Positions 1-64,000 are shown, numbered from the stretch's first letter. The stretch: 64,000 nt of DNA from Oceanirhabdus seepicola (GCF_023684385.1 NZ_JAGSOJ010000007.1:144148-208147); one strand, 5' to 3'. Notes: generated from the letters alone by a model not told the origin. Translations and numbers: made by a program.

Positions 1-61
1 TGACCCTAGAAGGATATATGAAAATCTTCAATCATATGAAAACGGTATAATAACACCGCCA

Positions 62-1102
62 ATGACAATTGTTGAGGTTAATAGAGTGTGTAATTATAAC
101 TGTCCTTGGTGTTATCTTGATAATATGATACAAGATGATGGGGTTTTATCCATTGAACAGATAGAACAGAGAATTGTTGAGCCGCTACTTAAGGCTGGGG
201 CAAACTACTGGGCAATAACAGGAGGAGAACCGTCAGTTACCCTTGATAGGACACTGAAGTTGATAACAAGTATAAAAGATAGAACTATTAGAGAATTTGG
301 GTATAGGCCATATATATTATTATTTACAAATGGGCATAAATTAAAAGAATATGCTGAATTATATAAAGAAGCTGGAGTCACAATAGTTCAGGTGAGTTTA
401 TCTTCTCCAGATGAAGAACAGGAAGTAGGTCTTAGACGTCCACCTGAAGGGATTAACTCATATAGAGAAGCAGTTCAGGGAATAAAGAAGTGTAAGGAGA
501 TTGGGTTAGAGGTAATTTTAAATTCAGTTATAACTTCTGATATTGGATATGGTTCAAATGTGGATTATATTCCAAAGATATATAAACTAGCGAAAGAGTT
601 GAAAATAAATACTCTTGATATAAACTTAGCATGTCCTTCAGGTCAGGCAAAGAAGAATAATATTGTGTTCTCAAAAGAAGAGTATTTTAAGATTAAAAAG
701 TATGTTCAATCTAATAACTTTGCAGAAGAAGATAGAATCCGTGAAGATTTACCGATAGATGATCTTGAAGAGCATCGTGAAATAAGATGTGGTGTAGGTA
801 TGCTTGAGTTTTATGTGGATTATAAGGGATATACATATCCATGTAATAACCTTATTCATAAAGAAATGTTATGTGCACCAAGGACAATATTAGAGGAGAA
901 TATCAAAGATATTTGGTTCACATCAGAAAAACTATCAGTTTTTAGAGAATATCAAGATAATAATATAAACGAAGAATGTGGTAGTTGCGAATATAGAGGA
1001 TTCTGCTTGGGTAGTTGCTTTGCTAGAGGGTGGCATCAATATGGAATGTTAAAAATGGATAAAAAGCCAGAGAATTGTTATAAGGATGTATATGCAAGAT
1101 AA
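62..1102 (+). CDS. Radical SAM / SPASM-domain peptide-modifying enzyme (RiPP maturase-like). The reading frame is also open from the window start, so the true start may lie upstream.
   Basis: The N-terminus carries the CxxxCxxC motif 'CNYNCPWC'. The C-terminus has Cys-rich SPASM-type motifs ('CGVGM..YPCNNL..', 'CGSCEYRGFCLGSC'). Frame 2 has no stop between nt 2 and 62. Confidence 0.8.
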   Translation: MTIVEVNRVCNYNCPWCYLDNMIQDDGVLSIEQIEQRIVEPLLKAGANYWAITGGEPSVTLDRTLKLITSIKDRTIREFGYRPYILLFTNGHKLKEYAELYKEAGVTIVQVSLSSPDEEQEVGLRRPPEGINSYREAVQGIKKCKEIGLEVILNSVITSDIGYGSNVDYIPKIYKLAKELKINTLDINLACPSGQAKKNNIVFSKEEYFKIKKYVQSNNFAEEDRIREDLPIDDLEEHREIRCGVGMLEFYVDYKGYTYPCNNLIHKEMLCAPRTILEENIKDIWFTSEKLSVFREYQDNNINEECGSCEYRGFCLGSCFARGWHQYGMLKMDKKPENCYKDVYAR

Positions 1103-1257
1103 TATCCAGCAATTTTTGAAAACGGTTTAAAGAACAACACTAAAACTTAAATCATAGCAGGAGAATAAATGCAAATAGTAATATCTTAGAGCTGCTGAGA
1201 GTAAGTTGAAGTGGTGTATGTTTAAATAAATATCTTAAATAATAGGGGGAAATTAAA

Positions 1258-1392
1258 ATGAGTTCATTGAAAGAAAAAGGGGCAAAGAAGAGAAAGCCTC
1301 TAATGAAAACTTTGAAAAATCAAAGTGATAAGAAATCAGTTGTATCTTGTAAAGCAGTAGGACCAGAGGAAGAGATTATAGTATGGCCATAA
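1258..1392 (+). CDS. Candidate 44-aa RiPP precursor peptide, MSSLKEKGAKKRKPLMKTLKNQSDKKSVVSCKAVGPEEEIIVWP. It is not in the ORF track because it is shorter than 60 aa.
   Basis: An intact ATG ORF has the RBS 'AATAGGGGGAAATT' 7 nt upstream. It sits between the rSAM/SPASM gene and the MFS exporter. It has a Lys-rich leader-like N-terminus and a C-terminal core with a single Cys and a K...W pair. A hairpin lies immediately downstream. Confidence 0.5.
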   Translation: MSSLKEKGAKKRKPLMKTLKNQSDKKSVVSCKAVGPEEEIIVWP

Positions 1393-1400
1393 CAATGATA

Positions 1401-1432
1401 AAGCTTCAGGAAATCCTGGAGCTTTTCATTTA
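1401..1432 (+). terminator. Hairpin plus T-rich tract after the precursor ORF, likely a partial terminator or attenuator ahead of the exporter
   Basis: 'AAGCTTCAGG-aaat-CCTGGAGCTT' is a 10-bp stem with one G-U pair, followed by 'TTCATTT'. Confidence 0.45.
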
Positions 1433-1488
1433 AAAAGATTTTAGTATTCAGAAAAATATCCATATATTTAGGCGATTGAGGTGTAATA

Positions 1489-2745
1489 ATGAATTTGTTT
1501 AAATCTGAAAAGAATACTTTTTTAAAGAATAAAAGATTTATGAATTTTTTGATAGGTTATGGTGTTTCTTCTTTAGGTGGTAGTATGGATAATATGATTT
1601 TTACTTTGCTAGCAATTGAACTTACTGGGTCACCAACATCAGTAGGAGTAATGCTAATGATATTATCGCTACCTAATTTATTATTTTCATTATTTGGAGG
1701 AACATTTGCTGATATGTTTGATAGAAAGAAAATTATGGTTTTTACGAACTATATAAGAGGTGGGTTAATAGGATTAATTTTAATATTATTCATTTTTAAT
1801 AAGCTGACTTTCTTTTTATTATGCGTAGTGTTATTTATTGTTGAGAGCTTATCTAGATTTAATGGACCTGCAATGGGGGCGACCATGCCAAGGTTGCTAA
1901 CAAAACAGGAGTTTTTTAAAGCTAGATCGTTTTATAGTGGAGTTATTAGAGGAATAGTGATGATTGGCCCTTCAATAAGTTCAGTTCTTGTAGCACTTAC
2001 AGGATATTGGGTGCCACTTACAGTTGACAGTTTAAGTTATTTATTTGCAGGGAAGATGGTTAGCATTACTGATTTGAGTGATGTTCAGGTGAAAAGTACT
2101 GAAAAGAAAGGTGTAAAGCAAGTAGTACATAATACAGTAGATGGTTTTAGGTATATAAAATCAAATAAATTCATGTTGAAATTAGTTGTAATAATGTTAT
2201 TTATGAACTTAATTCTTGGGCTTTTTGATGTTCCATTACCATTTATGATGAAACAGAATTTTAATTTGGATAAGACATATTATGCATACCTTAAATCAAT
2301 TTTTGCTGGTGCTGGTTTAGTAGCTACTATATTTCTTTCAAAATATGAGGTTAAGAAACCGGGTAAGACTATAATAATATTTATGTTTATAATGGGAGGA
2401 GCATTGATTTTATTTGGGTTATCAAAGAATTACTATCTAGCATGTATATTATCAGCAATATCAGCCTTTTTTAGAACATGTATTGCCATAACACTTTGGT
2501 CCTTCATAAGTATTATGGCTGAAGATAAATATAGAGGAAGAGTTTCAGCTACCATTGGAATGATTATTTCTTCTGTTGTTCCATTGTCGAATGGGTTATC
2601 AGGTGTATTTGTAGATAAGTTTCCCGCTGGTTTGATTTTTACATTTGGAGGGGTGTTTTTTATAATAATAAGTTTGATTTATTGTTTTGATTCATACGTA
2701 ATGAACTATCAGATATCAGATGAATCTAGCGCTGTAGGTGCTTAG
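1489..2745 (+). CDS. MFS transporter (putative exporter of the RiPP product)
   Basis: The 418-aa product has about 12 hydrophobic helices in an MFS-like arrangement and the motif 'GGTFADMFDRKK' in loop 2-3. Confidence 0.8.
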   Translation: MNLFKSEKNTFLKNKRFMNFLIGYGVSSLGGSMDNMIFTLLAIELTGSPTSVGVMLMILSLPNLLFSLFGGTFADMFDRKKIMVFTNYIRGGLIGLILILFIFNKLTFFLLCVVLFIVESLSRFNGPAMGATMPRLLTKQEFFKARSFYSGVIRGIVMIGPSISSVLVALTGYWVPLTVDSLSYLFAGKMVSITDLSDVQVKSTEKKGVKQVVHNTVDGFRYIKSNKFMLKLVVIMLFMNLILGLFDVPLPFMMKQNFNLDKTYYAYLKSIFAGAGLVATIFLSKYEVKKPGKTIIIFMFIMGGALILFGLSKNYYLACILSAISAFFRTCIAITLWSFISIMAEDKYRGRVSATIGMIISSVVPLSNGLSGVFVDKFPAGLIFTFGGVFFIIISLIYCFDSYVMNYQISDESSAVGA

Positions 2746-2775
2746 GTGGTATTATATAGGAAAGGAGGGGATTTT

Positions 2776-3576
2776 GTGAAAATTTTCATAAGTGCAGATA
2801 TTGAGGGAGTAACGGGGACAACTCATTGGAATGAGACTATTAAAGGAAAAGTAGAGAGTGAATTTTTTAGAGAACAGATGACAAGAGAAGTAAAGGCTGC
2901 ATGTGAAGCTGCTAATAAAGCTGGTGCAAAAGAAATATGGATTAAAGATGCTCACGGAACTGCAAGAAATATAGATTTTAGTCAGTTACCTAAAAATATA
3001 AAGATGGTTAGAGGTTGGGCAAGAGATCCATACTCTATGGTTCAAGGAATTGACGATTCATTTGATGCAGTTATGTTTATAGGATATCATTCAGCAGCGG
3101 GTAGTGATGGGAACCCGTTATCACATACTCTGAATCCCTCAAAGATATATGAGATGAGGATAAACGGGGAGAGAACATCAGAATTTATGCTTTACTCTTA
3201 TGCGTGTCAATATCATAGAGTTCCATCTGTTTTTCTAAGTGGGGATAAGAAGATGACTGAAGAAGCAAGGCGTATTAATAGTAATATTAATACAGTAGCT
3301 GTATTGGAGGGAGTAGGTAATTCTACAGTGAGTATTCATCCAGATGTAGCTGTTGATAGAATAGACAAGCAAGTTACAAGTGTCCTAAATGAAGATAGAA
3401 GTAAATTCAACATAGAACTTCCAAAGGAATTTAAACTAGAGATACAATATGTGAATCATTATGATGCATATACATATTCATTCTATCCAGGAGCGGAACT
3501 AGTAGATGAGAGAACAGTTAGATTTATCTCACAGGATTATTTTGATATAATTAGAGCAATTTTATTTATGAAATGA
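2776..3576 (+). CDS. M55 family D-aminopeptidase (DppA-like)
   Basis: The product begins 'VKIFISADIEGVTG', which matches the DppA N-terminal signature. A GTG start lies 5 nt after the RBS 'AAAGGAGGGG'. The ORF-track start at 2746 is probably too early. Confidence 0.75.
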   Translation: MKIFISADIEGVTGTTHWNETIKGKVESEFFREQMTREVKAACEAANKAGAKEIWIKDAHGTARNIDFSQLPKNIKMVRGWARDPYSMVQGIDDSFDAVMFIGYHSAAGSDGNPLSHTLNPSKIYEMRINGERTSEFMLYSYACQYHRVPSVFLSGDKKMTEEARRINSNINTVAVLEGVGNSTVSIHPDVAVDRIDKQVTSVLNEDRSKFNIELPKEFKLEIQYVNHYDAYTYSFYPGAELVDERTVRFISQDYFDIIRAILFMK

Positions 3577-3763
3577 TTCTAGTATGAAAATAATAACAAT
3601 TAAAATCATTTTCCAGATACATAAAGAATTTTCTATTAAGTATGAAACATAGATAAATTTATTAATCATTTTACGCATTAAATTATTTTCTTTTCTTTTG
3701 TATGTCACAAAATACAAACTATATAAATATTTTAATAGTGGAGAAAGATATAAGGAGATATTG

Positions 3764-4762
3764 ATGGGCTACCAGGTATATAAGTGTATTGATGCAGGAA
3801 CGGAATTCTGCCCCTGCCATCTGAGTGAGAATAATCAATGTATTTTGTGTTCTGCTTTGCAGGATAAAGATAAATGTGACTGCGAACACTGGAGTGGAGT
3901 ATGTATATATCAACGATTTATAGAAAATGGTAAAAAGGCAACAGAAACTAGAAAATACTATCAATGTGACATAGTAAAAAAAGATAAGATTGGAAAAGGA
4001 CTTCTAAAACTTATAATAAAGGTTCCAGAATACTTGAGTGACAGATTGACTGAGCCAGGTAGTTTTGTTTTTCTTAAAAACCCAAGTGATAAGGTTACAT
4101 TTGATGTGCCAATCGCAGTAATGGAAGTAAATAGGAAGAAATGTACTATAACTGTTGTGTTAAAAATACTAGGAGTTAAGACAAAGCGAATTGAACAACT
4201 TATGACAGGTGAAAAGATAACTGTGAAAGGACCATTCTGGAATGGAATATTAGGTTTGAGACATATTAAAAATCTTAAGGATAGTACTGTTTTGGTCATT
4301 GCAAGGGGCATAGGACAGGCTCCGATGATACCGCCATTGAAAGAATTATATAATAACAATAATAAAATTATTACAATAATAGACAAGGGAAAAGAAGGAG
4401 TAGAATTCATAAGACCTTACTTAGATAGGTTCTCCCATGTGAATATATATACATCAGTAATTGATAAAGGAATTGGCTCAAGAAAATTTGAAGATGTGTT
4501 CAAGAATATTGTTGTACACGATAAAGTGAGTTTGGTCCATTGTGATACAGGGGATTTTATTATAAAGAAAGTAATGAGATATATAAAGGAGATAGAAAAA
4601 GAAAAAGGATTGAATATAGATTTTTCTTGTTGTAACAATTTCAAGATGTGTTGTGGCGAAGGTATATGTGGATGCTGTACTAATAGGCGTGATAGCAACA
4701 TAAAAAGGATGTGCAAATATCAAGGAGATCCTAAGGATATCTTGGAGGAGTGTGAACATTAA
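3764..4762 (+). CDS. PyrK-like FAD/NAD(P)-binding iron-sulfur flavoprotein with an extra Cys-rich N-terminal domain
   Basis: The C-terminal [2Fe-2S] motif 'CCGEGICGCC' is typical of the dihydroorotate dehydrogenase electron-transfer subunit family. The N-terminus has 8 Cys in 50 aa ('CIDAGTEFCPCHLSENNQCILCSALQDKDKCDCEHWSGVC'). The ATG at 3764 follows the RBS 'AAGGAG'. Confidence 0.65.
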   Translation: MGYQVYKCIDAGTEFCPCHLSENNQCILCSALQDKDKCDCEHWSGVCIYQRFIENGKKATETRKYYQCDIVKKDKIGKGLLKLIIKVPEYLSDRLTEPGSFVFLKNPSDKVTFDVPIAVMEVNRKKCTITVVLKILGVKTKRIEQLMTGEKITVKGPFWNGILGLRHIKNLKDSTVLVIARGIGQAPMIPPLKELYNNNNKIITIIDKGKEGVEFIRPYLDRFSHVNIYTSVIDKGIGSRKFEDVFKNIVVHDKVSLVHCDTGDFIIKKVMRYIKEIEKEKGLNIDFSCCNNFKMCCGEGICGCCTNRRDSNIKRMCKYQGDPKDILEECEH

Positions 4763-6033
4763 TGAAAGTGATCATTATTGGAGGAGGTTGGGCAGGGGCC
4801 GCTGCTGCTCTGAGCGCCAGAAAACAAGGGGCAGAAGTTCATGTTTATGAGAAAACAGATCTGCTTCTTGGATTAGGTAATATTGGTGGAATTATAAGGA
4901 ATAATGGAAGATATACTGCAGCAGAAGAGCTGATTGCAATGGGATGTGGCGACCTTATAAATTTATGTGATGAGAATGCTGCTCATAAATCAGTAAACTT
5001 CCCAGGGCACCAGCATGCTACATTATATAACGTTAATAAGATTGAACCTGCAGTGAGAAATTACTTGATATCGAAGGGAATTAATCTTCATTTTGTTAAG
5101 AGAGTCAGTGGGGTTGAAGTAAAACAGAAGGAGATAAAAGGATTATATCTACATGATGGTACCTATGTAGAAGGTGATATATTTATTGAGACTACAGGTG
5201 GAACAGGGCCAATGGGAAATTGCATGAGATACGGAAATGGTTGTTCTATGTGTGTTTTAAGATGTCCCTCATATGGTCCAAGAGTAAGTATTACAGCAGC
5301 ATGTGGACTAGAAGATATAATGGGTGAGCGAGCTGATGGAGAATTTGGTGCCTTCAGTGGATCATGCAAATTAGCGAAGGATACACTATCTACTAAAATA
5401 CAAAAAGAACTTGAAGAGAAAGGTGTTGCTCTGTTAAAAATCCCAAAAGAGGATATAAACAAAGACAAGTTAAAGATAAAGGTATGTCAACAGTATGCAC
5501 TTGATGAATTTGCAGAGAATATAGTATTACTTGATACTGGTCATGCAAAGCTCATGACAAGTTACTATCCATTAGAGAAGCTTAGAAAAATTGAAGGATT
5601 GGAAAATGTCAAGTATATCGATCCTTACGGAGGCGGAAAAGGAAATTCAATAAGATATCTAAGTATCGCACGTAGAAAGAATGATATGAGAGTTATAGGA
5701 ATAAAGAATCTATTTGTGGGTGGAGAAAAAAGTGGCCTTTTTGTAGGTCACACAGAGGCCATATGCACTGGTACGCTAGCAGGATACAATGCTGTTAAGT
5801 ATGCTAAAGGTGAAAAAATGCTCATACTCCCAAGAAAGACTGCAATAGGTGATATAATATCTTACGCAAACTATAGAATGTTAAAGATGAAGGATCATAA
5901 AACTAGATACACCTTTGCTGGATCTGTTTATTTGAAGAGAATGGAGAAATTGAAACTTTACACTATAGATAAAGATGAGATTATTAAAAGAATAAAGGAC
6001 CTAGGTCTTGAGAATATTTTCAGTGAAAGATGA
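4762..6033 (+). CDS. FAD-dependent oxidoreductase, TrmFO/GidA-like fold
   Basis: The N-terminal dinucleotide-binding motif is 'VIIIGGGWAGAAAA'. The C-terminal 'GQ/GHTE..GYNAVKYAKGEKMLILPRKTAIGDI' resembles the TrmFO C-terminus. A TAATG overlap with the upstream gene suggests translational coupling. Confidence 0.6.
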   Translation: MKVIIIGGGWAGAAAALSARKQGAEVHVYEKTDLLLGLGNIGGIIRNNGRYTAAEELIAMGCGDLINLCDENAAHKSVNFPGHQHATLYNVNKIEPAVRNYLISKGINLHFVKRVSGVEVKQKEIKGLYLHDGTYVEGDIFIETTGGTGPMGNCMRYGNGCSMCVLRCPSYGPRVSITAACGLEDIMGERADGEFGAFSGSCKLAKDTLSTKIQKELEEKGVALLKIPKEDINKDKLKIKVCQQYALDEFAENIVLLDTGHAKLMTSYYPLEKLRKIEGLENVKYIDPYGGGKGNSIRYLSIARRKNDMRVIGIKNLFVGGEKSGLFVGHTEAICTGTLAGYNAVKYAKGEKMLILPRKTAIGDIISYANYRMLKMKDHKTRYTFAGSVYLKRMEKLKLYTIDKDEIIKRIKDLGLENIFSER

Positions 6034-6040
6034 GAAGTGA

Positions 6041-6160
6041 ATACAGAGTAAAAATCTGGTATCTTAGTGGTGGGATGTCAGATTTTTGTCGTTTAGAAAT
6101 TAGAATAGTCATAGTTACATATATGAGATTATGTTAACTAAATAATGTAAACAAAAACAT
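6041..6160 (+). repeat. Intergenic repeat copy A: terminator-like hairpin plus a conserved AT-rich module
   Basis: 'ATACAGAGTAAAAATCTGGTATC..GATGTCAGATTTTTG' is a 12-bp stem followed by a T-run. It is followed by 'TTACATATATGAGATTATGTTAACTAAATAATGTAAACAAAAACATT'. The same element recurs at 29758, 41201 and 59101. Confidence 0.8.
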
Positions 6161-6812
6161 TCAAACTGCAATAATAGTTAGAGCTTCTTTATAGATTGCT
6201 ACTTTAGCCAGTTTTCACCACTCTGTTAACTCAGTATTAAAGTCTTATTTTTGAATTATTATAACTCAATTCCAACATGAGATTTACATGTTGAGATAGG
6301 AATTGTTATTTGGGCCGACTGGGGTGAGTGTGACTTGGTTGGTTTGTTTTTCGTATGATAAAAACAATTTTTGGAATAAGTAGTTAAAACAGTTGAAAAA
6401 AAATTTTGGAAAAAGAGGAAAATGTTAATAAATGTAGAATATAATTAAATAAGTGGAATAAAATCAAAATTAAACTTTAATCACTCAATATGATAAAAGT
6501 AATAAATATTATCATATATAGCATAGGTTATAAGGTATACATATGACTTCGAGTATTTGCATTTATCAGAATTTTCGATATTATCTAAAGTTTGAATGAT
6601 ATAGTCTAAAGTTTATTTGCTTGCATTTGTTTTCAAGAGAATTTACCTTTCTTTTTGGGTTATTTATATATGTGGTGATATATTAATATTTCTACATTTT
6701 AATAATTCTACATTAAGTGGGGGAAATTTTTTTTGAAAGCATTTTAAAATATTTTTTTAGCGGTTGTAGTGTTCTGCAACTGACTATATTATCAAAAGGG
6801 GGAAATAAAGTA

Positions 6813-9134
6813 ATGAAAGGTAAATTACGCAAGGTTACTTCAGCTTTACTTGTTTCATTCATGTGCGCTAGCGCATTTACTGGGTGTGGTAATAGTGAAA
6901 CAAAAGAGACTGAAAAAGTAACAAACACACAAGGTGAGAAGGGCAACAAGGAAACACCTAAGACAGAAGCAGCAATTACGGGGGCAGATAATGTTTCTAT
7001 AAAGGAACTATCTGAGTTTGATCCACTTGAAGGTGTAACAGCAAAAGGTGCAGATGGCAAAGATGCAACTGCTAAAATTGAGGTTACTGGTGAAGTTGAT
7101 ACACTTAAAGAAGGTGAGTATGAATTAACTTATACATTAAAAGGTACTGACTTATCAGTTACTAGAGCTGTAACAGTTACAGGTATTGAGGCTGTTTTAG
7201 CAAATGGTACTTTCAACTATAAGTTTGCTACATCTGAAGTAAGGCATACTTTTTTTGCAGCTGCTGAAGACTACCTATTGCATAACCAATATGCGGGAAT
7301 ACCATTATTCGCAGATTCTGTATTTGCTCTTTATTCTGGTAGAATGCAGCTTGCAACAGAGGAATTTTTACCAGTCTTACAGTATGCTACAGAGTATTCA
7401 ACTATGGCTGCTGATGATAGCAAGGTATTGATGGAAGATGGGAAAAATGGTAATGCAGGCGAGTACACATATAGAACTGCTATTTCAGGTAATCCAAGTC
7501 AATGGAATCAATGGAAATATGATGATCAAACAACAGCTGGCATTATGGATGATTATCTTGGAACCTTGTTTTTATATGACTTTAATGAGGATAAGACAGG
7601 ATATGTTCTTGTTCCTTCCATGGCTTCTGAGGATCCAATACCTTTAGAAAGCCGTGAATTACCAAATGGTAAGGTAGTATCAAAAAAATGGCAACTTAAA
7701 ATTAAAGATGGTCTTAAGTGGAAGTTTAACGAAAAGACTGACACATCAATGATAACTGATGAAACTATCAATGCTGTTGATTTTTATGAGACTTATAAAC
7801 TTGCTTTGACAGAAAAATGGTTTAGAGCTACAAGTAGTGGATTTTCTGATGGACCACAAGCAGTTGTTAATGCTCAAGCGTTTGTTGATGGAACAGCTGA
7901 GTGGGATGATGTAGGTATTAAGTTTATTGACGATAATACTCTTGAATTTGAGTATGTTGATGAGCAATCAGAATGGAATGTTAAGTATTCATTATCTAGT
8001 TTCGTAATGACTCCAATTAACATTGAATTATATGAAGCTTTAGGCGAAAAATATGGTCTTGATGAAAACTCAATTGCATATCACGGTCCTTACTATGTTG
8101 ACTATTACGAAAGTGATAAAGTTTTAAGAATGAAGAAGAATGATGAATATCATCAAGCTGATAAATATTTCTACACAGGTAGGAATATAACTATTATCAA
8201 TGATGCGGAGATGCGTTTCCAAGAATTCGTAGCTGGTAAACTTGATGCAGTTACATTACCTGCAACACATTTTGAAGAGTATAAGAGCCATCCTGGTATA
8301 AAACGTCTTCCAGGAGAAACAACTTATAGAATGATGATTAACGGGACAGGATCAAAAGAGGGGCAACTTGCACAATTCCCAGATAGTGAATGGGATGCAG
8401 AACCTATTTTAGGAAATCAAGATTTTAAAATGGGGCTTTTCTATGCAATTGACAGAAAGAAACTTGCTGAGGAAGTTTTGAAGACTTCACAAACACAGAT
8501 GTATCTGTTCACTGATGCGTATTTAGTAGATGCTGAGACAGGTATACTTTTTAGGAATTGTCCACAAGGTATGTCAGTAGGCGCTGACCTTTCTCCTTCA
8601 ACTAATGGTTATAACTTAGATGCTTCAAGAGCTTATTTTGATAAAGCACTTGATACTCTAGTTGGCGAAGGCGTTTATAAGAATGGCGATGAGATTACAT
8701 TTGAGTTTAATTATTTCAGTGGAAGTGAAAATCAAGCTTTAATGGGTACTTACATTAAAGATGCTGTTGAAGAAGCGTTCCAGAGCGAGAAACACAATAT
8801 CAAAGTAAAAGTAGAGCCTATGCCAAAAGATTTCCCAGGAATCTACTATGATCACATGATGATTGGTGAGTTTGACACTTCAATTGGTGGAATCGGTGGT
8901 AATACTCTAGATGCAGCATCATTCCTAGATACTTACACTTCAGACAATAGATCAGGATTTACTCTAAACTGGGGTATTGATACTACTATACCAGAGATTG
9001 CTGTTTCGTATAAGAATGACGAAGGTAAGTTGGTTAAAGAGTTATGGTCATTTGACGCTATTTATTCAGTATTAAACGGTGAAATCGAAATAGTAGATGG
9101 TGCAGAAGTACCAGAGGAAGAAGCAGCAGAATAA
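6813..9134 (+). CDS. Large ABC transporter substrate-binding lipoprotein (peptide/oligopeptide family 5-like, 774 aa)
   Basis: The signal peptide has the lipobox 'AFTGC'. The RBS is 'AAAGGGGGAAATAAAG' ahead of the ATG at 6813. It heads a five-gene ABC operon. Confidence 0.75.
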   Translation: MKGKLRKVTSALLVSFMCASAFTGCGNSETKETEKVTNTQGEKGNKETPKTEAAITGADNVSIKELSEFDPLEGVTAKGADGKDATAKIEVTGEVDTLKEGEYELTYTLKGTDLSVTRAVTVTGIEAVLANGTFNYKFATSEVRHTFFAAAEDYLLHNQYAGIPLFADSVFALYSGRMQLATEEFLPVLQYATEYSTMAADDSKVLMEDGKNGNAGEYTYRTAISGNPSQWNQWKYDDQTTAGIMDDYLGTLFLYDFNEDKTGYVLVPSMASEDPIPLESRELPNGKVVSKKWQLKIKDGLKWKFNEKTDTSMITDETINAVDFYETYKLALTEKWFRATSSGFSDGPQAVVNAQAFVDGTAEWDDVGIKFIDDNTLEFEYVDEQSEWNVKYSLSSFVMTPINIELYEALGEKYGLDENSIAYHGPYYVDYYESDKVLRMKKNDEYHQADKYFYTGRNITIINDAEMRFQEFVAGKLDAVTLPATHFEEYKSHPGIKRLPGETTYRMMINGTGSKEGQLAQFPDSEWDAEPILGNQDFKMGLFYAIDRKKLAEEVLKTSQTQMYLFTDAYLVDAETGILFRNCPQGMSVGADLSPSTNGYNLDASRAYFDKALDTLVGEGVYKNGDEITFEFNYFSGSENQALMGTYIKDAVEEAFQSEKHNIKVKVEPMPKDFPGIYYDHMMIGEFDTSIGGIGGNTLDAASFLDTYTSDNRSGFTLNWGIDTTIPEIAVSYKNDEGKLVKELWSFDAIYSVLNGEIEIVDGAEVPEEEAAE

Positions 9135-9247
9135 TAATATAAAATAATTTGAAATGATTTATGTAGAAAGGATAGATTTATTCAAGTATTTTTTCTATCC
9201 TTTCTATAATAAGGTTCAAAATATTTATAGAGGAAAGGAAAGTGACA

Positions 9248-10324
9248 ATGGCTAGGTATATAAGGACAAGAATAATATGGATATTTGTATTGCTGTTTAC
9301 CATCTTATCATTAAACTTTATTTTGGTGAAGTTAGCGCCTGCTTATCCACCTACCACAAAGGAAGCGAAGCGCATGTACTTTGACAAGCAGGTTTCTGAT
9401 GGATATATGGAATTTAGATTGATTGATAATCCTCAAGAGATGAAAGAAATTAGAAAAAAGATGAAAACAGGAGAAACAATTAGATGTTCTTTTTATGAAG
9501 ATAAGGGAGATTTTATTCGAGCTTTTGAACCAATTCCAATAATTAAACAGTATTTCTCATGGGTAAAAAATATTGTAACAAAATGGGATTGGGGACTTTC
9601 TACTAAATTAGAAGCAGGTAGACCCGCATTTGATTTAATAAAAGAACGAATACCTACAACTATGACCATAAATATTATAGCGTTAATTTTCTATATTCCT
9701 ATAGGTCTAACACTGGGTATTATTGCAGCATTAAAAAAGAACAAATCTGCAGATAATGTTATTTCAGTCGCCGTAATGATTATGTATTCAATACCTGGTT
9801 TTGTTATTATGATCATGCTTGTTATGATATTTGGATACAATTTAGAGTGGGTACCATCAATATTTCCTGCAAAAGATGCAGATATGGCAGTTAGAATTCG
9901 TGGAATGATTTTGCCAGTATTAGCCATGACATTTGGACCAGTGGCAGGGTTAACAAGGCTAACTAGGGCTGAACTCACAGAGGTGTTGACTTCAGAATTC
10001 TTACTATTAGCTAGAACCAAAGGCTTAACTAGAAGACAAGCTGTCGTTAGACACGCTATGCGAAATTCCATGGTTCCCTTAGTGCCAAGTATTATATTTT
10101 CTTTTGTTGGAATATTATCAGGGTCGGTTATAATAGAAATGATTTATTCTATACCTGGTACAGGTCAAGTAGCTATAAGAGCGCTCACTAAAAATGCGTA
10201 TGATTATAACGTTATGTTGTGTTCCACTGCGTTTTATGCTACGATTTCACTATTTGCAATATTAATAGTTGATATTACATATGGAGTAATTGATCCAAGA
10301 ATTCGAATGGGAGGTAAAAAATGA
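9248..10324 (+). CDS. ABC transporter permease (OppB-like)
   Basis: The product is a multi-TM protein with an N-terminal TM and 'binding-protein-dependent' permease architecture. The ATG at 9248 follows 'GGAAAGGAAAG'. Confidence 0.8.
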   Translation: MARYIRTRIIWIFVLLFTILSLNFILVKLAPAYPPTTKEAKRMYFDKQVSDGYMEFRLIDNPQEMKEIRKKMKTGETIRCSFYEDKGDFIRAFEPIPIIKQYFSWVKNIVTKWDWGLSTKLEAGRPAFDLIKERIPTTMTINIIALIFYIPIGLTLGIIAALKKNKSADNVISVAVMIMYSIPGFVIMIMLVMIFGYNLEWVPSIFPAKDADMAVRIRGMILPVLAMTFGPVAGLTRLTRAELTEVLTSEFLLLARTKGLTRRQAVVRHAMRNSMVPLVPSIIFSFVGILSGSVIIEMIYSIPGTGQVAIRALTKNAYDYNVMLCSTAFYATISLFAILIVDITYGVIDPRIRMGGKK

Positions 10325-12219
10325 TGAATAATGTTAAAGACATTGTAAAACAAGATATCCCTAAAAATCAATTTGAATTTGTACAAAAGGGTCAAAAACT
10401 TTACGATCAGAAAATTCAAGGTAAGTCAATAAGCTACATGCAGGATGTTTGGATGAGATTCAAAAAAAATAGAGCAAACGTAACTGCATCAATAATTTTA
10501 TTAGTTTTAATACTATGCTCAATCTTTATGCCGGGATTATCAGGCAAAAATTATGAAAAGCTTGATGAAAAACTTTCTTTTTTACCTCCAAGAGTACCTT
10601 TCTTAGAGAAATTTGGAGTTATGGACGGTACTATATCTATAAAAGATAAGCCTATTGATTTAACAAAAATGGATGAAGAAACAGGATTGTATTTACCTTT
10701 GAATTATAACGAAAAAGCAATAGTTATGAAAACTCTTACTAATACACGTGTAGAAAGTTCAGAAAAATCTGAGTATGTTTTAAATGGACAATCTGTACTA
10801 AGGTTGGATTATGACTCCTCATCAATTACTGTTGAGTCTAATGAGTTTTATAATTTAGTTAAGGCTAATAATCCTAATATTGAAATTGATGTGTATGAGT
10901 TAGACAGTAGTTCTAATGGAAAAATAGAGGTTCTGTTACAATCAGATTTTGGTGGAGATTATACAGTTATTGACACTATAACAGAAACCGGTAAACACAG
11001 GGTTAAATTATTTGAGTTAAATCCAGATTTGTATGCTGATGTTGTATCTAAACTTCAACTACGCTATAGTTCAGATAATAAAGGGTCTTATGCTGCAGTC
11101 ACCAGCGTATCATTATTTGATGATAGTAGTAAAGAACCTGTTTTATTTCATGAAGGATATAATTTATGTAGTTATAAAGTAGTTGATGGAAAAGGTTCGT
11201 ATCAGAGACAAAATGGGGAGATGATCATTGCATCTTTTAAATACAATAAGTATATAGATGCATTTGATTTAACACATGAAACGGCTTTCTCAGCAAGTAA
11301 ATATGACAAACTATTAGCAGAGTGGGGCGACAAGGTAGAGAAGATTCCTAACCCTGATAATCCTGATGGATGGTTTTTTAGTGAAGGTTTTCCAATTCGT
11401 GAGGTTGTAAGAAAGAATGATACAGTTGAAGTGGATGGGGAAAAATATTCTTCATACGAGGTCTATCTTGATTATGCTGCATACTTAGGATATGATGAGT
11501 TACCATACTATTTGTTTGGAACGTCTCAAGCAGGTAGAGATTTATTCTCATTAGTTTGGGTAGGTTTGAGAACATCATTGTATATAGGTTTAGTTGTTAC
11601 CTTGATAAATGTAAGTATTGGAATTGTGTATGGTGCTATTTCTGGATATTATGGCGGAACTGTGGATTTGTTAATGCAGCGTTTTGCAGAGCTTATGGGT
11701 AGACTCCCATGGTTAGTTGTTTTGTCTATAATGGTTGCTTTGTTTGATCCAGGAATTAAAACATTAATATTAACTCTGGTGATAAATGGTTGGATAGCAA
11801 CGGCAAGTGTAACCAGAATGCAGTTTTATAGATATAAAGGACGAGAATATGTTCTTGCATCCAAGACAATGGGAGCTAAAGATCGACGCTTAATATTTAG
11901 GCATATTTTACCTAATGGTATTGGGACAATCATTACATCAAGTGTACTTTCAATACCGGCAGTAATTTTTTTAGAGGCTTCTCTCTCATACTTAGGATTT
12001 GGTATTGGGCATGGACAATCGTTCAACATCTTAGGAATGACTTTTTCAGGTGTATCAATAGGTGTATTGTTAGCTGATGCAAGAAATTTCTTGTCTACCT
12101 ATCCATATTTGACAGTATACCCTTGCGTAATAGTTTCGATATTAATGATTACATTTAATATGTTTGGTAATGCATTGAGAGATGCATTTAACCCATCACT
12201 GAGAGGGGTTGAAGATTAA
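10321..12219 (+). CDS. ABC transporter permease (OppC-like) with a roughly 330-aa N-terminal extracytoplasmic extension
   Basis: One N-terminal TM helix is followed by a long hydrophilic domain. A C-terminal permease core follows ('..LVWVGLRTSLYIGL..', EAA-like loop). The start overlaps the upstream stop (ATGA). Confidence 0.8.
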   Translation: MMNNVKDIVKQDIPKNQFEFVQKGQKLYDQKIQGKSISYMQDVWMRFKKNRANVTASIILLVLILCSIFMPGLSGKNYEKLDEKLSFLPPRVPFLEKFGVMDGTISIKDKPIDLTKMDEETGLYLPLNYNEKAIVMKTLTNTRVESSEKSEYVLNGQSVLRLDYDSSSITVESNEFYNLVKANNPNIEIDVYELDSSSNGKIEVLLQSDFGGDYTVIDTITETGKHRVKLFELNPDLYADVVSKLQLRYSSDNKGSYAAVTSVSLFDDSSKEPVLFHEGYNLCSYKVVDGKGSYQRQNGEMIIASFKYNKYIDAFDLTHETAFSASKYDKLLAEWGDKVEKIPNPDNPDGWFFSEGFPIREVVRKNDTVEVDGEKYSSYEVYLDYAAYLGYDELPYYLFGTSQAGRDLFSLVWVGLRTSLYIGLVVTLINVSIGIVYGAISGYYGGTVDLLMQRFAELMGRLPWLVVLSIMVALFDPGIKTLILTLVINGWIATASVTRMQFYRYKGREYVLASKTMGAKDRRLIFRHILPNGIGTIITSSVLSIPAVIFLEASLSYLGFGIGHGQSFNILGMTFSGVSIGVLLADARNFLSTYPYLTVYPCVIVSILMITFNMFGNALRDAFNPSLRGVED

Positions 12220-13664
12220 TGAATAAGAAATTGATAGTAGAAAATTTAAGTATTTCATTTAGAACAGTTACCGGAAAAGTTAAAGCGGTAAGAGATGTTA
12301 ATTTTGACCTAAACAAAGGTGAAACATTAGCAATAGTTGGAGAATCTGGCTCAGGGAAGTCGGTTACTACACGAGCTATTATGGGAATATTAGCAGGAAA
12401 CTCTATAGTTGAAAGTGGGAAAGTTATCTATGAAGGTGAGGATCTTCTTAAGATAACAGAAGAAGAGTTTCATAAAATACGTGGTAAGAAGATAGGAATG
12501 ATATATCAAGATCCCTTATCTAGTTTGAACCCAATAATGAGAATTGGTAAACAAATAACAGAAGGTTTGTTGCTAAATGGACATCATCTTAAAAATAAAA
12601 TAGAAGAGCTATATAACGAGGAAAGAGTTGCTTATTGTGTAATCAAGCGAGATGTAAGGGTCTTAAAAAAGAAGATTGCTGAAAACAAAAAGAATAAATT
12701 GCCATATAATGATCTAAAAAAACAGGTTGCTGAGTTAAAAAAGCAGTTACCAACAGCCAAAAAAACTATGAATATAGCTAAGAAAAAAGCTACTAAAGTA
12801 GTAATGAGCGAATATAAAGAGCAAAAGGCTAAATATCTTGAAGAGATAAAAAAGATTCGTGAAAATGCTGAGGGGCTAGAACCAAAGGTAGTTAAAGAGA
12901 AAATAGCAGATAAAAAGGAAGAGCTTAGACGTATTAAAAATGTTACCAAAACGGAAGCAAAAGAAAAGGCTTTAAAGGTTATGAGAGAGGTTGGAATTCC
13001 AGATCCTGAAAAAAGGTTTAGGCAGTTTCCATTCCAGTTCTCTGGTGGTATGCGCCAGCGTATAGTTATTGCCATAGTTTTGACTTCTAATCCAGATGTA
13101 TTAATATGTGACGAACCAACAACCGCTTTGGATGTAACTATTCAAGCACAGATCTTGGAACTTATTAATAAGTTAAAAGAAGAACGTGGATTAACTGTTA
13201 TTTTCATAACCCATGACTTAGGTGTTGTTGCTAATGTTGCGGATAGAATAGCTGTTATGTATGCTGGTAAGATTCAAGAGATTGGTACTAATGAAGAATT
13301 GTTCTACGATCCAAGACATCCATATACATGGGCTTTATTAGGATCAATGCCTGATTTAACTTCAAAGGACAAGCTACTAACTATACCTGGAACACCTCCA
13401 GATATGAGATTCCCTCCTAAGGGTGATGCTTTTGCACTTAGAAGTGATTATGCAATGAAAATAGATTTTGAAGAGCAACCGCCTATGTTCAAAATATCAG
13501 ATTCACACTATGTTGCTTCCTGGCTTTTACATAAAGATTGTCCAGATGTCCAAAGGCCAGCTATACTTGATGAAAGAATAGAAAGAATGAAGGAAATGAC
13601 AGAAGAATTGAAAAAGGAAATGGAAAAGGAGCATGTTACATATGAGAAACAGCTTAAATATTGA
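12219..13664 (+). CDS. ABC transporter ATP-binding protein (OppD-like) with a roughly 130-aa Lys/Glu-rich coiled-coil insertion
   Basis: The Walker A is 'GESGSGKS' and the signature is 'FSGGMRQR'. The Walker B/H-loop region reads 'LICDEPTTALD..ITHDL'. The insertion sits between Walker A and the signature motif. The protein has the Opp C-terminal domain. Confidence 0.85.
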   Translation: MNKKLIVENLSISFRTVTGKVKAVRDVNFDLNKGETLAIVGESGSGKSVTTRAIMGILAGNSIVESGKVIYEGEDLLKITEEEFHKIRGKKIGMIYQDPLSSLNPIMRIGKQITEGLLLNGHHLKNKIEELYNEERVAYCVIKRDVRVLKKKIAENKKNKLPYNDLKKQVAELKKQLPTAKKTMNIAKKKATKVVMSEYKEQKAKYLEEIKKIRENAEGLEPKVVKEKIADKKEELRRIKNVTKTEAKEKALKVMREVGIPDPEKRFRQFPFQFSGGMRQRIVIAIVLTSNPDVLICDEPTTALDVTIQAQILELINKLKEERGLTVIFITHDLGVVANVADRIAVMYAGKIQEIGTNEELFYDPRHPYTWALLGSMPDLTSKDKLLTIPGTPPDMRFPPKGDAFALRSDYAMKIDFEEQPPMFKISDSHYVASWLLHKDCPDVQRPAILDERIERMKEMTEELKKEMEKEHVTYEKQLKY

Positions 13665-14760
13665 TAATAAGATTGAAATAAAACAGAGTGAATTAGCACC
13701 CGTTGTCAGTATTAAGAATCTTAAAAAGCACTTTATATCAGGTGTTGGAAAGCAAAAGTTAGTTGTTAAGGCTGTAGACGGTGTAAGTTTTGATATTCAA
13801 AGTGGTGAAATATTTGGTTTGGTTGGTGAATCTGGTTGTGGAAAAACAACTTTGGGCAGAACCTTGATAAAGCTTCATGAACCAACAGATGGAACAATCG
13901 AATTTTTAGGAAGACCTATAACAGAAGGTATTCAATCTAATATTGAAGCAATCAATGAGGCGAAAGAAATTATTAAAAGCCATAAGGATGCTGAAAAGAA
14001 AGCTGAAGCAAAAAATACCATTAAGTTTAATAAAAAAGAGATTAGAAGGAAAAAACGTCAGAATGAAAAGAATGATTATGAGCTAACCAAGAAAATGCAG
14101 ATGATTTTTCAAGATCCTATCGCATCTCTAGACCCAAGGATGACGGTTAAAGAGATCATCGCTGAAGGTTTAAGAATTTCAGGTGTTAAGAAAGACGATG
14201 AAATTACCAAGCAAGTTCATGAGGTACTAGAAACCGTTGGATTAGTGCCTGAACATGCAAATAGATATCCTCATGAATTCAGCGGAGGTCAACGTCAGAG
14301 AATTGGTATTGGGAGAGCTTTGGTTCTTAATCCTACTTTCTTGATAGCAGATGAACCAATAAGTGCACTAGATGTATCTATACAGGCTCAAATAATCAAT
14401 CTCTTAAATGATTTGCGTAAGGAATATGGAATAACCATATTGTTTGTTGCCCATGATTTATCTGTAGTAAAGTATATTAGCGATAGAGTAGGAGTTATGT
14501 ATTTTGGTAATATGGTTGAACTTGCACCAGCTGATGAATTATTTGCGAACCCGCTACATCCTTATACAAAATCATTACTTTCTGCAGTTCCATTAGCTGA
14601 TCCAAATTATGAAAAGTACAGGAAAAGAGTAACCTACAATCCGCAAACAACTCATGATTACTCAGAAGAAAAACCGGTTTTTCAAGAAATAAAAGAGGGA
14701 CATTTTATTCTTGCCAACTCAAAAGAAATGGAAGAATATAGAAGAGAGTTGAAGGGCTAA
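13642..14760 (+). CDS. ABC transporter ATP-binding protein (OppF-like) with a roughly 60-aa charged insertion
   Basis: The Walker A is 'GESGCGKTT' and the signature is 'FSGGQRQRIGIGRA'. The ATG at 13642 lies 10 nt after 'GGAAAAGGAG'. Confidence 0.85.
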   Translation: MRNSLNIDNKIEIKQSELAPVVSIKNLKKHFISGVGKQKLVVKAVDGVSFDIQSGEIFGLVGESGCGKTTLGRTLIKLHEPTDGTIEFLGRPITEGIQSNIEAINEAKEIIKSHKDAEKKAEAKNTIKFNKKEIRRKKRQNEKNDYELTKKMQMIFQDPIASLDPRMTVKEIIAEGLRISGVKKDDEITKQVHEVLETVGLVPEHANRYPHEFSGGQRQRIGIGRALVLNPTFLIADEPISALDVSIQAQIINLLNDLRKEYGITILFVAHDLSVVKYISDRVGVMYFGNMVELAPADELFANPLHPYTKSLLSAVPLADPNYEKYRKRVTYNPQTTHDYSEEKPVFQEIKEGHFILANSKEMEEYRRELKG

Positions 14761-15137
14761 TGCATAGAAAGAGGATTTTTTTTACAATAGCTTTATCTAT
14801 TCTTATAATGTTACTATTATTGTTTTTAGTATATGATTTTGATATGAGCTTGATGAATCTATCTAATGTACTTTTCTTTATGGGTACAGTTTACTTCTTT
14901 CCTGGATTAATTATTGTAACTGGTGCCTCTGAAATATTCAGTAGTGTTGGATATTTAAATAGAAGAATGTTTCGCAAAAATAAAGGTGATGGAAATGACT
15001 TCAAAACATTCAACGATTATAAGGAATATAAGCATATAAAGAGTGCGAAGTATAATACCAAAGGTAAAGGAGTAAATATATTACTTGTTGGTGGGGGATA
15101 TGTTATAATATCCATTGTTATAAGTATGATTATTTGA
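14760..15137 (+). CDS. Small membrane protein with two TM segments and a Lys-rich loop (DUF3899-like)
   Basis: A TAATG overlap with the upstream ATPase places it as the last gene of the operon. It has two hydrophobic segments. Confidence 0.55.
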   Translation: MHRKRIFFTIALSILIMLLLLFLVYDFDMSLMNLSNVLFFMGTVYFFPGLIIVTGASEIFSSVGYLNRRMFRKNKGDGNDFKTFNDYKEYKHIKSAKYNTKGKGVNILLVGGGYVIISIVISMII

Positions 15138-15206
15138 TGGATGTATAAGTTAGAGTTAAAAAGTATACATCTATAGTCACTACAGAAATGAATAAATTAT
15201 ATCGCG

Positions 15207-15262
15207 TAAAAATCTCCAACTTGGTTTAATTTGAATAAAACCAAGTTGGAGATTTTATTTTG
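15207..15262 (+). terminator. Rho-independent terminator of the Opp-like operon
   Basis: 'AAAAATCTCCAACTTGGTTT-aatttgaata-AAACCAAGTTGGAGATTTT' is a perfect stem of about 19 bp, followed by 'ATTTTG'. Confidence 0.85.
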
Positions 15263-15970
15263 CATTGAAGCAGCTAACGATTCAATTATTACAATAGGAG
15301 CAATAGAATGATATATATAATAAGAATGGTAAAATAATTGATAACACTCTTTGATTATGTCAATATATAATAATTCAAAGAATAAAGTATTTAATAAAGA
15401 TATTTAAAAAGCAGTCTCAACATGAAAAGATATTTAATCGTAAGGAATTTAAATTTAGCAGTGGCAATAACATGTTTATTAGAAAGTAGACATGCTATTG
15501 CCACTGCCATGAGATATACAATACTTTGGAATAGTTTTAAGGATGTGAGGAACGAACATGGTTTAAGATAGTCCAAAGTTTCCATATAGAAATGGTGTCT
15601 TAAGGGGAGAGATAACTCTTCTTTTAAGAGGGGGGAAGGGGGGGGAGAAACTTATTGTTGTCAAATGAATAAATGGGGAATTTGATTTATTTGTAATATA
15701 CAATAAAAATTTAAATTATGATAACAGTAGGTTAAATAATGTTGCTTTAAAGGATAATAAAATAAAATCTTTGGAAAAGTTCAAGTGCTGATAAATAATA
15801 GAGTCTTTAGAAAGATAAATAAATATCACAATCTTATGAGAATAGTGAGCAGCTCTTGAGTTTGTCCAAAGCGACCATATAGAGAAATTGATTGGGAAGA
15901 TTAAAATCTTATAAGGGTTAAGGTTTTGTTGTCTTAGATTTATAGAAAATATATAAATATATAAGCTTCT

Positions 15971-16669
15971 TAATCAACTTCAGATAAAAGTCTATTGTAT
16001 AGAAGTATACTATTTGTAATCTTTAGAAGTTCCTTATCAAGTATGTCATTTCCTTTTAAATCACATATCATCTTGAACTTTTCAATAGAGCTTTTGGTTA
16101 TGGGCCCTATTATCCCATCAACAATAAGAGGTTTATTTTCATAAGCTAATATCCCAAGTGAATTTAAGTTCTCCTGGAGTTTATTAATTAGTTCATTGTT
16201 ACTTTTAGTAATCTTACTTTTAATTTAATCATATTTATATAGCTCATTCTCCTCAATTATATATAAGTTTATTAGGATAATCAGGGTCAGTGCAATATCC
16301 ACAAGTATAAAGATTATGACAGCCTTCATAATAGTCTTTTGAGTTAATAACAGGTATATATCTAGATGCTTTAGATAGAAGCTCAGCATAATCATCAAAA
16401 CTATCTTCATAGCTGTTATACTTTCTAAATAAGCACATCATAGGAGTTTTAACTCCATTTATCCATTCATAAGTTTGAAGTTCTTCATATTCAAAACCAG
16501 ATTTTCTAGTCCTTTTAATACCAAATAGATTATTCCCTTTACAGTATTTTAGCCATCCAGTTTCTAGTATTACTTGAGCGATAGTTACTGATGGCAAAAG
16601 TGAATATTTTTCGTCAATCTTTTTTGCATAAGGTAATAATAAAGAAATGACCTTTGACTTGAAACACAT
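15971..16669 (-). pseudogene. Endolysin-like cell-wall hydrolase: N-terminal glucosaminidase domain plus C-terminal PG_binding_1 domain, disrupted by a frameshift
   Basis: The glucosaminidase ORF runs 16253-16669 ('AQVILETGWLKYCKGNNLFGIK', 'YCTDPDYPNKLI'). It has no signal peptide and a 'GGAGGTG' RBS. The peptidoglycan-binding repeat ('LQENLNSLGIL..IVDGIIGPITKSSIEKFK') continues at 15971-16227 in a different frame with no start codon. Confidence 0.65.
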
Positions 16670-16885
16670 TTTATCACCTCCTTCAATATGAATATATGCA
16701 GTAAGTTATTTGGTTTGTAATTCTCATTAAAACTATCTCCTAGTATGAAGTTTTTTTTATAAGTCTATAAATATTTTAGTAGCAATAAAACTACAACATT
16801 TATAAACTCAATATGTTAAAATATAGTATATGTAAAAAAATAGGAATAAGGAATTTTTATAGGAGAGAAAAAAGGGGGGGAGTTC

Positions 16886-17506
16886 ATGCCTATTAAAGAA
16901 ACAAAGATAAGATTATTTTCAAGTGAATTTGAAGAAATGATTAATAAAAGGCAGGTTTCTTCAGATACTGTTTTCATAGATAAAAAAATATGGAATGAGT
17001 ATGGAAAAACCTATAGTATTATGGTTACTGATTTAAGCGGATTTACTAGTAATTCCATTGAGAGAGGAATTTTGAATTTTATTTCATTAATATATGAAGC
17101 TATGATTTTAACAGAGGCTATTGTAGAAGAAAACAATGGAGAGATTTTAAAAACAATTGGGGATACATTTGTAATTCTTTTTCCAAATCCTAAGGATTCA
17201 GTAAAGTGTGCTATAGAAATTCAAAATGCTTTGAGGGTAAGTAATAAAATAAAAGCTGAAAGTTTAAAGCTGCACATGAGTGTAGGTATTGGATATGGAC
17301 AAGTCTTAAAAGTAAGTAATAATGATATATTCGGTGTAGAGCTTAATATAGCTAGTAAACTTGGAGAAGATATAGGAATACCTAATGAAATTTTAATTTC
17401 AGAAGAGGTTAGGAATTATATAAATGAATACGAACTTCTATATAACTATGAATTAATTACCACAGAATATAATATTGGAAAAGTTTATAAATTAAAGTTT
17501 AAGTAA
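16886..17506 (+). CDS. Minimal class III nucleotidyl cyclase (adenylate/guanylate-cyclase fold, 206 aa)
   Basis: The catalytic motifs are 'VTDLSGFT' (metal-binding Asp), 'KTIGDTFVILF', 'VGIGYGQV' and 'GVELNIASKLGE'. A G7 tract forms the RBS. Confidence 0.8.
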   Translation: MPIKETKIRLFSSEFEEMINKRQVSSDTVFIDKKIWNEYGKTYSIMVTDLSGFTSNSIERGILNFISLIYEAMILTEAIVEENNGEILKTIGDTFVILFPNPKDSVKCAIEIQNALRVSNKIKAESLKLHMSVGIGYGQVLKVSNNDIFGVELNIASKLGEDIGIPNEILISEEVRNYINEYELLYNYELITTEYNIGKVYKLKFK

Positions 17507-17628
17507 CATAGGAAAAAAGAGAATAATATAAGATAAATAATAACCATAACTATGAATACTGCTGTTGATAATAAAGTCCTTGTAAATGACTTTTAAATTG
17601 GTAAAGTGACAAAATTAATTCTATTGTA

Positions 17629-17820
17629 AACCAAAATGATATTGTACTTATAGCTGGTAGTTTGCCAAATGGAGTTCCAAAAGATTTATACTATAAATTG
17701 ATACTAGAATGTAAAGAAAAGTGTGCTGAAGTTATACTTGATGCGAGATGAGAACAGATGAGATTAGCTTTAAAGGGTAAGCCTATGATAAACCAATCAT
17801 TGGACTTCAAATAAAGTAAC
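17629..17820 (+). pseudogene. PfkB-family sugar kinase remnant (1-phosphofructokinase / tagatose-6-P kinase-like)
   Basis: The fragment 'NDIVLIAGSLPNGVPKDLYYKLILECKEKCAEVILDAR' is followed by an in-frame TGA and then 'EQMRLALKGKPMINQSLDFK'. It has no start and an internal stop. Confidence 0.55.
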
Positions 17821-17869
17821 AGATAAAAGCTATTTAGCTAAAGTGTAAAGGAATAGAGGGGATGTTCTT

Positions 17870-18695
17870 ACAAGTCTTAGTTATAAATTAAAGGAATTAC
17901 CAAATGATTGGTTTAGATTAATAAAGATAAGAGAAATTATGGATAAAAAAGAAGAACTATCAGATAAGAGAGAATTAAAAAGTGAGAAATTAAATATATT
18001 AGAATGTGCATTAGAGGATTATAGAAAAGCATCTGAAATATTATTTAAATAGATTAGAAGAGGAATTAAAAGACTATCAAATAGCAATAGAAATAAGAGA
18101 AAGATTAGATAAAGAAGGAAAGCTCCCAGATAAAAATTATTTAGTTCAAGTGTACTATAATAGGGTCTTTGTACTTTTAAGGAAAAATCAATATAATGAA
18201 GTTTTAGAAGAAGCATTAAAAGGACTAACTATTTATGTTGATAATCTTCATAATGGAAGGTTTTTATATAATATTATAGTTACTTTAATGCATATGGTAA
18301 CAATGATTTCTAATAAACAAAAATGTTTAGAGAGGTATATTCCATTAGTTGTATCTTGTTTTAAAAGTATTAAAAATAAAGAAGTTACAGAGAAATCTCA
18401 AAAGATGCTAGAAGAAATTGCCTTTGTAATTAATGAAAGAATGGAAAAGGAAAATAAGAAAGATGTACAAGAGTTAATCAGTAGAATTAAAGAGATTTCA
18501 ATAAAAAGACAAGATGATACTAGTGATGAGTTTTTGTTAGCGGATATAATGGAGATTGAAGGTAGTCTTTATGGTTATTACTTTTCTAAGGCTCAGAAGG
18601 AGTTACTTGTATTAAGAATTGTAATATCACAAAATAATGTAAAGGTAGAATTTATTGAAGATGTTAAAGAAATTGAAAGCTATAGAGGAATATAG
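17870..18695 (+). pseudogene. Remnant of a TPR/helical-repeat transcriptional regulator (Rgg/RNPP-like C-terminal domain), frameshifted
   Basis: The ORF at 18150-18695 continues upstream in-frame as '..EEELKDYQIAIEIRERLDKEGKLPDKNYLVQVYYNRV..' with no start. Further upstream (..ECALEDYRKASEILFK*) the sequence continues in another frame. No HTH domain is present. Confidence 0.4.
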
Positions 18696-18811
18696 GAAAA
18701 AAGGGAACACAAAAAAATCGTAAAATGGTAAAAAAGTCTTAAATATTGATAATAGTTATGATTTCATATACGAGTTAATTAAAAGAATATGAAATTTGAA
18801 AGGAGAAGAGA

Positions 18812-21427
18812 ATGAAAAACGTACAATTTAAATTTATTGGACAAGGATCCACTGTTAGTAGTGAGTCAAAATCAGATATCTTAAAACCAAAGAGCAATAG
18901 AATATTCTTAGATGTAGGGAATGCCTTAGATTATAAAAATATAATTATTGATAATCATCAAGAATACTCTAAGTACGATAGTAATAAAGAGAGACCTATT
19001 AGTGTAGCAAGTATTTGTTACAATGAAAAAGACGATATAGAAGAATATCTTCAAAGAATAGAAGAGGACGAAGTTGAAATTGTACTTCATAGCGAACCAG
19101 ATATTGATTGTATTGTTTCTGCCTTCATTATTAGTAAGTACCTAAATAATGAAAAGTTACATAAGGATATGTCAATCATAGTAGATTGTGTTGAACAAAT
19201 TGATTCCGGAAGAATGGAATATAAAAACAATGAAATAATTAATCCTTGTTTCATACCATATGCACTAGATGAGGTTCTTAAAAGACAGAATAATCAAAAA
19301 AATAAATATGAAGAGAAAAAAGCTCAAGAGGCGAAAGAAAAAGGAGAAAGAACACATAAGTATGATATTAACGAAGAAGTAGTTCAAAAAGGTTTTAAGT
19401 TGATTGAAGTAATTCTAAAGTGCTTAAGTAAACTAGATAAAAAAGAAAAATTTTTAGATAATGTTGATATATCAAAAGAAACAGATCTTTTTGAAGAAGA
19501 ATTGATGCTTTTAAAGAAAGATTATGATCTTTACTTAGAAGAGAGAAAGAATGCTGAAATATGTTATGAAAGTAAAGTGAAGCTACCTATAAAAAATAGC
19601 TATGAGAATGAATTAAAAGAGGTGGATGCTTTATTTTGGAATGGAAAATCAAAGTGTATTCTTCATAAGTATTGGGCAAGACAAGATAAAACTGCTCCTT
19701 TAGGAGAAGGATTTATTTTTACATTTATTCTATCACAAATATTAAAAGGAGAGCATCAAGAAAAAAGAATTAAGCATAGGGACATTAATGTTAATAGAGT
19801 TATTATATCTGTAAATCCTAGAAGTGATGTTTCATTAAAAGGGTTAGGAGAGGCACTTGAAAAAGGAGAATGCTTTAAGGAGAAAGAATACTTTAAAAGT
19901 AGAGTAAGTTTATGGAGGAATAGGGGCAAGTCTAGGTTCCCAGAAGAATGGTGTGATAATGATGATCCATGGTATGATGGAAGAAATTTTGATTACACAA
20001 TAGTTGATTCTCCAAGAATAGGAAGTCTTATGAGTATTAGTGAAATAAAGCATATTGTTAATAATTTTACTGCTCCATTAGTAGAGGATTATTTAATAAA
20101 ATATGTTATACCATTCACAATTGATGAAAAGAAATATACTCAACTATGCAAAAAACTCAATAAGATTAAAGGAAATAATCTAGAAGAGGATGAAATTAAA
20201 GAATATTTTTGTAAACCAATACAAACATATTTATTTGAAAATTCCATTGAAGAAAGTAATTCTGGAAATCGTAGTTTTAACTGTAATAAATACTCTTATG
20301 ACATAAAAAGCTTGATAAGAGAAAATATGCTTAATGAAGTTAATGGAAAAACCCTGAATATATCAGATAATATCCTTAATATTATTGTGTTTAAATATGG
20401 AATAGGTTTCATTCATTTTGATATTGAAATTCAAAATGAAGAGAGCAATTTGCGTTTTGATGAGATTCTTAATATTAAGTATGATTTAAGCAATAATACT
20501 ATTGAAGAAAGAATATTCAATAAACTAATTGAAGGAATAAAAATAAAAGAATATGTTGTAGAGAAGAAAAAAGTAATGTTCTTCTCTGGCATTAGTATAA
20601 AATCGAATATATATTATGAAGAAAAGCATAAGAAAATGATATATAAGCAGATGAATTCTATGAACTGGAAAGGCGTTAATCATAATTCTAGATATATGAA
20701 TTATTTCATAGATAGAGATATTATTAAAGCAGACGAAAATACTTATTATGGTTTTAGTAAAAATGGAGGTGCACTACTTATTATTGACGATAATGATAAG
20801 TGTGAAAATTGTACAAGCGACCAGAATGGTGAATCAAATAAGTTGAAATGTATTAATGAATGTGGAAGAAATAAAAATAAAAAAAGTATTCATGATTATT
20901 TTGGAAAAAACGATTTTTATTTATTTTTAATAGCATTACAACAAAGATTGAGTTTACTAGCTTTTGACAATAAACTATCTGTATATGATAAAAAAAGCCA
21001 AAAAAGAGATATACAAAGATTAAGAGGGTTACTGGTTAATTTCACAACACAAGGGTGGTTCAGTGAGGTAACTGAAGATAAGATAGGAACTGTACTTTAT
21101 AAGAAATGGACAGAAATTTTTGAAAATACAGATTTATATAATGAGATTTATAGCCAGTTATCAGCAGTAGATGATTATTATAAAGCAAAAATGTCAAATC
21201 AATTAACACTTATATCAGCCATAACATTTCCTATGGTTTTTATAGGATCAATAGCAGGATTATATGATACAGGATATATGACAAGTGGTAGACAAGTATT
21301 TGAGTTAAAATGGATACCAGCTACAGAAGAGATGGTTGGAGCTTTAAGTATAGGTTGGGGATGTTTTTCTACATTCTCTCTTATGGTATTTTTAATTGTT
21401 ATAATATTTTTCTATCGGAAGAGATAA
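18812..21427 (+). CDS. 871-aa membrane protein with a divergent DHH-family-like N-terminal domain, a central helical region and a C-terminal CorA-like two-TM pore domain
   Basis: The N-terminal 'IVLHSEPDIDCIVSAFIISKYL' fits DHH motifs I/II (H..PDxD..S), and 'SIIVDCVEQ' fits the motif II Asp, but no canonical DHH triad follows. The C-terminus 'NQLTLISAITFPMVFIGSIAGLYDTGYM..ELKWIP..FFYRKR' aligns with the CorA TM1-GMN-TM2 region, with 'DTG' in place of GMN. The RBS is 'AAAGGAGAAGAG'. Confidence 0.65.
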   Translation: MKNVQFKFIGQGSTVSSESKSDILKPKSNRIFLDVGNALDYKNIIIDNHQEYSKYDSNKERPISVASICYNEKDDIEEYLQRIEEDEVEIVLHSEPDIDCIVSAFIISKYLNNEKLHKDMSIIVDCVEQIDSGRMEYKNNEIINPCFIPYALDEVLKRQNNQKNKYEEKKAQEAKEKGERTHKYDINEEVVQKGFKLIEVILKCLSKLDKKEKFLDNVDISKETDLFEEELMLLKKDYDLYLEERKNAEICYESKVKLPIKNSYENELKEVDALFWNGKSKCILHKYWARQDKTAPLGEGFIFTFILSQILKGEHQEKRIKHRDINVNRVIISVNPRSDVSLKGLGEALEKGECFKEKEYFKSRVSLWRNRGKSRFPEEWCDNDDPWYDGRNFDYTIVDSPRIGSLMSISEIKHIVNNFTAPLVEDYLIKYVIPFTIDEKKYTQLCKKLNKIKGNNLEEDEIKEYFCKPIQTYLFENSIEESNSGNRSFNCNKYSYDIKSLIRENMLNEVNGKTLNISDNILNIIVFKYGIGFIHFDIEIQNEESNLRFDEILNIKYDLSNNTIEERIFNKLIEGIKIKEYVVEKKKVMFFSGISIKSNIYYEEKHKKMIYKQMNSMNWKGVNHNSRYMNYFIDRDIIKADENTYYGFSKNGGALLIIDDNDKCENCTSDQNGESNKLKCINECGRNKNKKSIHDYFGKNDFYLFLIALQQRLSLLAFDNKLSVYDKKSQKRDIQRLRGLLVNFTTQGWFSEVTEDKIGTVLYKKWTEIFENTDLYNEIYSQLSAVDDYYKAKMSNQLTLISAITFPMVFIGSIAGLYDTGYMTSGRQVFELKWIPATEEMVGALSIGWGCFSTFSLMVFLIVIIFFYRKR

Positions 21428-21499
21428 GCTTCTAAAAGAGATTTTAAATTTGATTTGGAAAGAAAAAGTTAATATCACTTTTTCTTTCCACAATATGAT

Positions 21500-22453
21500 C
21501 TATTTTAAAGAATTTAGTTCTGAGTTTGTCCAAGACTTAACATGATCAAGGAACAAGTTTAACTCTTGTGAGTCTTCGTCTAAAGGAGTATTTATATCAG
21601 CCACTGTATAAGTGTTCCACACCCTATCGAAAATTCCATCACTGCATACATCGTGCTGACATAAAACAAAAACCTTTAAACCAAGTGCATTAGCAAGTCC
21701 ACCTTCTAGATGTAGCCAACCAGAAGTATATTTGCGATGAACCTCTTCAGTTTCATGACTTGTCCCTTCTTTTTCTCTTAAAAAATAAGCGTGACTTTTT
21801 TCAAGTCCTAATATTACGGCACCTTTACATTGGCTCATTAATTCTCTGATTTTGCCTATAGGATCATGTTTATCATATACAGTAAGGTTAGCACGAACTA
21901 TTTTTATTCCAATAGACTCAAGCTTGTATATAATAGTTTGAATAAAATACTCTTGTTCAGGAGTGTGAGGAGTAATAGTGCTTAGAAATACAGGAACTTT
22001 ATTATCGGGTTTTTCTATTATTTGTTCATTGATTTTTTCATGTTTAGGTGTAGAGAAAGTTTTGTACCAATTTAAGATTACTTCTATCCCAGCAGTTATA
22101 AATTTAGCATCTTCAACCAAAGTCGTCTTTGGTAATCCAGTATGATGAACTAATCTATTTCTGGTGCTTCGAATATTATCACATCTTTGTATAATTTCAT
22201 TTGGAATGGAAGGGAAAGTAGCAGAATGATTTTTATTATATTGATTTAATCTTTGTATTGAACCATTAAGGTCATATGATTTACTATTTGAAATATCTAA
22301 ATCATATGATAGTTGGTTTAAAAATGATTCTATAAAAACAGCACCCCATATTGCACATGAGAAATATTCCTTATTTTCATGGCTTAACATACAATTTTTT
22401 AAATGATAAAAAGATGTTTCTTGTAAATAATCTCTATAATCATTTATGTTCAT
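21500..22453 (-). CDS. Two-domain protein: N-terminal DUF4145/HEPN-like domain plus C-terminal nucleoside 2-deoxyribosyltransferase-like (NDT/Rossmann-like) domain
   Basis: 'IRSTRNRLVHHTG' fits the DUF4145 signature R-x2-(G/R)-N-x3-H and the HEPN Rx4-6H motif. The C-terminal 'KVPVFLS..' and 'SGWLHLEGGLANALGLKVFVL' match the NDT-like motif (D/S-G-T-x-x-E-x-G-x-A-x-A-x-G-K-P-V). The RBS is 'AGGAGGA'. Confidence 0.55.
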   Translation of the reverse strand: MNINDYRDYLQETSFYHLKNCMLSHENKEYFSCAIWGAVFIESFLNQLSYDLDISNSKSYDLNGSIQRLNQYNKNHSATFPSIPNEIIQRCDNIRSTRNRLVHHTGLPKTTLVEDAKFITAGIEVILNWYKTFSTPKHEKINEQIIEKPDNKVPVFLSTITPHTPEQEYFIQTIIYKLESIGIKIVRANLTVYDKHDPIGKIRELMSQCKGAVILGLEKSHAYFLREKEGTSHETEEVHRKYTSGWLHLEGGLANALGLKVFVLCQHDVCSDGIFDRVWNTYTVADINTPLDEDSQELNLFLDHVKSWTNSELNSLK

Positions 22454-22820
22454 AAAGACTTATCCTCCTAGGTAATATTTTTATAAATGTACACAATATC
22501 ATGAGTACATTATATCATTTCAGTAAAGTATTTACTATAAATACAAGTTATGTGTTGTTGTGTTATTAACGAATGTAATGGAAATATATTTCATTGAAAT
22601 ACCAAAACAAAAAAATAGTGATGAAAAGATATGCTAGTAGCATGGACTGAATTCTTAAAAAATACTGAAAGTGAGAAAGTTAGAATCTTAGAAATGAGAA
22701 GTATAATAATAAAAGATAAAGTAATTGCTCTAAATAAAACTAAAGAAGAATTTAGAAAAATGAGGGGTTATTATTAAAATCTTAAGGAGATAGTTTTATA
22801 GCTACATTTAAGAATCTTAA

Positions 22821-22949
22821 TATTGTGTTAAAACAGCTATTCAAATTCTAAGGAGACTAAGATTATACAATATAAATAGAACTGAAAATAACAAGCTTTT
22901 ATTAGGTGTTGGTATTGGCTATGGTGATGTTATAAAGATCGGAAATTAG
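22821..22949 (+). pseudogene. Fragment of a second class III nucleotidyl cyclase, a paralog of the gene at 16886
   Basis: 'TAIQILRRLRLYNINRTENNKLLLGVGIGYGDVIKIGN*' aligns with the cyclase segment 'CAIEIQNALRVSNKIKAESLKLHMSVGIGYGQVLKVSNN'. It has no start and a premature stop. Confidence 0.55.
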
Positions 22950-23316
22950 ATATTTCTTATAAAGAAGCTGAGCATGTCACTGTTGGATTTAAAAAAGCAT
23001 ATAAACTAATTTACAAACTTAAATATGTATAATAATTTCAATGTTAAAAGGAAAATAAAGCAAAAAAGATAGTAAAGGAACTAAGTAAGTGAGCAATAAG
23101 TGAAACTGAAATTTTAATATATATTACTGAAATGGTGCATTAATTATAGGAAAAAGTAATAGTATTATTAATGGATATATAATTTTTAAAATTTATTAAT
23201 AAATTAAGTTAGTTTAAGAATACTAAAGAGGGTGATAAAAATTAATGATATAACTTTTAAATAATGTTTCTTAGGGCATGGACCTCTGTACATAATATAA
23301 ATGAAGATATATTTGT

Positions 23317-23650
23317 TTAGATATTGGTAATAAATTACATTATGGTGTTATAGTCATCATCATTTGAAAAGAGATTTTCGTGTACAACTTCATTAGATAC
23401 AATATCAAAGGATTTGATTCCTGTACCTAAGGGAAAAGTTTATAATATTATTATACATTTTTCTACAGACTTTGACTCACTAGCATCAATTTATTTGGTA
23501 ACGGTATACTTAATAAATGGTGCGTTTCCTAAATATACAGATGATTTAATAGAGTATGTTGAAATAATAGATTCAGGGAGAATGAGTATAGATAAGTTAA
23601 ATTTAAAATGTCCTGCGACAGTTGCTAATTTTTTAGAAATGTCAGTATAG
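23317..23650 (+). pseudogene. Fragment of a second DHH-like/CorA effector gene, a paralog of the 18812 N-terminus, frameshifted
   Basis: 'LDIGNKLHYGVIVIII*' matches 'LDVGNALDYKNIIID'. In the ORF at 23414-23650, 'IIIHFSTDFDSLASIYLVTVYL...IEYVEIIDSGRM' matches 'IVLHSEPDIDCIVSAFIISKYL...IVDCVEQIDSGRM'. The two pieces are in different frames. Confidence 0.6.
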
Positions 23651-24102
23651 AAGCAATAAGGATGAATTAGGCATGAAGCTTTATAATTATTGGGATAATA
23701 TCTTTCAAAACAATATTTTATATGAAGAGGTAACAGAGCGATTAGCTTCAGTGGATGAATATAAAAGAATTGAATGAGATAGAAAAGTGAATAAAATAAC
23801 AGCGATATTTATACCTATAATTTTGTTAGATTAAATATTTGCCATTGGGATATTTGAGGGAATAAATCCAATCAAGATAAGTTTGTTAATAACAGTAATA
23901 ATAACTCGTGTATAATACCACTTATAAGATTTTATTTAGACTTCGAAAAAAATAAATAATGAAATGGGATATAAAATAGAATTTAAATTAAAGAATTTTA
24001 CACTAAGGCTAAAATGTTATTAAACTGTTTTAGTCTTTCTTTATGTAAAAATAAAAAGTATAAGTAAAGCATAAAATTAAAATATCAATAAAGGAGCTGA
24101 TT

Positions 24103-26862
24103 ATGGATAATAATCCTAAGTTAAAAGAAACACTTAATGAATTATGTTTTTATTTACCATTAGAAGTGCAAGTAGATATTGAAGCAGCTTATGATCATTT
24201 GTTAAGGGATAGCAAAAATTATTGTGATGCTATTCAAAGATTAAGGAAAGCAGGGGAAGCGATTACTGCATTAATGGTTGAAGCTTTAGAATACAAGCCA
24301 GCAGTATCAAGAAGTGGAAGTCCAAAGACAATTGCTAGTCAACTAAAATACATAGATGATAAAGATTTCGTTTTTAGTATGGAGGTTGTAAGAGAGAAAG
24401 GTAATGATGTATCACATTCTTCACTAGGAAAAGATAAAAATAGATACAATTTAGAGATGGTATATGAAATATTTAAAAACTTCATTAATTGTGTGATTAT
24501 CTATATTACTAGAGGGTTACATGAAGATGATATTACAGAAAAATTAAATGAAATCGAAAAGAAACACAGTAATAATAAATATAATAATTTGAGTCTTGAG
24601 CAACCAGATGCTTTTGAATCCGAAGATAAAAATCAAGAGTTAGATACTAAAGGTGAAAAAGAAGAGCAAGTTAAATATGATGAGACAAATGATGAAAATA
24701 AAAATTCCAATATGAGTGAAGCTATTGAAAACATGAATTTTCAAAAGTTCCATATTAAAAACGAGAGTTTTAACAATAATGAAATCTTAAAAGATTACTC
24801 ATTTATTAAGTCAGCTAGAAGTTATGATGAAAGAAGAATATATCAAAAGAAAACTTACTTTGATATTGATGGTATTGAAATTGAAAAATCATATATTACT
24901 ACTGATGATATAGGGGAAATAATTTCAACATATGAGGAAGGAGATAAATATAAACTAATAAAGGGAGATTTTGATAGAAATAAAAATAAAAGATTAATTA
25001 TAATAGGTTCAGAAAAATCCCGTGGTAAAAGATCAACAGCAATTAAACTTCTCAGGGAATTAAAAAAGAAAAATGAAATTTTTTATTTTTCTCAAGTAGA
25101 TGAAAGTATAAAACTATACAATTTAAAAAAATATTTGAAAGATAAAAATATTTCCTACAACAAATCTTACATTATTAGAATGCATATAAGCGATCTGTTT
25201 GACTTAAATAAAAAGAATACCTTAGATGAAATTAATCTAGAGTTGAAAAAAAAGCATTCGTACATGGTAATTATTTCGCAGGATAGCTTTGATGACAAAA
25301 AATACAATGAGTATTATTATTCTTGGAATATGGATATAAACTTAGAAAAGATCATGAAAAATAAGATAAAATTCTTTGAGAAATCCTCTAAAAAGTATAA
25401 AAAGTATATTGAAAAATTGAAAGAGGCTGAAATATTTGAAGAACTAAAGCAAGTTCCAATAAGTCCTAGCCTTATAGCTGTTTATGTAAGAAATATTTTG
25501 GAAAAAGATCCACAGCATCCTGAATTTGCTTCACAAGCTAAAAAAGCATACCCTGCAAATTTAAAAGAAGAGGCTAGAAATACAATAGAGAATAATAAAA
25601 ATGATTTAGATGTGCTTTGTAAATTGTTATGCTTAAGTTTATTTCGCAAATTAAACAAGCCTCTATTTAATGACTTAAGTGAAAGTCTGATGCTAAACTT
25701 TAGTGAACTTGTTAATGAAGAAGAAAGACAAGAATTCATGAGTAAAGAGCGCTTGTTAAAGAATGACTCATATGTGGCAGAGAAAATTAATGCTAAAAAA
25801 GAAGTACAAATTATAAAAAGCAATTATGGAGATATTGAAGAAAGTTTCATTGAATTTGAAAATACTCAATTTTACGAAAAAGTATTAGAAAATCTTCTTG
25901 AGAATTATACAAGTATATACAAAGTAATTAGAGAATGGATATTAAAGAGATTTTTATATTTCAATCCAGTATTGGTTCAACTATTTATACCGAGTTTTAA
26001 ATACTTATTTATCAATGATAAGAAAACTATAATAAATACAATTTTAAGTCCATTGGTTAAGAAGAATTCGAAGTACGGTATAAAAAATATATGCACACTC
26101 ATAAATGCTTTAATAGAGATTGATAATGAGAATTTTATAATCGAATTTATTGAAAGAGTTAAGGGAATTAAAAAGCAAAGAGTTAAGAAAATAGTGTTGA
26201 ATTCGATTCCTAAAACACTTCATAAAAAATATCCTTTTAGGACCATTATGATTTTAAGACATTACATTGAGAAAGCATCCTCAATAAAAGAGATTGATGA
26301 ATGTTCATTATGTTTAAGTTTAATGATTGATCATAAAGTAATAAGAGATAATAGGTACATTGCATTAGAAGCTCTGGAAAATTGGTGTTTTGATTGTGAA
26401 GAGGATGAATTTTTTAGAACTAAATCTAAATATATATATCTAAATGCTCTGTACTACAACATGTATAAGAGTGATTATTGCTTTGTGATTGAATATTCGG
26501 AAAATATCGACTTATTAGAGGAGCAAATACTGCCACTATATGAATTGATTTTAAAGGATAAATTTATGCTCAAGCATTTCATTGAGTATATATTCAATGA
26601 AATAAAGTTTATTGGTGAAAAAAAACAAGATCTAGATGAAAAAGTTGATATTATTGAAAATATTCTAACCTTAGTACTAAAGGAAATTAAATTAAGTGAT
26701 AAAAGATATAGGAAATCATTTTTCCCTAAAATTAATTACTGGTTAAGAAAATACAGTAGGGAGTTTAAAGCAGAGAAAAATTTAATTGATATAGTTTTAG
26801 ATAATGTTATTGAAGATAATTATGAAAGGAGAGAACTTTTAAATGAAGGACTTATTGATTAG
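24103..26862 (+). CDS. 919-aa protein with an N-terminal DUF4145/HEPN-like domain, an acidic linker, a possible degenerate P-loop and a C-terminal alpha-helical repeat region
   Basis: 'VVREKGNDVSHSSLG' matches the DUF4145 signature (R-x-x-G-N-x-x-x-H). 'LIIIGSEKSRGKRSTAIKLL' is Walker-A-like but off by one residue (Gx5GK). The RBS is 'AAAGGAG'. The 3' end overlaps the next gene by 20 nt. Confidence 0.55.
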   Translation: MDNNPKLKETLNELCFYLPLEVQVDIEAAYDHLLRDSKNYCDAIQRLRKAGEAITALMVEALEYKPAVSRSGSPKTIASQLKYIDDKDFVFSMEVVREKGNDVSHSSLGKDKNRYNLEMVYEIFKNFINCVIIYITRGLHEDDITEKLNEIEKKHSNNKYNNLSLEQPDAFESEDKNQELDTKGEKEEQVKYDETNDENKNSNMSEAIENMNFQKFHIKNESFNNNEILKDYSFIKSARSYDERRIYQKKTYFDIDGIEIEKSYITTDDIGEIISTYEEGDKYKLIKGDFDRNKNKRLIIIGSEKSRGKRSTAIKLLRELKKKNEIFYFSQVDESIKLYNLKKYLKDKNISYNKSYIIRMHISDLFDLNKKNTLDEINLELKKKHSYMVIISQDSFDDKKYNEYYYSWNMDINLEKIMKNKIKFFEKSSKKYKKYIEKLKEAEIFEELKQVPISPSLIAVYVRNILEKDPQHPEFASQAKKAYPANLKEEARNTIENNKNDLDVLCKLLCLSLFRKLNKPLFNDLSESLMLNFSELVNEEERQEFMSKERLLKNDSYVAEKINAKKEVQIIKSNYGDIEESFIEFENTQFYEKVLENLLENYTSIYKVIREWILKRFLYFNPVLVQLFIPSFKYLFINDKKTIINTILSPLVKKNSKYGIKNICTLINALIEIDNENFIIEFIERVKGIKKQRVKKIVLNSIPKTLHKKYPFRTIMILRHYIEKASSIKEIDECSLCLSLMIDHKVIRDNRYIALEALENWCFDCEEDEFFRTKSKYIYLNALYYNMYKSDYCFVIEYSENIDLLEEQILPLYELILKDKFMLKHFIEYIFNEIKFIGEKKQDLDEKVDIIENILTLVLKEIKLSDKRYRKSFFPKINYWLRKYSREFKAEKNLIDIVLDNVIEDNYERRELLNEGLID

Positions 26863-27979
26863 AGATTATGAAATTGATAAAAGCGTGACGAAGTTATTTT
26901 CTATTAACAGAAAGATTAATGATATTAATATTTCTATGGGAGAGTATCATGTATTACTAAATGAATCTACTGGAAAACACGATGTGTTTGAGTTTGGAAA
27001 TAAGATGCCTAAAACATCTGATTTGATAAAATTCAAGTACAATAAAGGATTTGTACTTAAAAAAAATGCACAGCATATTGATGGAGAATATAAATATAAT
27101 TGTTTAAAAACTAATGATGATTATTATGTGATTTATAGCTTGAAGTATAAAATTAATAATCCTTTAAAAGTTTGTGAAAATATAAATTTGGGTAAAGGCT
27201 CTAAAGAACTTATTAAAAATACAGTAATTCAATATATAAAAAAAGTCTTAGAAAGAAATATTAAATTTGATGTTTATGAATATGATTTGTGTAAGGATGT
27301 AATAGATAATTCATTTAGAGTTATATCATTTGAATCTTTAAATGAACAAATAGAGAACTATGGTATATTAATTGATAAGTGTGAAATAAATGTTACAGGT
27401 AGTAAGGCATTTAAAGAAGAAAGTCAGATGAGATTTAACAACAAAAGAAGTGTTAGGATATTAGAAAATGAAGTTATTACAAAAGATGAAATGAGTGGGT
27501 TAGAAGTTGAAAAGAATAAGATTGAGAATATAGTTAAAAAGAGTAGGGAAATTGAAGGTGTTAAAGTTGAAAATGAAATAGACAGGAAAAGAATAGAAGA
27601 GAGAGTCAAGGTTTTAGCATCAGTAGAACAATATATTGATGATCCTAAAAAATTAGCCTTGTTAAATGAAGAGTTTTATAATAAGGTTCAAGCAGCTGAT
27701 TCAAATGACATTGCTAAGAGAGTTGAAATTGAGAAAGCTAAACTGGAAATTAACAAACAAAAATTGGATATAATCTTAAAAATGAGAGAAGAAGGATTGG
27801 ATGATTATGAGATTGAATCTTTAACTAAGCAGGTGTTTGGATTAGATGATACTTCCAGTGATAACCATCTCAGTGGAAATAGCCGAGAGACAAAACGGTT
27901 AACCAATGAAAGTAAAGAGGAGGTAGAAGAAAGAAAGAATAAATATAAAGGGAAATTTGGAAAAAGGGAAAATGACTAA
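26843..27979 (+). CDS. Divergent SPFH/band-7-like domain protein with a C-terminal charged coiled-coil
   Basis: The fold pattern runs 'GEYHVLLNESTGKHDVFEFG..', then 'TNDDYYVIYSLKYKINNPLK', then '..SKELIKNTVIQYIKKVLERNIKFDVYEY..YGILIDKCEINV', and ends in a KE-rich coiled coil. The gene is translationally coupled to the 919-aa gene. Confidence 0.5.
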   Translation: MKDLLIRDYEIDKSVTKLFSINRKINDINISMGEYHVLLNESTGKHDVFEFGNKMPKTSDLIKFKYNKGFVLKKNAQHIDGEYKYNCLKTNDDYYVIYSLKYKINNPLKVCENINLGKGSKELIKNTVIQYIKKVLERNIKFDVYEYDLCKDVIDNSFRVISFESLNEQIENYGILIDKCEINVTGSKAFKEESQMRFNNKRSVRILENEVITKDEMSGLEVEKNKIENIVKKSREIEGVKVENEIDRKRIEERVKVLASVEQYIDDPKKLALLNEEFYNKVQAADSNDIAKRVEIEKAKLEINKQKLDIILKMREEGLDDYEIESLTKQVFGLDDTSSDNHLSGNSRETKRLTNESKEEVEERKNKYKGKFGKREND

Positions 27980-27995
27980 GAGGGGGTAGTTTGTA

Positions 27996-28865
27996 TTGTC
28001 GAACTTGTGGATTGAATTTGGGGCAATAATATTTATTACTTCGCTTATTTCAATAATATTATTATTGAAAATTTTTATAAAGCCCTTACTATTTATTTTT
28101 AAAATAGTAATTGCTATATTAACGAGCATATTGTATAAAATTGCTTCAATAGCAAATGGGTTAAGGGGATTATCAGATTTTTCAGATAATATTGCATCAA
28201 TATTTAATAAGAAATCTCAGAAGAGTGATAGTAAAAAAAAGGTGTTTAGAAAAAGTTTGCTTATATCTATAGGAATTACAGTTATAAGTTTATTTTTAGC
28301 TAAGCAGTCCAACTTAGATATAACTAAGTACCAATATTTCACTAAATTAATGAACATTGAATATGTGAAAGACTTTATAGGGAATGAAGATACAAGTAAT
28401 ACAAGTGCTAAGAGTGTAGAAAATAAATGGAATCATAATTTTAGTGAGGATGATTTGGTATACCTAAATAGTAGCGCAAAAGTATATGAATATGATGAAA
28501 ATAAAAAAGTACTAACTGTGGAAAGTAAAGTACAAAATAATAATACTAAAGCATATAAAGATGATTTTATTTTAGTTAAAGATGAATATTTTATAAAAAT
28601 TATATTTGATAATGGAGAAGAATTTTTTGTTAACCCTAAAGATATTATAAAAACCTCAAAATATGCAATAGTAAATGCGAAATCTTTAAATTTAAGAAAA
28701 GAACCTAAAGTTAGCAAAGGAAATATCTACTGTGCTATTCATAAGAACGAAAAAGTTAATGTTATATATGAAGATATTAGTGAAGAATGGATATTAGTGT
28801 CTACAGGGGAATATGCAGGATTTGTGTATAGTAAGTATATAGATATTAGTACAAATACTGAATGA
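27996..28865 (+). CDS. Membrane protein with two N-terminal TM helices and a C-terminal SH3b-like beta domain (NfeD-like partner?)
   Basis: The TM region is 'FGAIIFITSLISIILLLKIFIKPLLFIFKIVIAILTSIL'. The C-terminal 'AIVNAKSLNLRKEPKVSKGNIYCAIHKNEKVNVIYEDISEEWILVSTGEYAGFVYSKYI' fits the bacterial SH3 pattern. A TTG start follows the RBS 'GAGGGGGTAG'. Confidence 0.5.
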   Translation: MSNLWIEFGAIIFITSLISIILLLKIFIKPLLFIFKIVIAILTSILYKIASIANGLRGLSDFSDNIASIFNKKSQKSDSKKKVFRKSLLISIGITVISLFLAKQSNLDITKYQYFTKLMNIEYVKDFIGNEDTSNTSAKSVENKWNHNFSEDDLVYLNSSAKVYEYDENKKVLTVESKVQNNNTKAYKDDFILVKDEYFIKIIFDNGEEFFVNPKDIIKTSKYAIVNAKSLNLRKEPKVSKGNIYCAIHKNEKVNVIYEDISEEWILVSTGEYAGFVYSKYIDISTNTE

Positions 28866-29039
28866 GTATTTGTTTATATAGTATATTCGGGCGTAAATAT
28901 TATTTATAAGATTAGGGAATATTGCATTTTAGTCAAAAATAAATTACCTGACTTATTAAGATCTTAACAATAAATAAACATCTGTGTATTTAACTGAAGA
29001 TTTTGAAAACTATACCTGATATTAAAATTAGCCGCGTTA

Positions 29040-29070
29040 AGGAAAAAGGTTGTGTTCATTTTTCCTTTTA
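29040..29070 (+). terminator. Terminator-like hairpin after the three-gene operon
   Basis: 'AGGAAAAA-ggttgtgttca-TTTTTCCT' is followed by TTTTA. Confidence 0.5.
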
Positions 29071-29121
29071 TCGATGATATATAAATAATAAAAAGAAAAT
29101 AGAAGAACTAAGAAGCAATTA

Positions 29122-29262
29122 AAGTTCCTTAGTTCTTTTAAAGCTCAGTTTACCCCTAATCTTCTCAAAACTATCCCTCGAAACAACCATCTCACCCTTA
29201 TCCCACCTATAAATATTACTCCTATCAGTATCAAGAAGTTTAGCTTCATCGAGCACGGACAA
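29122..29262 (-). pseudogene. Truncated HTH (XRE-type) domain remnant, in-frame downstream of the TAG stop of the XRE gene
   Basis: 'LSVLDEAKLLDTDRSNIYRWDKGEMVVSRDSFEKIRGKLSF' resembles helices 2-5 of the HTH_3 fold. It lacks a start codon. Confidence 0.4.
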
Positions 29263-29562
29263 CTAATTTTTAATTCTCCATTCAAAAAGCATTTTACTAT
29301 AATCATTAATTATAAATTTCAAATACTCATCATCACCGATAATTAGGTCTTTACCTAAAAAAATGCAAAGTTTAAACATAACATCTCTTGAAGGAATAAC
29401 TTTATCATTTTCATACTCATCTATGGTGCGTCTTCCAATGTTAATCAGTTCACATAAGTCGCTTTGGGACAATCCTAATACCATCCTACCTTTTTTTATT
29501 CTTTTACCAAGGGTATCCTCTTGAAGGTGAGAATACAATGAATTATATAGATTGATAACCAT
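29263..29562 (-). CDS. XRE-family helix-turn-helix transcriptional regulator (99 aa)
   Basis: 'LGKRIKKGRMVLGLSQSDLCELINIGRRTIDEYENDKVIPSRDVMFKLCIFLG' is a canonical HTH_3 sequence. Confidence 0.7.
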   Translation of the reverse strand: MVINLYNSLYSHLQEDTLGKRIKKGRMVLGLSQSDLCELINIGRRTIDEYENDKVIPSRDVMFKLCIFLGKDLIIGDDEYLKFIINDYSKMLFEWRIKN

Positions 29563-29565
29563 AGT

Positions 29566-29766
29566 TTGACAAAAGTTCGCATTTTGGTAGGACGAGAAGA
29601 AGCAATATACACAGGAACATTTCCAGGATATAACGCAGTAAAATATGCTAAAGGTGAAAAAATACTGATACTCCCAAGAAAGAGTGCAATAGGCGATATA
29701 ATAGCTTATGCTAATTATAGAATGTTAAAGATGAAGGACCACAAAACAAGAAACACCCTAGAATAG
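29566..29766 (+). pseudogene. Duplicated 3' fragment of the TrmFO-like gene at 4762-6033
   Basis: '..EEAIYTGTFPGYNAVKYAKGEKILILPRKSAIGDIIAYANYRMLKMKDHKTR' is about 85% identical to residues ~330-385 of the 4762 protein. It is joined directly to repeat copy B, with about 190 nt deleted relative to the parental locus. Confidence 0.75.
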
Positions 29767-29820
29767 TCATATTTACATATATGAGATTATGTTAACTAAA
29801 ATAATGTAAACAAAAACATT
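29758..29820 (+). repeat. Intergenic repeat copy B, AT-rich module only
   Basis: 'TAGAATAGTCATATTTACATATATGAGATTATGTTAACTAAAATAATGTAAACAAAAACATT' is nearly identical to 6101-6160. Confidence 0.8.
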
Positions 29821-30379
29821 ATCAAACATGTCGATACAAGTTCTTGCAGCTATGTTTTCATGATCAAGCTGAACAAATATTGAGGCAATATATTTAGGGT
29901 GATGACTGTTAATGTTGGTATTTGGATAACAGACGGAGTGGAGGTGGGTATCAGTATTACAATTGGAAGAATGTTAGCATCTACAGGGGAAGAGATATAG
30001 ACAAAGTGGGAGCACAGTGTTACAGGCATAATATCCACACAGTCTTAATTTGAATTGAAGGGAATTACATGTTTGAGGAATGCCAGAGATTTAAAAACAA
30101 CGAGATATAAGTTTGTGTAACTATTTAAAAATATTAAAACTCTATTTCTTATGCATTTGTATTTACCTAATTATTAATATATTTCCATGATTTTCATTCT
30201 TATTATTTACATTTTATCTTTAATATAATAACATATATTTATAATTAAATTATATAATAGTAATATTGGGTCAACATTCCACGAATATGGAGAATTCATA
30301 GTGACCTTGGGAGAAGTGAAAAAAATGGAGTGGAAGATAGTAGTACATAGCTGTGGTGACGGTGATAAAGGGGGTTGTT

Positions 30380-31024
30380 ATGACTGAGTTGTTAAAAAAT
30401 GCTTTTACAGGGATAAATATTATTCCAACTGTGTTGTTGTTAATAGTAGTTTTCTATTGGATCGGCGTTATTTTCGGGGCATTAGGTTTTGATTTTTTAG
30501 ATTTTGAGCTAGATGGTGCTGATAATTCAGGTCCATTCTATGCAGTATTATCATTTCTAAATTTAGCGGAATTACCTTTTATGTTGGTCTTTAGTATTTT
30601 AATTTTAAATTTTTGGATAATAGCTATGTTGATGTATTATCTACCAATAGTCTCTGGAGGTCCAGTAAATGCGGTATTGCTGCTACCTGCTATGGTGGTT
30701 AGTATGTTTATCACAAAGTATGAGACGGTTCCCTTAAAGGGAATTTTCAATGACAGCAGTGTGCAGGAGGAAAGAGGGCGTGAAGTAATTGAACATGAAT
30801 GCATACTTAAGTGCGATTTGGAAAATGGACGATTAGGACAAGCGGAGATAAAAAGAGATGGAGCTTCAATAGTGATAAATGTGAAGTCGGAATTCCATGA
30901 AGAGTCATTCCATAAAGATGAGGTTGCATTTGTTATCAGAAAAGACACTGATAAAAATATATATTATATAGTTAAAATGGAGGAGAAGAAAAATGAGTTA
31001 TTTGATTCAGGTACTATTAGTTAG
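30380..31024 (+). CDS. YqiJ/NfeD-like inner-membrane protein (DUF1449-like), partner of flotillin
   Basis: It has three or four TM helices and a C-terminal soluble beta-rich domain. The ATG at 30380 follows 'AAAGGGGG'. It lies immediately upstream of, and overlaps, the flotillin gene. Confidence 0.6.
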   Translation: MTELLKNAFTGINIIPTVLLLIVVFYWIGVIFGALGFDFLDFELDGADNSGPFYAVLSFLNLAELPFMLVFSILILNFWIIAMLMYYLPIVSGGPVNAVLLLPAMVVSMFITKYETVPLKGIFNDSSVQEERGREVIEHECILKCDLENGRLGQAEIKRDGASIVINVKSEFHEESFHKDEVAFVIRKDTDKNIYYIVKMEEKKNELFDSGTIS

Positions 31025-33008
31025 TATTGTAGCAGTTATTGCAGTAGTCGCAGGATTACTGGCATTGTTTTCTTTGTTCTACCATAAGGTAGAGCAGGGT
31101 AAAGTTATAATAAGAAATGGTGTTGGTGGGCAGAAGGTATCCTTTGGTGGTATGTTTGTAGTACCAATCGTACACAAATACGAAGTTATGGATATTTCTG
31201 TTAAAAGAGTTGAGATTGCTAGAGAAGGTAAAGACGGTCTGATATGTAAAGACAACCTTAGAGCTGATATCAGAGTTGCATTCTTTGTAAGAGTAAATCA
31301 AACAAGAGAAGACGTACTTAAAGTTGCACAGCTTTTAGGATGTCAGAAGGCATCTGATCCTACAACTTTGATGGAATTCTTTGATGCTAAGTTCTCAGAA
31401 GCATTAAAAACGGTTGGTAAGAAGTTTGACTTTGTTCAGCTTTATACTGAAAGAGAGACTTTTAAAGATGAGATTCTTCAAATTATCGGAACTGACTTAA
31501 ACGGTTATGTTATGGATGATGCTGCCATCGATTATCTTGAACAAACTGACGTTAATCTCTTAAATAGTGATAATATTTTAGATTCAGAGGGAATTAAGAA
31601 AATAACTGAGCTTACTGCAAAACAGCTGATATTAGCTAACCAGATTGAGAGAGATAAAGAGAAAACTATAAAACAACAGGATGTATCTGCAAGAGAAGCA
31701 ATATTAGAACTTGAAAAGCAAAATGCAGAGGCTGAGGCTAAGCAGAAGCGAGAAATCTCTATTATTAATTCTAGAGAAACAGCAGAAGCGGAAAAAGTAG
31801 CTCAGGAAGAGAGATTTAAGTCAGAAATGGCAAGAGTTAAAGCAGATGAAGAAATTGAAGTTGCTGAGCAAAATAAAGAGAGACAAGTAATTGTAGCTAT
31901 GAAAGCAAAAGAAAGTACAGAAGCAGTTGAGAATGAAAGAGTTGATAGAAAAAGATTACTTGAAAGAACAGAGAAAGACAAATTAGTTGAACTTGCCGTT
32001 ATTGATAAGGAGAAAGAAGTCGAAGTTGAAAAGAAAAATATTCAGTCAGTTATTAGAGAGAGAGTAACAGTTGAGAAAGATACTGTTGTTGAAGAAGAGA
32101 GAATCAAAGATACACGTGCAATAGCAGAGGCAGAGCGTTATAAGACTGTAGCTATCAAAAAAGCTGAAGAAGAGGCTGAAAAGGAACGTATTATTAAAGT
32201 TAGAACAGCAGAGGCTTCAAAACAAGCTGCTGAATGCATTGCTGAGAAGACAATTATCGATGCGGATGCTAAACTTAAAGCTTCACAGAAAGAAGCAGAG
32301 TCAATTAAAGTTATCGTTGATGCTAAAGTTCTTGAGGAATCCACTAGTGGTATAGCAGAATCAAAAGTTATTGAAGCAAAAGCACTGGCACAGGCTAAAG
32401 GTGATACCGCTAAGATTGATGTAAAAGAGAAAGAGGGTACAGTTGAAGCTGATATACTGAAGAAGAAGTACATGGCAGAAGCAGAAGGTATCAAAGAAAA
32501 AGCTGAGAGCATGAAGGCTCTTGATGAAGTTGGTAGAGGACATGAGGAGTTCAAACTTAAGCTTGAAAAAGAGAAGGCGATTGAACTTGCTAATATCAAC
32601 ATCCAGAAGGATATTGCAGAATCTCAAGCTGCTGTTATCAACGAAGCTCTTAAATCAGCTAATATCGATATCGTTGGTGGAGAGACAATGTTCTTTGATA
32701 AAATTATTGGTTCTATCACTCAGGGTAAATCATTTGACCGTCTTGTAGATAACAGTGAAGTACTTACTGATATCAAAGAGACATTTATCACTGGTGATCC
32801 AGAATACTTTAAGAAACAATTACAGGAGTTAACAAATAGATTTAACCTTACATCAGAAGATCTAAAGAACCTGTCAATAGCTGGTGCAGTGAAAAAGATG
32901 ATGAAGGATGCTGACGGGTCTGATAAGACAATGCTGGGTAAATTATTAGATACAGTTAATAAAGCAGGGGTTGGTAATATTCCAGCAAATATGATACAAG
33001 GCAAGTAA
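30993..33008 (+). CDS. Flotillin-like SPFH/band-7 domain protein (YqiK/FloT-like, 671 aa)
   Basis: It has an N-terminal TM helix and the SPFH core ('GGQKVSFGGMFVVPIVHKYEVMDISVKRVEI..LICKDNLRADIRVAFFVRV'). A long flotillin-type EA-rich coiled coil follows ('EAEAKQKREISIINSRETAEAEKVAQEERF...'). Confidence 0.85.
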   Translation: MSYLIQVLLVSIVAVIAVVAGLLALFSLFYHKVEQGKVIIRNGVGGQKVSFGGMFVVPIVHKYEVMDISVKRVEIAREGKDGLICKDNLRADIRVAFFVRVNQTREDVLKVAQLLGCQKASDPTTLMEFFDAKFSEALKTVGKKFDFVQLYTERETFKDEILQIIGTDLNGYVMDDAAIDYLEQTDVNLLNSDNILDSEGIKKITELTAKQLILANQIERDKEKTIKQQDVSAREAILELEKQNAEAEAKQKREISIINSRETAEAEKVAQEERFKSEMARVKADEEIEVAEQNKERQVIVAMKAKESTEAVENERVDRKRLLERTEKDKLVELAVIDKEKEVEVEKKNIQSVIRERVTVEKDTVVEEERIKDTRAIAEAERYKTVAIKKAEEEAEKERIIKVRTAEASKQAAECIAEKTIIDADAKLKASQKEAESIKVIVDAKVLEESTSGIAESKVIEAKALAQAKGDTAKIDVKEKEGTVEADILKKKYMAEAEGIKEKAESMKALDEVGRGHEEFKLKLEKEKAIELANINIQKDIAESQAAVINEALKSANIDIVGGETMFFDKIIGSITQGKSFDRLVDNSEVLTDIKETFITGDPEYFKKQLQELTNRFNLTSEDLKNLSIAGAVKKMMKDADGSDKTMLGKLLDTVNKAGVGNIPANMIQGK

Positions 33009-33095
33009 AAGAAAATAACAAGTCAGTATACTCGTATATTTGACTTGTTATTTTCTTCAACATGCCAAAACTACACGTGAATGAGGTAGATAAAG

Positions 33096-36000
33096 TTGGG
33101 CGCTATTGAGAATAAAGATATAAATGGTAAAAATGAAAATAAAGATATGGAGAACAGCACATATGAGGTCATTAAGAATCGTCTTATAAAACACGGTAAT
33201 GATTTGACGGAACGTGTTGAAGGTCTTAACGCTGCGAGAAAAGAGGTTTTCGGTTCAATTGAAACGAAGCTTCTCAGCAGCGAGAGGATATTAACAGAGC
33301 ACAACTGTATACCTAGAGACATGGCTCCAGTGGATGATTGTTTCATCTTTGGTTACAATGTCCATATAGGTCTTAAATCTAAGGTTGAACTGAGTGATGT
33401 ATTTTCGATATATGAATATAAAGACCATTCATTTCAGAAGCAGTCCTTTGAGTTAATAAATGACGAGAAGTTCTTAAGAGATTTTGATGAGCTGTATAAG
33501 TATTATAAGAATACTTTTTTTGCAAAGTTTACTATAATAGAACCGTATTTCTACATGATTTTTCAAACTGGAAAGAATGCCACTGATATTAAAGCTTTTA
33601 AATGGCTGATGGAGGGTGGTAAGCTGATATATGTTGACTGCAGAAGTGAACATGAAGTTAAGTTTATCAATAAAAATGAATTCAATTTTGTTAAAGCAAC
33701 AAGGGATGATCAGCGGAGCGGTGTTTATCCTCATGTTTCAATTTTGGATAAGGTCTTTGTGGAAACCATTAATGGAGATCTAACAATCAAAGTTGAGGAT
33801 AATACTGAGATAGGTAAGGGAATTTATTCAGAAGATGTTGAGGATAAGGACCAGAACCTTGATGATGCTGAGATATTCTATGCTGATTTAGGTGAAATAA
33901 TAATTCTTAAAATTCGACCATTTAAGGAAAGTGATTATAGGTACTTCGTTTTTAACAACAAATTAAAGAATGTTGTAAGAATCGATTCAATTAAAGATAC
34001 TTGTATGCTCCTCCCCGGGAACCATGGACTCATTTTCCCAAAAGGATATTATCTGCAGAACGGTGAATATAAAATATTTGATGTTCCAACTGAGAATTCA
34101 GTATTTGATCAGATGATTAGTTCATCTAATGGTGAAGACTATCAGTATATTTTTTATAACATCGAAAGCGGTATATATTTAGTATATTCATATAACATTA
34201 TAGAGCAAACAATAGAAATGCCAATTGTTTGCAGCGGATACTCACATTTCAATAATGGAGAAATGATTGTATTTAAACATGAAAATGAACCAAGAAAGAA
34301 TCATATGATACAGATATGGCAAACACCTTATGTGGGTAAAAATTATGTAAGTGAAGGTAACACCGATTCAATCTTATTTAATATCGGTAATAAGGATATC
34401 GTCAACTGTATGGCTGATTGTAAGATTGTATACAAACTCATTCAAAAAGGTGAGAGCTATCAGAGTATCTACATTGATATAGTAAAAGAATCAGAACAAA
34501 TAATTGATACGTATTTTTGGTTAGATAAACAAGAAGCGTATAATTTAAAAGAAGTGCTTATACGTATAAAAGAGACATCAGCTTTTGCAATTGGTGAGTT
34601 TGAAAAAGTAGTAAGAATAAAGAATTCAACCCAAAAGCAAATAAGTGATGTAAAAAATGAATCAGAGGAACTCCTCAAAAAACTAGAATATGGAACATTT
34701 TATACAGTTGACGAATATGTAAGGGTATTAGCTGATATACGAAATCTTAGAGGTAAGATTGTCTCACTAAGGGATTTAAGATATACGGACCTTACAATCG
34801 TTGATTCACTTGACACTAGAGTTAAAGAAAAAAATGAGGAATTCTCTAAGAAGTGTGTTGAGTTCTTAATCCAGCCAGAAGGGCTTAAGATTTACTCTGA
34901 CAAAGTACAAGAGTTACAAGATGGCATTGACAAGGTTAATAAATCAAAAGAAGGAAAAGAACTTTCAGAAAAGATTGATGAAACCTCTAGCGATTTAGAA
35001 CTTCTCATAGATATTCTAGGTAACTTTAAGATTGATGATCCTACCATGACAACAGAGATAATAGAGAAGATTTCATCATTGTTCTCTTTGATTAATAATG
35101 CCAAGGCAAGGTTAAAAACAAGGGTAGAGGAATTTTCTAAAAGTGAAATGTCTACACAGTTCAACTCCCAAATGAAATTGCTTAGTCAAGCTGTAGTAAA
35201 TTATTTAGATGTTTCAGATACAGTAGATAAATGCGATCAGTATCTTAATAAGGTTATGGTTCAAATACAGGAATTAGAAGGAAAGTTTGCTGAATTTGAT
35301 GATTATGTACTAAAACTTAGTGAAAAAAGAGAAGAGTTATATAATGCCTTTGAAAGCAAGAAACAGTCGCTTTTAGATAAGTTAAATAAACGAATGGTTG
35401 GATTATTTACCTCATCTGAACGTATTATGAACGGAATAGCTAATAGGTTAAAGAGTTTCGATACTGTTGAGGGGATTAATGGATATCTAGCTACTGATAT
35501 AATGGCTGAGAAGGTTAGGGATATTATCTCTGAATTAAGAAATCTCGGAGATAGTGTTAAGGCTGATGAGATTAGTTCAAGATTAAAGACGCTAAAAGAG
35601 GATACCATTCGTCAGTTAAAGGATAAGCAAGAACTGTATGTAGATGGAGAAAATGTCATAAAATTGGGCAAGAATCACTTCTCGGTAAATACAAAAGCTA
35701 TAGATCTTTCCATGGTACAAAAGAATGATGAATTGTATTATCATATAACAGGAACAGATTTCTGGGATAAGGTAGTTCATAAGGATATAGAGAAGTACCA
35801 GAGTGTGTTTGAACAGAGTATCGTATCAGAGAATAGAGATGTTTATAGAGGTGAATATCTCGCTTATTCAATCTTTGAAGGAGCAAGAAATAAGCAATTT
35901 GAAAGCTTAGATATTTTGTATTCAAAGACAGATACCCAATTAGTTGAAGTTGTTCAAAGGTTTATGGAGCCGAGGTATCAAGAGGGATACACTAAAGGGG

Positions 36001-38033
36001 TACATGATAATGATGGTGCAAAGATATTAAAAGCATTGCTGGAATTACATCAGAATATAGATTTATTAATATATAAGAGTGAGGTTAGAGCTTTAGCGAG
36101 ATTGTTTTGGAATCGGTTAGTGGATGATGAAACTAAGGAGTTGCTAACAAGTAGGTTAAAAGAATTAGCTAAGGTTTCTATGCATTTTAACTCATCACCA
36201 AATTTGGAGAACTATCTTCCTTATATAATTGAAAAACTTGAAAATACCTATAAGGACATAACATTCTTTGATAACAAATATATCCCTGATGCGGCTGAAT
36301 ATCTCTGTAAGGAGATTATGAAAGGTGAAGAATTTGTAGTTAGTAAAGAAGCTAAGAGAATATATGATGAATTTATGAGTTTCCTACGAGATAAGAATGT
36401 CCTTGATGAATTCTCATTATCAGTAAAAAATAGTTTGAAGGACATAGAAGGGGTTTTCTATCTAATTAAAGAATGGGTTAACGCTTACAGGTTGAATGGT
36501 ATAAATAATATCAGTATATTTGAAGCTTTGGATGAGGAAGAATTATCAGGTGTGCTTGATGAAGTTATTGTTATGTTAATTGAGAATAATGCCAACTTAG
36601 GTAGAGTTATTAATGTAGATACGAAGACAACCATAACTGGATTGGTTGGAACTCACAGAACAATTGATGGAGGCAAATATGCCATAGCTTATACGAAGTT
36701 TATGCATAAGCTAAGATACTACAGTGAGTTTGTAGTTAATGATTATCTCAAGTTCCAAAATATTAAAAAGGAACTTGTACAACAGTTTAAAGATGAGCTC
36801 CATTTAGATGATTTCAAACCAAAAGTACTCTCATCATTTGTTAGAAATAAGTTAATAGATAAAGTTTATTTGCCATTAATAGGGGATAATCTAGCTAAAC
36901 AAATTGGTGTTGTGGGTGATAATAAGCGAACTGATTTAATGGGAATGTTATTGCTAGTATCTCCGCCGGGTTATGGTAAAACAACCTTGATGGAGTATAT
37001 AGCAAGCAGACTAGGTATTATCCTTGTTAAAATTAATGGTCCTTCATTAGGCAACGAAGTGACATCATTAGATCCAGAGAAGGCTAATAATACTAGTGCT
37101 AGGGATGAACTGAGAAAACTCAATCTTGCACTTAAGATGGGCAACAATGTAATGATATATGTTGATGATATTCAGCATTGTAATCCGGAATTTTTACAGA
37201 AATTCATATCATTATGTGATGGCCAACGAAAGATTGAAGGGGTGTACAATGGGGCTGGGCAGACTTATGATTTAAGAGATAAGAAGGTAGCTGTCGTTAT
37301 GGCTGGTAATCCTTATACAGAAAGTGGTGAAAAATTTAAGATACCAGATATGCTTTCTAATAGAGCTGATGTATATAATCTTGGAGATATGCTTAGAGAG
37401 AATGAAGAAGCATTTAAGCTTAGTTATATTGAAAATAGCTTAACCTCTAATCCTGTACTCAGTAAACTATCAAATAGAAGTCAGAAGGATTTATATGGCC
37501 TTATTGAAATGGCTAATGGGGTTGAAAGAGAAAATGTTAATTTTGAAGGTACTTACTCCATAGACGAGCTAAATGAATATATTTCTGTAATAGAAAAGCT
37601 CTTTACTGTAAGAGATGTGGTATTAAAGGTTAATATGGAATATATATATTCAGCAGCCCAAGCTGATGAGTATAGGAATGAACCACCTTTTAAACTTCAA
37701 GGTTCTTATAGAAATATGAATAAGATTACAGAGAAAGTTGTTTCTATTATGAATGAAGAAGAATTGTTTGAGCAAGTACTTGCAAGCTACGAGAATGACT
37801 CTCAAACGCTTACAACTGGAGCAGAGGCGAATATGCTTAAGTGGAAAGAGATTGTAGGTTGTTTAAATAGTGAAGAAGAAAAACGTTGGGATGAAATTAA
37901 AAAGATATTTGTCAAAAGCAAATTAGTAAAAGGTGATGATAAGATAGGCCAGGCAGTAATGGTTCTAAGTAACCTTACGGATAATTTAGAAATGATTAAG
38001 GATATACTGGCTAAAGGTAAAGAGGTATCGTGA
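33096..38033 (+). CDS. Very large (about 1645 aa) protein with a C-terminal AAA+ ATPase domain (MoxR/McrB/dynein-like AAA_5)
   Basis: The Walker A is 'LLVSPPGYGKTTLMEY' and the Walker B is 'NVMIYVDDIQHCNPE'. A sensor region follows ('VAVVMAGNPYTESGEKFKIPDMLSNRADV'). There is a long coiled-coil middle region. The start is either TTG at 33096 after 'GAGGT' or ATG at 33147. Confidence 0.7.
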   Translation: MGAIENKDINGKNENKDMENSTYEVIKNRLIKHGNDLTERVEGLNAARKEVFGSIETKLLSSERILTEHNCIPRDMAPVDDCFIFGYNVHIGLKSKVELSDVFSIYEYKDHSFQKQSFELINDEKFLRDFDELYKYYKNTFFAKFTIIEPYFYMIFQTGKNATDIKAFKWLMEGGKLIYVDCRSEHEVKFINKNEFNFVKATRDDQRSGVYPHVSILDKVFVETINGDLTIKVEDNTEIGKGIYSEDVEDKDQNLDDAEIFYADLGEIIILKIRPFKESDYRYFVFNNKLKNVVRIDSIKDTCMLLPGNHGLIFPKGYYLQNGEYKIFDVPTENSVFDQMISSSNGEDYQYIFYNIESGIYLVYSYNIIEQTIEMPIVCSGYSHFNNGEMIVFKHENEPRKNHMIQIWQTPYVGKNYVSEGNTDSILFNIGNKDIVNCMADCKIVYKLIQKGESYQSIYIDIVKESEQIIDTYFWLDKQEAYNLKEVLIRIKETSAFAIGEFEKVVRIKNSTQKQISDVKNESEELLKKLEYGTFYTVDEYVRVLADIRNLRGKIVSLRDLRYTDLTIVDSLDTRVKEKNEEFSKKCVEFLIQPEGLKIYSDKVQELQDGIDKVNKSKEGKELSEKIDETSSDLELLIDILGNFKIDDPTMTTEIIEKISSLFSLINNAKARLKTRVEEFSKSEMSTQFNSQMKLLSQAVVNYLDVSDTVDKCDQYLNKVMVQIQELEGKFAEFDDYVLKLSEKREELYNAFESKKQSLLDKLNKRMVGLFTSSERIMNGIANRLKSFDTVEGINGYLATDIMAEKVRDIISELRNLGDSVKADEISSRLKTLKEDTIRQLKDKQELYVDGENVIKLGKNHFSVNTKAIDLSMVQKNDELYYHITGTDFWDKVVHKDIEKYQSVFEQSIVSENRDVYRGEYLAYSIFEGARNKQFESLDILYSKTDTQLVEVVQRFMEPRYQEGYTKGVHDNDGAKILKALLELHQNIDLLIYKSEVRALARLFWNRLVDDETKELLTSRLKELAKVSMHFNSSPNLENYLPYIIEKLENTYKDITFFDNKYIPDAAEYLCKEIMKGEEFVVSKEAKRIYDEFMSFLRDKNVLDEFSLSVKNSLKDIEGVFYLIKEWVNAYRLNGINNISIFEALDEEELSGVLDEVIVMLIENNANLGRVINVDTKTTITGLVGTHRTIDGGKYAIAYTKFMHKLRYYSEFVVNDYLKFQNIKKELVQQFKDELHLDDFKPKVLSSFVRNKLIDKVYLPLIGDNLAKQIGVVGDNKRTDLMGMLLLVSPPGYGKTTLMEYIASRLGIILVKINGPSLGNEVTSLDPEKANNTSARDELRKLNLALKMGNNVMIYVDDIQHCNPEFLQKFISLCDGQRKIEGVYNGAGQTYDLRDKKVAVVMAGNPYTESGEKFKIPDMLSNRADVYNLGDMLRENEEAFKLSYIENSLTSNPVLSKLSNRSQKDLYGLIEMANGVERENVNFEGTYSIDELNEYISVIEKLFTVRDVVLKVNMEYIYSAAQADEYRNEPPFKLQGSYRNMNKITEKVVSIMNEEELFEQVLASYENDSQTLTTGAEANMLKWKEIVGCLNSEEEKRWDEIKKIFVKSKLVKGDDKIGQAVMVLSNLTDNLEMIKDILAKGKEVS

Positions 38034-38235
38034 ACCCTCCCACCAGTTGCTCACGCAGAACTGGGGGCTTCTAGTATCGTGTATTAGAATTTTTCCTGTT
38101 TCCTAGAACATCGCCATACAGGTCTTATGCGTTCTCCACAGGCTTGACTTTCCCTAGGACCTAGGGTAGTTACCGTTTTGCGGTATTCTAAGTTGCCTTA
38201 GATATTTTACGTGATGGAGGCTAAGTTTGGTTTTC
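38034..38235 (+). ncRNA. GC-rich (about 45% against about 30% background) structured intergenic region, a candidate non-coding RNA of unknown family
   Basis: It contains no ORF. Local hairpins include 'CCAGTT-gctcacgcag-AACTGG' and the palindrome 'CCCTAGGACCTAGGG'. The GC content is locally elevated, and further stem-loops follow at 38343-38372 and 38384-38413. Confidence 0.25.
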
Positions 38236-38523
38236 GCTTTATTTGTATACCCATCACAACCTTATATATCTAGTTATCAAAGAACATTTATACTTATAGT
38301 ATATACATTTTCTGATGATTTTACACTTGTAAGCTATAGTATCTTCAGAAGCATATCGAATCCTTCTGAAAATAGTATTATCCATCACCCACTTATAGAA
38401 GATGGGTGACTTCCATACAATTACGGTTAAAAGTAAAAAGAGCTGTTTTAAAATAAAGTTGATTTTGAATTAAAGAATAGGCTATTATGGGTATATACCT
38501 GTAATAGCCTATTTAGTGTATAT

Positions 38524-39039
38524 TTAATTAGTGAATAGTTCTTTTGTTTTTAATTCTGATCGTATATTTTCCCAATGTTCGATAGTATCTTCATAAGTCA
38601 TTTCTAAAATATTATTTTCAGCTAGGAACTTTGATAATACTCTAAAATCGTTATTTAATGCGCTAATATAATTCTTTTGTATCTCAGGGTCATCATGGTT
38701 TATTATTTTATGCTCCATTGTTATAATGGCATCTACATATAGTTTTAGTGGAGAAAAGTAATTGAGTGAATCAGACATTGAATAAAGTGCGGATACAAGT
38801 TCTACTTGAGCATCACCTAACAAATCCATCTTTTTTGTATTACTTAAACTATCCCATTGATAATTTAGTTTTCCAATATAATTAACTGCATCATCAATAG
38901 ATATAGTGGCACGGGCATATAAAATAAGTTCTCTTTGATGCTCTTTATTTCGTTTATCATAAAAGTTATATGCTAAGACGATATTTGATAATAGTAATAC
39001 AACAATTAAAGTTATAAGTATTCTAGTTTTTTTATACAT
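38524..39039 (-). CDS. Hypothetical membrane-anchored protein (171 aa from the ATG at 39039)
   Basis: It has the N-terminal TM 'ILITLIVVLLLSNIVLAY' and the RBS 'GGAGGTTTC'. Confidence 0.5.
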   Translation of the reverse strand: MYKKTRILITLIVVLLLSNIVLAYNFYDKRNKEHQRELILYARATISIDDAVNYIGKLNYQWDSLSNTKKMDLLGDAQVELVSALYSMSDSLNYFSPLKLYVDAIITMEHKIINHDDPEIQKNYISALNNDFRVLSKFLAENNILEMTYEDTIEHWENIRSELKTKELFTN

Positions 39040-39355
39040 GAAACCTCCAATTTCTCGTTGCACCGGGAGTGTTTATTGTTACCCTCATGTAACAATAAGG
39101 TACAAAGGTTTTAACTTGTAAGTAAGTTTTTTATGTCAGTATTTTCAATACATTAATTTTATTATAGCCTTTGGTGAATAATAAAACAATATATCGCTAA
39201 TATCAGTATTATTGAGTTCTTTAGAAATTTTAACAAAAATCCCTATGCACATTAATGTGTTTAATGGTATTATAACATTGTCTATATAAATTGTAATTTG
39301 AGTTATATTTTTTGAAGGAAAATATTAGATAAACTATAAAGGGTGTGATTGATAA

Positions 39356-39598
39356 ATGAAATTTATGATGTATGTTAAAGAGAATAATATGATGGATACC
39401 ATAAATCTAACAGCAGAAAATGAAGAGGAAGCATTATACATATTTATAGATGAAAAACTTCAGTTAATTAAAGGAATAAAATATGTTAATGACTTAAAAA
39501 AAGAGTTATACAAAGAATTTGATAAGTTCCTTGTTAATTTAGAAACAAAGAACAGATGCATATTAAATAAAGATGTAATGATAAAAAAATTAACTTAG
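39356..39598 (+). CDS. Hypothetical small protein (80 aa)
   Basis: The ORF has a strong intrinsic terminator immediately downstream. It has no recognisable motif. Confidence 0.35.
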   Translation: MKFMMYVKENNMMDTINLTAENEEEALYIFIDEKLQLIKGIKYVNDLKKELYKEFDKFLVNLETKNRCILNKDVMIKKLT

Positions 39599-39616
39599 AT
39601 TATTATAGAATAAACA

Positions 39617-39657
39617 AGGAAAATCACGTTTCTGAATTAGGAAACGTGATTTTTTAT
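39617..39657 (+). terminator. Rho-independent terminator
   Basis: 'AAAATCACGTTTC-tgaattag-GAAACGTGATTTT' is followed by TTATT. Confidence 0.8.
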
Positions 39658-39935
39658 TAGTAAAGAAATTTAAAATTTTCCTTAATAAATGATCACTTGT
39701 AATCTGCTTATATCAATATGTTACATATTAGTGTGAAATTGTACCAGTCATTTCACTTTAATGATTTTCACTGATTCACCAAGGGTGTCATAATTATTAG
39801 GTATGCAAATGATAATTATGAAAAATACAAAAATATTCGGATTTTATCTTGAAATTAATACTGCATTCTGTTAATATGTAAAAGTCGCTGATTTCAGATA
39901 GATTTTTTAAAACAAAAGAAAAGGGATGATAAGAT

Positions 39936-41021
39936 ATGAGACTTAAAAGAATTATGGCTAGCGTGGTTATGGCATCTATGATAGTAGGAGCACTTACTGC
40001 ATGCGGGAATGAAAATGTTCAGAATAATAATGAGACAAGCACAAAGAAGGCATTAGTAGGTTTAGTTACTACAGAAGGTGGGGTAAATGACAAGTCATTT
40101 AATCAAAGTGCAGATAAAGGAATAAAAAAAGCTGCAGAAGAATTTGATGTTAAGTATAGTGTTATAGAATCATTTAACAAAGAAGATTATGAAGAAAATA
40201 TGGAAGCTCTTATAGATGAAGAAGCAGATTTGATTTTTGCTACGGGATTCCAAATGGTAGATGCTGTTAAGAATGTTGCAGAAAATTATGAGAACAGTAA
40301 CTTTGCAATAGTAGATAATATTGTAGAATTAGATAATGTAAAGTCAATAGTTTTTAAGGAGCACGAAGGTTCTTTCTTAATGGGTGTAATAGCAGGAAAA
40401 ATGACAGAATCTAATAAAGTTGGATTTATGGGTGGAAGAGATATAGAACTAACTAATAGATTTGAAGTGGGATTTGCAGCAGGAGTGATGAGTGTTAATC
40501 CAGAAGCGGGAAAATACCTGATGGATAGAAAAACAGTTAAGTATGTTGAGAGTTTTGTAGATGTTAACAAAGGTTATGAAGTGGCAAAATCGCTATATGA
40601 TGAAGGTTGTGACGTTGTGTATCATGCTGCTGGTGGAGCAGGAATTGGTATGTTTTCAGCAGCACAGGAGTTAAGAAATAGTGGAAAAGATGTATGGTGT
40701 ATCGGAGTAGATATGGACCAAGCACAAACAATGCCAGAATACAAAAATGTTCTTTTATCAAGTATGGTAAAACGTGTTGATGTTGGTACATACGAAGTTG
40801 TTAAGGAAGTGGCTAATGGAGAATTTGAAGGTGGGAAAGTTGTGCAAATGGGATTAAAGGAAAATGCACTAGAAATAGCAGAATCCACATCAAATAATAC
40901 TCCTACTGAAGTAATTGAACTTGCAGAACAATACAAAGAAGCAATAGCAAAGGGTGAAATTAAAGTTCCAAGTAATTTTGATGAATTAATGAGCTTTAAA
41001 GGAGTAAGTTTAGAAAAATAA
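39936..41021 (+). CDS. BMP-family ABC transporter substrate-binding lipoprotein (PnrA/Med-like, nucleoside-binding)
   Basis: The signal peptide has the lipobox 'ALTAC'. 'GLVTTEGGVNDKSFNQSA' and 'GVDMDQA' are typical BMP-family motifs. Confidence 0.8.
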   Translation: MRLKRIMASVVMASMIVGALTACGNENVQNNNETSTKKALVGLVTTEGGVNDKSFNQSADKGIKKAAEEFDVKYSVIESFNKEDYEENMEALIDEEADLIFATGFQMVDAVKNVAENYENSNFAIVDNIVELDNVKSIVFKEHEGSFLMGVIAGKMTESNKVGFMGGRDIELTNRFEVGFAAGVMSVNPEAGKYLMDRKTVKYVESFVDVNKGYEVAKSLYDEGCDVVYHAAGGAGIGMFSAAQELRNSGKDVWCIGVDMDQAQTMPEYKNVLLSSMVKRVDVGTYEVVKEVANGEFEGGKVVQMGLKENALEIAESTSNNTPTEVIELAEQYKEAIAKGEIKVPSNFDELMSFKGVSLEK

Positions 41022-41046
41022 TAATAAAATATTTTTCATGTGAAGT

Positions 41047-41088
41047 AAAGCAGATCCAAACTTAAAAATTGGGTTTGCTTTTTTTATC
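41047..41088 (+). terminator. Rho-independent terminator
   Basis: 'AAAGCAGATCCAAA-cttaaaaa-TTTGGGTTTGCTTT' is a 14-bp stem with two G-U pairs, followed by TTTTTTT. Confidence 0.7.
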
Positions 41089-41200
41089 CACCAGAGTGAC
41101 TGGCATCACTGGAACATACATATAGGGCTGAAAGACGACTTAAATAAAGTATTGGGAAAAAATTTGTAGTTGTAAACCTACTTGGTTGTTTTTTAATGAA

Positions 41201-41330
41201 TACAGAATAGAAATCTGATATCTTGGGAGTGGGATGTCAGATTTTTGTATTTGGAAATACTTTTTGAAAATATATTTACATATATGAGATTATGTTAACT
41301 AAAGTAATGTAAACAACAAAACTAAAATTA
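41201..41330 (+). repeat. Intergenic repeat copy C, hairpin plus AT-rich module
   Basis: 'ATACAGAATAGAAATCTGATATC-ttgggagtgg-GATGTCAGATTTTTG ...TTACATATATGAGATTATGTTAACTAAAGTAATGTAAACAA' is collinear with copy A. Confidence 0.8.
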
Positions 41331-41470
41331 GCTAAATATGTTTACAGTTGAATAATATATAGAATTATTATATAATCTAACTTGTTTTGTTTCAAGAAAA
41401 ATATTCATTAAGGTGAAAATAATACATTTTAAGTATTCTTGACACAATTATAATCGGGGGGAGTTAACAA

Positions 41471-43492
41471 GTGAAAAAACTAAAGAAAATTACTATTAGA
41501 CAAAAAATTATCGGTTCTTGTTTAGCCATGTTTTTGATTATTATGAGTATATCAACTATATTTACTCAAAAGGTTGTAGATGAAAAAATTGAAGAACAAA
41601 TTTCACAACAAGGATTATATTTAGCAGAGGAAATGGTAAATGAATTAAATAAAATTGTAGTCGCTCAGGAATCAATTGAATCCTTATTAGGAACAAATAT
41701 GAAAACGATAGCTTATTTAATAGGAACGGATAAAGAAAATTATTCTAATGATAAATTAGTTGAATTAGAAAAAAAATTTAATATTGCAGAGATGAATATT
41801 ATAAATGACAAAAGAAAAATTGTTTACTCTAACATGTCTGCCAACGTTGGATGGGTATATGAGAAGGGAAGTACAATGGATCTTTTATTTGAAGGAAAAC
41901 TTAATGACTTGGTAACGGAAGTTAGTAAAAGTGATTCTGATGGTAAATACTACAAATATTGTAATGTGGATTTGGAGAATGGATATTTCATTCAAATGGG
42001 CGTTTCAGCTGAGGTAGTAGCTAATATAAAAGATAAAATGAATATACAAACTCTTGTTGATGAAGTGGGTAGTAAAGAAAATATAGAATATGCATTAGTT
42101 TATGACAATAAAGGTACTGCTATTGCCAGCAGTGATCATGAGGATTTAGGGAAAACATTTGATGATGAAGCAACGATTACAGCGGCAGTTAATGGTGAGA
42201 TATATAACAAGAAGATGTTATATGAAGGAAAATGGATTCATGATGTGCAAATTCCTATATATAAAGAGGGTAAACATATAGGGTCAATGGATGTTGCTTT
42301 ATCATTAGATCAACTTGATGCAGCGAAAAAAGAATTATGGATTAATAACTTATTATATACTATCATTTCTATCTTTATATTTATAGTTTTATTAATAGTA
42401 ATTATAAAAATTTCTTTAAAACCTTTAAAAGAATTAACGGGATACACTAAATTAATGGCAAAAGGTGATTTTACTTCAAAAATTCCAGAAAAACTAACTG
42501 GATTAAATGATGAAATTGGAGAAATAGCTAACACTACCTTAATGATGCAGTCAGATTTAAAAGGATTATTGGGAAATGTTAAATCCAGCGTTCATAACAT
42601 GGAGAATTCTTCAGAAGAATTAAACACTATTACTCAGAACTCTACACAAACAACTTCTGAAATAGCTGAATCAATTGAAATGTTAGCAAATGCAGCAACT
42701 GAGCAGACCGTTTATGGAGAAAATATTGTTAACAAAATAAATGAACTAGGTGATCAAATAGAACTTATTAATAATTTAGTTGTTGAGGTATTTAATATAA
42801 CAAATGAAACAAATAAGTTAAGTGATCAAGGTAAAATTATTATGGGAGAGTTAAATAGTATAACTTCAGAAAATACTGATGAAGCAATAAAAACAGCTAA
42901 AATAATAAAGGATGTTAGTGAATATTCTTATAATGCAGAATCAATTATTGAATTAATTAATAATATTTCAGATCAGACTAATTTATTAGCATTAAATGCA
43001 AGTATTGAGGCAGCAAGAGCAGGTGACGTAGGGAAAGGGTTTGCAGTTGTAGCTGACGAAATTAGAAAATTAGCAGAGCAAACTTCTAAAGCAACAGATG
43101 AAATTCAAACACTTATTAAAAATATTCAATATAAGGCTAATAACGCTGTTGAAACCATGGATAATATTAAAATAATAAGTACAAAACAAAAAAGTTCAAT
43201 AAATGATACTACGAATGTATTTAATAAGACCTCAAATACCTTAGCAAATCTAGTAGATAATATGAGTCAGTTAAAAGAAAAGGCAGGATTTATAGATATC
43301 AATAAAGATAAGATGATTGGAGATATTTCCAATATATCTTCTATTTTAGAAGAGACATCTGCTAGTACAGAGGAAGTGTCTGCTTCGGCAGAAGAACAAT
43401 TAGCTACGATACAGGAAATAGCTGATCAAGCTAAGAGGGCTAAAGAGTTATCAGAAGAACTTAACAATGAAATTGATAGATTTAAAATTTAA
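41471..43492 (+). CDS. Methyl-accepting chemotaxis protein with a Cache-type extracellular sensor
   Basis: It has an N-terminal TM, a periplasmic sensor, a second TM and a HAMP domain. The MCP signalling domain reads '[40 protein letters not shown]'. Confidence 0.85.
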
Positions 43493-43704
43493 TAATTAGA
43501 TGATGAGCCTAAGGGCTCATTTATTTTGCCCAAAGTTTTGTAGTAAATAATTTAATTAAGTTTATTAATTAACAATATGAATTTAGAATTAATAGCTGTT
43601 ACTTTATGAAAACTGAAATAATATAAACAATATTAAGCAACGTTCATTACTTAAAAGAATATAACTTCAATATATGAATACGTATTAATAAAGGGGGAGA
43701 TTTT

Positions 43705-44421
43705 ATGAAAAATCATTTAGTAATATGTGTTTTGATATTATTAATGGGGGGACTTGGAGGAACAATAAATTATCTTCTTAATAATGAATCCAGAGAAAAA
43801 AATAAGTTTTTTAACGACAAATATTTTTGGTCATGTTTTATCATTGGAATTGGAGCTTCAATCCTTGTTCCATTATTTCTTAATACGATTTCAAGTAATC
43901 TTATTAATGAAAGTGCTAATGATCCAAATAAACTGTACATTATAGCCGGATTTTTTCTGCTAGCAGCAATTTATTCAAAAAAATTTATAAACTCAATATG
44001 GGACAGGGTTACTAAACAAGTTAATGAAAACACCCAACAAATTAGAGCTATTAATAAAGAAACACAACCAATTATTGAAAAAGAAACGGAGGATGATTTT
44101 CTAGGGAAAGAAATTTTCACAACAATATCAGATGAGAGACGGTTAGCTTATAGTAAAAACAATGTAAATGATGAATTTAAAATTCTTAATAATATTATCA
44201 ATGGTAATTATACATTTAGATCAATTAAGGGAATCAGTGAAGAAATAAATATAAATGAGAGTACTGTAATTAAAATAATTGAAGAGTTAATACGAAAAGA
44301 TTATATAGGTATTAGAGATGGGAAAGATGGGGTTAAATATTACATTACTCAAAAAGGAAGAAGATATTATAAATCAGAATTAATGAAAGTAATATCATGG
44401 AATGAGAATAAGAAGGATTAA
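43705..44421 (+). CDS. Hypothetical membrane protein with three TM helices and a C-terminal winged-helix-like region
   Basis: It has N-terminal hydrophobic segments and the RBS 'AAAGGGGGAG'. Confidence 0.45.
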   Translation: MKNHLVICVLILLMGGLGGTINYLLNNESREKNKFFNDKYFWSCFIIGIGASILVPLFLNTISSNLINESANDPNKLYIIAGFFLLAAIYSKKFINSIWDRVTKQVNENTQQIRAINKETQPIIEKETEDDFLGKEIFTTISDERRLAYSKNNVNDEFKILNNIINGNYTFRSIKGISEEININESTVIKIIEELIRKDYIGIRDGKDGVKYYITQKGRRYYKSELMKVISWNENKKD

Positions 44422-44426
44422 AAATG

Positions 44427-44456
44427 CAAGAGCTGAAAAGATTTCTCAGCTCTTGC
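44427..44456. terminator. Bidirectional terminator hairpin between convergent genes
   Basis: 'CAAGAGCTGA-aaagatttc-TCAGCTCTTG'. Confidence 0.6.
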
Positions 44457-45030
44457 TATCTTTATTATCTTCTGTTCTTAAAAAATTTGGGGTATTTACA
44501 ACTAAAAATTTTGTATTCAGATTTGTGTTATTAACCCAGTTATGCTCAAGCATAGAATCAAAGTGTACGGAATCTCCGGGATATAATATATGTTTTTGAT
44601 GATCTATAAAAATAGTCAAAATTCCTTCTAATACATAAATGAATTCTTCACCTTCATGGTGATATTCTTCTATTTCTTCTGTTCCTTCGTGAGGTAAGAC
44701 TTGAACTAGTTTAGGTACTATGTTGCTTATGTTAAGTCTATTGGATAAATTGTAGTAAATTATATTCGAATTTATTATTTGAGAAACTTCTTGTTCATAG
44801 CTTTTGATAACAAGATTTTCTTTTTCTTTAGGTGATGAAAAGAAATAAGTTAATTTTACTCCTAAAACATCGGCGATTTTAGTTAAGCAATCAATCGAAA
44901 CACTAGTTAATCCTCTTTCTAATTGTGAGAAAAAAACTATTGAAAGACCGACTTGGTCACTTAAATCCTTTAAAGTCATTCCTTTGATTTGTCGTAATGC
45001 TTTTATTTTATTACCTATATCCTTATTCAT
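44446..45030 (-). CDS. XRE-family HTH plus cupin-domain transcriptional regulator
   Basis: The N-terminal HTH is 'IKALRQIKGMTLKDLSDQVGLSIVFFSQLERG'. The C-terminal cupin motif is 'EGEEFIYVLEG..GDSVHF'. It is divergent from the GRE operon. Confidence 0.75.
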   Translation of the reverse strand: MNKDIGNKIKALRQIKGMTLKDLSDQVGLSIVFFSQLERGLTSVSIDCLTKIADVLGVKLTYFFSSPKEKENLVIKSYEQEVSQIINSNIIYYNLSNRLNISNIVPKLVQVLPHEGTEEIEEYHHEGEEFIYVLEGILTIFIDHQKHILYPGDSVHFDSMLEHNWVNNTNLNTKFLVVNTPNFLRTEDNKDSKS

Positions 45031-45440
45031 GTTTTCCCTCTTTTCTAATCTGAAAATGTTTTTGTAGGAGTGATTATATATAGTATAATTTCACTTAATA
45101 ATATTATATCATCATTACATAAAAAAACAAAGATTAATCATCGAGTTTTCATATATATGAAATGAATTTTAGATATATTAATTTTATTATGAGTTTTACT
45201 AGACTTAATTATAATTCGAGACTATAATAATATTATGAAAAGTTAATTGTAACATTAAGAATGCAAGCGGTGAGCAAGAGCTGAATAACTTGTACACTTT
45301 GTTATAAGCAATTGATGTTCTTCTCTATTTTTGATAAAAGAATAGAATTTTATAATTATGAAATTTAATATTGAATAATTACTATTTTTTATGATAACGT
45401 ATACTTATATTATTATTGCCAATTAGGAAGTGATGAAATA

Positions 45441-46340
45441 ATGATAGGAACTATAATGAATATTCAAAAATATTCTATTCATGATGGTCCAGGGATTCGA
45501 ACGACAGTGTTTTTTAAAGGTTGTCCATTGAGATGCTGGTGGTGTCATAATCCTGAAAGTCAAAGATGTAAACATCAAATTATGTATTTTGAAGAAAGAT
45601 GTACATGTTGTGGTGTGTGTGAAAAAAGATGTACACAAAAAGCCATTACAATACAAAACTCCCGTGTTCTGATTGATAAGGATAAATGTAATAGTTGTGG
45701 AAAGTGTAGCGACTTTTGTCCTAATAATGCATTGGAATATGTGGGTAAGGATATGACTGTAATGGAGCTTATGAAAGAAATAAAAAAAGATGAGATATTT
45801 TATGAAGAATCTGGTGGAGGAGTTACTTTCTCAGGCGGTGAGCCAATGGTTCAAGCAGATTTCTTGAATGAAGTGCTAAAAGCTTGCAAAGAAAGAGAAT
45901 TACATACAGCGGTAGATGTAAGTGGATATGGAAGTTGGGATAATTTTAAGAAGATAGCAGATAAAGTAGACTTGTTTTTGTATGATCTTAAATTTATAAA
46001 TAATGAAAAGCACAAAAAATATATAGAGACATCTAATGAAGAAATCCTTGCAAATTTAAGAAGATTATCTGAAATTGGTGCAAATATATTTGTTAGGATG
46101 CCTATTATTAAAGGTATAAATGATGATGATGAACATATTAATGAAAGTATTAAATTTTTATCTGAATTAAATATTTTACAAGTTAATTTACTTCCATATC
46201 ATGAAATGGGTAAGGATAAATATAGAATGCTTGGATTAAGATATAAATTAACTGGTTTTGAAAGACCGACTGATGAAAAAATGAATGAAATAGCAATAAA
46301 ATTTAAGAAAGCTAATATAAAAGTGAAGATAGGAGGATGA
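45441..46340 (+). CDS. Glycyl-radical enzyme activating enzyme (PflA family with an extra ferredoxin-like domain)
   Basis: 'SIHDGPGIRTTVFFKGCPLRCWWCHNPES' is the radical-SAM CxxxCxxC motif. Two additional Cys clusters follow ('CTCCGVCEKRC', 'CNSCGKCSDFCP'). Confidence 0.85.
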   Translation: MIGTIMNIQKYSIHDGPGIRTTVFFKGCPLRCWWCHNPESQRCKHQIMYFEERCTCCGVCEKRCTQKAITIQNSRVLIDKDKCNSCGKCSDFCPNNALEYVGKDMTVMELMKEIKKDEIFYEESGGGVTFSGGEPMVQADFLNEVLKACKERELHTAVDVSGYGSWDNFKKIADKVDLFLYDLKFINNEKHKKYIETSNEEILANLRRLSEIGANIFVRMPIIKGINDDDEHINESIKFLSELNILQVNLLPYHEMGKDKYRMLGLRYKLTGFERPTDEKMNEIAIKFKKANIKVKIGG

Positions 46341-46344
46341 TATT

Positions 46345-48705
46345 TTGTTGACAGAAAGAGTAAAAAAACTTAGAGCTCAAAGTGTGAGTGCAGTACCTTA
46401 TATTTCTATGGAAAGAGCACAAATAGTTGATTCTGTATATAAAAAGTATGAGGGAAGTGTAGCTACACCTGTTTTAAGAGGACTAGCATTAAAAGAATTA
46501 ATGTCAAAGAAAACACTTTGTATCAATGACGGTGAACTTATTATTGGAGAAAGAGGAGAAAAGCCTGCAGCAACGCCAACTTATCCAGAATTATGCTGTC
46601 ATACAGTTGAAGATTTTCAGATTATGAATGATCGTGAAAAAATAAGTTTTAAAACAACTGAAGAATCAAAAATAATTCAAAAAGAGACTATTATCCCATA
46701 CTGGGAGAATAGATCAATGCGTCACCATATAGTAAGTAATATGACTAAAGAGTGGAATGAATGCTACAGTGCAGGAGTTTTTACAGAATTTATGGAGCAA
46801 AGAGGACCAGGACATACTGTTGCAGATGGAAAGATTTATGAAAAGGGGTTCTTAGAATTTAAGAAAGAAATTCAAGATTCTATTGCCAAACTTGATTTTC
46901 ATAATGATGATGAAGCATTAGATAAGAAAAATCAATTAGAGGGTATGAGTATTGCTTGTGATGCTATTATGATTTTAGGTAAGCGATATTGTGAACTAGC
47001 TATAAACATGGCTAATGAAGAAAAAGATCCTGTTAGAAAAGAAGAGCTTCTTCATATTGCAAAAATATGCAGCCATGTACCAGCTAATGCACCAAGAACA
47101 TTTGAAGAAGCACTGCAAATGTACTGGTTTGTTCATTTATGTGTTATTTCAGAACTTAACCCTTGGGATGCATTTAATCCAGGTAGACTAGACCAGCATT
47201 TATATCCATTTTATAAAAAAGAAATTGAAGAAGGAACATTAACCCGTGATAAAGCAGAAGAACTTTTACAGTGTTTTTGGGTGAAATTTAATAATCAACC
47301 AGCTCCGCCAAAAGTAGGTATAACTTTAAAGGAAAGTGGGACATATACTGATTTTGCAAACATAAATAGTGGTGGATTAAAGGAAGACGGTTCTGATGGT
47401 GTAAATGAAGTAAGTTATATTGTGCTTGATGTAATTGACGAAATGAAATTATTACAGCCAAGTTCAAATGTACAAATTAGTAAAAAGACGCCACAAAAAT
47501 TTCTAAAAAGAGCATTAAAGATAACGAGAAAAGGATGGGGGCAACCTTCATTATTTAATACAGATGTTGTAATTCAAGAAATGCTCAGATCTGGTAAAAC
47601 TATTGAAGATGCAAGATGTGGTGGAAACAGTGGATGCATAGAAACAGGAGCCTTTGGAAAAGAAGCATATATCCTTACAGGGTATATGAATTTACCAAAA
47701 ATATTAGAAATTACTTTGAATAATGGTGTTGATCCCACGACTTGTAGAAAACTAGGTATTGAAACCGGGGATCCAACAAAATTCGTAAGCTATGATGAGT
47801 TATATGAAGCATATAGAAAACAATTAAAGCATTTTGTAGATATAAAAGTAAGAGGAAATAGAGTTATTGAAAGATTATATGCTAAAAAAATGCCTGTACC
47901 ATTTTTATCAGTTATTATAGATGATTGTATTACAGAAGGAAAAGATTATAATTCAGGTGGAGCAAGATATAACACATCATATATTCAAGGGGTAGGTATT
48001 GGGAATATCACAGATATGTTATCATCTATTAAATACAATGTATTTGATAATAAGAAACTAGAACTGACTGATCTTTTAGATGCAACAAAAGCTAACTTTG
48101 AAGGATATGAAGATATTTTAAACTTAGTTAAGTTTAAAACACCAAAATACGGTAATGATATTGATTATGCTGATGAAATTATGAAGGAAGTTTTTCAGGA
48201 CTACTATAATGAAGTAACAGGAAGACCCAATGTAAAAGGGGGAGTTCATAGAATAAACATGCTTCCAACTACATGTCATGTATATTTTGGATCAGTAATA
48301 GGAGCAACGCCTGATGGCAGATTAGCTAATAAACCTCTTGCAGATGGTATTTCTCCTTCTAAGGGAGCTGATACAAACGGTCCTACTGCGGTTATAAAAT
48401 CAGCGGCAAAAATGGATCATGTACTTACTGGAGGAACTCTTCTAAATCAAAAGTTCACTCCAAATCTTGTGGCGGGAGAAGAAGGATTAGATAATTTAGC
48501 TCATCTAGTAAGGTCTTATTTTAAATTAGATGGTCATCATATTCAATTTAATATTATAAGCAGGGATACGCTTTTAAAAGCGCAACAGAATCCAGATGAG
48601 TACAAAAATCTTATTGTTCGTGTTGCAGGATATAGTGATTATTTCTGTAATCTTAGTAAAGCTTTACAAGATGAAATCATAGAAAGAACTGAACAAACAT
48701 TTTAA
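46345..48705 (+). CDS. Glycyl radical enzyme (PFL fold, 786 aa), likely trans-4-hydroxy-L-proline dehydratase (HypD-like)
   Basis: The C-terminal Gly-radical motif is 'IVRVAGYSDYF'. The active-site Cys loop is 'CGGNSGCIE'. At about 786 aa it matches the size of HypD and glycerol dehydratase. The P5C reductase gene follows immediately. The TTG start follows 'AGGAGGA'. Confidence 0.6.
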   Translation: MLTERVKKLRAQSVSAVPYISMERAQIVDSVYKKYEGSVATPVLRGLALKELMSKKTLCINDGELIIGERGEKPAATPTYPELCCHTVEDFQIMNDREKISFKTTEESKIIQKETIIPYWENRSMRHHIVSNMTKEWNECYSAGVFTEFMEQRGPGHTVADGKIYEKGFLEFKKEIQDSIAKLDFHNDDEALDKKNQLEGMSIACDAIMILGKRYCELAINMANEEKDPVRKEELLHIAKICSHVPANAPRTFEEALQMYWFVHLCVISELNPWDAFNPGRLDQHLYPFYKKEIEEGTLTRDKAEELLQCFWVKFNNQPAPPKVGITLKESGTYTDFANINSGGLKEDGSDGVNEVSYIVLDVIDEMKLLQPSSNVQISKKTPQKFLKRALKITRKGWGQPSLFNTDVVIQEMLRSGKTIEDARCGGNSGCIETGAFGKEAYILTGYMNLPKILEITLNNGVDPTTCRKLGIETGDPTKFVSYDELYEAYRKQLKHFVDIKVRGNRVIERLYAKKMPVPFLSVIIDDCITEGKDYNSGGARYNTSYIQGVGIGNITDMLSSIKYNVFDNKKLELTDLLDATKANFEGYEDILNLVKFKTPKYGNDIDYADEIMKEVFQDYYNEVTGRPNVKGGVHRINMLPTTCHVYFGSVIGATPDGRLANKPLADGISPSKGADTNGPTAVIKSAAKMDHVLTGGTLLNQKFTPNLVAGEEGLDNLAHLVRSYFKLDGHHIQFNIISRDTLLKAQQNPDEYKNLIVRVAGYSDYFCNLSKALQDEIIERTEQTF

Positions 48706-48783
48706 TTTGTACAAGTAACAAAATAGTTGATAAGTTGATAGTTAGAATATGTACAAATGAATATTTAGAGGGGGTAATTCAAT

Positions 48784-49584
48784 ATGTCAAAAGTATTAGG
48801 ATTCATAGGATGTGGAAATATGTGTCAAGCCATGATGGGTGGAATTGTTAATGCAAAATTATTTTCTCCAGAAAATATAATAGTAGCTGATTTATCTGAA
48901 GAAAAATTAAAAGAAGCTTCAGAGAAATATGGAGTAAAAACAACAACAGACAATAATGAAATTGCAAAAAATGCAGATATCTTAATTTTATCTATTAAGC
49001 CAAATTTATACTCCATAGTTATTGAAGGAATAAAGGATATAGTAAAAGAGGATGCAATTGTTGTAACAATCGCTGCTGGAAAAGATATGATAGGGACAGA
49101 AAAAATGTTTAGTAAGAAAGTTAAAGTGGTAAGAGTAATGCCAAACACACCAGCACTTGTTGGAGAAGGTATGTCTGGTATATGTGCTAATGAATCAGTA
49201 ACAAAAGAAGAATTACATCAAGTTATAAATATATTTGAAAGCTTTGGAAAAGCTGAAATTGTAAGTGAAAAAATGATGGACGTAGTTACAGCAGTTAGTG
49301 GATCTGCCCCAGCGTATATTTATATGTTTATTGAAGCGATGGCAGATGCTGCTGTGCTTGACGGAATGCCAAGAGAAAAAGCATATAAATTTGCAGCTCA
49401 AACAGTATTGGGTTCAGCTAAGATGGTAATTGACACAGGAATGCATCCAGGTGCTTTAAAAGACATGGTTTGTTCACCAGGAGGAACAACCATAGAAGCC
49501 GTAGCAGTTCTTGAAAAAGAAGGATTAAGAAATACTGTAATCTCAGCTATGAGAGAATGTAGAAAAAAAGCTAATCAATTGTAA
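48784..49584 (+). CDS. proC: Pyrroline-5-carboxylate reductase
   Basis: The Rossmann motif is 'LGFIGCGNMCQAMMGG', and '..MPNTPALVGEGMSG..' matches the ProC family. Confidence 0.85.
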   Translation: MSKVLGFIGCGNMCQAMMGGIVNAKLFSPENIIVADLSEEKLKEASEKYGVKTTTDNNEIAKNADILILSIKPNLYSIVIEGIKDIVKEDAIVVTIAAGKDMIGTEKMFSKKVKVVRVMPNTPALVGEGMSGICANESVTKEELHQVINIFESFGKAEIVSEKMMDVVTAVSGSAPAYIYMFIEAMADAAVLDGMPREKAYKFAAQTVLGSAKMVIDTGMHPGALKDMVCSPGGTTIEAVAVLEKEGLRNTVISAMRECRKKANQL

Positions 49585-49656
49585 AAATATATGAGATTTT
49601 ATATAAGTAAAAATTAACGAATTTTTGTATGTTTCTAAATTAAAATTTTTTAAATA

Positions 49657-49705
49657 AAAAAACAGGTCATAAACAAATTTATGTTTATGACCTGTTTTTT
49701 ATTCT
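49657..49705 (+). terminator. Rho-independent terminator
   Basis: 'AAAAACAGGTCATAAACA-aattt-ATGTTTATGACCTGTTTTTTATT'. Confidence 0.85.
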
Positions 49706-50382
49706 ATAGGAAATTGAAAAATTTGATAAAGAAATTATCATATGTAATGTTGATTATATCAATGAGTTTCATTAGCGAAGCGCCAAGCGCCTTTTTTATG
49801 ACTATATAAATTAACACATAATTTTTAAAGTAAATTGAATGTAGAATAATCGAAAAATATGTAAAAATAACTACAAATACCAAAAAAAGTAGCATGAGTG
49901 TTAAATAATTAATTAAGTATCAAGGCTTTTTATAAAATTCCTTTAATGAAATTCACATAAATACATTTTTGAAACTAAAATATTTCATAACGATAAAATT
50001 AATTATTGAGATTTGCTTTGGGAATAAGATATAACATTATTTAGAAATTACATAAATATAAAATATAATTCACCAATATGAATAATATATAGCTAAAATA
50101 GAATAAATTTTACTAAAATACAAAATTTGTTTGTAATTTTTAATGCAACAATGTATAATTAGATTATAAATTGAGAAAATTCTTATTATTCATATTAATT
50201 GAATTTATAATATTGAAAGTTGTTTTATATATATGAATTTATTTGAAATGTACTTTAAAAGTATGAATCAAGAATAAATAGTTAAAATATAAACAATCTT
50301 TCGTTTCATGAAGAATATGATTTCTCGAATTAGTTTTATGATTTTATATCAATTACTCAAATGAAAAGTTGGGAGGGGTAAA

Positions 50383-51318
50383 ATGTTAAAATTTATTTTA
50401 AAAAGGGTTGGGTATGGATTAATAACATTATTTTTTATTGTATCAGCTACTTTTTTCCTAATAGCTGGTGCACCAGGAGATCCGATAGCTGCAAAATGTA
50501 AGCAGATGCCTGAAAAAACTCAAAAAATTATGCAAGCAAAATATGGCTTAGATAAGCCGGTATATGTAAGATATTTTATTTATATGAAAAATCTTATAAC
50601 AAAAGGTGATTTAGGAGATTCAATAATTTATACTGGAAGATCCGTAAATGAAGTTATTAAAAATAACGCACCAATATCTGCGAAAATAGGTGGTATTGCA
50701 TTAGTTCTACAATTAATCATCGGAGTTCTTTTAGGGCTTATTTCAGCTCTGAAAAGAGAAAAAGTAGCAGATCATATTATTAGGGTTTTAGTAGTGTTAG
50801 CCATATGTATACCAAGTTTTGTATTTGCAGCAGTATTACAATATTTCGTAGCATTTAAATGGAAGTTTGTGCCGGTCTTTGGGTGGGGGAAACCTATACA
50901 TTATATATTGCCAGTTATAGCAATGACTTTAGGTGGTATAGCATCATATTGTAAATATATGAGAAATAGCACAATTGGTGTTTTAAATGAAGATTACATA
51001 ATAACAGCAAAATCTAAAGGTGTTAAAACAAAAAGATTAATAAAAAAACATATATTAAGAAATTCCATGATACCTATTGTAACAATGATAGGACCAGCTA
51101 TAGCAGGAATATTTGGGGGAGCATTTATTTTAGAAAAAATGTTTGGTATACCTGGTTTAGGTAGTTATTATGTTAAAGCAGTAGCAGATAATGATTATAC
51201 AATGATATTAGGACAAACTGTATTTTTCGCTGGTCTATATATTGTTTCCTTGATAATTGTAGATATTCTATACAGTTTAGTTGATCCAAGAATTAGAGTA
51301 GCTAAAGGAGCAAAATAG
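50383..51318 (+). CDS. oppB: Oligopeptide ABC transporter permease
   Basis: It has a typical OppB N-terminus ('MLKFILKRVGYGLITLFFIV..') and is the first gene of the oppBCDFA operon. Confidence 0.85.
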   Translation: MLKFILKRVGYGLITLFFIVSATFFLIAGAPGDPIAAKCKQMPEKTQKIMQAKYGLDKPVYVRYFIYMKNLITKGDLGDSIIYTGRSVNEVIKNNAPISAKIGGIALVLQLIIGVLLGLISALKREKVADHIIRVLVVLAICIPSFVFAAVLQYFVAFKWKFVPVFGWGKPIHYILPVIAMTLGGIASYCKYMRNSTIGVLNEDYIITAKSKGVKTKRLIKKHILRNSMIPIVTMIGPAIAGIFGGAFILEKMFGIPGLGSYYVKAVADNDYTMILGQTVFFAGLYIVSLIIVDILYSLVDPRIRVAKGAK

Positions 51319-51330
51319 AGGAGGGGTATA

Positions 51331-52302
51331 ATGTCAGAGTTGAAAACAAATAAAACTGAAACTAGTATGGAATTTCATAATGAAGAGATAGAGTTAACTG
51401 ATGAGCTATTTGAAAAAATAGGGACTGTTGGTTTAGATGCTGAAGAGATTTCAAAGCCTACTTTAACTTATTGGCAAGATGTATGGAGAAGATTTAAGAA
51501 AAATAAATTAGCTTTCACAGGATTACTTATTCTGATGTTTGTTGTAATATGTGTGGGTATAGGTCCAAGGATTACAGGTTACGATTATACCTATATTGAT
51601 ACTAGTATAAAGAATCAAGGTCCTAACTTGCAACATTGGTTTGGAACAGATGATTTAGGTAGAGACATTTTCACAAGAGTGTGCATAGGTGGAAGAGTTT
51701 CAATATTAATCGGATTAGTATGTACATTTGTTATGTTTACCATTGGTTCAGTGATAGGTGGTATAGCTGGATTAAAAGGTGGAATAGTTGATGATTTATT
51801 AATGAGATTCGTTGAACTAATAGGAAATTTACCATATTTGGTTATAGTAATAATATTATCAGTTGTTTTAGGTAGAAGTATGTTTTCCTTAGTATTTGCC
51901 ATGAGTTTAATATCTTGGGTAGGTACAGCTAGGATGGTTAGAGGTCAAATACTTCAAATAAAAGAACAAGATTTCGTAGAAGCCGCTAGTGCGCTAGGAG
52001 CAGATACTAAAAGGATTATTTTAAAGCATTTACTTCCTAATACTTTGGGTATTATTATGGTAACAGTTACAATGTCAGTACCTGGATTCATATTCGGAGA
52101 AGCATTTTTAAGTTATATAGGTTTAGGGATTCAACCTCCTGGAACAAGCTGGGGAGCATTAGCATCAGCAGGACAACAAAAATTAATGTTCTATCCATAT
52201 CAATTATTTTTCCCATGCCTTTTCATTATATTGACTATATTGGCATTCCATTTAATAGGTGATGGATTAACAGATGCTTTAGATCCTAAGTTAAGAAAAT
52301 AA
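51331..52302 (+). CDS. oppC: Oligopeptide ABC transporter permease
   Basis: It has the OppC-type permease core ('..TYWQDVWRRFKKNKLAF..', EAA loop). Confidence 0.85.
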   Translation: MSELKTNKTETSMEFHNEEIELTDELFEKIGTVGLDAEEISKPTLTYWQDVWRRFKKNKLAFTGLLILMFVVICVGIGPRITGYDYTYIDTSIKNQGPNLQHWFGTDDLGRDIFTRVCIGGRVSILIGLVCTFVMFTIGSVIGGIAGLKGGIVDDLLMRFVELIGNLPYLVIVIILSVVLGRSMFSLVFAMSLISWVGTARMVRGQILQIKEQDFVEAASALGADTKRIILKHLLPNTLGIIMVTVTMSVPGFIFGEAFLSYIGLGIQPPGTSWGALASAGQQKLMFYPYQLFFPCLFIILTILAFHLIGDGLTDALDPKLRK

Positions 52303-52314
52303 GGAGGGAGAATA

Positions 52315-53343
52315 ATGACTAAGAAAAAAATTTTAGAAGTAAAAAATTTGCATGTGTCATTTAATACATATGCAGGAGAAAGCCAAGCAGTTAGAGGAGT
52401 AAGTTTTCATTTGAATGAAGGAGAAACTCTAGCTATAGTTGGAGAGTCAGGTTGTGGTAAGACTGTAACATCTAAATCTATTTTGGGTATTTTACCAAAA
52501 CCACAATCGATTATTAAAGAAGAATCGGAAGTATTATTAGAAAATAAAAATTTGTTAAAGGTAAGCGAAAGAGAAATGGCAAAAGTCAGAGGAGAAGAAA
52601 TATCAATGATATTCCAAGATCCCATGACATCTTTAAATCCTACTATGAGAGTTGGAGAACAAATAGCAGAGAGTATTATTATACATACCAATATAAGTAA
52701 GAAAGATGCAATGAAAAAGGCTGTGGAAATGCTTCAGCTTGTTAAAATACCTAATCCTGAGAAGAGAGCTAAACAGTATCCACATGAATTTTCAGGTGGT
52801 ATGAGACAAAGAGCTATGATAGCAATAGCTTTGGCTTGTAATCCGAAAATATTAATTGCAGATGAGCCGACAACAGCTTTGGATGTAACAATACAAGCGC
52901 AAATAATGAATTTAATAAGAGAGCTTCAAAAGAAGCTTAACACTGCAGTTATTCTTGTTACACATGACTTAGGGGTAGTTGCAAGCTGTGCTGACAGAAT
53001 ACAAGTTATGTATGCAGGTAAGGTTGTTGAAAGAGGTACAGTAAACGAGATCTTCTATAATCCAAAGCATCCATATACATGGGCACTTTTGAAATCAGTG
53101 CCAAGATTAGGCACGGCAAATAAAGAAGAATTATATTCCTTACAAGGAACACCACCAGATTTACTAAATCCACCAAAGGGGTGTCCTTTTGCAGCAAGAT
53201 GTGAGCATGGAATGAAAATATGTAGAGTTAAAATACCAGACGTTACTACAGTTAGTGAAACTCAAAAAGTTTCATGCTGGCTGCATCATGAGATGGCACC
53301 AAAAGTAGGTGTGCCAGAGGAATTACTAGTGGAGGTGAAATAA
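52315..53343 (+). CDS. oppD: Oligopeptide ABC transporter ATP-binding protein
   Basis: The Walker A is 'GESGCGKT' and the signature is 'FSGGMRQR'. It has the Opp C-terminal domain. Confidence 0.85.
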   Translation: MTKKKILEVKNLHVSFNTYAGESQAVRGVSFHLNEGETLAIVGESGCGKTVTSKSILGILPKPQSIIKEESEVLLENKNLLKVSEREMAKVRGEEISMIFQDPMTSLNPTMRVGEQIAESIIIHTNISKKDAMKKAVEMLQLVKIPNPEKRAKQYPHEFSGGMRQRAMIAIALACNPKILIADEPTTALDVTIQAQIMNLIRELQKKLNTAVILVTHDLGVVASCADRIQVMYAGKVVERGTVNEIFYNPKHPYTWALLKSVPRLGTANKEELYSLQGTPPDLLNPPKGCPFAARCEHGMKICRVKIPDVTTVSETQKVSCWLHHEMAPKVGVPEELLVEVK

Positions 53344-53344
53344 A

Positions 53345-54316
53345 TTGGAGCAAAATCAAAATAGAGAAGTGCTAGTTCAAGTAAAAGACCTTAAGAAACA
53401 TTTTAAAGTGAACAGTAAGGCTACTTTAAAAGCAGTAGATGGAGTTAGCTTTGATATATTTCGAGGAGAAACTTTTGGTTTGGTTGGTGAATCAGGGTGT
53501 GGAAAGACAACTTGTGGTAAAACCGTCATGGGACTTTATCATGCTACTGATGGAGAAGTGATTTTCGATGGAATAAATGTTCATAAGCTAAGAAAAAAAG
53601 AAAAGAAAGCATTTACGAGAAGAGCTCAAATTATTTTTCAAGATCCATATGCATCTTTAAATCCTAGAATGACAGTAGGTGAAATTATTGGGGAAGGTAT
53701 TGATATTCATCAGTTGTATAAAAGGAAAGAAAGAACTGATAGAATCAATCAATTACTACAAATTGTTGGATTAAACAAAGAGCACTCATCAAGATTTCCA
53801 CACGAATTCTCAGGTGGGCAAAGACAAAGAATTGGTATAGCTAGAGCACTTGCAATAGAGCCAGATTTCATTGTTTGCGACGAACCAATATCAGCTCTTG
53901 ATGTATCTATACAAGCACAGGTTGTAAACTTATTAATAAAATTGCAAGAAGATTTGGGCTTAACATATTTATTTATAGCTCATGATTTATCAATGGTTAA
54001 ACATATTTCAGACAGAGTTGGAGTTATGTATCTAGGTAATATGGTGGAACTTACCAGTAGTGAAGATTTATACGAAACACCATTACACCCCTATACAAAA
54101 GCTTTAATGTCAGCAATTCCAATTCCTGATCCGGAATTGGAAAAAAACAAAACAATGATTGATATTGACGGAGAAATACCTAGTCCTATTAATCCAAAAC
54201 CAGGATGTCGATTTGCTAGTAGATGTAAGTATACAAAAGATATTTGCACTAAGGAAAGACCAGAATTGAAAGAAGTAAAAAAAGGACATTTTGTAGCGTG
54301 CCATATAGTTGACTAA
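53345..54316 (+). CDS. oppF: Oligopeptide ABC transporter ATP-binding protein
   Basis: The Walker A is 'GESGCGKTT' and the signature is 'FSGGQRQR'. Confidence 0.85.
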   Translation: MEQNQNREVLVQVKDLKKHFKVNSKATLKAVDGVSFDIFRGETFGLVGESGCGKTTCGKTVMGLYHATDGEVIFDGINVHKLRKKEKKAFTRRAQIIFQDPYASLNPRMTVGEIIGEGIDIHQLYKRKERTDRINQLLQIVGLNKEHSSRFPHEFSGGQRQRIGIARALAIEPDFIVCDEPISALDVSIQAQVVNLLIKLQEDLGLTYLFIAHDLSMVKHISDRVGVMYLGNMVELTSSEDLYETPLHPYTKALMSAIPIPDPELEKNKTMIDIDGEIPSPINPKPGCRFASRCKYTKDICTKERPELKEVKKGHFVACHIVD

Positions 54317-54392
54317 TTAAATGTTATTTTCAGTCTACATTATGACTGTTTATATAATAATTATTGCTAAAAAATATCAAGGGGGAAATTTC

Positions 54393-56165
54393 ATGAGGAA
54401 TAAAAAAATATTAGGTATAACACTTGCAGTGTTATTTATTACTTTTTCTTTTTTAACAGGCTGTGGTTCTAATGAAAAGAAAAATACGGGAAACAATTCA
54501 GCTAAAAACACTACGGCTGAAAGTACAAGTAAGGATGATAGTAAGAAAAATGATGATTCTAAGGGATTATCTATGGATGAAGTTCAAGAGTATACTTTTG
54601 TGAGAACATCACCAATACAAACTTTAGACCCACAAAGATCTGGTTCTACACCAAACTGGGCTGTACAATCACCTATTTATGAAGGATTAACAAGATATAT
54701 TGCGACTCCAGATGGTGGGGCTGAGATTGTTGAAGGTGTGGCTAAATCATGGACAATCAGTGAAGATGGTCTAACATACACATTCAATTTAAGAGATAAT
54801 GCTAAGTGGAGCGATGGAACTCCTGTAACAGCAAAGGATTTTGAATACTCATTTAAAAGAGTGTTTGACCCAGCAGTTGCTTCTGACTATTCTTGGATGT
54901 TAGAAGGTATAATCAAAAATGGTAGTGAGTACTTAAATGACAAAGCATCTAGAGATGATGTAGGAGTAAAGGCATTAGATGAATATACACTTGAATTTGT
55001 TTTAGAAAGACCATGCGGGTATTTCTTAACATTAACTGCATTTCCAACTTATAAGCCAGTAAAACAAGAAGCTGTAGAAAAATGGGGCGAAGAGTATGGT
55101 TCTTCTGGGGATAAGGTTCTTGGTAATGGTCCATTCATGTTAAATGTATGGGAACAAAATGTTAAAATTGAATATGTTCCTAACCCATATTATTGGGATA
55201 AAGAGAATGTACACTTAACTAAGATAACAAGAAAAGTAATTCAAGAAACAGCTGCAGCAGCACAATCTTTACTAAATGGTGAAGTTGACTCAGCTGGAAT
55301 AAATGAACCAGAGTGGAAAAGCTTACTTAAAGATGATGGAAGATTTAATCATATAGATGGTGCGGGCGCTGACAATGAATTCTTAATGTTTAACACTAAA
55401 AATAAGTATTTAAAGAATAATAAAATCAGAAAAGCTATATCTATTGCAATAGACAGGGAAGCTTATAATGAAGATGTATGTAACGGAAATTATTTCCCAT
55501 CATATTCAATGGTTGCACCTGTTACTTCAATAGGAAACGAAGTATACACTAAAAAAGTTAATGAAAAGAACCAACATGTAAAAACAATGATAGAAGCAAA
55601 TAAAGATCCAAAAGCATTATTAATTCAAGGACTAAAAGAAGAAGGTTTTGACACAGATCCATCAAACGTAATTATAACTCTTAATACAAGAGGTACTTCA
55701 GAGTTTTCTAAAAAATCTGCTGAGTGGTTACAACAAAAGTTTAGAGAAACTTTAGGAATTGAGTTAAATATTGAAATGACTGAATGGAATATTATGTGGG
55801 ATAAAGTAGATGCAGGAGAGTATGAAATTGCAGTAGGTGGATGGTCAGCCGACTATAATGACCCAAGTACTTTCTTGGATTGTTTCCATACTAAAAAAGG
55901 GTATTATGGTGAAAAGAAAACAGGTTGGACTGGTGAGCAAGCTGAGAAATTTAATCAATTAATTGATAAAGCTCAAATGTCAACTGATAATGATGAAAGA
56001 GCTCAATTATTCTTAGAAGCAGAAAAAGTTTTATTAGAGGAAGCTGTTGTTACACCACTTTACTCAGGTAAATTCTCAACTTTCGTAGGAAAGTATGTTA
56101 AGAATTATAATAGTAATCCATTTGTTTATGGGGATTTCAAAGGAAGGTATATTCAAGGTAGATAA
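54393..56165 (+). CDS. oppA: Oligopeptide-binding lipoprotein (SBP family 5)
   Basis: The ATG at 54393 follows 'AAGGGGGAAATT'. The signal peptide has the lipobox 'FLTGC'. It has typical family-5 length and motifs. Confidence 0.85.
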   Translation: MRNKKILGITLAVLFITFSFLTGCGSNEKKNTGNNSAKNTTAESTSKDDSKKNDDSKGLSMDEVQEYTFVRTSPIQTLDPQRSGSTPNWAVQSPIYEGLTRYIATPDGGAEIVEGVAKSWTISEDGLTYTFNLRDNAKWSDGTPVTAKDFEYSFKRVFDPAVASDYSWMLEGIIKNGSEYLNDKASRDDVGVKALDEYTLEFVLERPCGYFLTLTAFPTYKPVKQEAVEKWGEEYGSSGDKVLGNGPFMLNVWEQNVKIEYVPNPYYWDKENVHLTKITRKVIQETAAAAQSLLNGEVDSAGINEPEWKSLLKDDGRFNHIDGAGADNEFLMFNTKNKYLKNNKIRKAISIAIDREAYNEDVCNGNYFPSYSMVAPVTSIGNEVYTKKVNEKNQHVKTMIEANKDPKALLIQGLKEEGFDTDPSNVIITLNTRGTSEFSKKSAEWLQQKFRETLGIELNIEMTEWNIMWDKVDAGEYEIAVGGWSADYNDPSTFLDCFHTKKGYYGEKKTGWTGEQAEKFNQLIDKAQMSTDNDERAQLFLEAEKVLLEEAVVTPLYSGKFSTFVGKYVKNYNSNPFVYGDFKGRYIQGR

Positions 56166-56302
56166 TATATAGAACTTTCATATGAAATTTTATATATGTT
56201 TTAAAAACAAATTTTAGATAATGAAGAACAAAGGACAAATTGGAGGCCATAATAATTTGTTCTTTGTTCTTTTAAATATAGGTTATGAACGGGGGAATTT
56301 TT

Positions 56303-59062
56303 ATGTTAAAAAAATTTGTTGCTTTTATAACAGCAGCGACACTTCTATTTTCAACGTCAGTTTCGGCAAAAGATGTGAATGAAAATATCAAAAAAGCATT
56401 TATTGATGCTCCAAATGTAGTTGAGAATAAAGACTGGGATGGTGAAACTTTCAAAGCAAAACCTTTAATAGTATTAATGAACTTCAAGGATTACAAATAT
56501 ACGGATTTAGACGAAAAAGAATCTTGGACTATTAATGAAAGAAAGGGTGAAGAATTTACACCGGAACTATATGAGAAAATGTTCTTTGGGGAAAATGTAT
56601 ATACTGCTGCTGATGGGAATGAATATGTTACAGTAAATAAATATTTTTTAGAAGAATCTGGTGGAAGTTATTCCTTTGATGGGGAAATTTTTGGTTGGTA
56701 TGAAGCACAAAATGGATATGAGTTTTATGGGGCTAATACTGACCCATATGGCACTGATCAGCAAAATGCTGCAGAGTTAGTAAAAGAAGCACTTACAGCA
56801 GTTTCAAATGATCATAATATTGATTTATCTGAGTTTGATGTTGAAGATAAATATGATTATGACAGTGATGGAAATTACCTTGAGCCTGATGGAATAATAG
56901 ATTCAATAATTGTTATACATGCAGGTAGAGGTGAGGAGTGGGATAATGCTCTAGGAGAAAATGCTATATGGCCATTTAGACATAAGTTTATTGATTTTGG
57001 TGAGTTTAAATGTTATGAATTTAAAGATCACAATGATAAGGAATGGAAAGCTAATGATTTTGCAGTATTTGAACAAGATTTACCATTAGATTTATTTATT
57101 CATGAATATGGTCATATTTTAGGACTACCAGATTTATATGGTTCAGAGCCACCTGTGGAGTACTGGTCAGTAATGGGTGGAAGTTACACAGGGAAAATTA
57201 GAGGAACAATGCCAAATGGTTATGGAGCGTATTGTAGAAATTACTTGCAAAAAGAGTTTGAATCTAAGGGAATGGAACGTAACTGGGAAAACTTAAAGAC
57301 TATTTCTTTAGAAGAAATAAATGAAAATGGCTTAGATTTTGAGTTGGATCAAGCATCTTTAAGAGGAGAAAATCATAATACTATAAAAATAGAACTTCCT
57401 AAACGGGAGTATGAAAGAGTAAGTCCTTATGAAGGTGAGAATCTGTTCTTTAGTGGAAAAGGAGATTATCTAAACAACAATATGATAGCAGAGGTTGATT
57501 TATCTAATGTAAACAATGCACTGTTAACATTTAAGACATGGTATGATATTGATCCAGAATTTGATTATGCATCTGTTCAGGTTAGAGAAAAAGGAACTGA
57601 AAAATGGAATTCTGTTAAAGGAAACATTACTACAGATGTAAATCCAAATGATGAAACTCCAGATGATCCAACAGATAGAAATCCTGGATTTGGGATAACA
57701 TATGACTCGGGAAATGAGTGGGTAGATGCGGAGTTTGATTTGAGTATGTATTCTGGTAAAACTGTTGAATTTAAATTCAATTGGTGGACAGACACAAATA
57801 CTCCTGAAGAAGGTATTTATATAGACAACATTAAGATTTTATCAGGTGAAGAAGTTATATTTGAAGATAATGCAGAAGAGGAATCTAAATTTGTTTTAAA
57901 TGGTTTCATAAAGTCTAATGGAAAAGAATATGCAACTCACTATTATTTGTTAGAGTGGAGAAATGGAAATAATGGATTAACTGATCAAGGATTAAATTAT
58001 GGATGGAAAGGTATCCAATACGATCCTGGTCTTGTAATATGGTATATAAATGAGAAATGGACAGATGCATACGGAAGACCAGATCAATATACAAAAGGAC
58101 ATCCAGGAGAAGCTTTTGCGGCAGTTGTTGATGCAGATCAATCCCCAGTAGTTTATAAATATGATAGTGGTAAAGGTGGTGCGGATTATTCTAAGTTCCA
58201 AATGCATGATGCTGCATTTAGTTTAAATGAACATTCACAGTTTTTCTTTAGAGGTGATAAATATAAGTATATTAGTGTGGACAATAACACTATAATGAAT
58301 CCAGCTTTTGATGATAGTATGGATTATTCTAATAAAGAAAAAGAATCTCTTGGTGTTAAATTATCTAATTATGGATTAAATATATTTGTTACTGATGAAA
58401 GCAAAGATAGAAGTACGGCTAAAATCCATATTGCTAAAAAAGGTGACAATCAATTAGAAGTTCAAAAAATGGAAGAAGAATATATAAAAGATATTGTAGT
58501 GAAGGGTGATAAAATCTCTGTACAAGCTCATGAAGCTATTGATTCTATGGAAATTGTATATAAACTTTCAGGTGACGAGGATGAACTAACAAATTTAGTT
58601 AATATGAAGAAGGAAGGTAATCGTTTTGAAGGTAACATAGATTTTATTGATGGTTTAAATAATGGAAAATACGAAATCAGTTTCATTCAGATTAAAGATG
58701 GAGAAGGAAATACGAAAGGGATTTATAATTCATCTTTAAATAATGGGTTTGGGGTTGATCTTAGCAATGGAAATATAAGTACATTATTTGGATTTAATGA
58801 TTTAAAAATTGAAGAAAAGAATAACTCATATACTTTTAAAATTGATTCTTATAATCGTACTGCTTATACACAAAAGTTGAGTATAGTTATAGGTAAGGAG
58901 TTTGAAAATGGAGATATAAAATATGATACAAAGTCATTTAATATAAAATCCTTTGGTGAATTTAAAGATAATATTAAAGTAGAAAAGAATGATCAAGTAA
59001 AATCAATTAGAATATTCATTCTTGATAAAGACATGAATATTTTGAAAGATATTAATAGTTAA
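56303..59062 (+). CDS. Secreted M6-family metalloprotease (immune inhibitor A / InhA-like)
   Basis: It has a signal peptide ('..LLFSTSVSAKD'). The HExxH zinc motif 'FIHEYGHILGLPDLYG' is characteristic of the M6 family. The ATG at 56303 follows 'GGGGGAA'. Confidence 0.8.
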   Translation: MLKKFVAFITAATLLFSTSVSAKDVNENIKKAFIDAPNVVENKDWDGETFKAKPLIVLMNFKDYKYTDLDEKESWTINERKGEEFTPELYEKMFFGENVYTAADGNEYVTVNKYFLEESGGSYSFDGEIFGWYEAQNGYEFYGANTDPYGTDQQNAAELVKEALTAVSNDHNIDLSEFDVEDKYDYDSDGNYLEPDGIIDSIIVIHAGRGEEWDNALGENAIWPFRHKFIDFGEFKCYEFKDHNDKEWKANDFAVFEQDLPLDLFIHEYGHILGLPDLYGSEPPVEYWSVMGGSYTGKIRGTMPNGYGAYCRNYLQKEFESKGMERNWENLKTISLEEINENGLDFELDQASLRGENHNTIKIELPKREYERVSPYEGENLFFSGKGDYLNNNMIAEVDLSNVNNALLTFKTWYDIDPEFDYASVQVREKGTEKWNSVKGNITTDVNPNDETPDDPTDRNPGFGITYDSGNEWVDAEFDLSMYSGKTVEFKFNWWTDTNTPEEGIYIDNIKILSGEEVIFEDNAEEESKFVLNGFIKSNGKEYATHYYLLEWRNGNNGLTDQGLNYGWKGIQYDPGLVIWYINEKWTDAYGRPDQYTKGHPGEAFAAVVDADQSPVVYKYDSGKGGADYSKFQMHDAAFSLNEHSQFFFRGDKYKYISVDNNTIMNPAFDDSMDYSNKEKESLGVKLSNYGLNIFVTDESKDRSTAKIHIAKKGDNQLEVQKMEEEYIKDIVVKGDKISVQAHEAIDSMEIVYKLSGDEDELTNLVNMKKEGNRFEGNIDFIDGLNNGKYEISFIQIKDGEGNTKGIYNSSLNNGFGVDLSNGNISTLFGFNDLKIEEKNNSYTFKIDSYNRTAYTQKLSIVIGKEFENGDIKYDTKSFNIKSFGEFKDNIKVEKNDQVKSIRIFILDKDMNILKDINS

Positions 59063-59100
59063 GAGTATCTTAAGTGAAAAAATGAGAATTTAATATAGAA

Positions 59101-59160
59101 TAGAAATCTGATATCTTTTGGGAGATATCAGATTTTTCTTGAAATAATTTTCAAATATAT
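59101..59160 (+). repeat. Intergenic repeat copy D, hairpin module only
   Basis: 'TAGAAATCTGATATC-ttttgggag-ATATCAGATTTTTCTTGAAATAATTTTCAAATATAT' has a perfect 12-bp stem followed by a T-run. The sequence after the hairpin resembles copy C. Confidence 0.75.
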
Positions 59161-59212
59161 ATTAACTTATCTTAGGTAGAGAAAAAATCTTAGAATAAAC
59201 ATATTCAGTTCA

Positions 59213-60007
59213 TTATTTAAGTTGAGATATGATTGAGGGTTGAATTACATTATATTGCTCAAAAGTTTTATTGTTAGCTCGATAAGCGTTTTGAGGACAC
59301 ATATTTAGACATTTTGCACATGCTAGACAATAATCAGAAAACACGATTTTGGAATCTTCAATTTTGATATTTTGATTAGGACACTGCCTGACACACATCT
59401 TACATAGAATGCACTTCTTATTATCAATAGATAAGTATTTGTTAGCAAAATTTGGAATCCAACTCTTACTCAATGCTTTGTACATCGTTTCAAATATAGC
59501 TTGTTTCACCACTGATTTTTTATCAATTTGTGATTGACTATTAAAATAGGCATCCATCATATTTTTGACTTTTTCCATAACGTTACGATGCAGGGCTTCA
59601 ATTTCTGTTTCTGTATTTTTTTCGTGATTCATCATATAGAATCCATTGGGCATTAAGAAGGGTTGTGCGTTGATAACGTTATAGACTAACTTACTTAAGT
59701 GCTTTTTTAAGGTTATGTGACCATAAGCTTCACCCCAACTATGAGTGATATAGGTTATAAAATCCTTGCTTTTATTTTGTTCATCATCAATATACTCATG
59801 GATGAAATCAACAACTTTTTTAGATGCAGCTTTTGAATATGTTGGTGAACCAATAATAAAGAGATCATAACCCCTCAGCTTAATAGTTTGTCTATTGACA
59901 TTAATTAAATCTACCTCATGATTTGTAGAGAGTAAATGCTCTTTAAAAACTTCTCCTACCCTATAGGTATTACCTGTTCCAGAAAAATAAACAATAGCTA
60001 CTTTCAT
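59213..60007 (-). CDS. Flavodoxin-like domain fused to a 2x[4Fe-4S] ferredoxin domain (EFR1-type)
   Basis: The N-terminal 'MKVAIVYFSGTGNT' is a flavodoxin motif. The C-terminal 'CILCKMCVRQCP' and 'CLACAKCLNMCP' are ferredoxin motifs. Confidence 0.8.
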   Translation of the reverse strand: MKVAIVYFSGTGNTYRVGEVFKEHLLSTNHEVDLINVNRQTIKLRGYDLFIIGSPTYSKAASKKVVDFIHEYIDDEQNKSKDFITYITHSWGEAYGHITLKKHLSKLVYNVINAQPFLMPNGFYMMNHEKNTETEIEALHRNVMEKVKNMMDAYFNSQSQIDKKSVVKQAIFETMYKALSKSWIPNFANKYLSIDNKKCILCKMCVRQCPNQNIKIEDSKIVFSDYCLACAKCLNMCPQNAYRANNKTFEQYNVIQPSIISQLK

Positions 60008-60239
60008 TTATATTACCTCCGTATATATACTTTAAATTTCTCCTTATTTAACATATTTCAATATTGGCTAATAGAAAATAAATAGTTCAAGATTGAACTT
60101 ATGGTAATTATAGTCCAAATTTGAACTATCGTCAATAGAATATTTGAAACAAGTTGTAAAAAGAAACTATTGTACTATAATGAGACTTATTTATTTGATA
60201 TAATAGATTGATAAAATGATGATACGGGAGTGACAAATA

Positions 60240-60680
60240 GTGGAAGATTGTTTAATAAGTATGTATTTAGCTACCATTGAAAGAGATTATAATTATTATA
60301 TTAATAAAAAATTAAGACAATATAATTTAGGTAAGCATGATATAAGGGTTTTGAAAGAAATTAATGCCAATAAAGGATTAAGTCAAAATGACATATGTAA
60401 TATTCTTAAAGAAGATAAAATAACAGTTAATAAGTCTGTAAAAAACTTAGTGTCACAAGGATATGTAGAAAAAATTAAAGATAGTGAAGATAAAAGAATA
60501 ACGAGACTATATATTACAGAACAGGGAAAAGTTAATAGAAAAGAAATTTTAAACATTCTAAATCAAGCAAATGATATTTTTGTAAAAGGTTTTTCAGAGG
60601 AAGATAAAGAAAACGTTTTTGAGCTACTAAAAGAAATGTCTGAAAATATACATAAGGAAGCTGTAAGACTAAAAGATTAA
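60240..60680 (+). CDS. MarR-family transcriptional regulator
   Basis: The winged helix is 'LSQNDICNILKEDKITVNKSVKNLVSQGYVEKIKDSEDKRITRLYITEQGK'. The start is either GTG at 60240 or ATG at 60261. Confidence 0.75.
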   Translation: MEDCLISMYLATIERDYNYYINKKLRQYNLGKHDIRVLKEINANKGLSQNDICNILKEDKITVNKSVKNLVSQGYVEKIKDSEDKRITRLYITEQGKVNRKEILNILNQANDIFVKGFSEEDKENVFELLKEMSENIHKEAVRLKD

Positions 60681-60865
60681 AAATAAAGAGGAGTTTTACC
60701 AACGGTAGACATCGTTAAAATTATTAAATAGGAATGTACTTTCATAAAGAAAGACATTGCTATTTTTATAACAATAAAGTTGCAAAGTGAAACTAATTAT
60801 GATAATATAAAGTTGCAAAATGAAACTAATTCAAATGTATTGTTTTTTATAAGTGGGGTGAAATA

Positions 60866-62074
60866 ATGGAAAATATAAAATATGAAGTAATGAAGAAAAT
60901 CATGAATAAGAAAATGAAAAATCTTAAATATGATGATTTGGTAAAGGAATGGAATAAAGAAAAAAGACAGATGATTAAAGAAACTTCAGACCATAGAATA
61001 TATAGATGGGATCCTGAAGGTATGTACAAGATTTTAGAAAATACAGGTAAGGTTATTACAGATACTAACCCGTATGTGAATTTGGTTGACATTGAAGAAT
61101 TTGATCTTGTTATAGAAAATGAACCTTATCCAGTTGCTCCTCCGCCTATGAACAAAGTCAAAGGCAAAAAGAGTAAAGGTGCTAGTTTTTTTGGAGTGAT
61201 GCACAAAGAGATAACTGGAGATGCAATGTACTATATGAAGGATCAAATGATTTCCATGGAAAGAATCAATAAAGAAGCACAAGGTATTAATATTCCTGAA
61301 CCTAATAAAGAAAAAGAAAAAGATTTAATAAAGTTAAAAAAAGAAATCTTCGAATATGCAAAGAGTTTAGGCTTTGCAAGTATGGGTGTAACAAAGGTAG
61401 ATAGAAGGTATGTATCAATGGGCGTTGATGATGAGATTATATTTGATAACATAATTCTTCTTGGATATGAAATGCCTAAAGAAGTTTTAGATAATTACCC
61501 GAAGCCTAAAGGAGAATTAGGAGCTTTTGGAGCATATACAGGTTGCGCACGAAATGTACATAAAGTAGCTGATTTTATTAGATCAAAGGGACATGATTGT
61601 AGATCAAGAGATTGGGGTGGTGGTATTAAATATTCACCACATGCAGTAAATGCTGGATTAGGTAATTATTCAACTTATGGAGTGTGTGTAACTCCTGAAG
61701 CAGGAACAAGGTTAAAATACTGTTCCATTTTAATAGATGCGGATCTACCATTGGATAAACCGAAAGATTTCAACATTGAGGAATTCTGTTCAAGATGTAG
61801 AATGTGTCAAAAATCATGTCCATCCAACTCAATACCAAAAGAAGAGAAGCAATATAAAGGGGCAGTAAAACGTCAAACACGTTTTTCAGGCTGTCTGGAA
61901 TTAATGACAACATCAAGAGAATGTTTAAAATGTGTAAGAGTCTGTCCTTTTAGTATGATTGGATATGAACAGTGCATGGAATCATTACCTCAATACTATA
62001 TGTACAATTTACAAATAGATGAACTTGATAAAGAATTTTTATTATCTAAAAAAGAAGGTGAGTATATTGAATAA
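60866..62074 (+). CDS. Iron-sulfur protein with two C-terminal 4Fe-4S motifs (reductive dehalogenase / epoxyqueuosine-reductase-like fold)
   Basis: The Cys motifs are 'CSRCRMCQKSCP' and 'CLKCVRVCPF'. The RBS is 'GGGGTGAAAT'. Confidence 0.55.
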   Translation: MENIKYEVMKKIMNKKMKNLKYDDLVKEWNKEKRQMIKETSDHRIYRWDPEGMYKILENTGKVITDTNPYVNLVDIEEFDLVIENEPYPVAPPPMNKVKGKKSKGASFFGVMHKEITGDAMYYMKDQMISMERINKEAQGINIPEPNKEKEKDLIKLKKEIFEYAKSLGFASMGVTKVDRRYVSMGVDDEIIFDNIILLGYEMPKEVLDNYPKPKGELGAFGAYTGCARNVHKVADFIRSKGHDCRSRDWGGGIKYSPHAVNAGLGNYSTYGVCVTPEAGTRLKYCSILIDADLPLDKPKDFNIEEFCSRCRMCQKSCPSNSIPKEEKQYKGAVKRQTRFSGCLELMTTSRECLKCVRVCPFSMIGYEQCMESLPQYYMYNLQIDELDKEFLLSKKEGEYIE

Positions 62075-62075
62075 A

Positions 62076-64000
62076 ATGATTAACATACTTGGAGATGTTA
62101 ATGAAAAAGGTAAATTTGAAATTCCTTCTAATAAAACAATTAAAGAGATTTTAAAAGAATATGCAGGTGGAATGAAAAACTGGAGAAAAGTTAAATTAGT
62201 TCAAATTGGAGGACCTTTAGGATTATGTGTTAGAGGAAAAGAGTTAAACAACAAGTTAAGTGATTATGAAAAATATATGAGTGGAAATATGATTATATTT
62301 TTAAGTGATCTTTTATGTCCAGTAGATTATTTAAGATATTTAACTAGATTTATGGTTAGAGAACTTCATATTGATAATGAGCATATTAGAAAATTAAATC
62401 AAATAGTAGAAAATATTGCTCAAGGTAAAGCAAAAGAAGGTGATTTTCAAGAATTAATTAACGAAGTAAATAAAGATTCTCAAACTAACGCAGAAAATAA
62501 TCTTCATAAAATATTTAGGTATATAATGTCTGAATTTAAGAATGAATTTATGGAGCATATAATAGATAAAAAATGTGAAAATGGTATATGTAGAACATTG
62601 ATGGTTACTCAGTGTATGAATGCATGTCCTGCAGAAGTGTATATTCCAGGATATATTGAACTTATGAAGCATGATAAAGTAGAAGAAGCTTATAGTTTAA
62701 TGAGAAAAAGTAATCCACTTTCATTTGTATGTGGTAAAGTGTGTGCACGTCCATGTGAAGCAAGATGTAGAAGAGGAGAAATTGAAAGTACAGTAGGAGT
62801 TAGAGCATTAAAGAGATATGCCTCTGATGTAACCCTTAATACATCAGATTTTAAAGAAGATAAATTAGTTAGTAAGGGTAAAAGAATAGCAATTATTGGA
62901 TCGGGACCAGCAGGACTGACAGCTGCATATTATCTAGCAAGAACAGGATATGAAGTAGTTATTTATGAGGCAGCTAAAGTTGTTGGTGGAATGCTTGCTA
63001 TGGGAATCCCAGAGTATAGATTGCCTCAAGAAACTATAGACAAAGAGGTTAAATTAATTGAAGATTTAGGAGTAAAGATTATAACAAATACAAGAGTTGG
63101 ACTGGATATTCCTCTTAAAGAATTAAGAGAAAAATTTGATTCAGTACTTTTAGCAACAGGATGCCACATAGGTAATAAATTTGGTCCTGCTGTTAAAGAA
63201 ATAGAAACAGCAGTGGATTTATTAAGAGAAGTAAAAGTACAAGGAAGAAAAGAAATTGGAGAAAATGTATTAGTAATCGGTGGTGGAGATGTTGCCATGG
63301 ATGCTGCAAGAACTTCTATTAGATTAGGAGCTAAAAAGATAATAGCAGCTTCACTTGAAACATTTGAGACAATGCCAGCAAGTGATGAAGAAAAACATGA
63401 AGCAGTAGAAGAAGGAGTTCAATTTATCAGTGGATATGGAACAAAGGATATACATACAGAAAATGGGAAATTAAAAGGGATAACTTTAAAAAAATGTTTA
63501 TCAGTTTTTGATGATGAAGGAAGATTTAGTCCGGTATATAATGAAGAAGATGAGAAATCATTTGAAATAGATGGTTTGATATTAGCCGTGGGACAGAGAC
63601 CGGATAACAGCTATTTAGATGAAGATATTGAACTTAGTGAAAGAGGATGGATAAAAGTAAATCAATATACATTTGAAACAAATGTAGAAGGAGTATTTGC
63701 AGCAGGAGATATATACAAACCAGGTATAGCTATAAAAGCTATAGTGGAAGGTAAAAAAGCAGCATTATCTATAGATAAATACTTAGGTGGCAATGGATTA
63801 TACTTAGGTGAAGAAATAGAAATACCTGAAAAACCATTAAATTGTACCATTTGGGATATTGAAAAAGTTGAGGAAAAACATGAAAATCCTTTAGAAAGAA
63901 AAGTAAACTTTGATATAGTATCTAGAGTATATACAAAAGATGAAGCAAAGCAGGAAGCTTCAAGATGTATGAGATGTGATAGGAATTCGAGAAAACCATT
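62076..64000 (+). CDS. NAD(P)H-dependent oxidoreductase (glutamate synthase small-subunit/GltD-SudA-like) with an N-terminal NuoF-like SLBB domain, 3'-truncated by the window end
   Basis: The ORF is open to the window end. The dinucleotide-binding motifs are 'RIAIIGSGPAGLTAAYYLA' and 'VLVIGGGDVAMDAA'. The Cys clusters are 'CMNACPAEV' and 'CGKVCARPCEARC'. The N-terminal 'VQIGGPLGLC' is NuoF-like. Confidence 0.7.
   Translation, partial: MINILGDVNEKGKFEIPSNKTIKEILKEYAGGMKNWRKVKLVQIGGPLGLCVRGKELNNKLSDYEKYMSGNMIIFLSDLLCPVDYLRYLTRFMVRELHIDNEHIRKLNQIVENIAQGKAKEGDFQELINEVNKDSQTNAENNLHKIFRYIMSEFKNEFMEHIIDKKCENGICRTLMVTQCMNACPAEVYIPGYIELMKHDKVEEAYSLMRKSNPLSFVCGKVCARPCEARCRRGEIESTVGVRALKRYASDVTLNTSDFKEDKLVSKGKRIAIIGSGPAGLTAAYYLARTGYEVVIYEAAKVVGGMLAMGIPEYRLPQETIDKEVKLIEDLGVKIITNTRVGLDIPLKELREKFDSVLLATGCHIGNKFGPAVKEIETAVDLLREVKVQGRKEIGENVLVIGGGDVAMDAARTSIRLGAKKIIAASLETFETMPASDEEKHEAVEEGVQFISGYGTKDIHTENGKLKGITLKKCLSVFDDEGRFSPVYNEEDEKSFEIDGLILAVGQRPDNSYLDEDIELSERGWIKVNQYTFETNVEGVFAAGDIYKPGIAIKAIVEGKKAALSIDKYLGGNGLYLGEEIEIPEKPLNCTIWDIEKVEEKHENPLERKVNFDIVSRVYTKDEAKQEASRCMRCDRNSRKP

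Follow-up and report, generated by a model that had tools for sequence, protein, structure and literature searches.

Which biological function is served by a tightly packed group of three genes in Oceanirhabdus seepicola, a Clostridium-like bacterium? A first-pass annotation had read them as an operon combining a STAND-like protein with an N-terminal DUF4145/HEPN-like domain, an SPFH protein, and an NfeD-like membrane partner. In the 64-kb stretch of DNA analyzed here (the window), all three open reading frames (ORFs) are intact and lie on the plus strand. The first, g1 (24103 to 26862), encodes 919 aa and starts with ATG downstream of an AAAGGAG ribosome-binding site. It is followed by g2 (26843 to 27979; 378 aa, ATG start), which overlaps g1 by 20 nt, and by g3 (27996 to 28865; 289 aa), which starts with TTG 16 nt past the g2 stop codon and is preceded by GAGGGGG. 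The ORF coordinates thus confirmed the proposed operon with its 20-nt overlap and subsequent 16-nt gap. Since the same order is conserved in two other contigs, g1, g2, and g3 represent real genes and not chance ORFs. The GC content of the triad region is 25 to 28%, compared to 30 to 36% in the flanks. This low-GC island also carries a PycC-like cyclase gene and other defense-type genes. A 1.65-kb stretch upstream is free of long ORFs, and a bona fide YqiJ/YqiK-type pair is located just downstream of the triad (30353 to 33008) within the same window. For the opposing gene on the minus strand (21500 to 22453), which had been described as DUF4145-NDT, an IRSTRNRLVHH motif was visible, but no Pfam match was obtained at E ≤ 10. 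No cas genes were detected in the 64-kb window, and none of g1, g2, and g3 matched a PADLOC model.

Profile comparisons identified g1 as a very divergent nSTAND3-type STAND protein. In an HMMER scan of 1.84 billion representative proteins, P0002 and P0005 were the only full-length relatives. In addition, P0006 to P0008 matched positions 269 to 661 of the g1 profile among 1.84 billion proteins (E = 6e-7 to 4e-5), and these proteins score above the gathering threshold of the Pfam nSTAND3 model (PF20720). The region homologous to nSTAND3 proteins spans residues 270 to 614 (library-wide E of ∼1e-6, reciprocal per-sequence E of 1e-17 to 1e-26). With the reciprocal HMM, the per-sequence E was 1.8e-23 for g1 and 7e-4 for the best of 90 shuffles. 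g1 itself did not match PF20720 at E ≤ 0.1 and had no Pfam match at all. The NTPase module (∼aa 270 to 620) is preceded by a putative helical HEPN/DUF4145-like domain (∼aa 1 to 160) and an acidic low-complexity linker (∼aa 160 to 265) and followed by a predicted ARM/HEAT-like all-helical C-terminal region (∼aa 620 to 919). The AlphaFold2 (AF2) model was all-helical from approximately residue 400 to 917 at a pLDDT of only 40.5, and Foldseek returned only weak ARM/HEAT-like matches with it (E of ∼1e-2 to 1e-3, TM below 0.2). Faint HEAT matches were also seen for relatives of g1. Through the HMMER link to nSTAND3 proteins, support was obtained for the earlier reading of g1 as a STAND protein, whose P-loop is atypical and whose C terminus is predicted to be helical. 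The P-loop-like peptide noticed before (IIIGSEKSRGKRST) was found at residues 299 to 312 and reads S303-x4-G308-K309-R-S-T312. K309 and T312 are invariant, and a motif alignment showed the form GK-x-[STA]-T to be common to all relatives examined. In all three members of the g1 branch, the first glycine of GxxxxGK[ST] is changed to serine, and the candidate Walker B strand YIID of the relatives reads YIIR or YIVT, with Arg or Thr in place of the acidic residue. A second candidate Walker B strand (hhVIThD) keeps its acidic residue within 1 to 2 positions (D394). Because the first glycine and the acidic residue of YIID are lost, the g1 module may bind NTP without hydrolyzing it.

Assignment of the g1 N terminus to DUF4145/HEPN is at most suggestive. 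The peptide REKGNDVSH, to which the first-pass annotation had pointed, is present at residues 97 to 105 and includes the G100-N101-x-x-S104-H105 part of the conserved pattern, which also comprises R48..E52. DUF4145 (PF13643) did not match g1, its first 150 aa, or its homologue from locus L001 at E ≤ 10, nor P0005 at E ≤ 0.1. Apart from motif resemblance, what points to this family is a weak chain via a stand-alone 226-aa relative in another locus (L007), which is linked to the g1 N terminus with an E of 3.8e-4 (search of 4 sequences) and has a sub-threshold DUF4145 match (E = 0.075, 13.5 bits versus a cutoff of 23.1). R48, E52, N101, S104, and H105 are invariant across four aligned sequences, and G100 is Ala in the L007 protein. 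The Arg ahead of the His in the HEPN motif R-x(4-6)-H is found at position −8 in g1 and −7 in P0002, with Lys instead in P0005. As this Arg is out of register among the three homologues, RNase activity is doubtful. The predicted helical character of the domain comes from a low-confidence AF2 model.

Whether the three genes occur together in any other genome had been left open. Both other loci with a g1 homologue (L001 and L005) were found to repeat the order of the triad, which is hence co-conserved and tightly linked. Identities to g1, g2, and g3 are 44%, 44%, and 35% in L001 (E = 2e-106 for g2 and 1e-49 for g3) and about 27%, 27%, and 24% in L005, and the latter keeps the same 20-nt g1/g2 overlap. 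Homologues of g2 are restricted to these two loci, and the entire branch comprises three loci among >5 billion proteins.

The same order is also present in 8 loci with distant nSTAND3 relatives (L006, L007, L008, L009, L010/11, L012, L013, and L014), a wider operon family that the first-pass annotation had not mentioned. There, the gene that immediately follows the nSTAND3 homologue is a member of a family designated A10. Band_7 is matched by 9 of the 23 A10 proteins (best E of 5.6e-10), and NCBI names one A10 protein "SPFH domain-containing." The Band_7-type gene always follows the NTPase, and a gene for a transmembrane (TM) protein ending in a LysM, SH3b-like, or NTF2-like domain is usually next. 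LysM is found in L010/11 and L014, an SH3b-like domain in L007 (sub-threshold, E = 0.1), and an NTF2-like domain in L008 and L009, where the match to DUF4829 is sub-threshold. N-terminal TM segments are present in all third-gene products tested (L007 to L010). The candidate effectors encoded before or after the NTPase vary and include a caspase-like peptidase, an alpha/beta-hydrolase, a stand-alone HEPN-like protein, and a small TM protein. In L007, the g1-type N-terminal domain is encoded by a separate gene upstream of the NTPase, which ties the two branches together and places this domain in the variable "effector" slot. A glycine-rich motif, read from the sequences, is common to effectors and NTPase N termini in L006 and L008, which agrees with the effector-adaptor logic reported for systems of this kind (PMC7159879). 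Neither g2 nor g3 showed statistically significant sequence similarity to the middle and third genes of the wider family. The proposed equivalence of these genes is instead based on position, size, architecture, and marginal colinear HMM scores.

The gene product of g2 consists of an N-terminal alpha/beta domain (∼aa 1 to 195) and a long charged, coiled-coil-like helical region (∼aa 215 to 330) with a charged tail, and its hydropathy profile revealed zero TM segments. The SPFH fold previously assigned to it gained no support from direct comparisons. Band_7 (PF01145) did not match g2 at E ≤ 0.1 or its two homologues at E ≤ 1, a PDB profile search with g2 retrieved no SPFH chain at E ≤ 1, and hhalign against HflK, HflC, QmcA, YqiK, and flotillin gave a probability of 0.08%. 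The hhalign result carries little weight, since the same setup missed the Band_7-positive family A10 when compared to canonical SPFH proteins. HMMER comparison of full-length g2 with A10 was nonsignificant (E = 0.47). At the level of the N-terminal domain, a marginal colinear HMM alignment with A10 scored 5.6 bits, above all 286 shuffles. Such alignments cover the whole alpha/beta domain, and the best real match was the L007 protein. The AF2 model, built from a two-sequence alignment, shows an SPFH-compatible order of five strands, helices, a strand, and long helices, which is unreliable at a pLDDT of 38, and a Foldseek search with this model, too poor for fold testing, found nothing. By its place in the operon, however, g2 corresponds to the gene that encodes a Band_7/SPFH protein in related nSTAND3 operons, which lends the SPFH idea indirect support.

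For g3, the expected TM segments and C-terminal SH3b domain were both recovered, but hydropathy indicated three TM segments rather than two: a two-TM hairpin (∼aa 2 to 56) and a third TM (aa 83 to 102), separated by a basic cytoplasmic loop with a conserved L-S-D motif. The SH3b domain (aa 230 to 283) is located at the end of the predicted extracytoplasmic region and matches Pfam SH3_3 (PF08239) over profile positions 2 to 54 of 54 (E = 3.3e-6, 27.6 bits versus a cutoff of 27.0). A weak precomputed SH3_3 match exists for the L001 homologue. NfeD (PF01957) was considered as an alternative identity of g3 and rejected, because Pfam gives SH3_3 and HMM comparison with YbbJ/YqiJ was nonsignificant. 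With neither an NfeD domain nor similarity to Escherichia coli YbbJ or YqiJ, g3 does not conform to the "classic SPFH/NfeD arrangement" suggested at first.

The triad is accompanied by a gene for a CorA-like membrane protein in every locus of the branch, a partner that the first-pass annotation had not mentioned. Directly upstream of the triad, L005 carries a gene for an 867-aa CorA-like protein and L001 one for a 477-aa protein (PADLOC CorA, E = 5e-14). In the window, a decayed DHH-CorA-like gene (23381 to 23903, plus strand) with an internal deletion of ∼1.8 kb and in-frame stops abuts g1. It consists of two fragments corresponding to aa 69 to 136 and aa 755 to 855 of an intact paralogue (tblastn, E = 2e-6 and 5e-8; 32% identity), and positions 23697 to 23903 are also matched by the 867-aa protein of L005 (E = 0.01). 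The intact paralogue, located 2.7 kb upstream of g1 (18812 to 21427, plus strand), encodes an 871-aa DHH(NrN-like)-CorA-like fusion, which matches PADLOC CorA (E = 6.6e-21) and, weakly, Pfam DHH (E = 0.003), has two C-terminal TM helices (aa 797 to 818 and 844 to 870), and is 25% identical to the 867-aa protein over its full length (E = 4e-48). The 871-aa fusion is a probable membrane effector. It could serve the neighboring upstream PycC-like cyclase module rather than the triad.

Among known systems, g1 is close to the nSTAND3 family of STAND NTPases (PF20720), which includes Avs5 (AVAST type 5) with its SIR2-nSTAND3-repeat proteins (bioRxiv 10.1101/2025.07.08.663546). Proteins passing the nSTAND3 gathering score are homologous to the central NTPase module of g1, and the predicted layout is likewise tripartite, with an N-terminal candidate effector, an NTPase, and putative C-terminal helical repeats. 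Unlike the nSTAND3 family, g1 misses the Pfam model and has Ser for the first P-loop Gly; unlike Avs5, its N terminus is putatively HEPN-like instead of SIR2, and whereas Avs5 is a single gene, g1 always occurs together with a CorA-like gene and two partner genes whose products are membrane associated. A STAND-type core with swappable effectors (caspase-like, hydrolase, HEPN-like, or TM) is shared with NTP-dependent conflict systems containing effector-associated adaptor domains (Kaur, Burroughs, Iyer, and Aravind, 2020 [PMC7159879] and 2021 [PMC8195603]), as is the short motif present in both effector and NTPase N terminus of the cyanobacterial-type loci. In these two studies, we found Band7-like domains mentioned only at the effector position of vWA-MoxR systems. 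The g2-g3 pair resembles SPFH/NfeD pairs (QmcA-YbbJ, YqiK-YqiJ, and PH1511-PH1510) in that a gene for a putative SPFH protein with a coiled coil is coupled to one for a small multi-TM protein with a beta-rich domain. In contrast to those pairs, g2 has no TM anchor or detectable Band_7 signature, g3 carries an SH3b domain predicted to lie outside the cell instead of an NfeD OB-fold, and the gene order is reversed relative to yqiJK. The partner gene of the triad matches PADLOC models of CRISPR-type CorA. SAM-AMP is the activator of type III CRISPR-associated CorA, which acts with an NrN (DHH) phosphodiesterase (Chi et al., 2023 [PMC10600005]), and nrn-corA fusions occur in Aliarcobacter (PMC10600005). 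Similar to the latter, the CorA-like proteins of the window and L005 are fused to an N-terminal DHH-like domain. Unlike the type III CRISPR genes, the partner gene is linked to a STAND triad and, in the window, also to a PycC-like cyclase, and the 64-kb window contains no cas genes. We found no description of an operon combining nSTAND3, SPFH, and TM-LysM/SH3b genes.

With moderate confidence, we assign the triad to a recurrent type of conflict/defense operon composed of a variable effector, nSTAND3, an SPFH-like scaffold protein, and a small TM protein with an extracytoplasmic wall-binding or other domain. The triad would be the conserved core of a clostridial branch that is both rare and highly divergent. 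It is unlikely, though worth considering, that the relationship to the nSTAND3 operons is confined to g1, with the coiled-coil protein g2 and the wall-anchored g3 being unrelated lineage-specific proteins of coincidentally similar size and order that form no SPFH scaffold. In that case, g2 might, e.g., regulate g1 like an antitoxin or as a soluble adaptor. All direct tests of g2 against SPFH or A10 were nonsignificant, as were those of g3 against the other third genes except for the SH3b part shared with L007, and the fold search was empty. However, identical order and tight coupling right 3′ of a homologous NTPase are seen in all loci, with similar lengths (313 to 378 aa and 242 to 298 aa); g2-like proteins never have TM segments, whereas the tested g3-like proteins have such segments at the N terminus; and a wall-binding domain (SH3b or LysM) ends the third gene in both branches. 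The marginal colinear alignments, which for g2 exceeded every shuffle and were best with the bridging locus L007, likewise argue for relatedness, and the negative hhalign result, equally obtained for A10, is uninformative.

A housekeeping or stress module, in which a wall-tethered SPFH-like microdomain and a STAND-like regulator control a CorA-type channel in envelope or ion homeostasis, by analogy to HflK/C-FtsH or to the regulation of channels by stomatin, appears improbable. Such a role would suit SPFH proteins, which as a rule act as scaffolds and regulators of membrane proteins. HflK/C is a case in point (PMC12005517), the CorA-family channel is a constant partner in the branch, and known defense models are unmatched. 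Yet the distribution is very patchy, given three loci in the entire protein set; the triad sits in a low-GC accessory island; and the CorA-like protein matches the effector type associated with CRISPR and has a DHH domain fused to it (PMC10600005). Moreover, the partner of the NTPase swaps among caspase-like peptidases, hydrolases, and a HEPN-like protein in the wider family, which is a signature of conflict systems (PMC7159879) and not of homeostasis. Even less probable is a decaying remnant that is nonfunctional in this genome, as might be read from the fragmented DHH-CorA gene next to g1, with its stops and deletion, from the degenerate NTPase motifs (P-loop Gly to Ser, YIID to YIIR), and from the upstream stretch devoid of long ORFs. 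Against this stand the three intact, translationally coupled ORFs with ribosome-binding sites, a candidate effector domain within g1 itself, and the intact DHH-CorA paralogue nearby. The odd NTPase residues are common to all three members at 27 to 45% identity, which indicates a lineage feature under selection rather than recent decay.

For the favored conflict/defense-type operon, we infer a defense function from the sequence features described above and propose the following mechanism. As a membrane protein, g3 would contact the peptidoglycan through its SH3b domain and recruit g2 through its cytoplasmic loops. Like SPFH proteins, g2 may oligomerize via its coiled coil, and g2 and g3 would jointly form a membrane-attached platform that holds or regulates g1. 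Envelope damage or a phage component might act as the trigger sensed by the C-terminal helical repeats of g1, and nucleotide-dependent oligomerization of g1 would then activate the killing modules: the HEPN-like domain of g1, which might act as an RNase, the CorA-like channel, which would depolarize the membrane, or both, with abortive infection as the outcome. Given the recurring gene order with differing candidate effectors, the triad probably represents an undescribed branch of a defense-type operon.

The three genes were found in tandem on the plus strand, each preceded by a plausible ribosome-binding site: g1 (24103-26862, 919 amino acids [aa]), g2 (26843-27979, 378 aa), which overlaps g1 by 20 nt, and g3 (27996-28865, 289 aa, TTG start), which begins 16 nt past g2. 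These coordinates and spacings are exactly those of the first-pass annotation. Both g1 and g2 lack transmembrane (TM) segments and have 100% identical counterparts among the NCBI hypothetical proteins from Oceanirhabdus seepicola (Clostridiaceae). Neither matched a significant family in Pfam, NCBIfam, PADLOC, or PHROGs, and PDB sequence-profile searches with g1, g2, the g1 N terminus, and profiles of the A10 family (described below) returned nothing relevant. A word-indexed search of 5.8 billion proteins yielded a single homologue of g1 and a single homologue of g2, which share one 6.5-kb Logan contig, and a g1-profile HMMER scan of 1.84 billion representatives added one further full-length relative (P0005, E 1.8e-88) and three partial ones (P0006 to P0008). 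On two other contigs, L001 and L005, the triad was present in identical order, with identities to g1/g2/g3 of 44/44/35% (L001) and ∼27/27/24% (L005); the 20-nt g1/g2 overlap is also present in L005. The triad is a real, conserved operon. DNA-pattern scans of genome (two scans), metagenome (one), and viral (one) contigs detected no further g1-clade loci. O. seepicola's own g1 was not recovered by either genome-contig scan, although it lies on a 252-kb NCBI contig; the species representative in the scanned collection may lack this island or be another assembly.

The triad lies within a stretch of 25 to 28% G+C, at roughly 15 to 39 kb of the window, with Opp-type ABC transporter genes and further housekeeping genes on its flanks. 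A low-G+C accessory island could be delimited at about 15200-39100 (25 to 29% versus 30 to 36% G+C). Opp-type ABC transporter regions border it on both sides, and its genes include a small one with a glucosaminidase domain (16253-16669, minus strand). Neither a tRNA nor an integrase gene was seen within the window.

The assignment of g1 to the STAND NTPases proved correct. P0006 to P0008 exceed the Pfam nSTAND3 gathering score and align to g1 over ∼390 residues. A reciprocal profile of six nSTAND3-type relatives recovered g1 (per-sequence E 1.8e-23) and its full-length relatives P0002 (1.1e-26) and P0005 (6.7e-17), well above the best of 90 shuffled controls (7e-4). The P-loop of g1 reads S303-x4-G-K309-R-S-T312. 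The first-pass annotation had called this Walker A degenerate, which holds for the first Gly, replaced by Ser in this branch only, but not for the GK-x-[STA]-T form, which is common to all relatives. The "YIID" strand of the relatives reads YIIR or YIVT in the g1 branch. A second strand, "hhVIThD," follows ∼80 residues past the g1 P-loop, with an acidic residue kept nearby. A distance of ∼80 residues is the usual Walker A to Walker B spacing of STAND proteins such as APAF-1 and MalT. In view of both strands, loss of hydrolysis in g1 cannot be claimed. Conservation runs on through residues 575 to 620 (E..N..F...L...W.EY......W). The C-terminal 300 residues were predicted to be all-helical (AF2, two-sequence alignment, mean pLDDT 40.5), and Foldseek searches of PDB with this low-confidence model gave weak, generic ARM/HEAT-type matches only.

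The N-terminal domain of g1 had been read as DUF4145/HEPN-like. No DUF4145 match was found in g1, even with the first 150 residues alone at E ≤ 10, but a motif pattern and a weak chain of similarity through locus L007 hint at the assignment. In L007, the NTPase P0007 lacks the g1 N-terminal domain; a 226-aa gene of its own, directly before the NTPase gene, encodes it instead. An HMM built from three g1 N-terminal sequences matched this 226-aa protein with an E value of 3.8e-4 in a four-sequence search, and the same protein gave the sole DUF4145 signal, which was sub-threshold (E 0.075). R48, E52, N101, S104, and H105 are common to the three g1-clade members and the L007 protein; at position 100, all three members of the g1 clade have Gly and the L007 protein has Ala. 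As a lead, the R..E and GN...H pattern fits the DUF4145 consensus; the register of the Arg upstream of the His varies among g1 homologues. From sequence, it is plausible that the g1 N terminus is a HEPN/DUF4145-like domain. A neighboring 317-aa protein (21500-22453, minus strand) carries "IRSTRNRLVHH," a HEPN-like RNxxxH motif, in its N-terminal half, has a C-terminal half without family assignment, and shows no similarity to the g1 N terminus. It had no Pfam match at E ≤ 10 and none that was significant in NCBIfam (E ≤ 0.01), PADLOC (0.1), or PHROGs (0.05), and the earlier name "DUF4145-NDT" is a putative label.

For g3, the reading as a TM plus SH3b protein was borne out by an SH3_3 match (E 3.3e-6) that covers the full domain and narrowly exceeds the gathering score, and by three hydrophobic segments, a hairpin at residues ∼2 to 56 and a third at 83 to 102. 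Because of these three segments, the SH3b domain is predicted to be extracytoplasmic. However, the description of g2 and g3 as a classic SPFH/NfeD arrangement was mistaken: g3 is no NfeD protein, and SPFH/NfeD pairs can be compared with g2/g3 as an analogy only. A true YqiJ/YqiK-type pair is located just downstream of the triad, within 30353-38033 (plus strand), and gives the low-G+C island a further SPFH-containing module. It comprises a YqiJ-like protein (223 aa, E 2e-5 to E. coli YqiJ) and a flotillin/YqiK-like protein (671 aa, Band_7 3e-7, E 6e-42 to YqiK) and is followed in the same interval and on the same strand by a 1,645-aa protein with DUF3686, DUF7902, and an AAA ATPase.

Eight loci around distant nSTAND3 relatives (L006, L007, L008, L009, L010/11, L012, L013, and L014) revealed a wider operon, found in cyanobacteria, Desulfobacterales, and Clostridia-like contigs. 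In 8/8 loci, the NTPase gene is directly followed by one for a TM-less protein of 313 to 375 aa. Searches with these genes recovered the A10 family (23 members), in which nine members match Band_7 (best E 5.6e-10) and some are named "SPFH domain-containing" by their sources. The next gene usually encodes a TM protein of 240 to 300 aa, with a C terminus that is LysM (L010/11 and L014), SH3b-like (L007), or an NTF2-like DUF4829 (L008 and L009); hhalign and HMMER comparisons of the g3 clade with these third genes were nonsignificant, apart from the SH3b portion that g3 has in common with L007. The other neighbor of the NTPase varies: Peptidase_C14 (L006, and downstream in L010), a PGAP1/alpha-beta hydrolase (L009), DUF7379 (L012), the HEPN-like protein of L007, and a small TM protein (L008). 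Direct reading of the sequences revealed a glycine-rich motif (..SGG.YF....I.GD.VGG..) common to effector and NTPase N terminus in L006 (genes at 205-1104 and 1126-3306) and L008 (127-561 and 644-2911). It is located at the C terminus of the caspase-like effector, the N terminus of the small TM protein, and the N termini of the adjacent nSTAND3 proteins, and probably serves as an effector-NTPase adaptor; adaptor coupling of this kind has been described for NTP-dependent conflict systems (PMC7159879). Residues ∼215 to 245 of g1 may hold a degenerate trace of the motif.

Whether g2 is an SPFH protein, as first proposed, was judged against this wider operon. Pfam found no Band_7 domain in g2, full-length HMMER comparison of g2 with A10 was nonsignificant (E 0.47), and hhalign probabilities to the distant-operon equivalents were below 1%. 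With the alpha/beta domain only, g2-A10 alignments were colinear over ∼150 residues; g2 of the window scored 5.6 bits, above 286/286 shuffles, and the two other g2-clade members lay 2 to 2.5 standard deviations over the shuffle mean. Among real targets, the g2 profile scored best against the bridging locus L007. An hhalign comparison with a five-sequence canonical SPFH alignment gave no signal, but since a Band_7-positive A10 control likewise gave none, this test lacks power and is uninformative for g2. The AF2 model of g2 (two-sequence alignment, mean pLDDT 38.0) was too poor for fold assignment, and Foldseek found no match to it in PDB; its secondary-structure order is SPFH compatible. On balance, we lean slightly toward g2 being an SPFH protein, mainly by its positional equivalence to A10.

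A fourth partner of the triad, a CorA-like gene, had been overlooked. In L001, a 477-aa CorA-like gene (PADLOC CorA, 5e-14) stops 33 nt before the g1 homologue, and in L005, an 867-aa gene stops 27 nt before it. The latter is a full-length homologue (E 4e-48) of an 871-aa protein of the window (18812-21427, plus strand) with a weak DHH N terminus, a CorA-like C terminus (PADLOC, 6.6e-21), and two C-terminal TM helices. Abutting the g1 start, we found a decayed second, divergent DHH-CorA-like gene (23381-23903, plus strand) in two fragments with in-frame stops, which match residues 69 to 136 and 755 to 855 of the 871-aa protein at 32% identity; what survives is DHH sequence at the N-terminal end and CorA sequence at the C-terminal end, and ∼1.8 kb of the middle is gone. 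The g1-adjacent CorA copy of the window is decayed, and an intact paralogue lies 2.7 kb upstream of g1. Given the upstream gene in L001 and L005 and its remnant here, the ancestral unit was (DHH-)CorA-like + g1 + g2 + g3. At their upstream ends, contigs L001 and L005 carry short peptide fragments. Neither corresponds to the 181-aa protein of the window (18150-18695, plus strand); the sole window match of the L001 fragment was chance level and lay elsewhere. Type III CRISPR is known to use NrN(DHH)-CorA pairs and fusions as effectors that SAM-AMP activates (PMC10600005). A type III CRISPR locus in the island as the source of the CorA gene was ruled out, as the window contains no cas genes or repeat arrays. 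Upstream of the 181-aa protein and the intact 871-aa protein lies a 206-aa class III nucleotidyl cyclase (16886-17506, plus strand; Pfam Guanylate_cyc, 1.9e-12; PADLOC PycC, 4e-7). It could be a Pycsar-like cyclase that signals to an effector of the CorA type carrying its own phosphodiesterase.

The triad appears to be a new, very divergent variant of STAND-centered conflict systems, of an apparently undescribed multigene subtype. nSTAND3 has been mentioned for Avs5 (bioRxiv 10.1101/2025.07.08.663546), and in the papers on NTP-dependent conflict systems (PMC7159879, PMC8195603) we found Band7-like domains mentioned only in the effector position of vWA-MoxR systems. In the literature, searched mostly without subscription papers, so that absence is no proof, we found no description of an nSTAND3 + SPFH + TM-LysM/SH3b operon or of a STAND-linked CorA effector. 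In the arrangement we propose, g3 together with g2 would make up a membrane platform anchored in the wall. The nucleotide-dependent STAND switch would be g1, with its helical repeats as the sensor, and output would come from the HEPN-like domain fused to g1 and/or from the CorA-like channel. In a further-reaching reading, the platform would signal envelope breach or keep the switch at the membrane, and the switch would fire interchangeable effectors, among them the CorA-type channel in the Clostridial branch. That nSTAND3, SPFH-like, and TM/peptidoglycan-binding proteins together make up a so far undescribed class of bacterial immune sensors coupled to the envelope, firing a CorA-type channel in the Clostridial branch, is a tentative proposal that we consider less likely than not. 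With its swappable effectors and conserved three-gene core, the wider operon is directly testable by cloning.

Studies of bacterial STAND/NLR-type receptors have so far dealt mostly with soluble receptors that consist of one protein and bind phage proteins; if true, the proposal would add a multigene STAND receptor tethered to membrane and cell wall, with an SPFH scaffold. Some bacterial SPFH proteins, most of which to our knowledge lack a clear function, would gain a concrete role. As far as we know, the CorA-type channel effector has been known only in its SAM-AMP-gated form in type III CRISPR, and this would be the first case of a CorA effector coupled to a STAND receptor. CorA-type effectors, with or without an NrN phosphodiesterase, would then be used outside CRISPR, and what opens them there would become a question.
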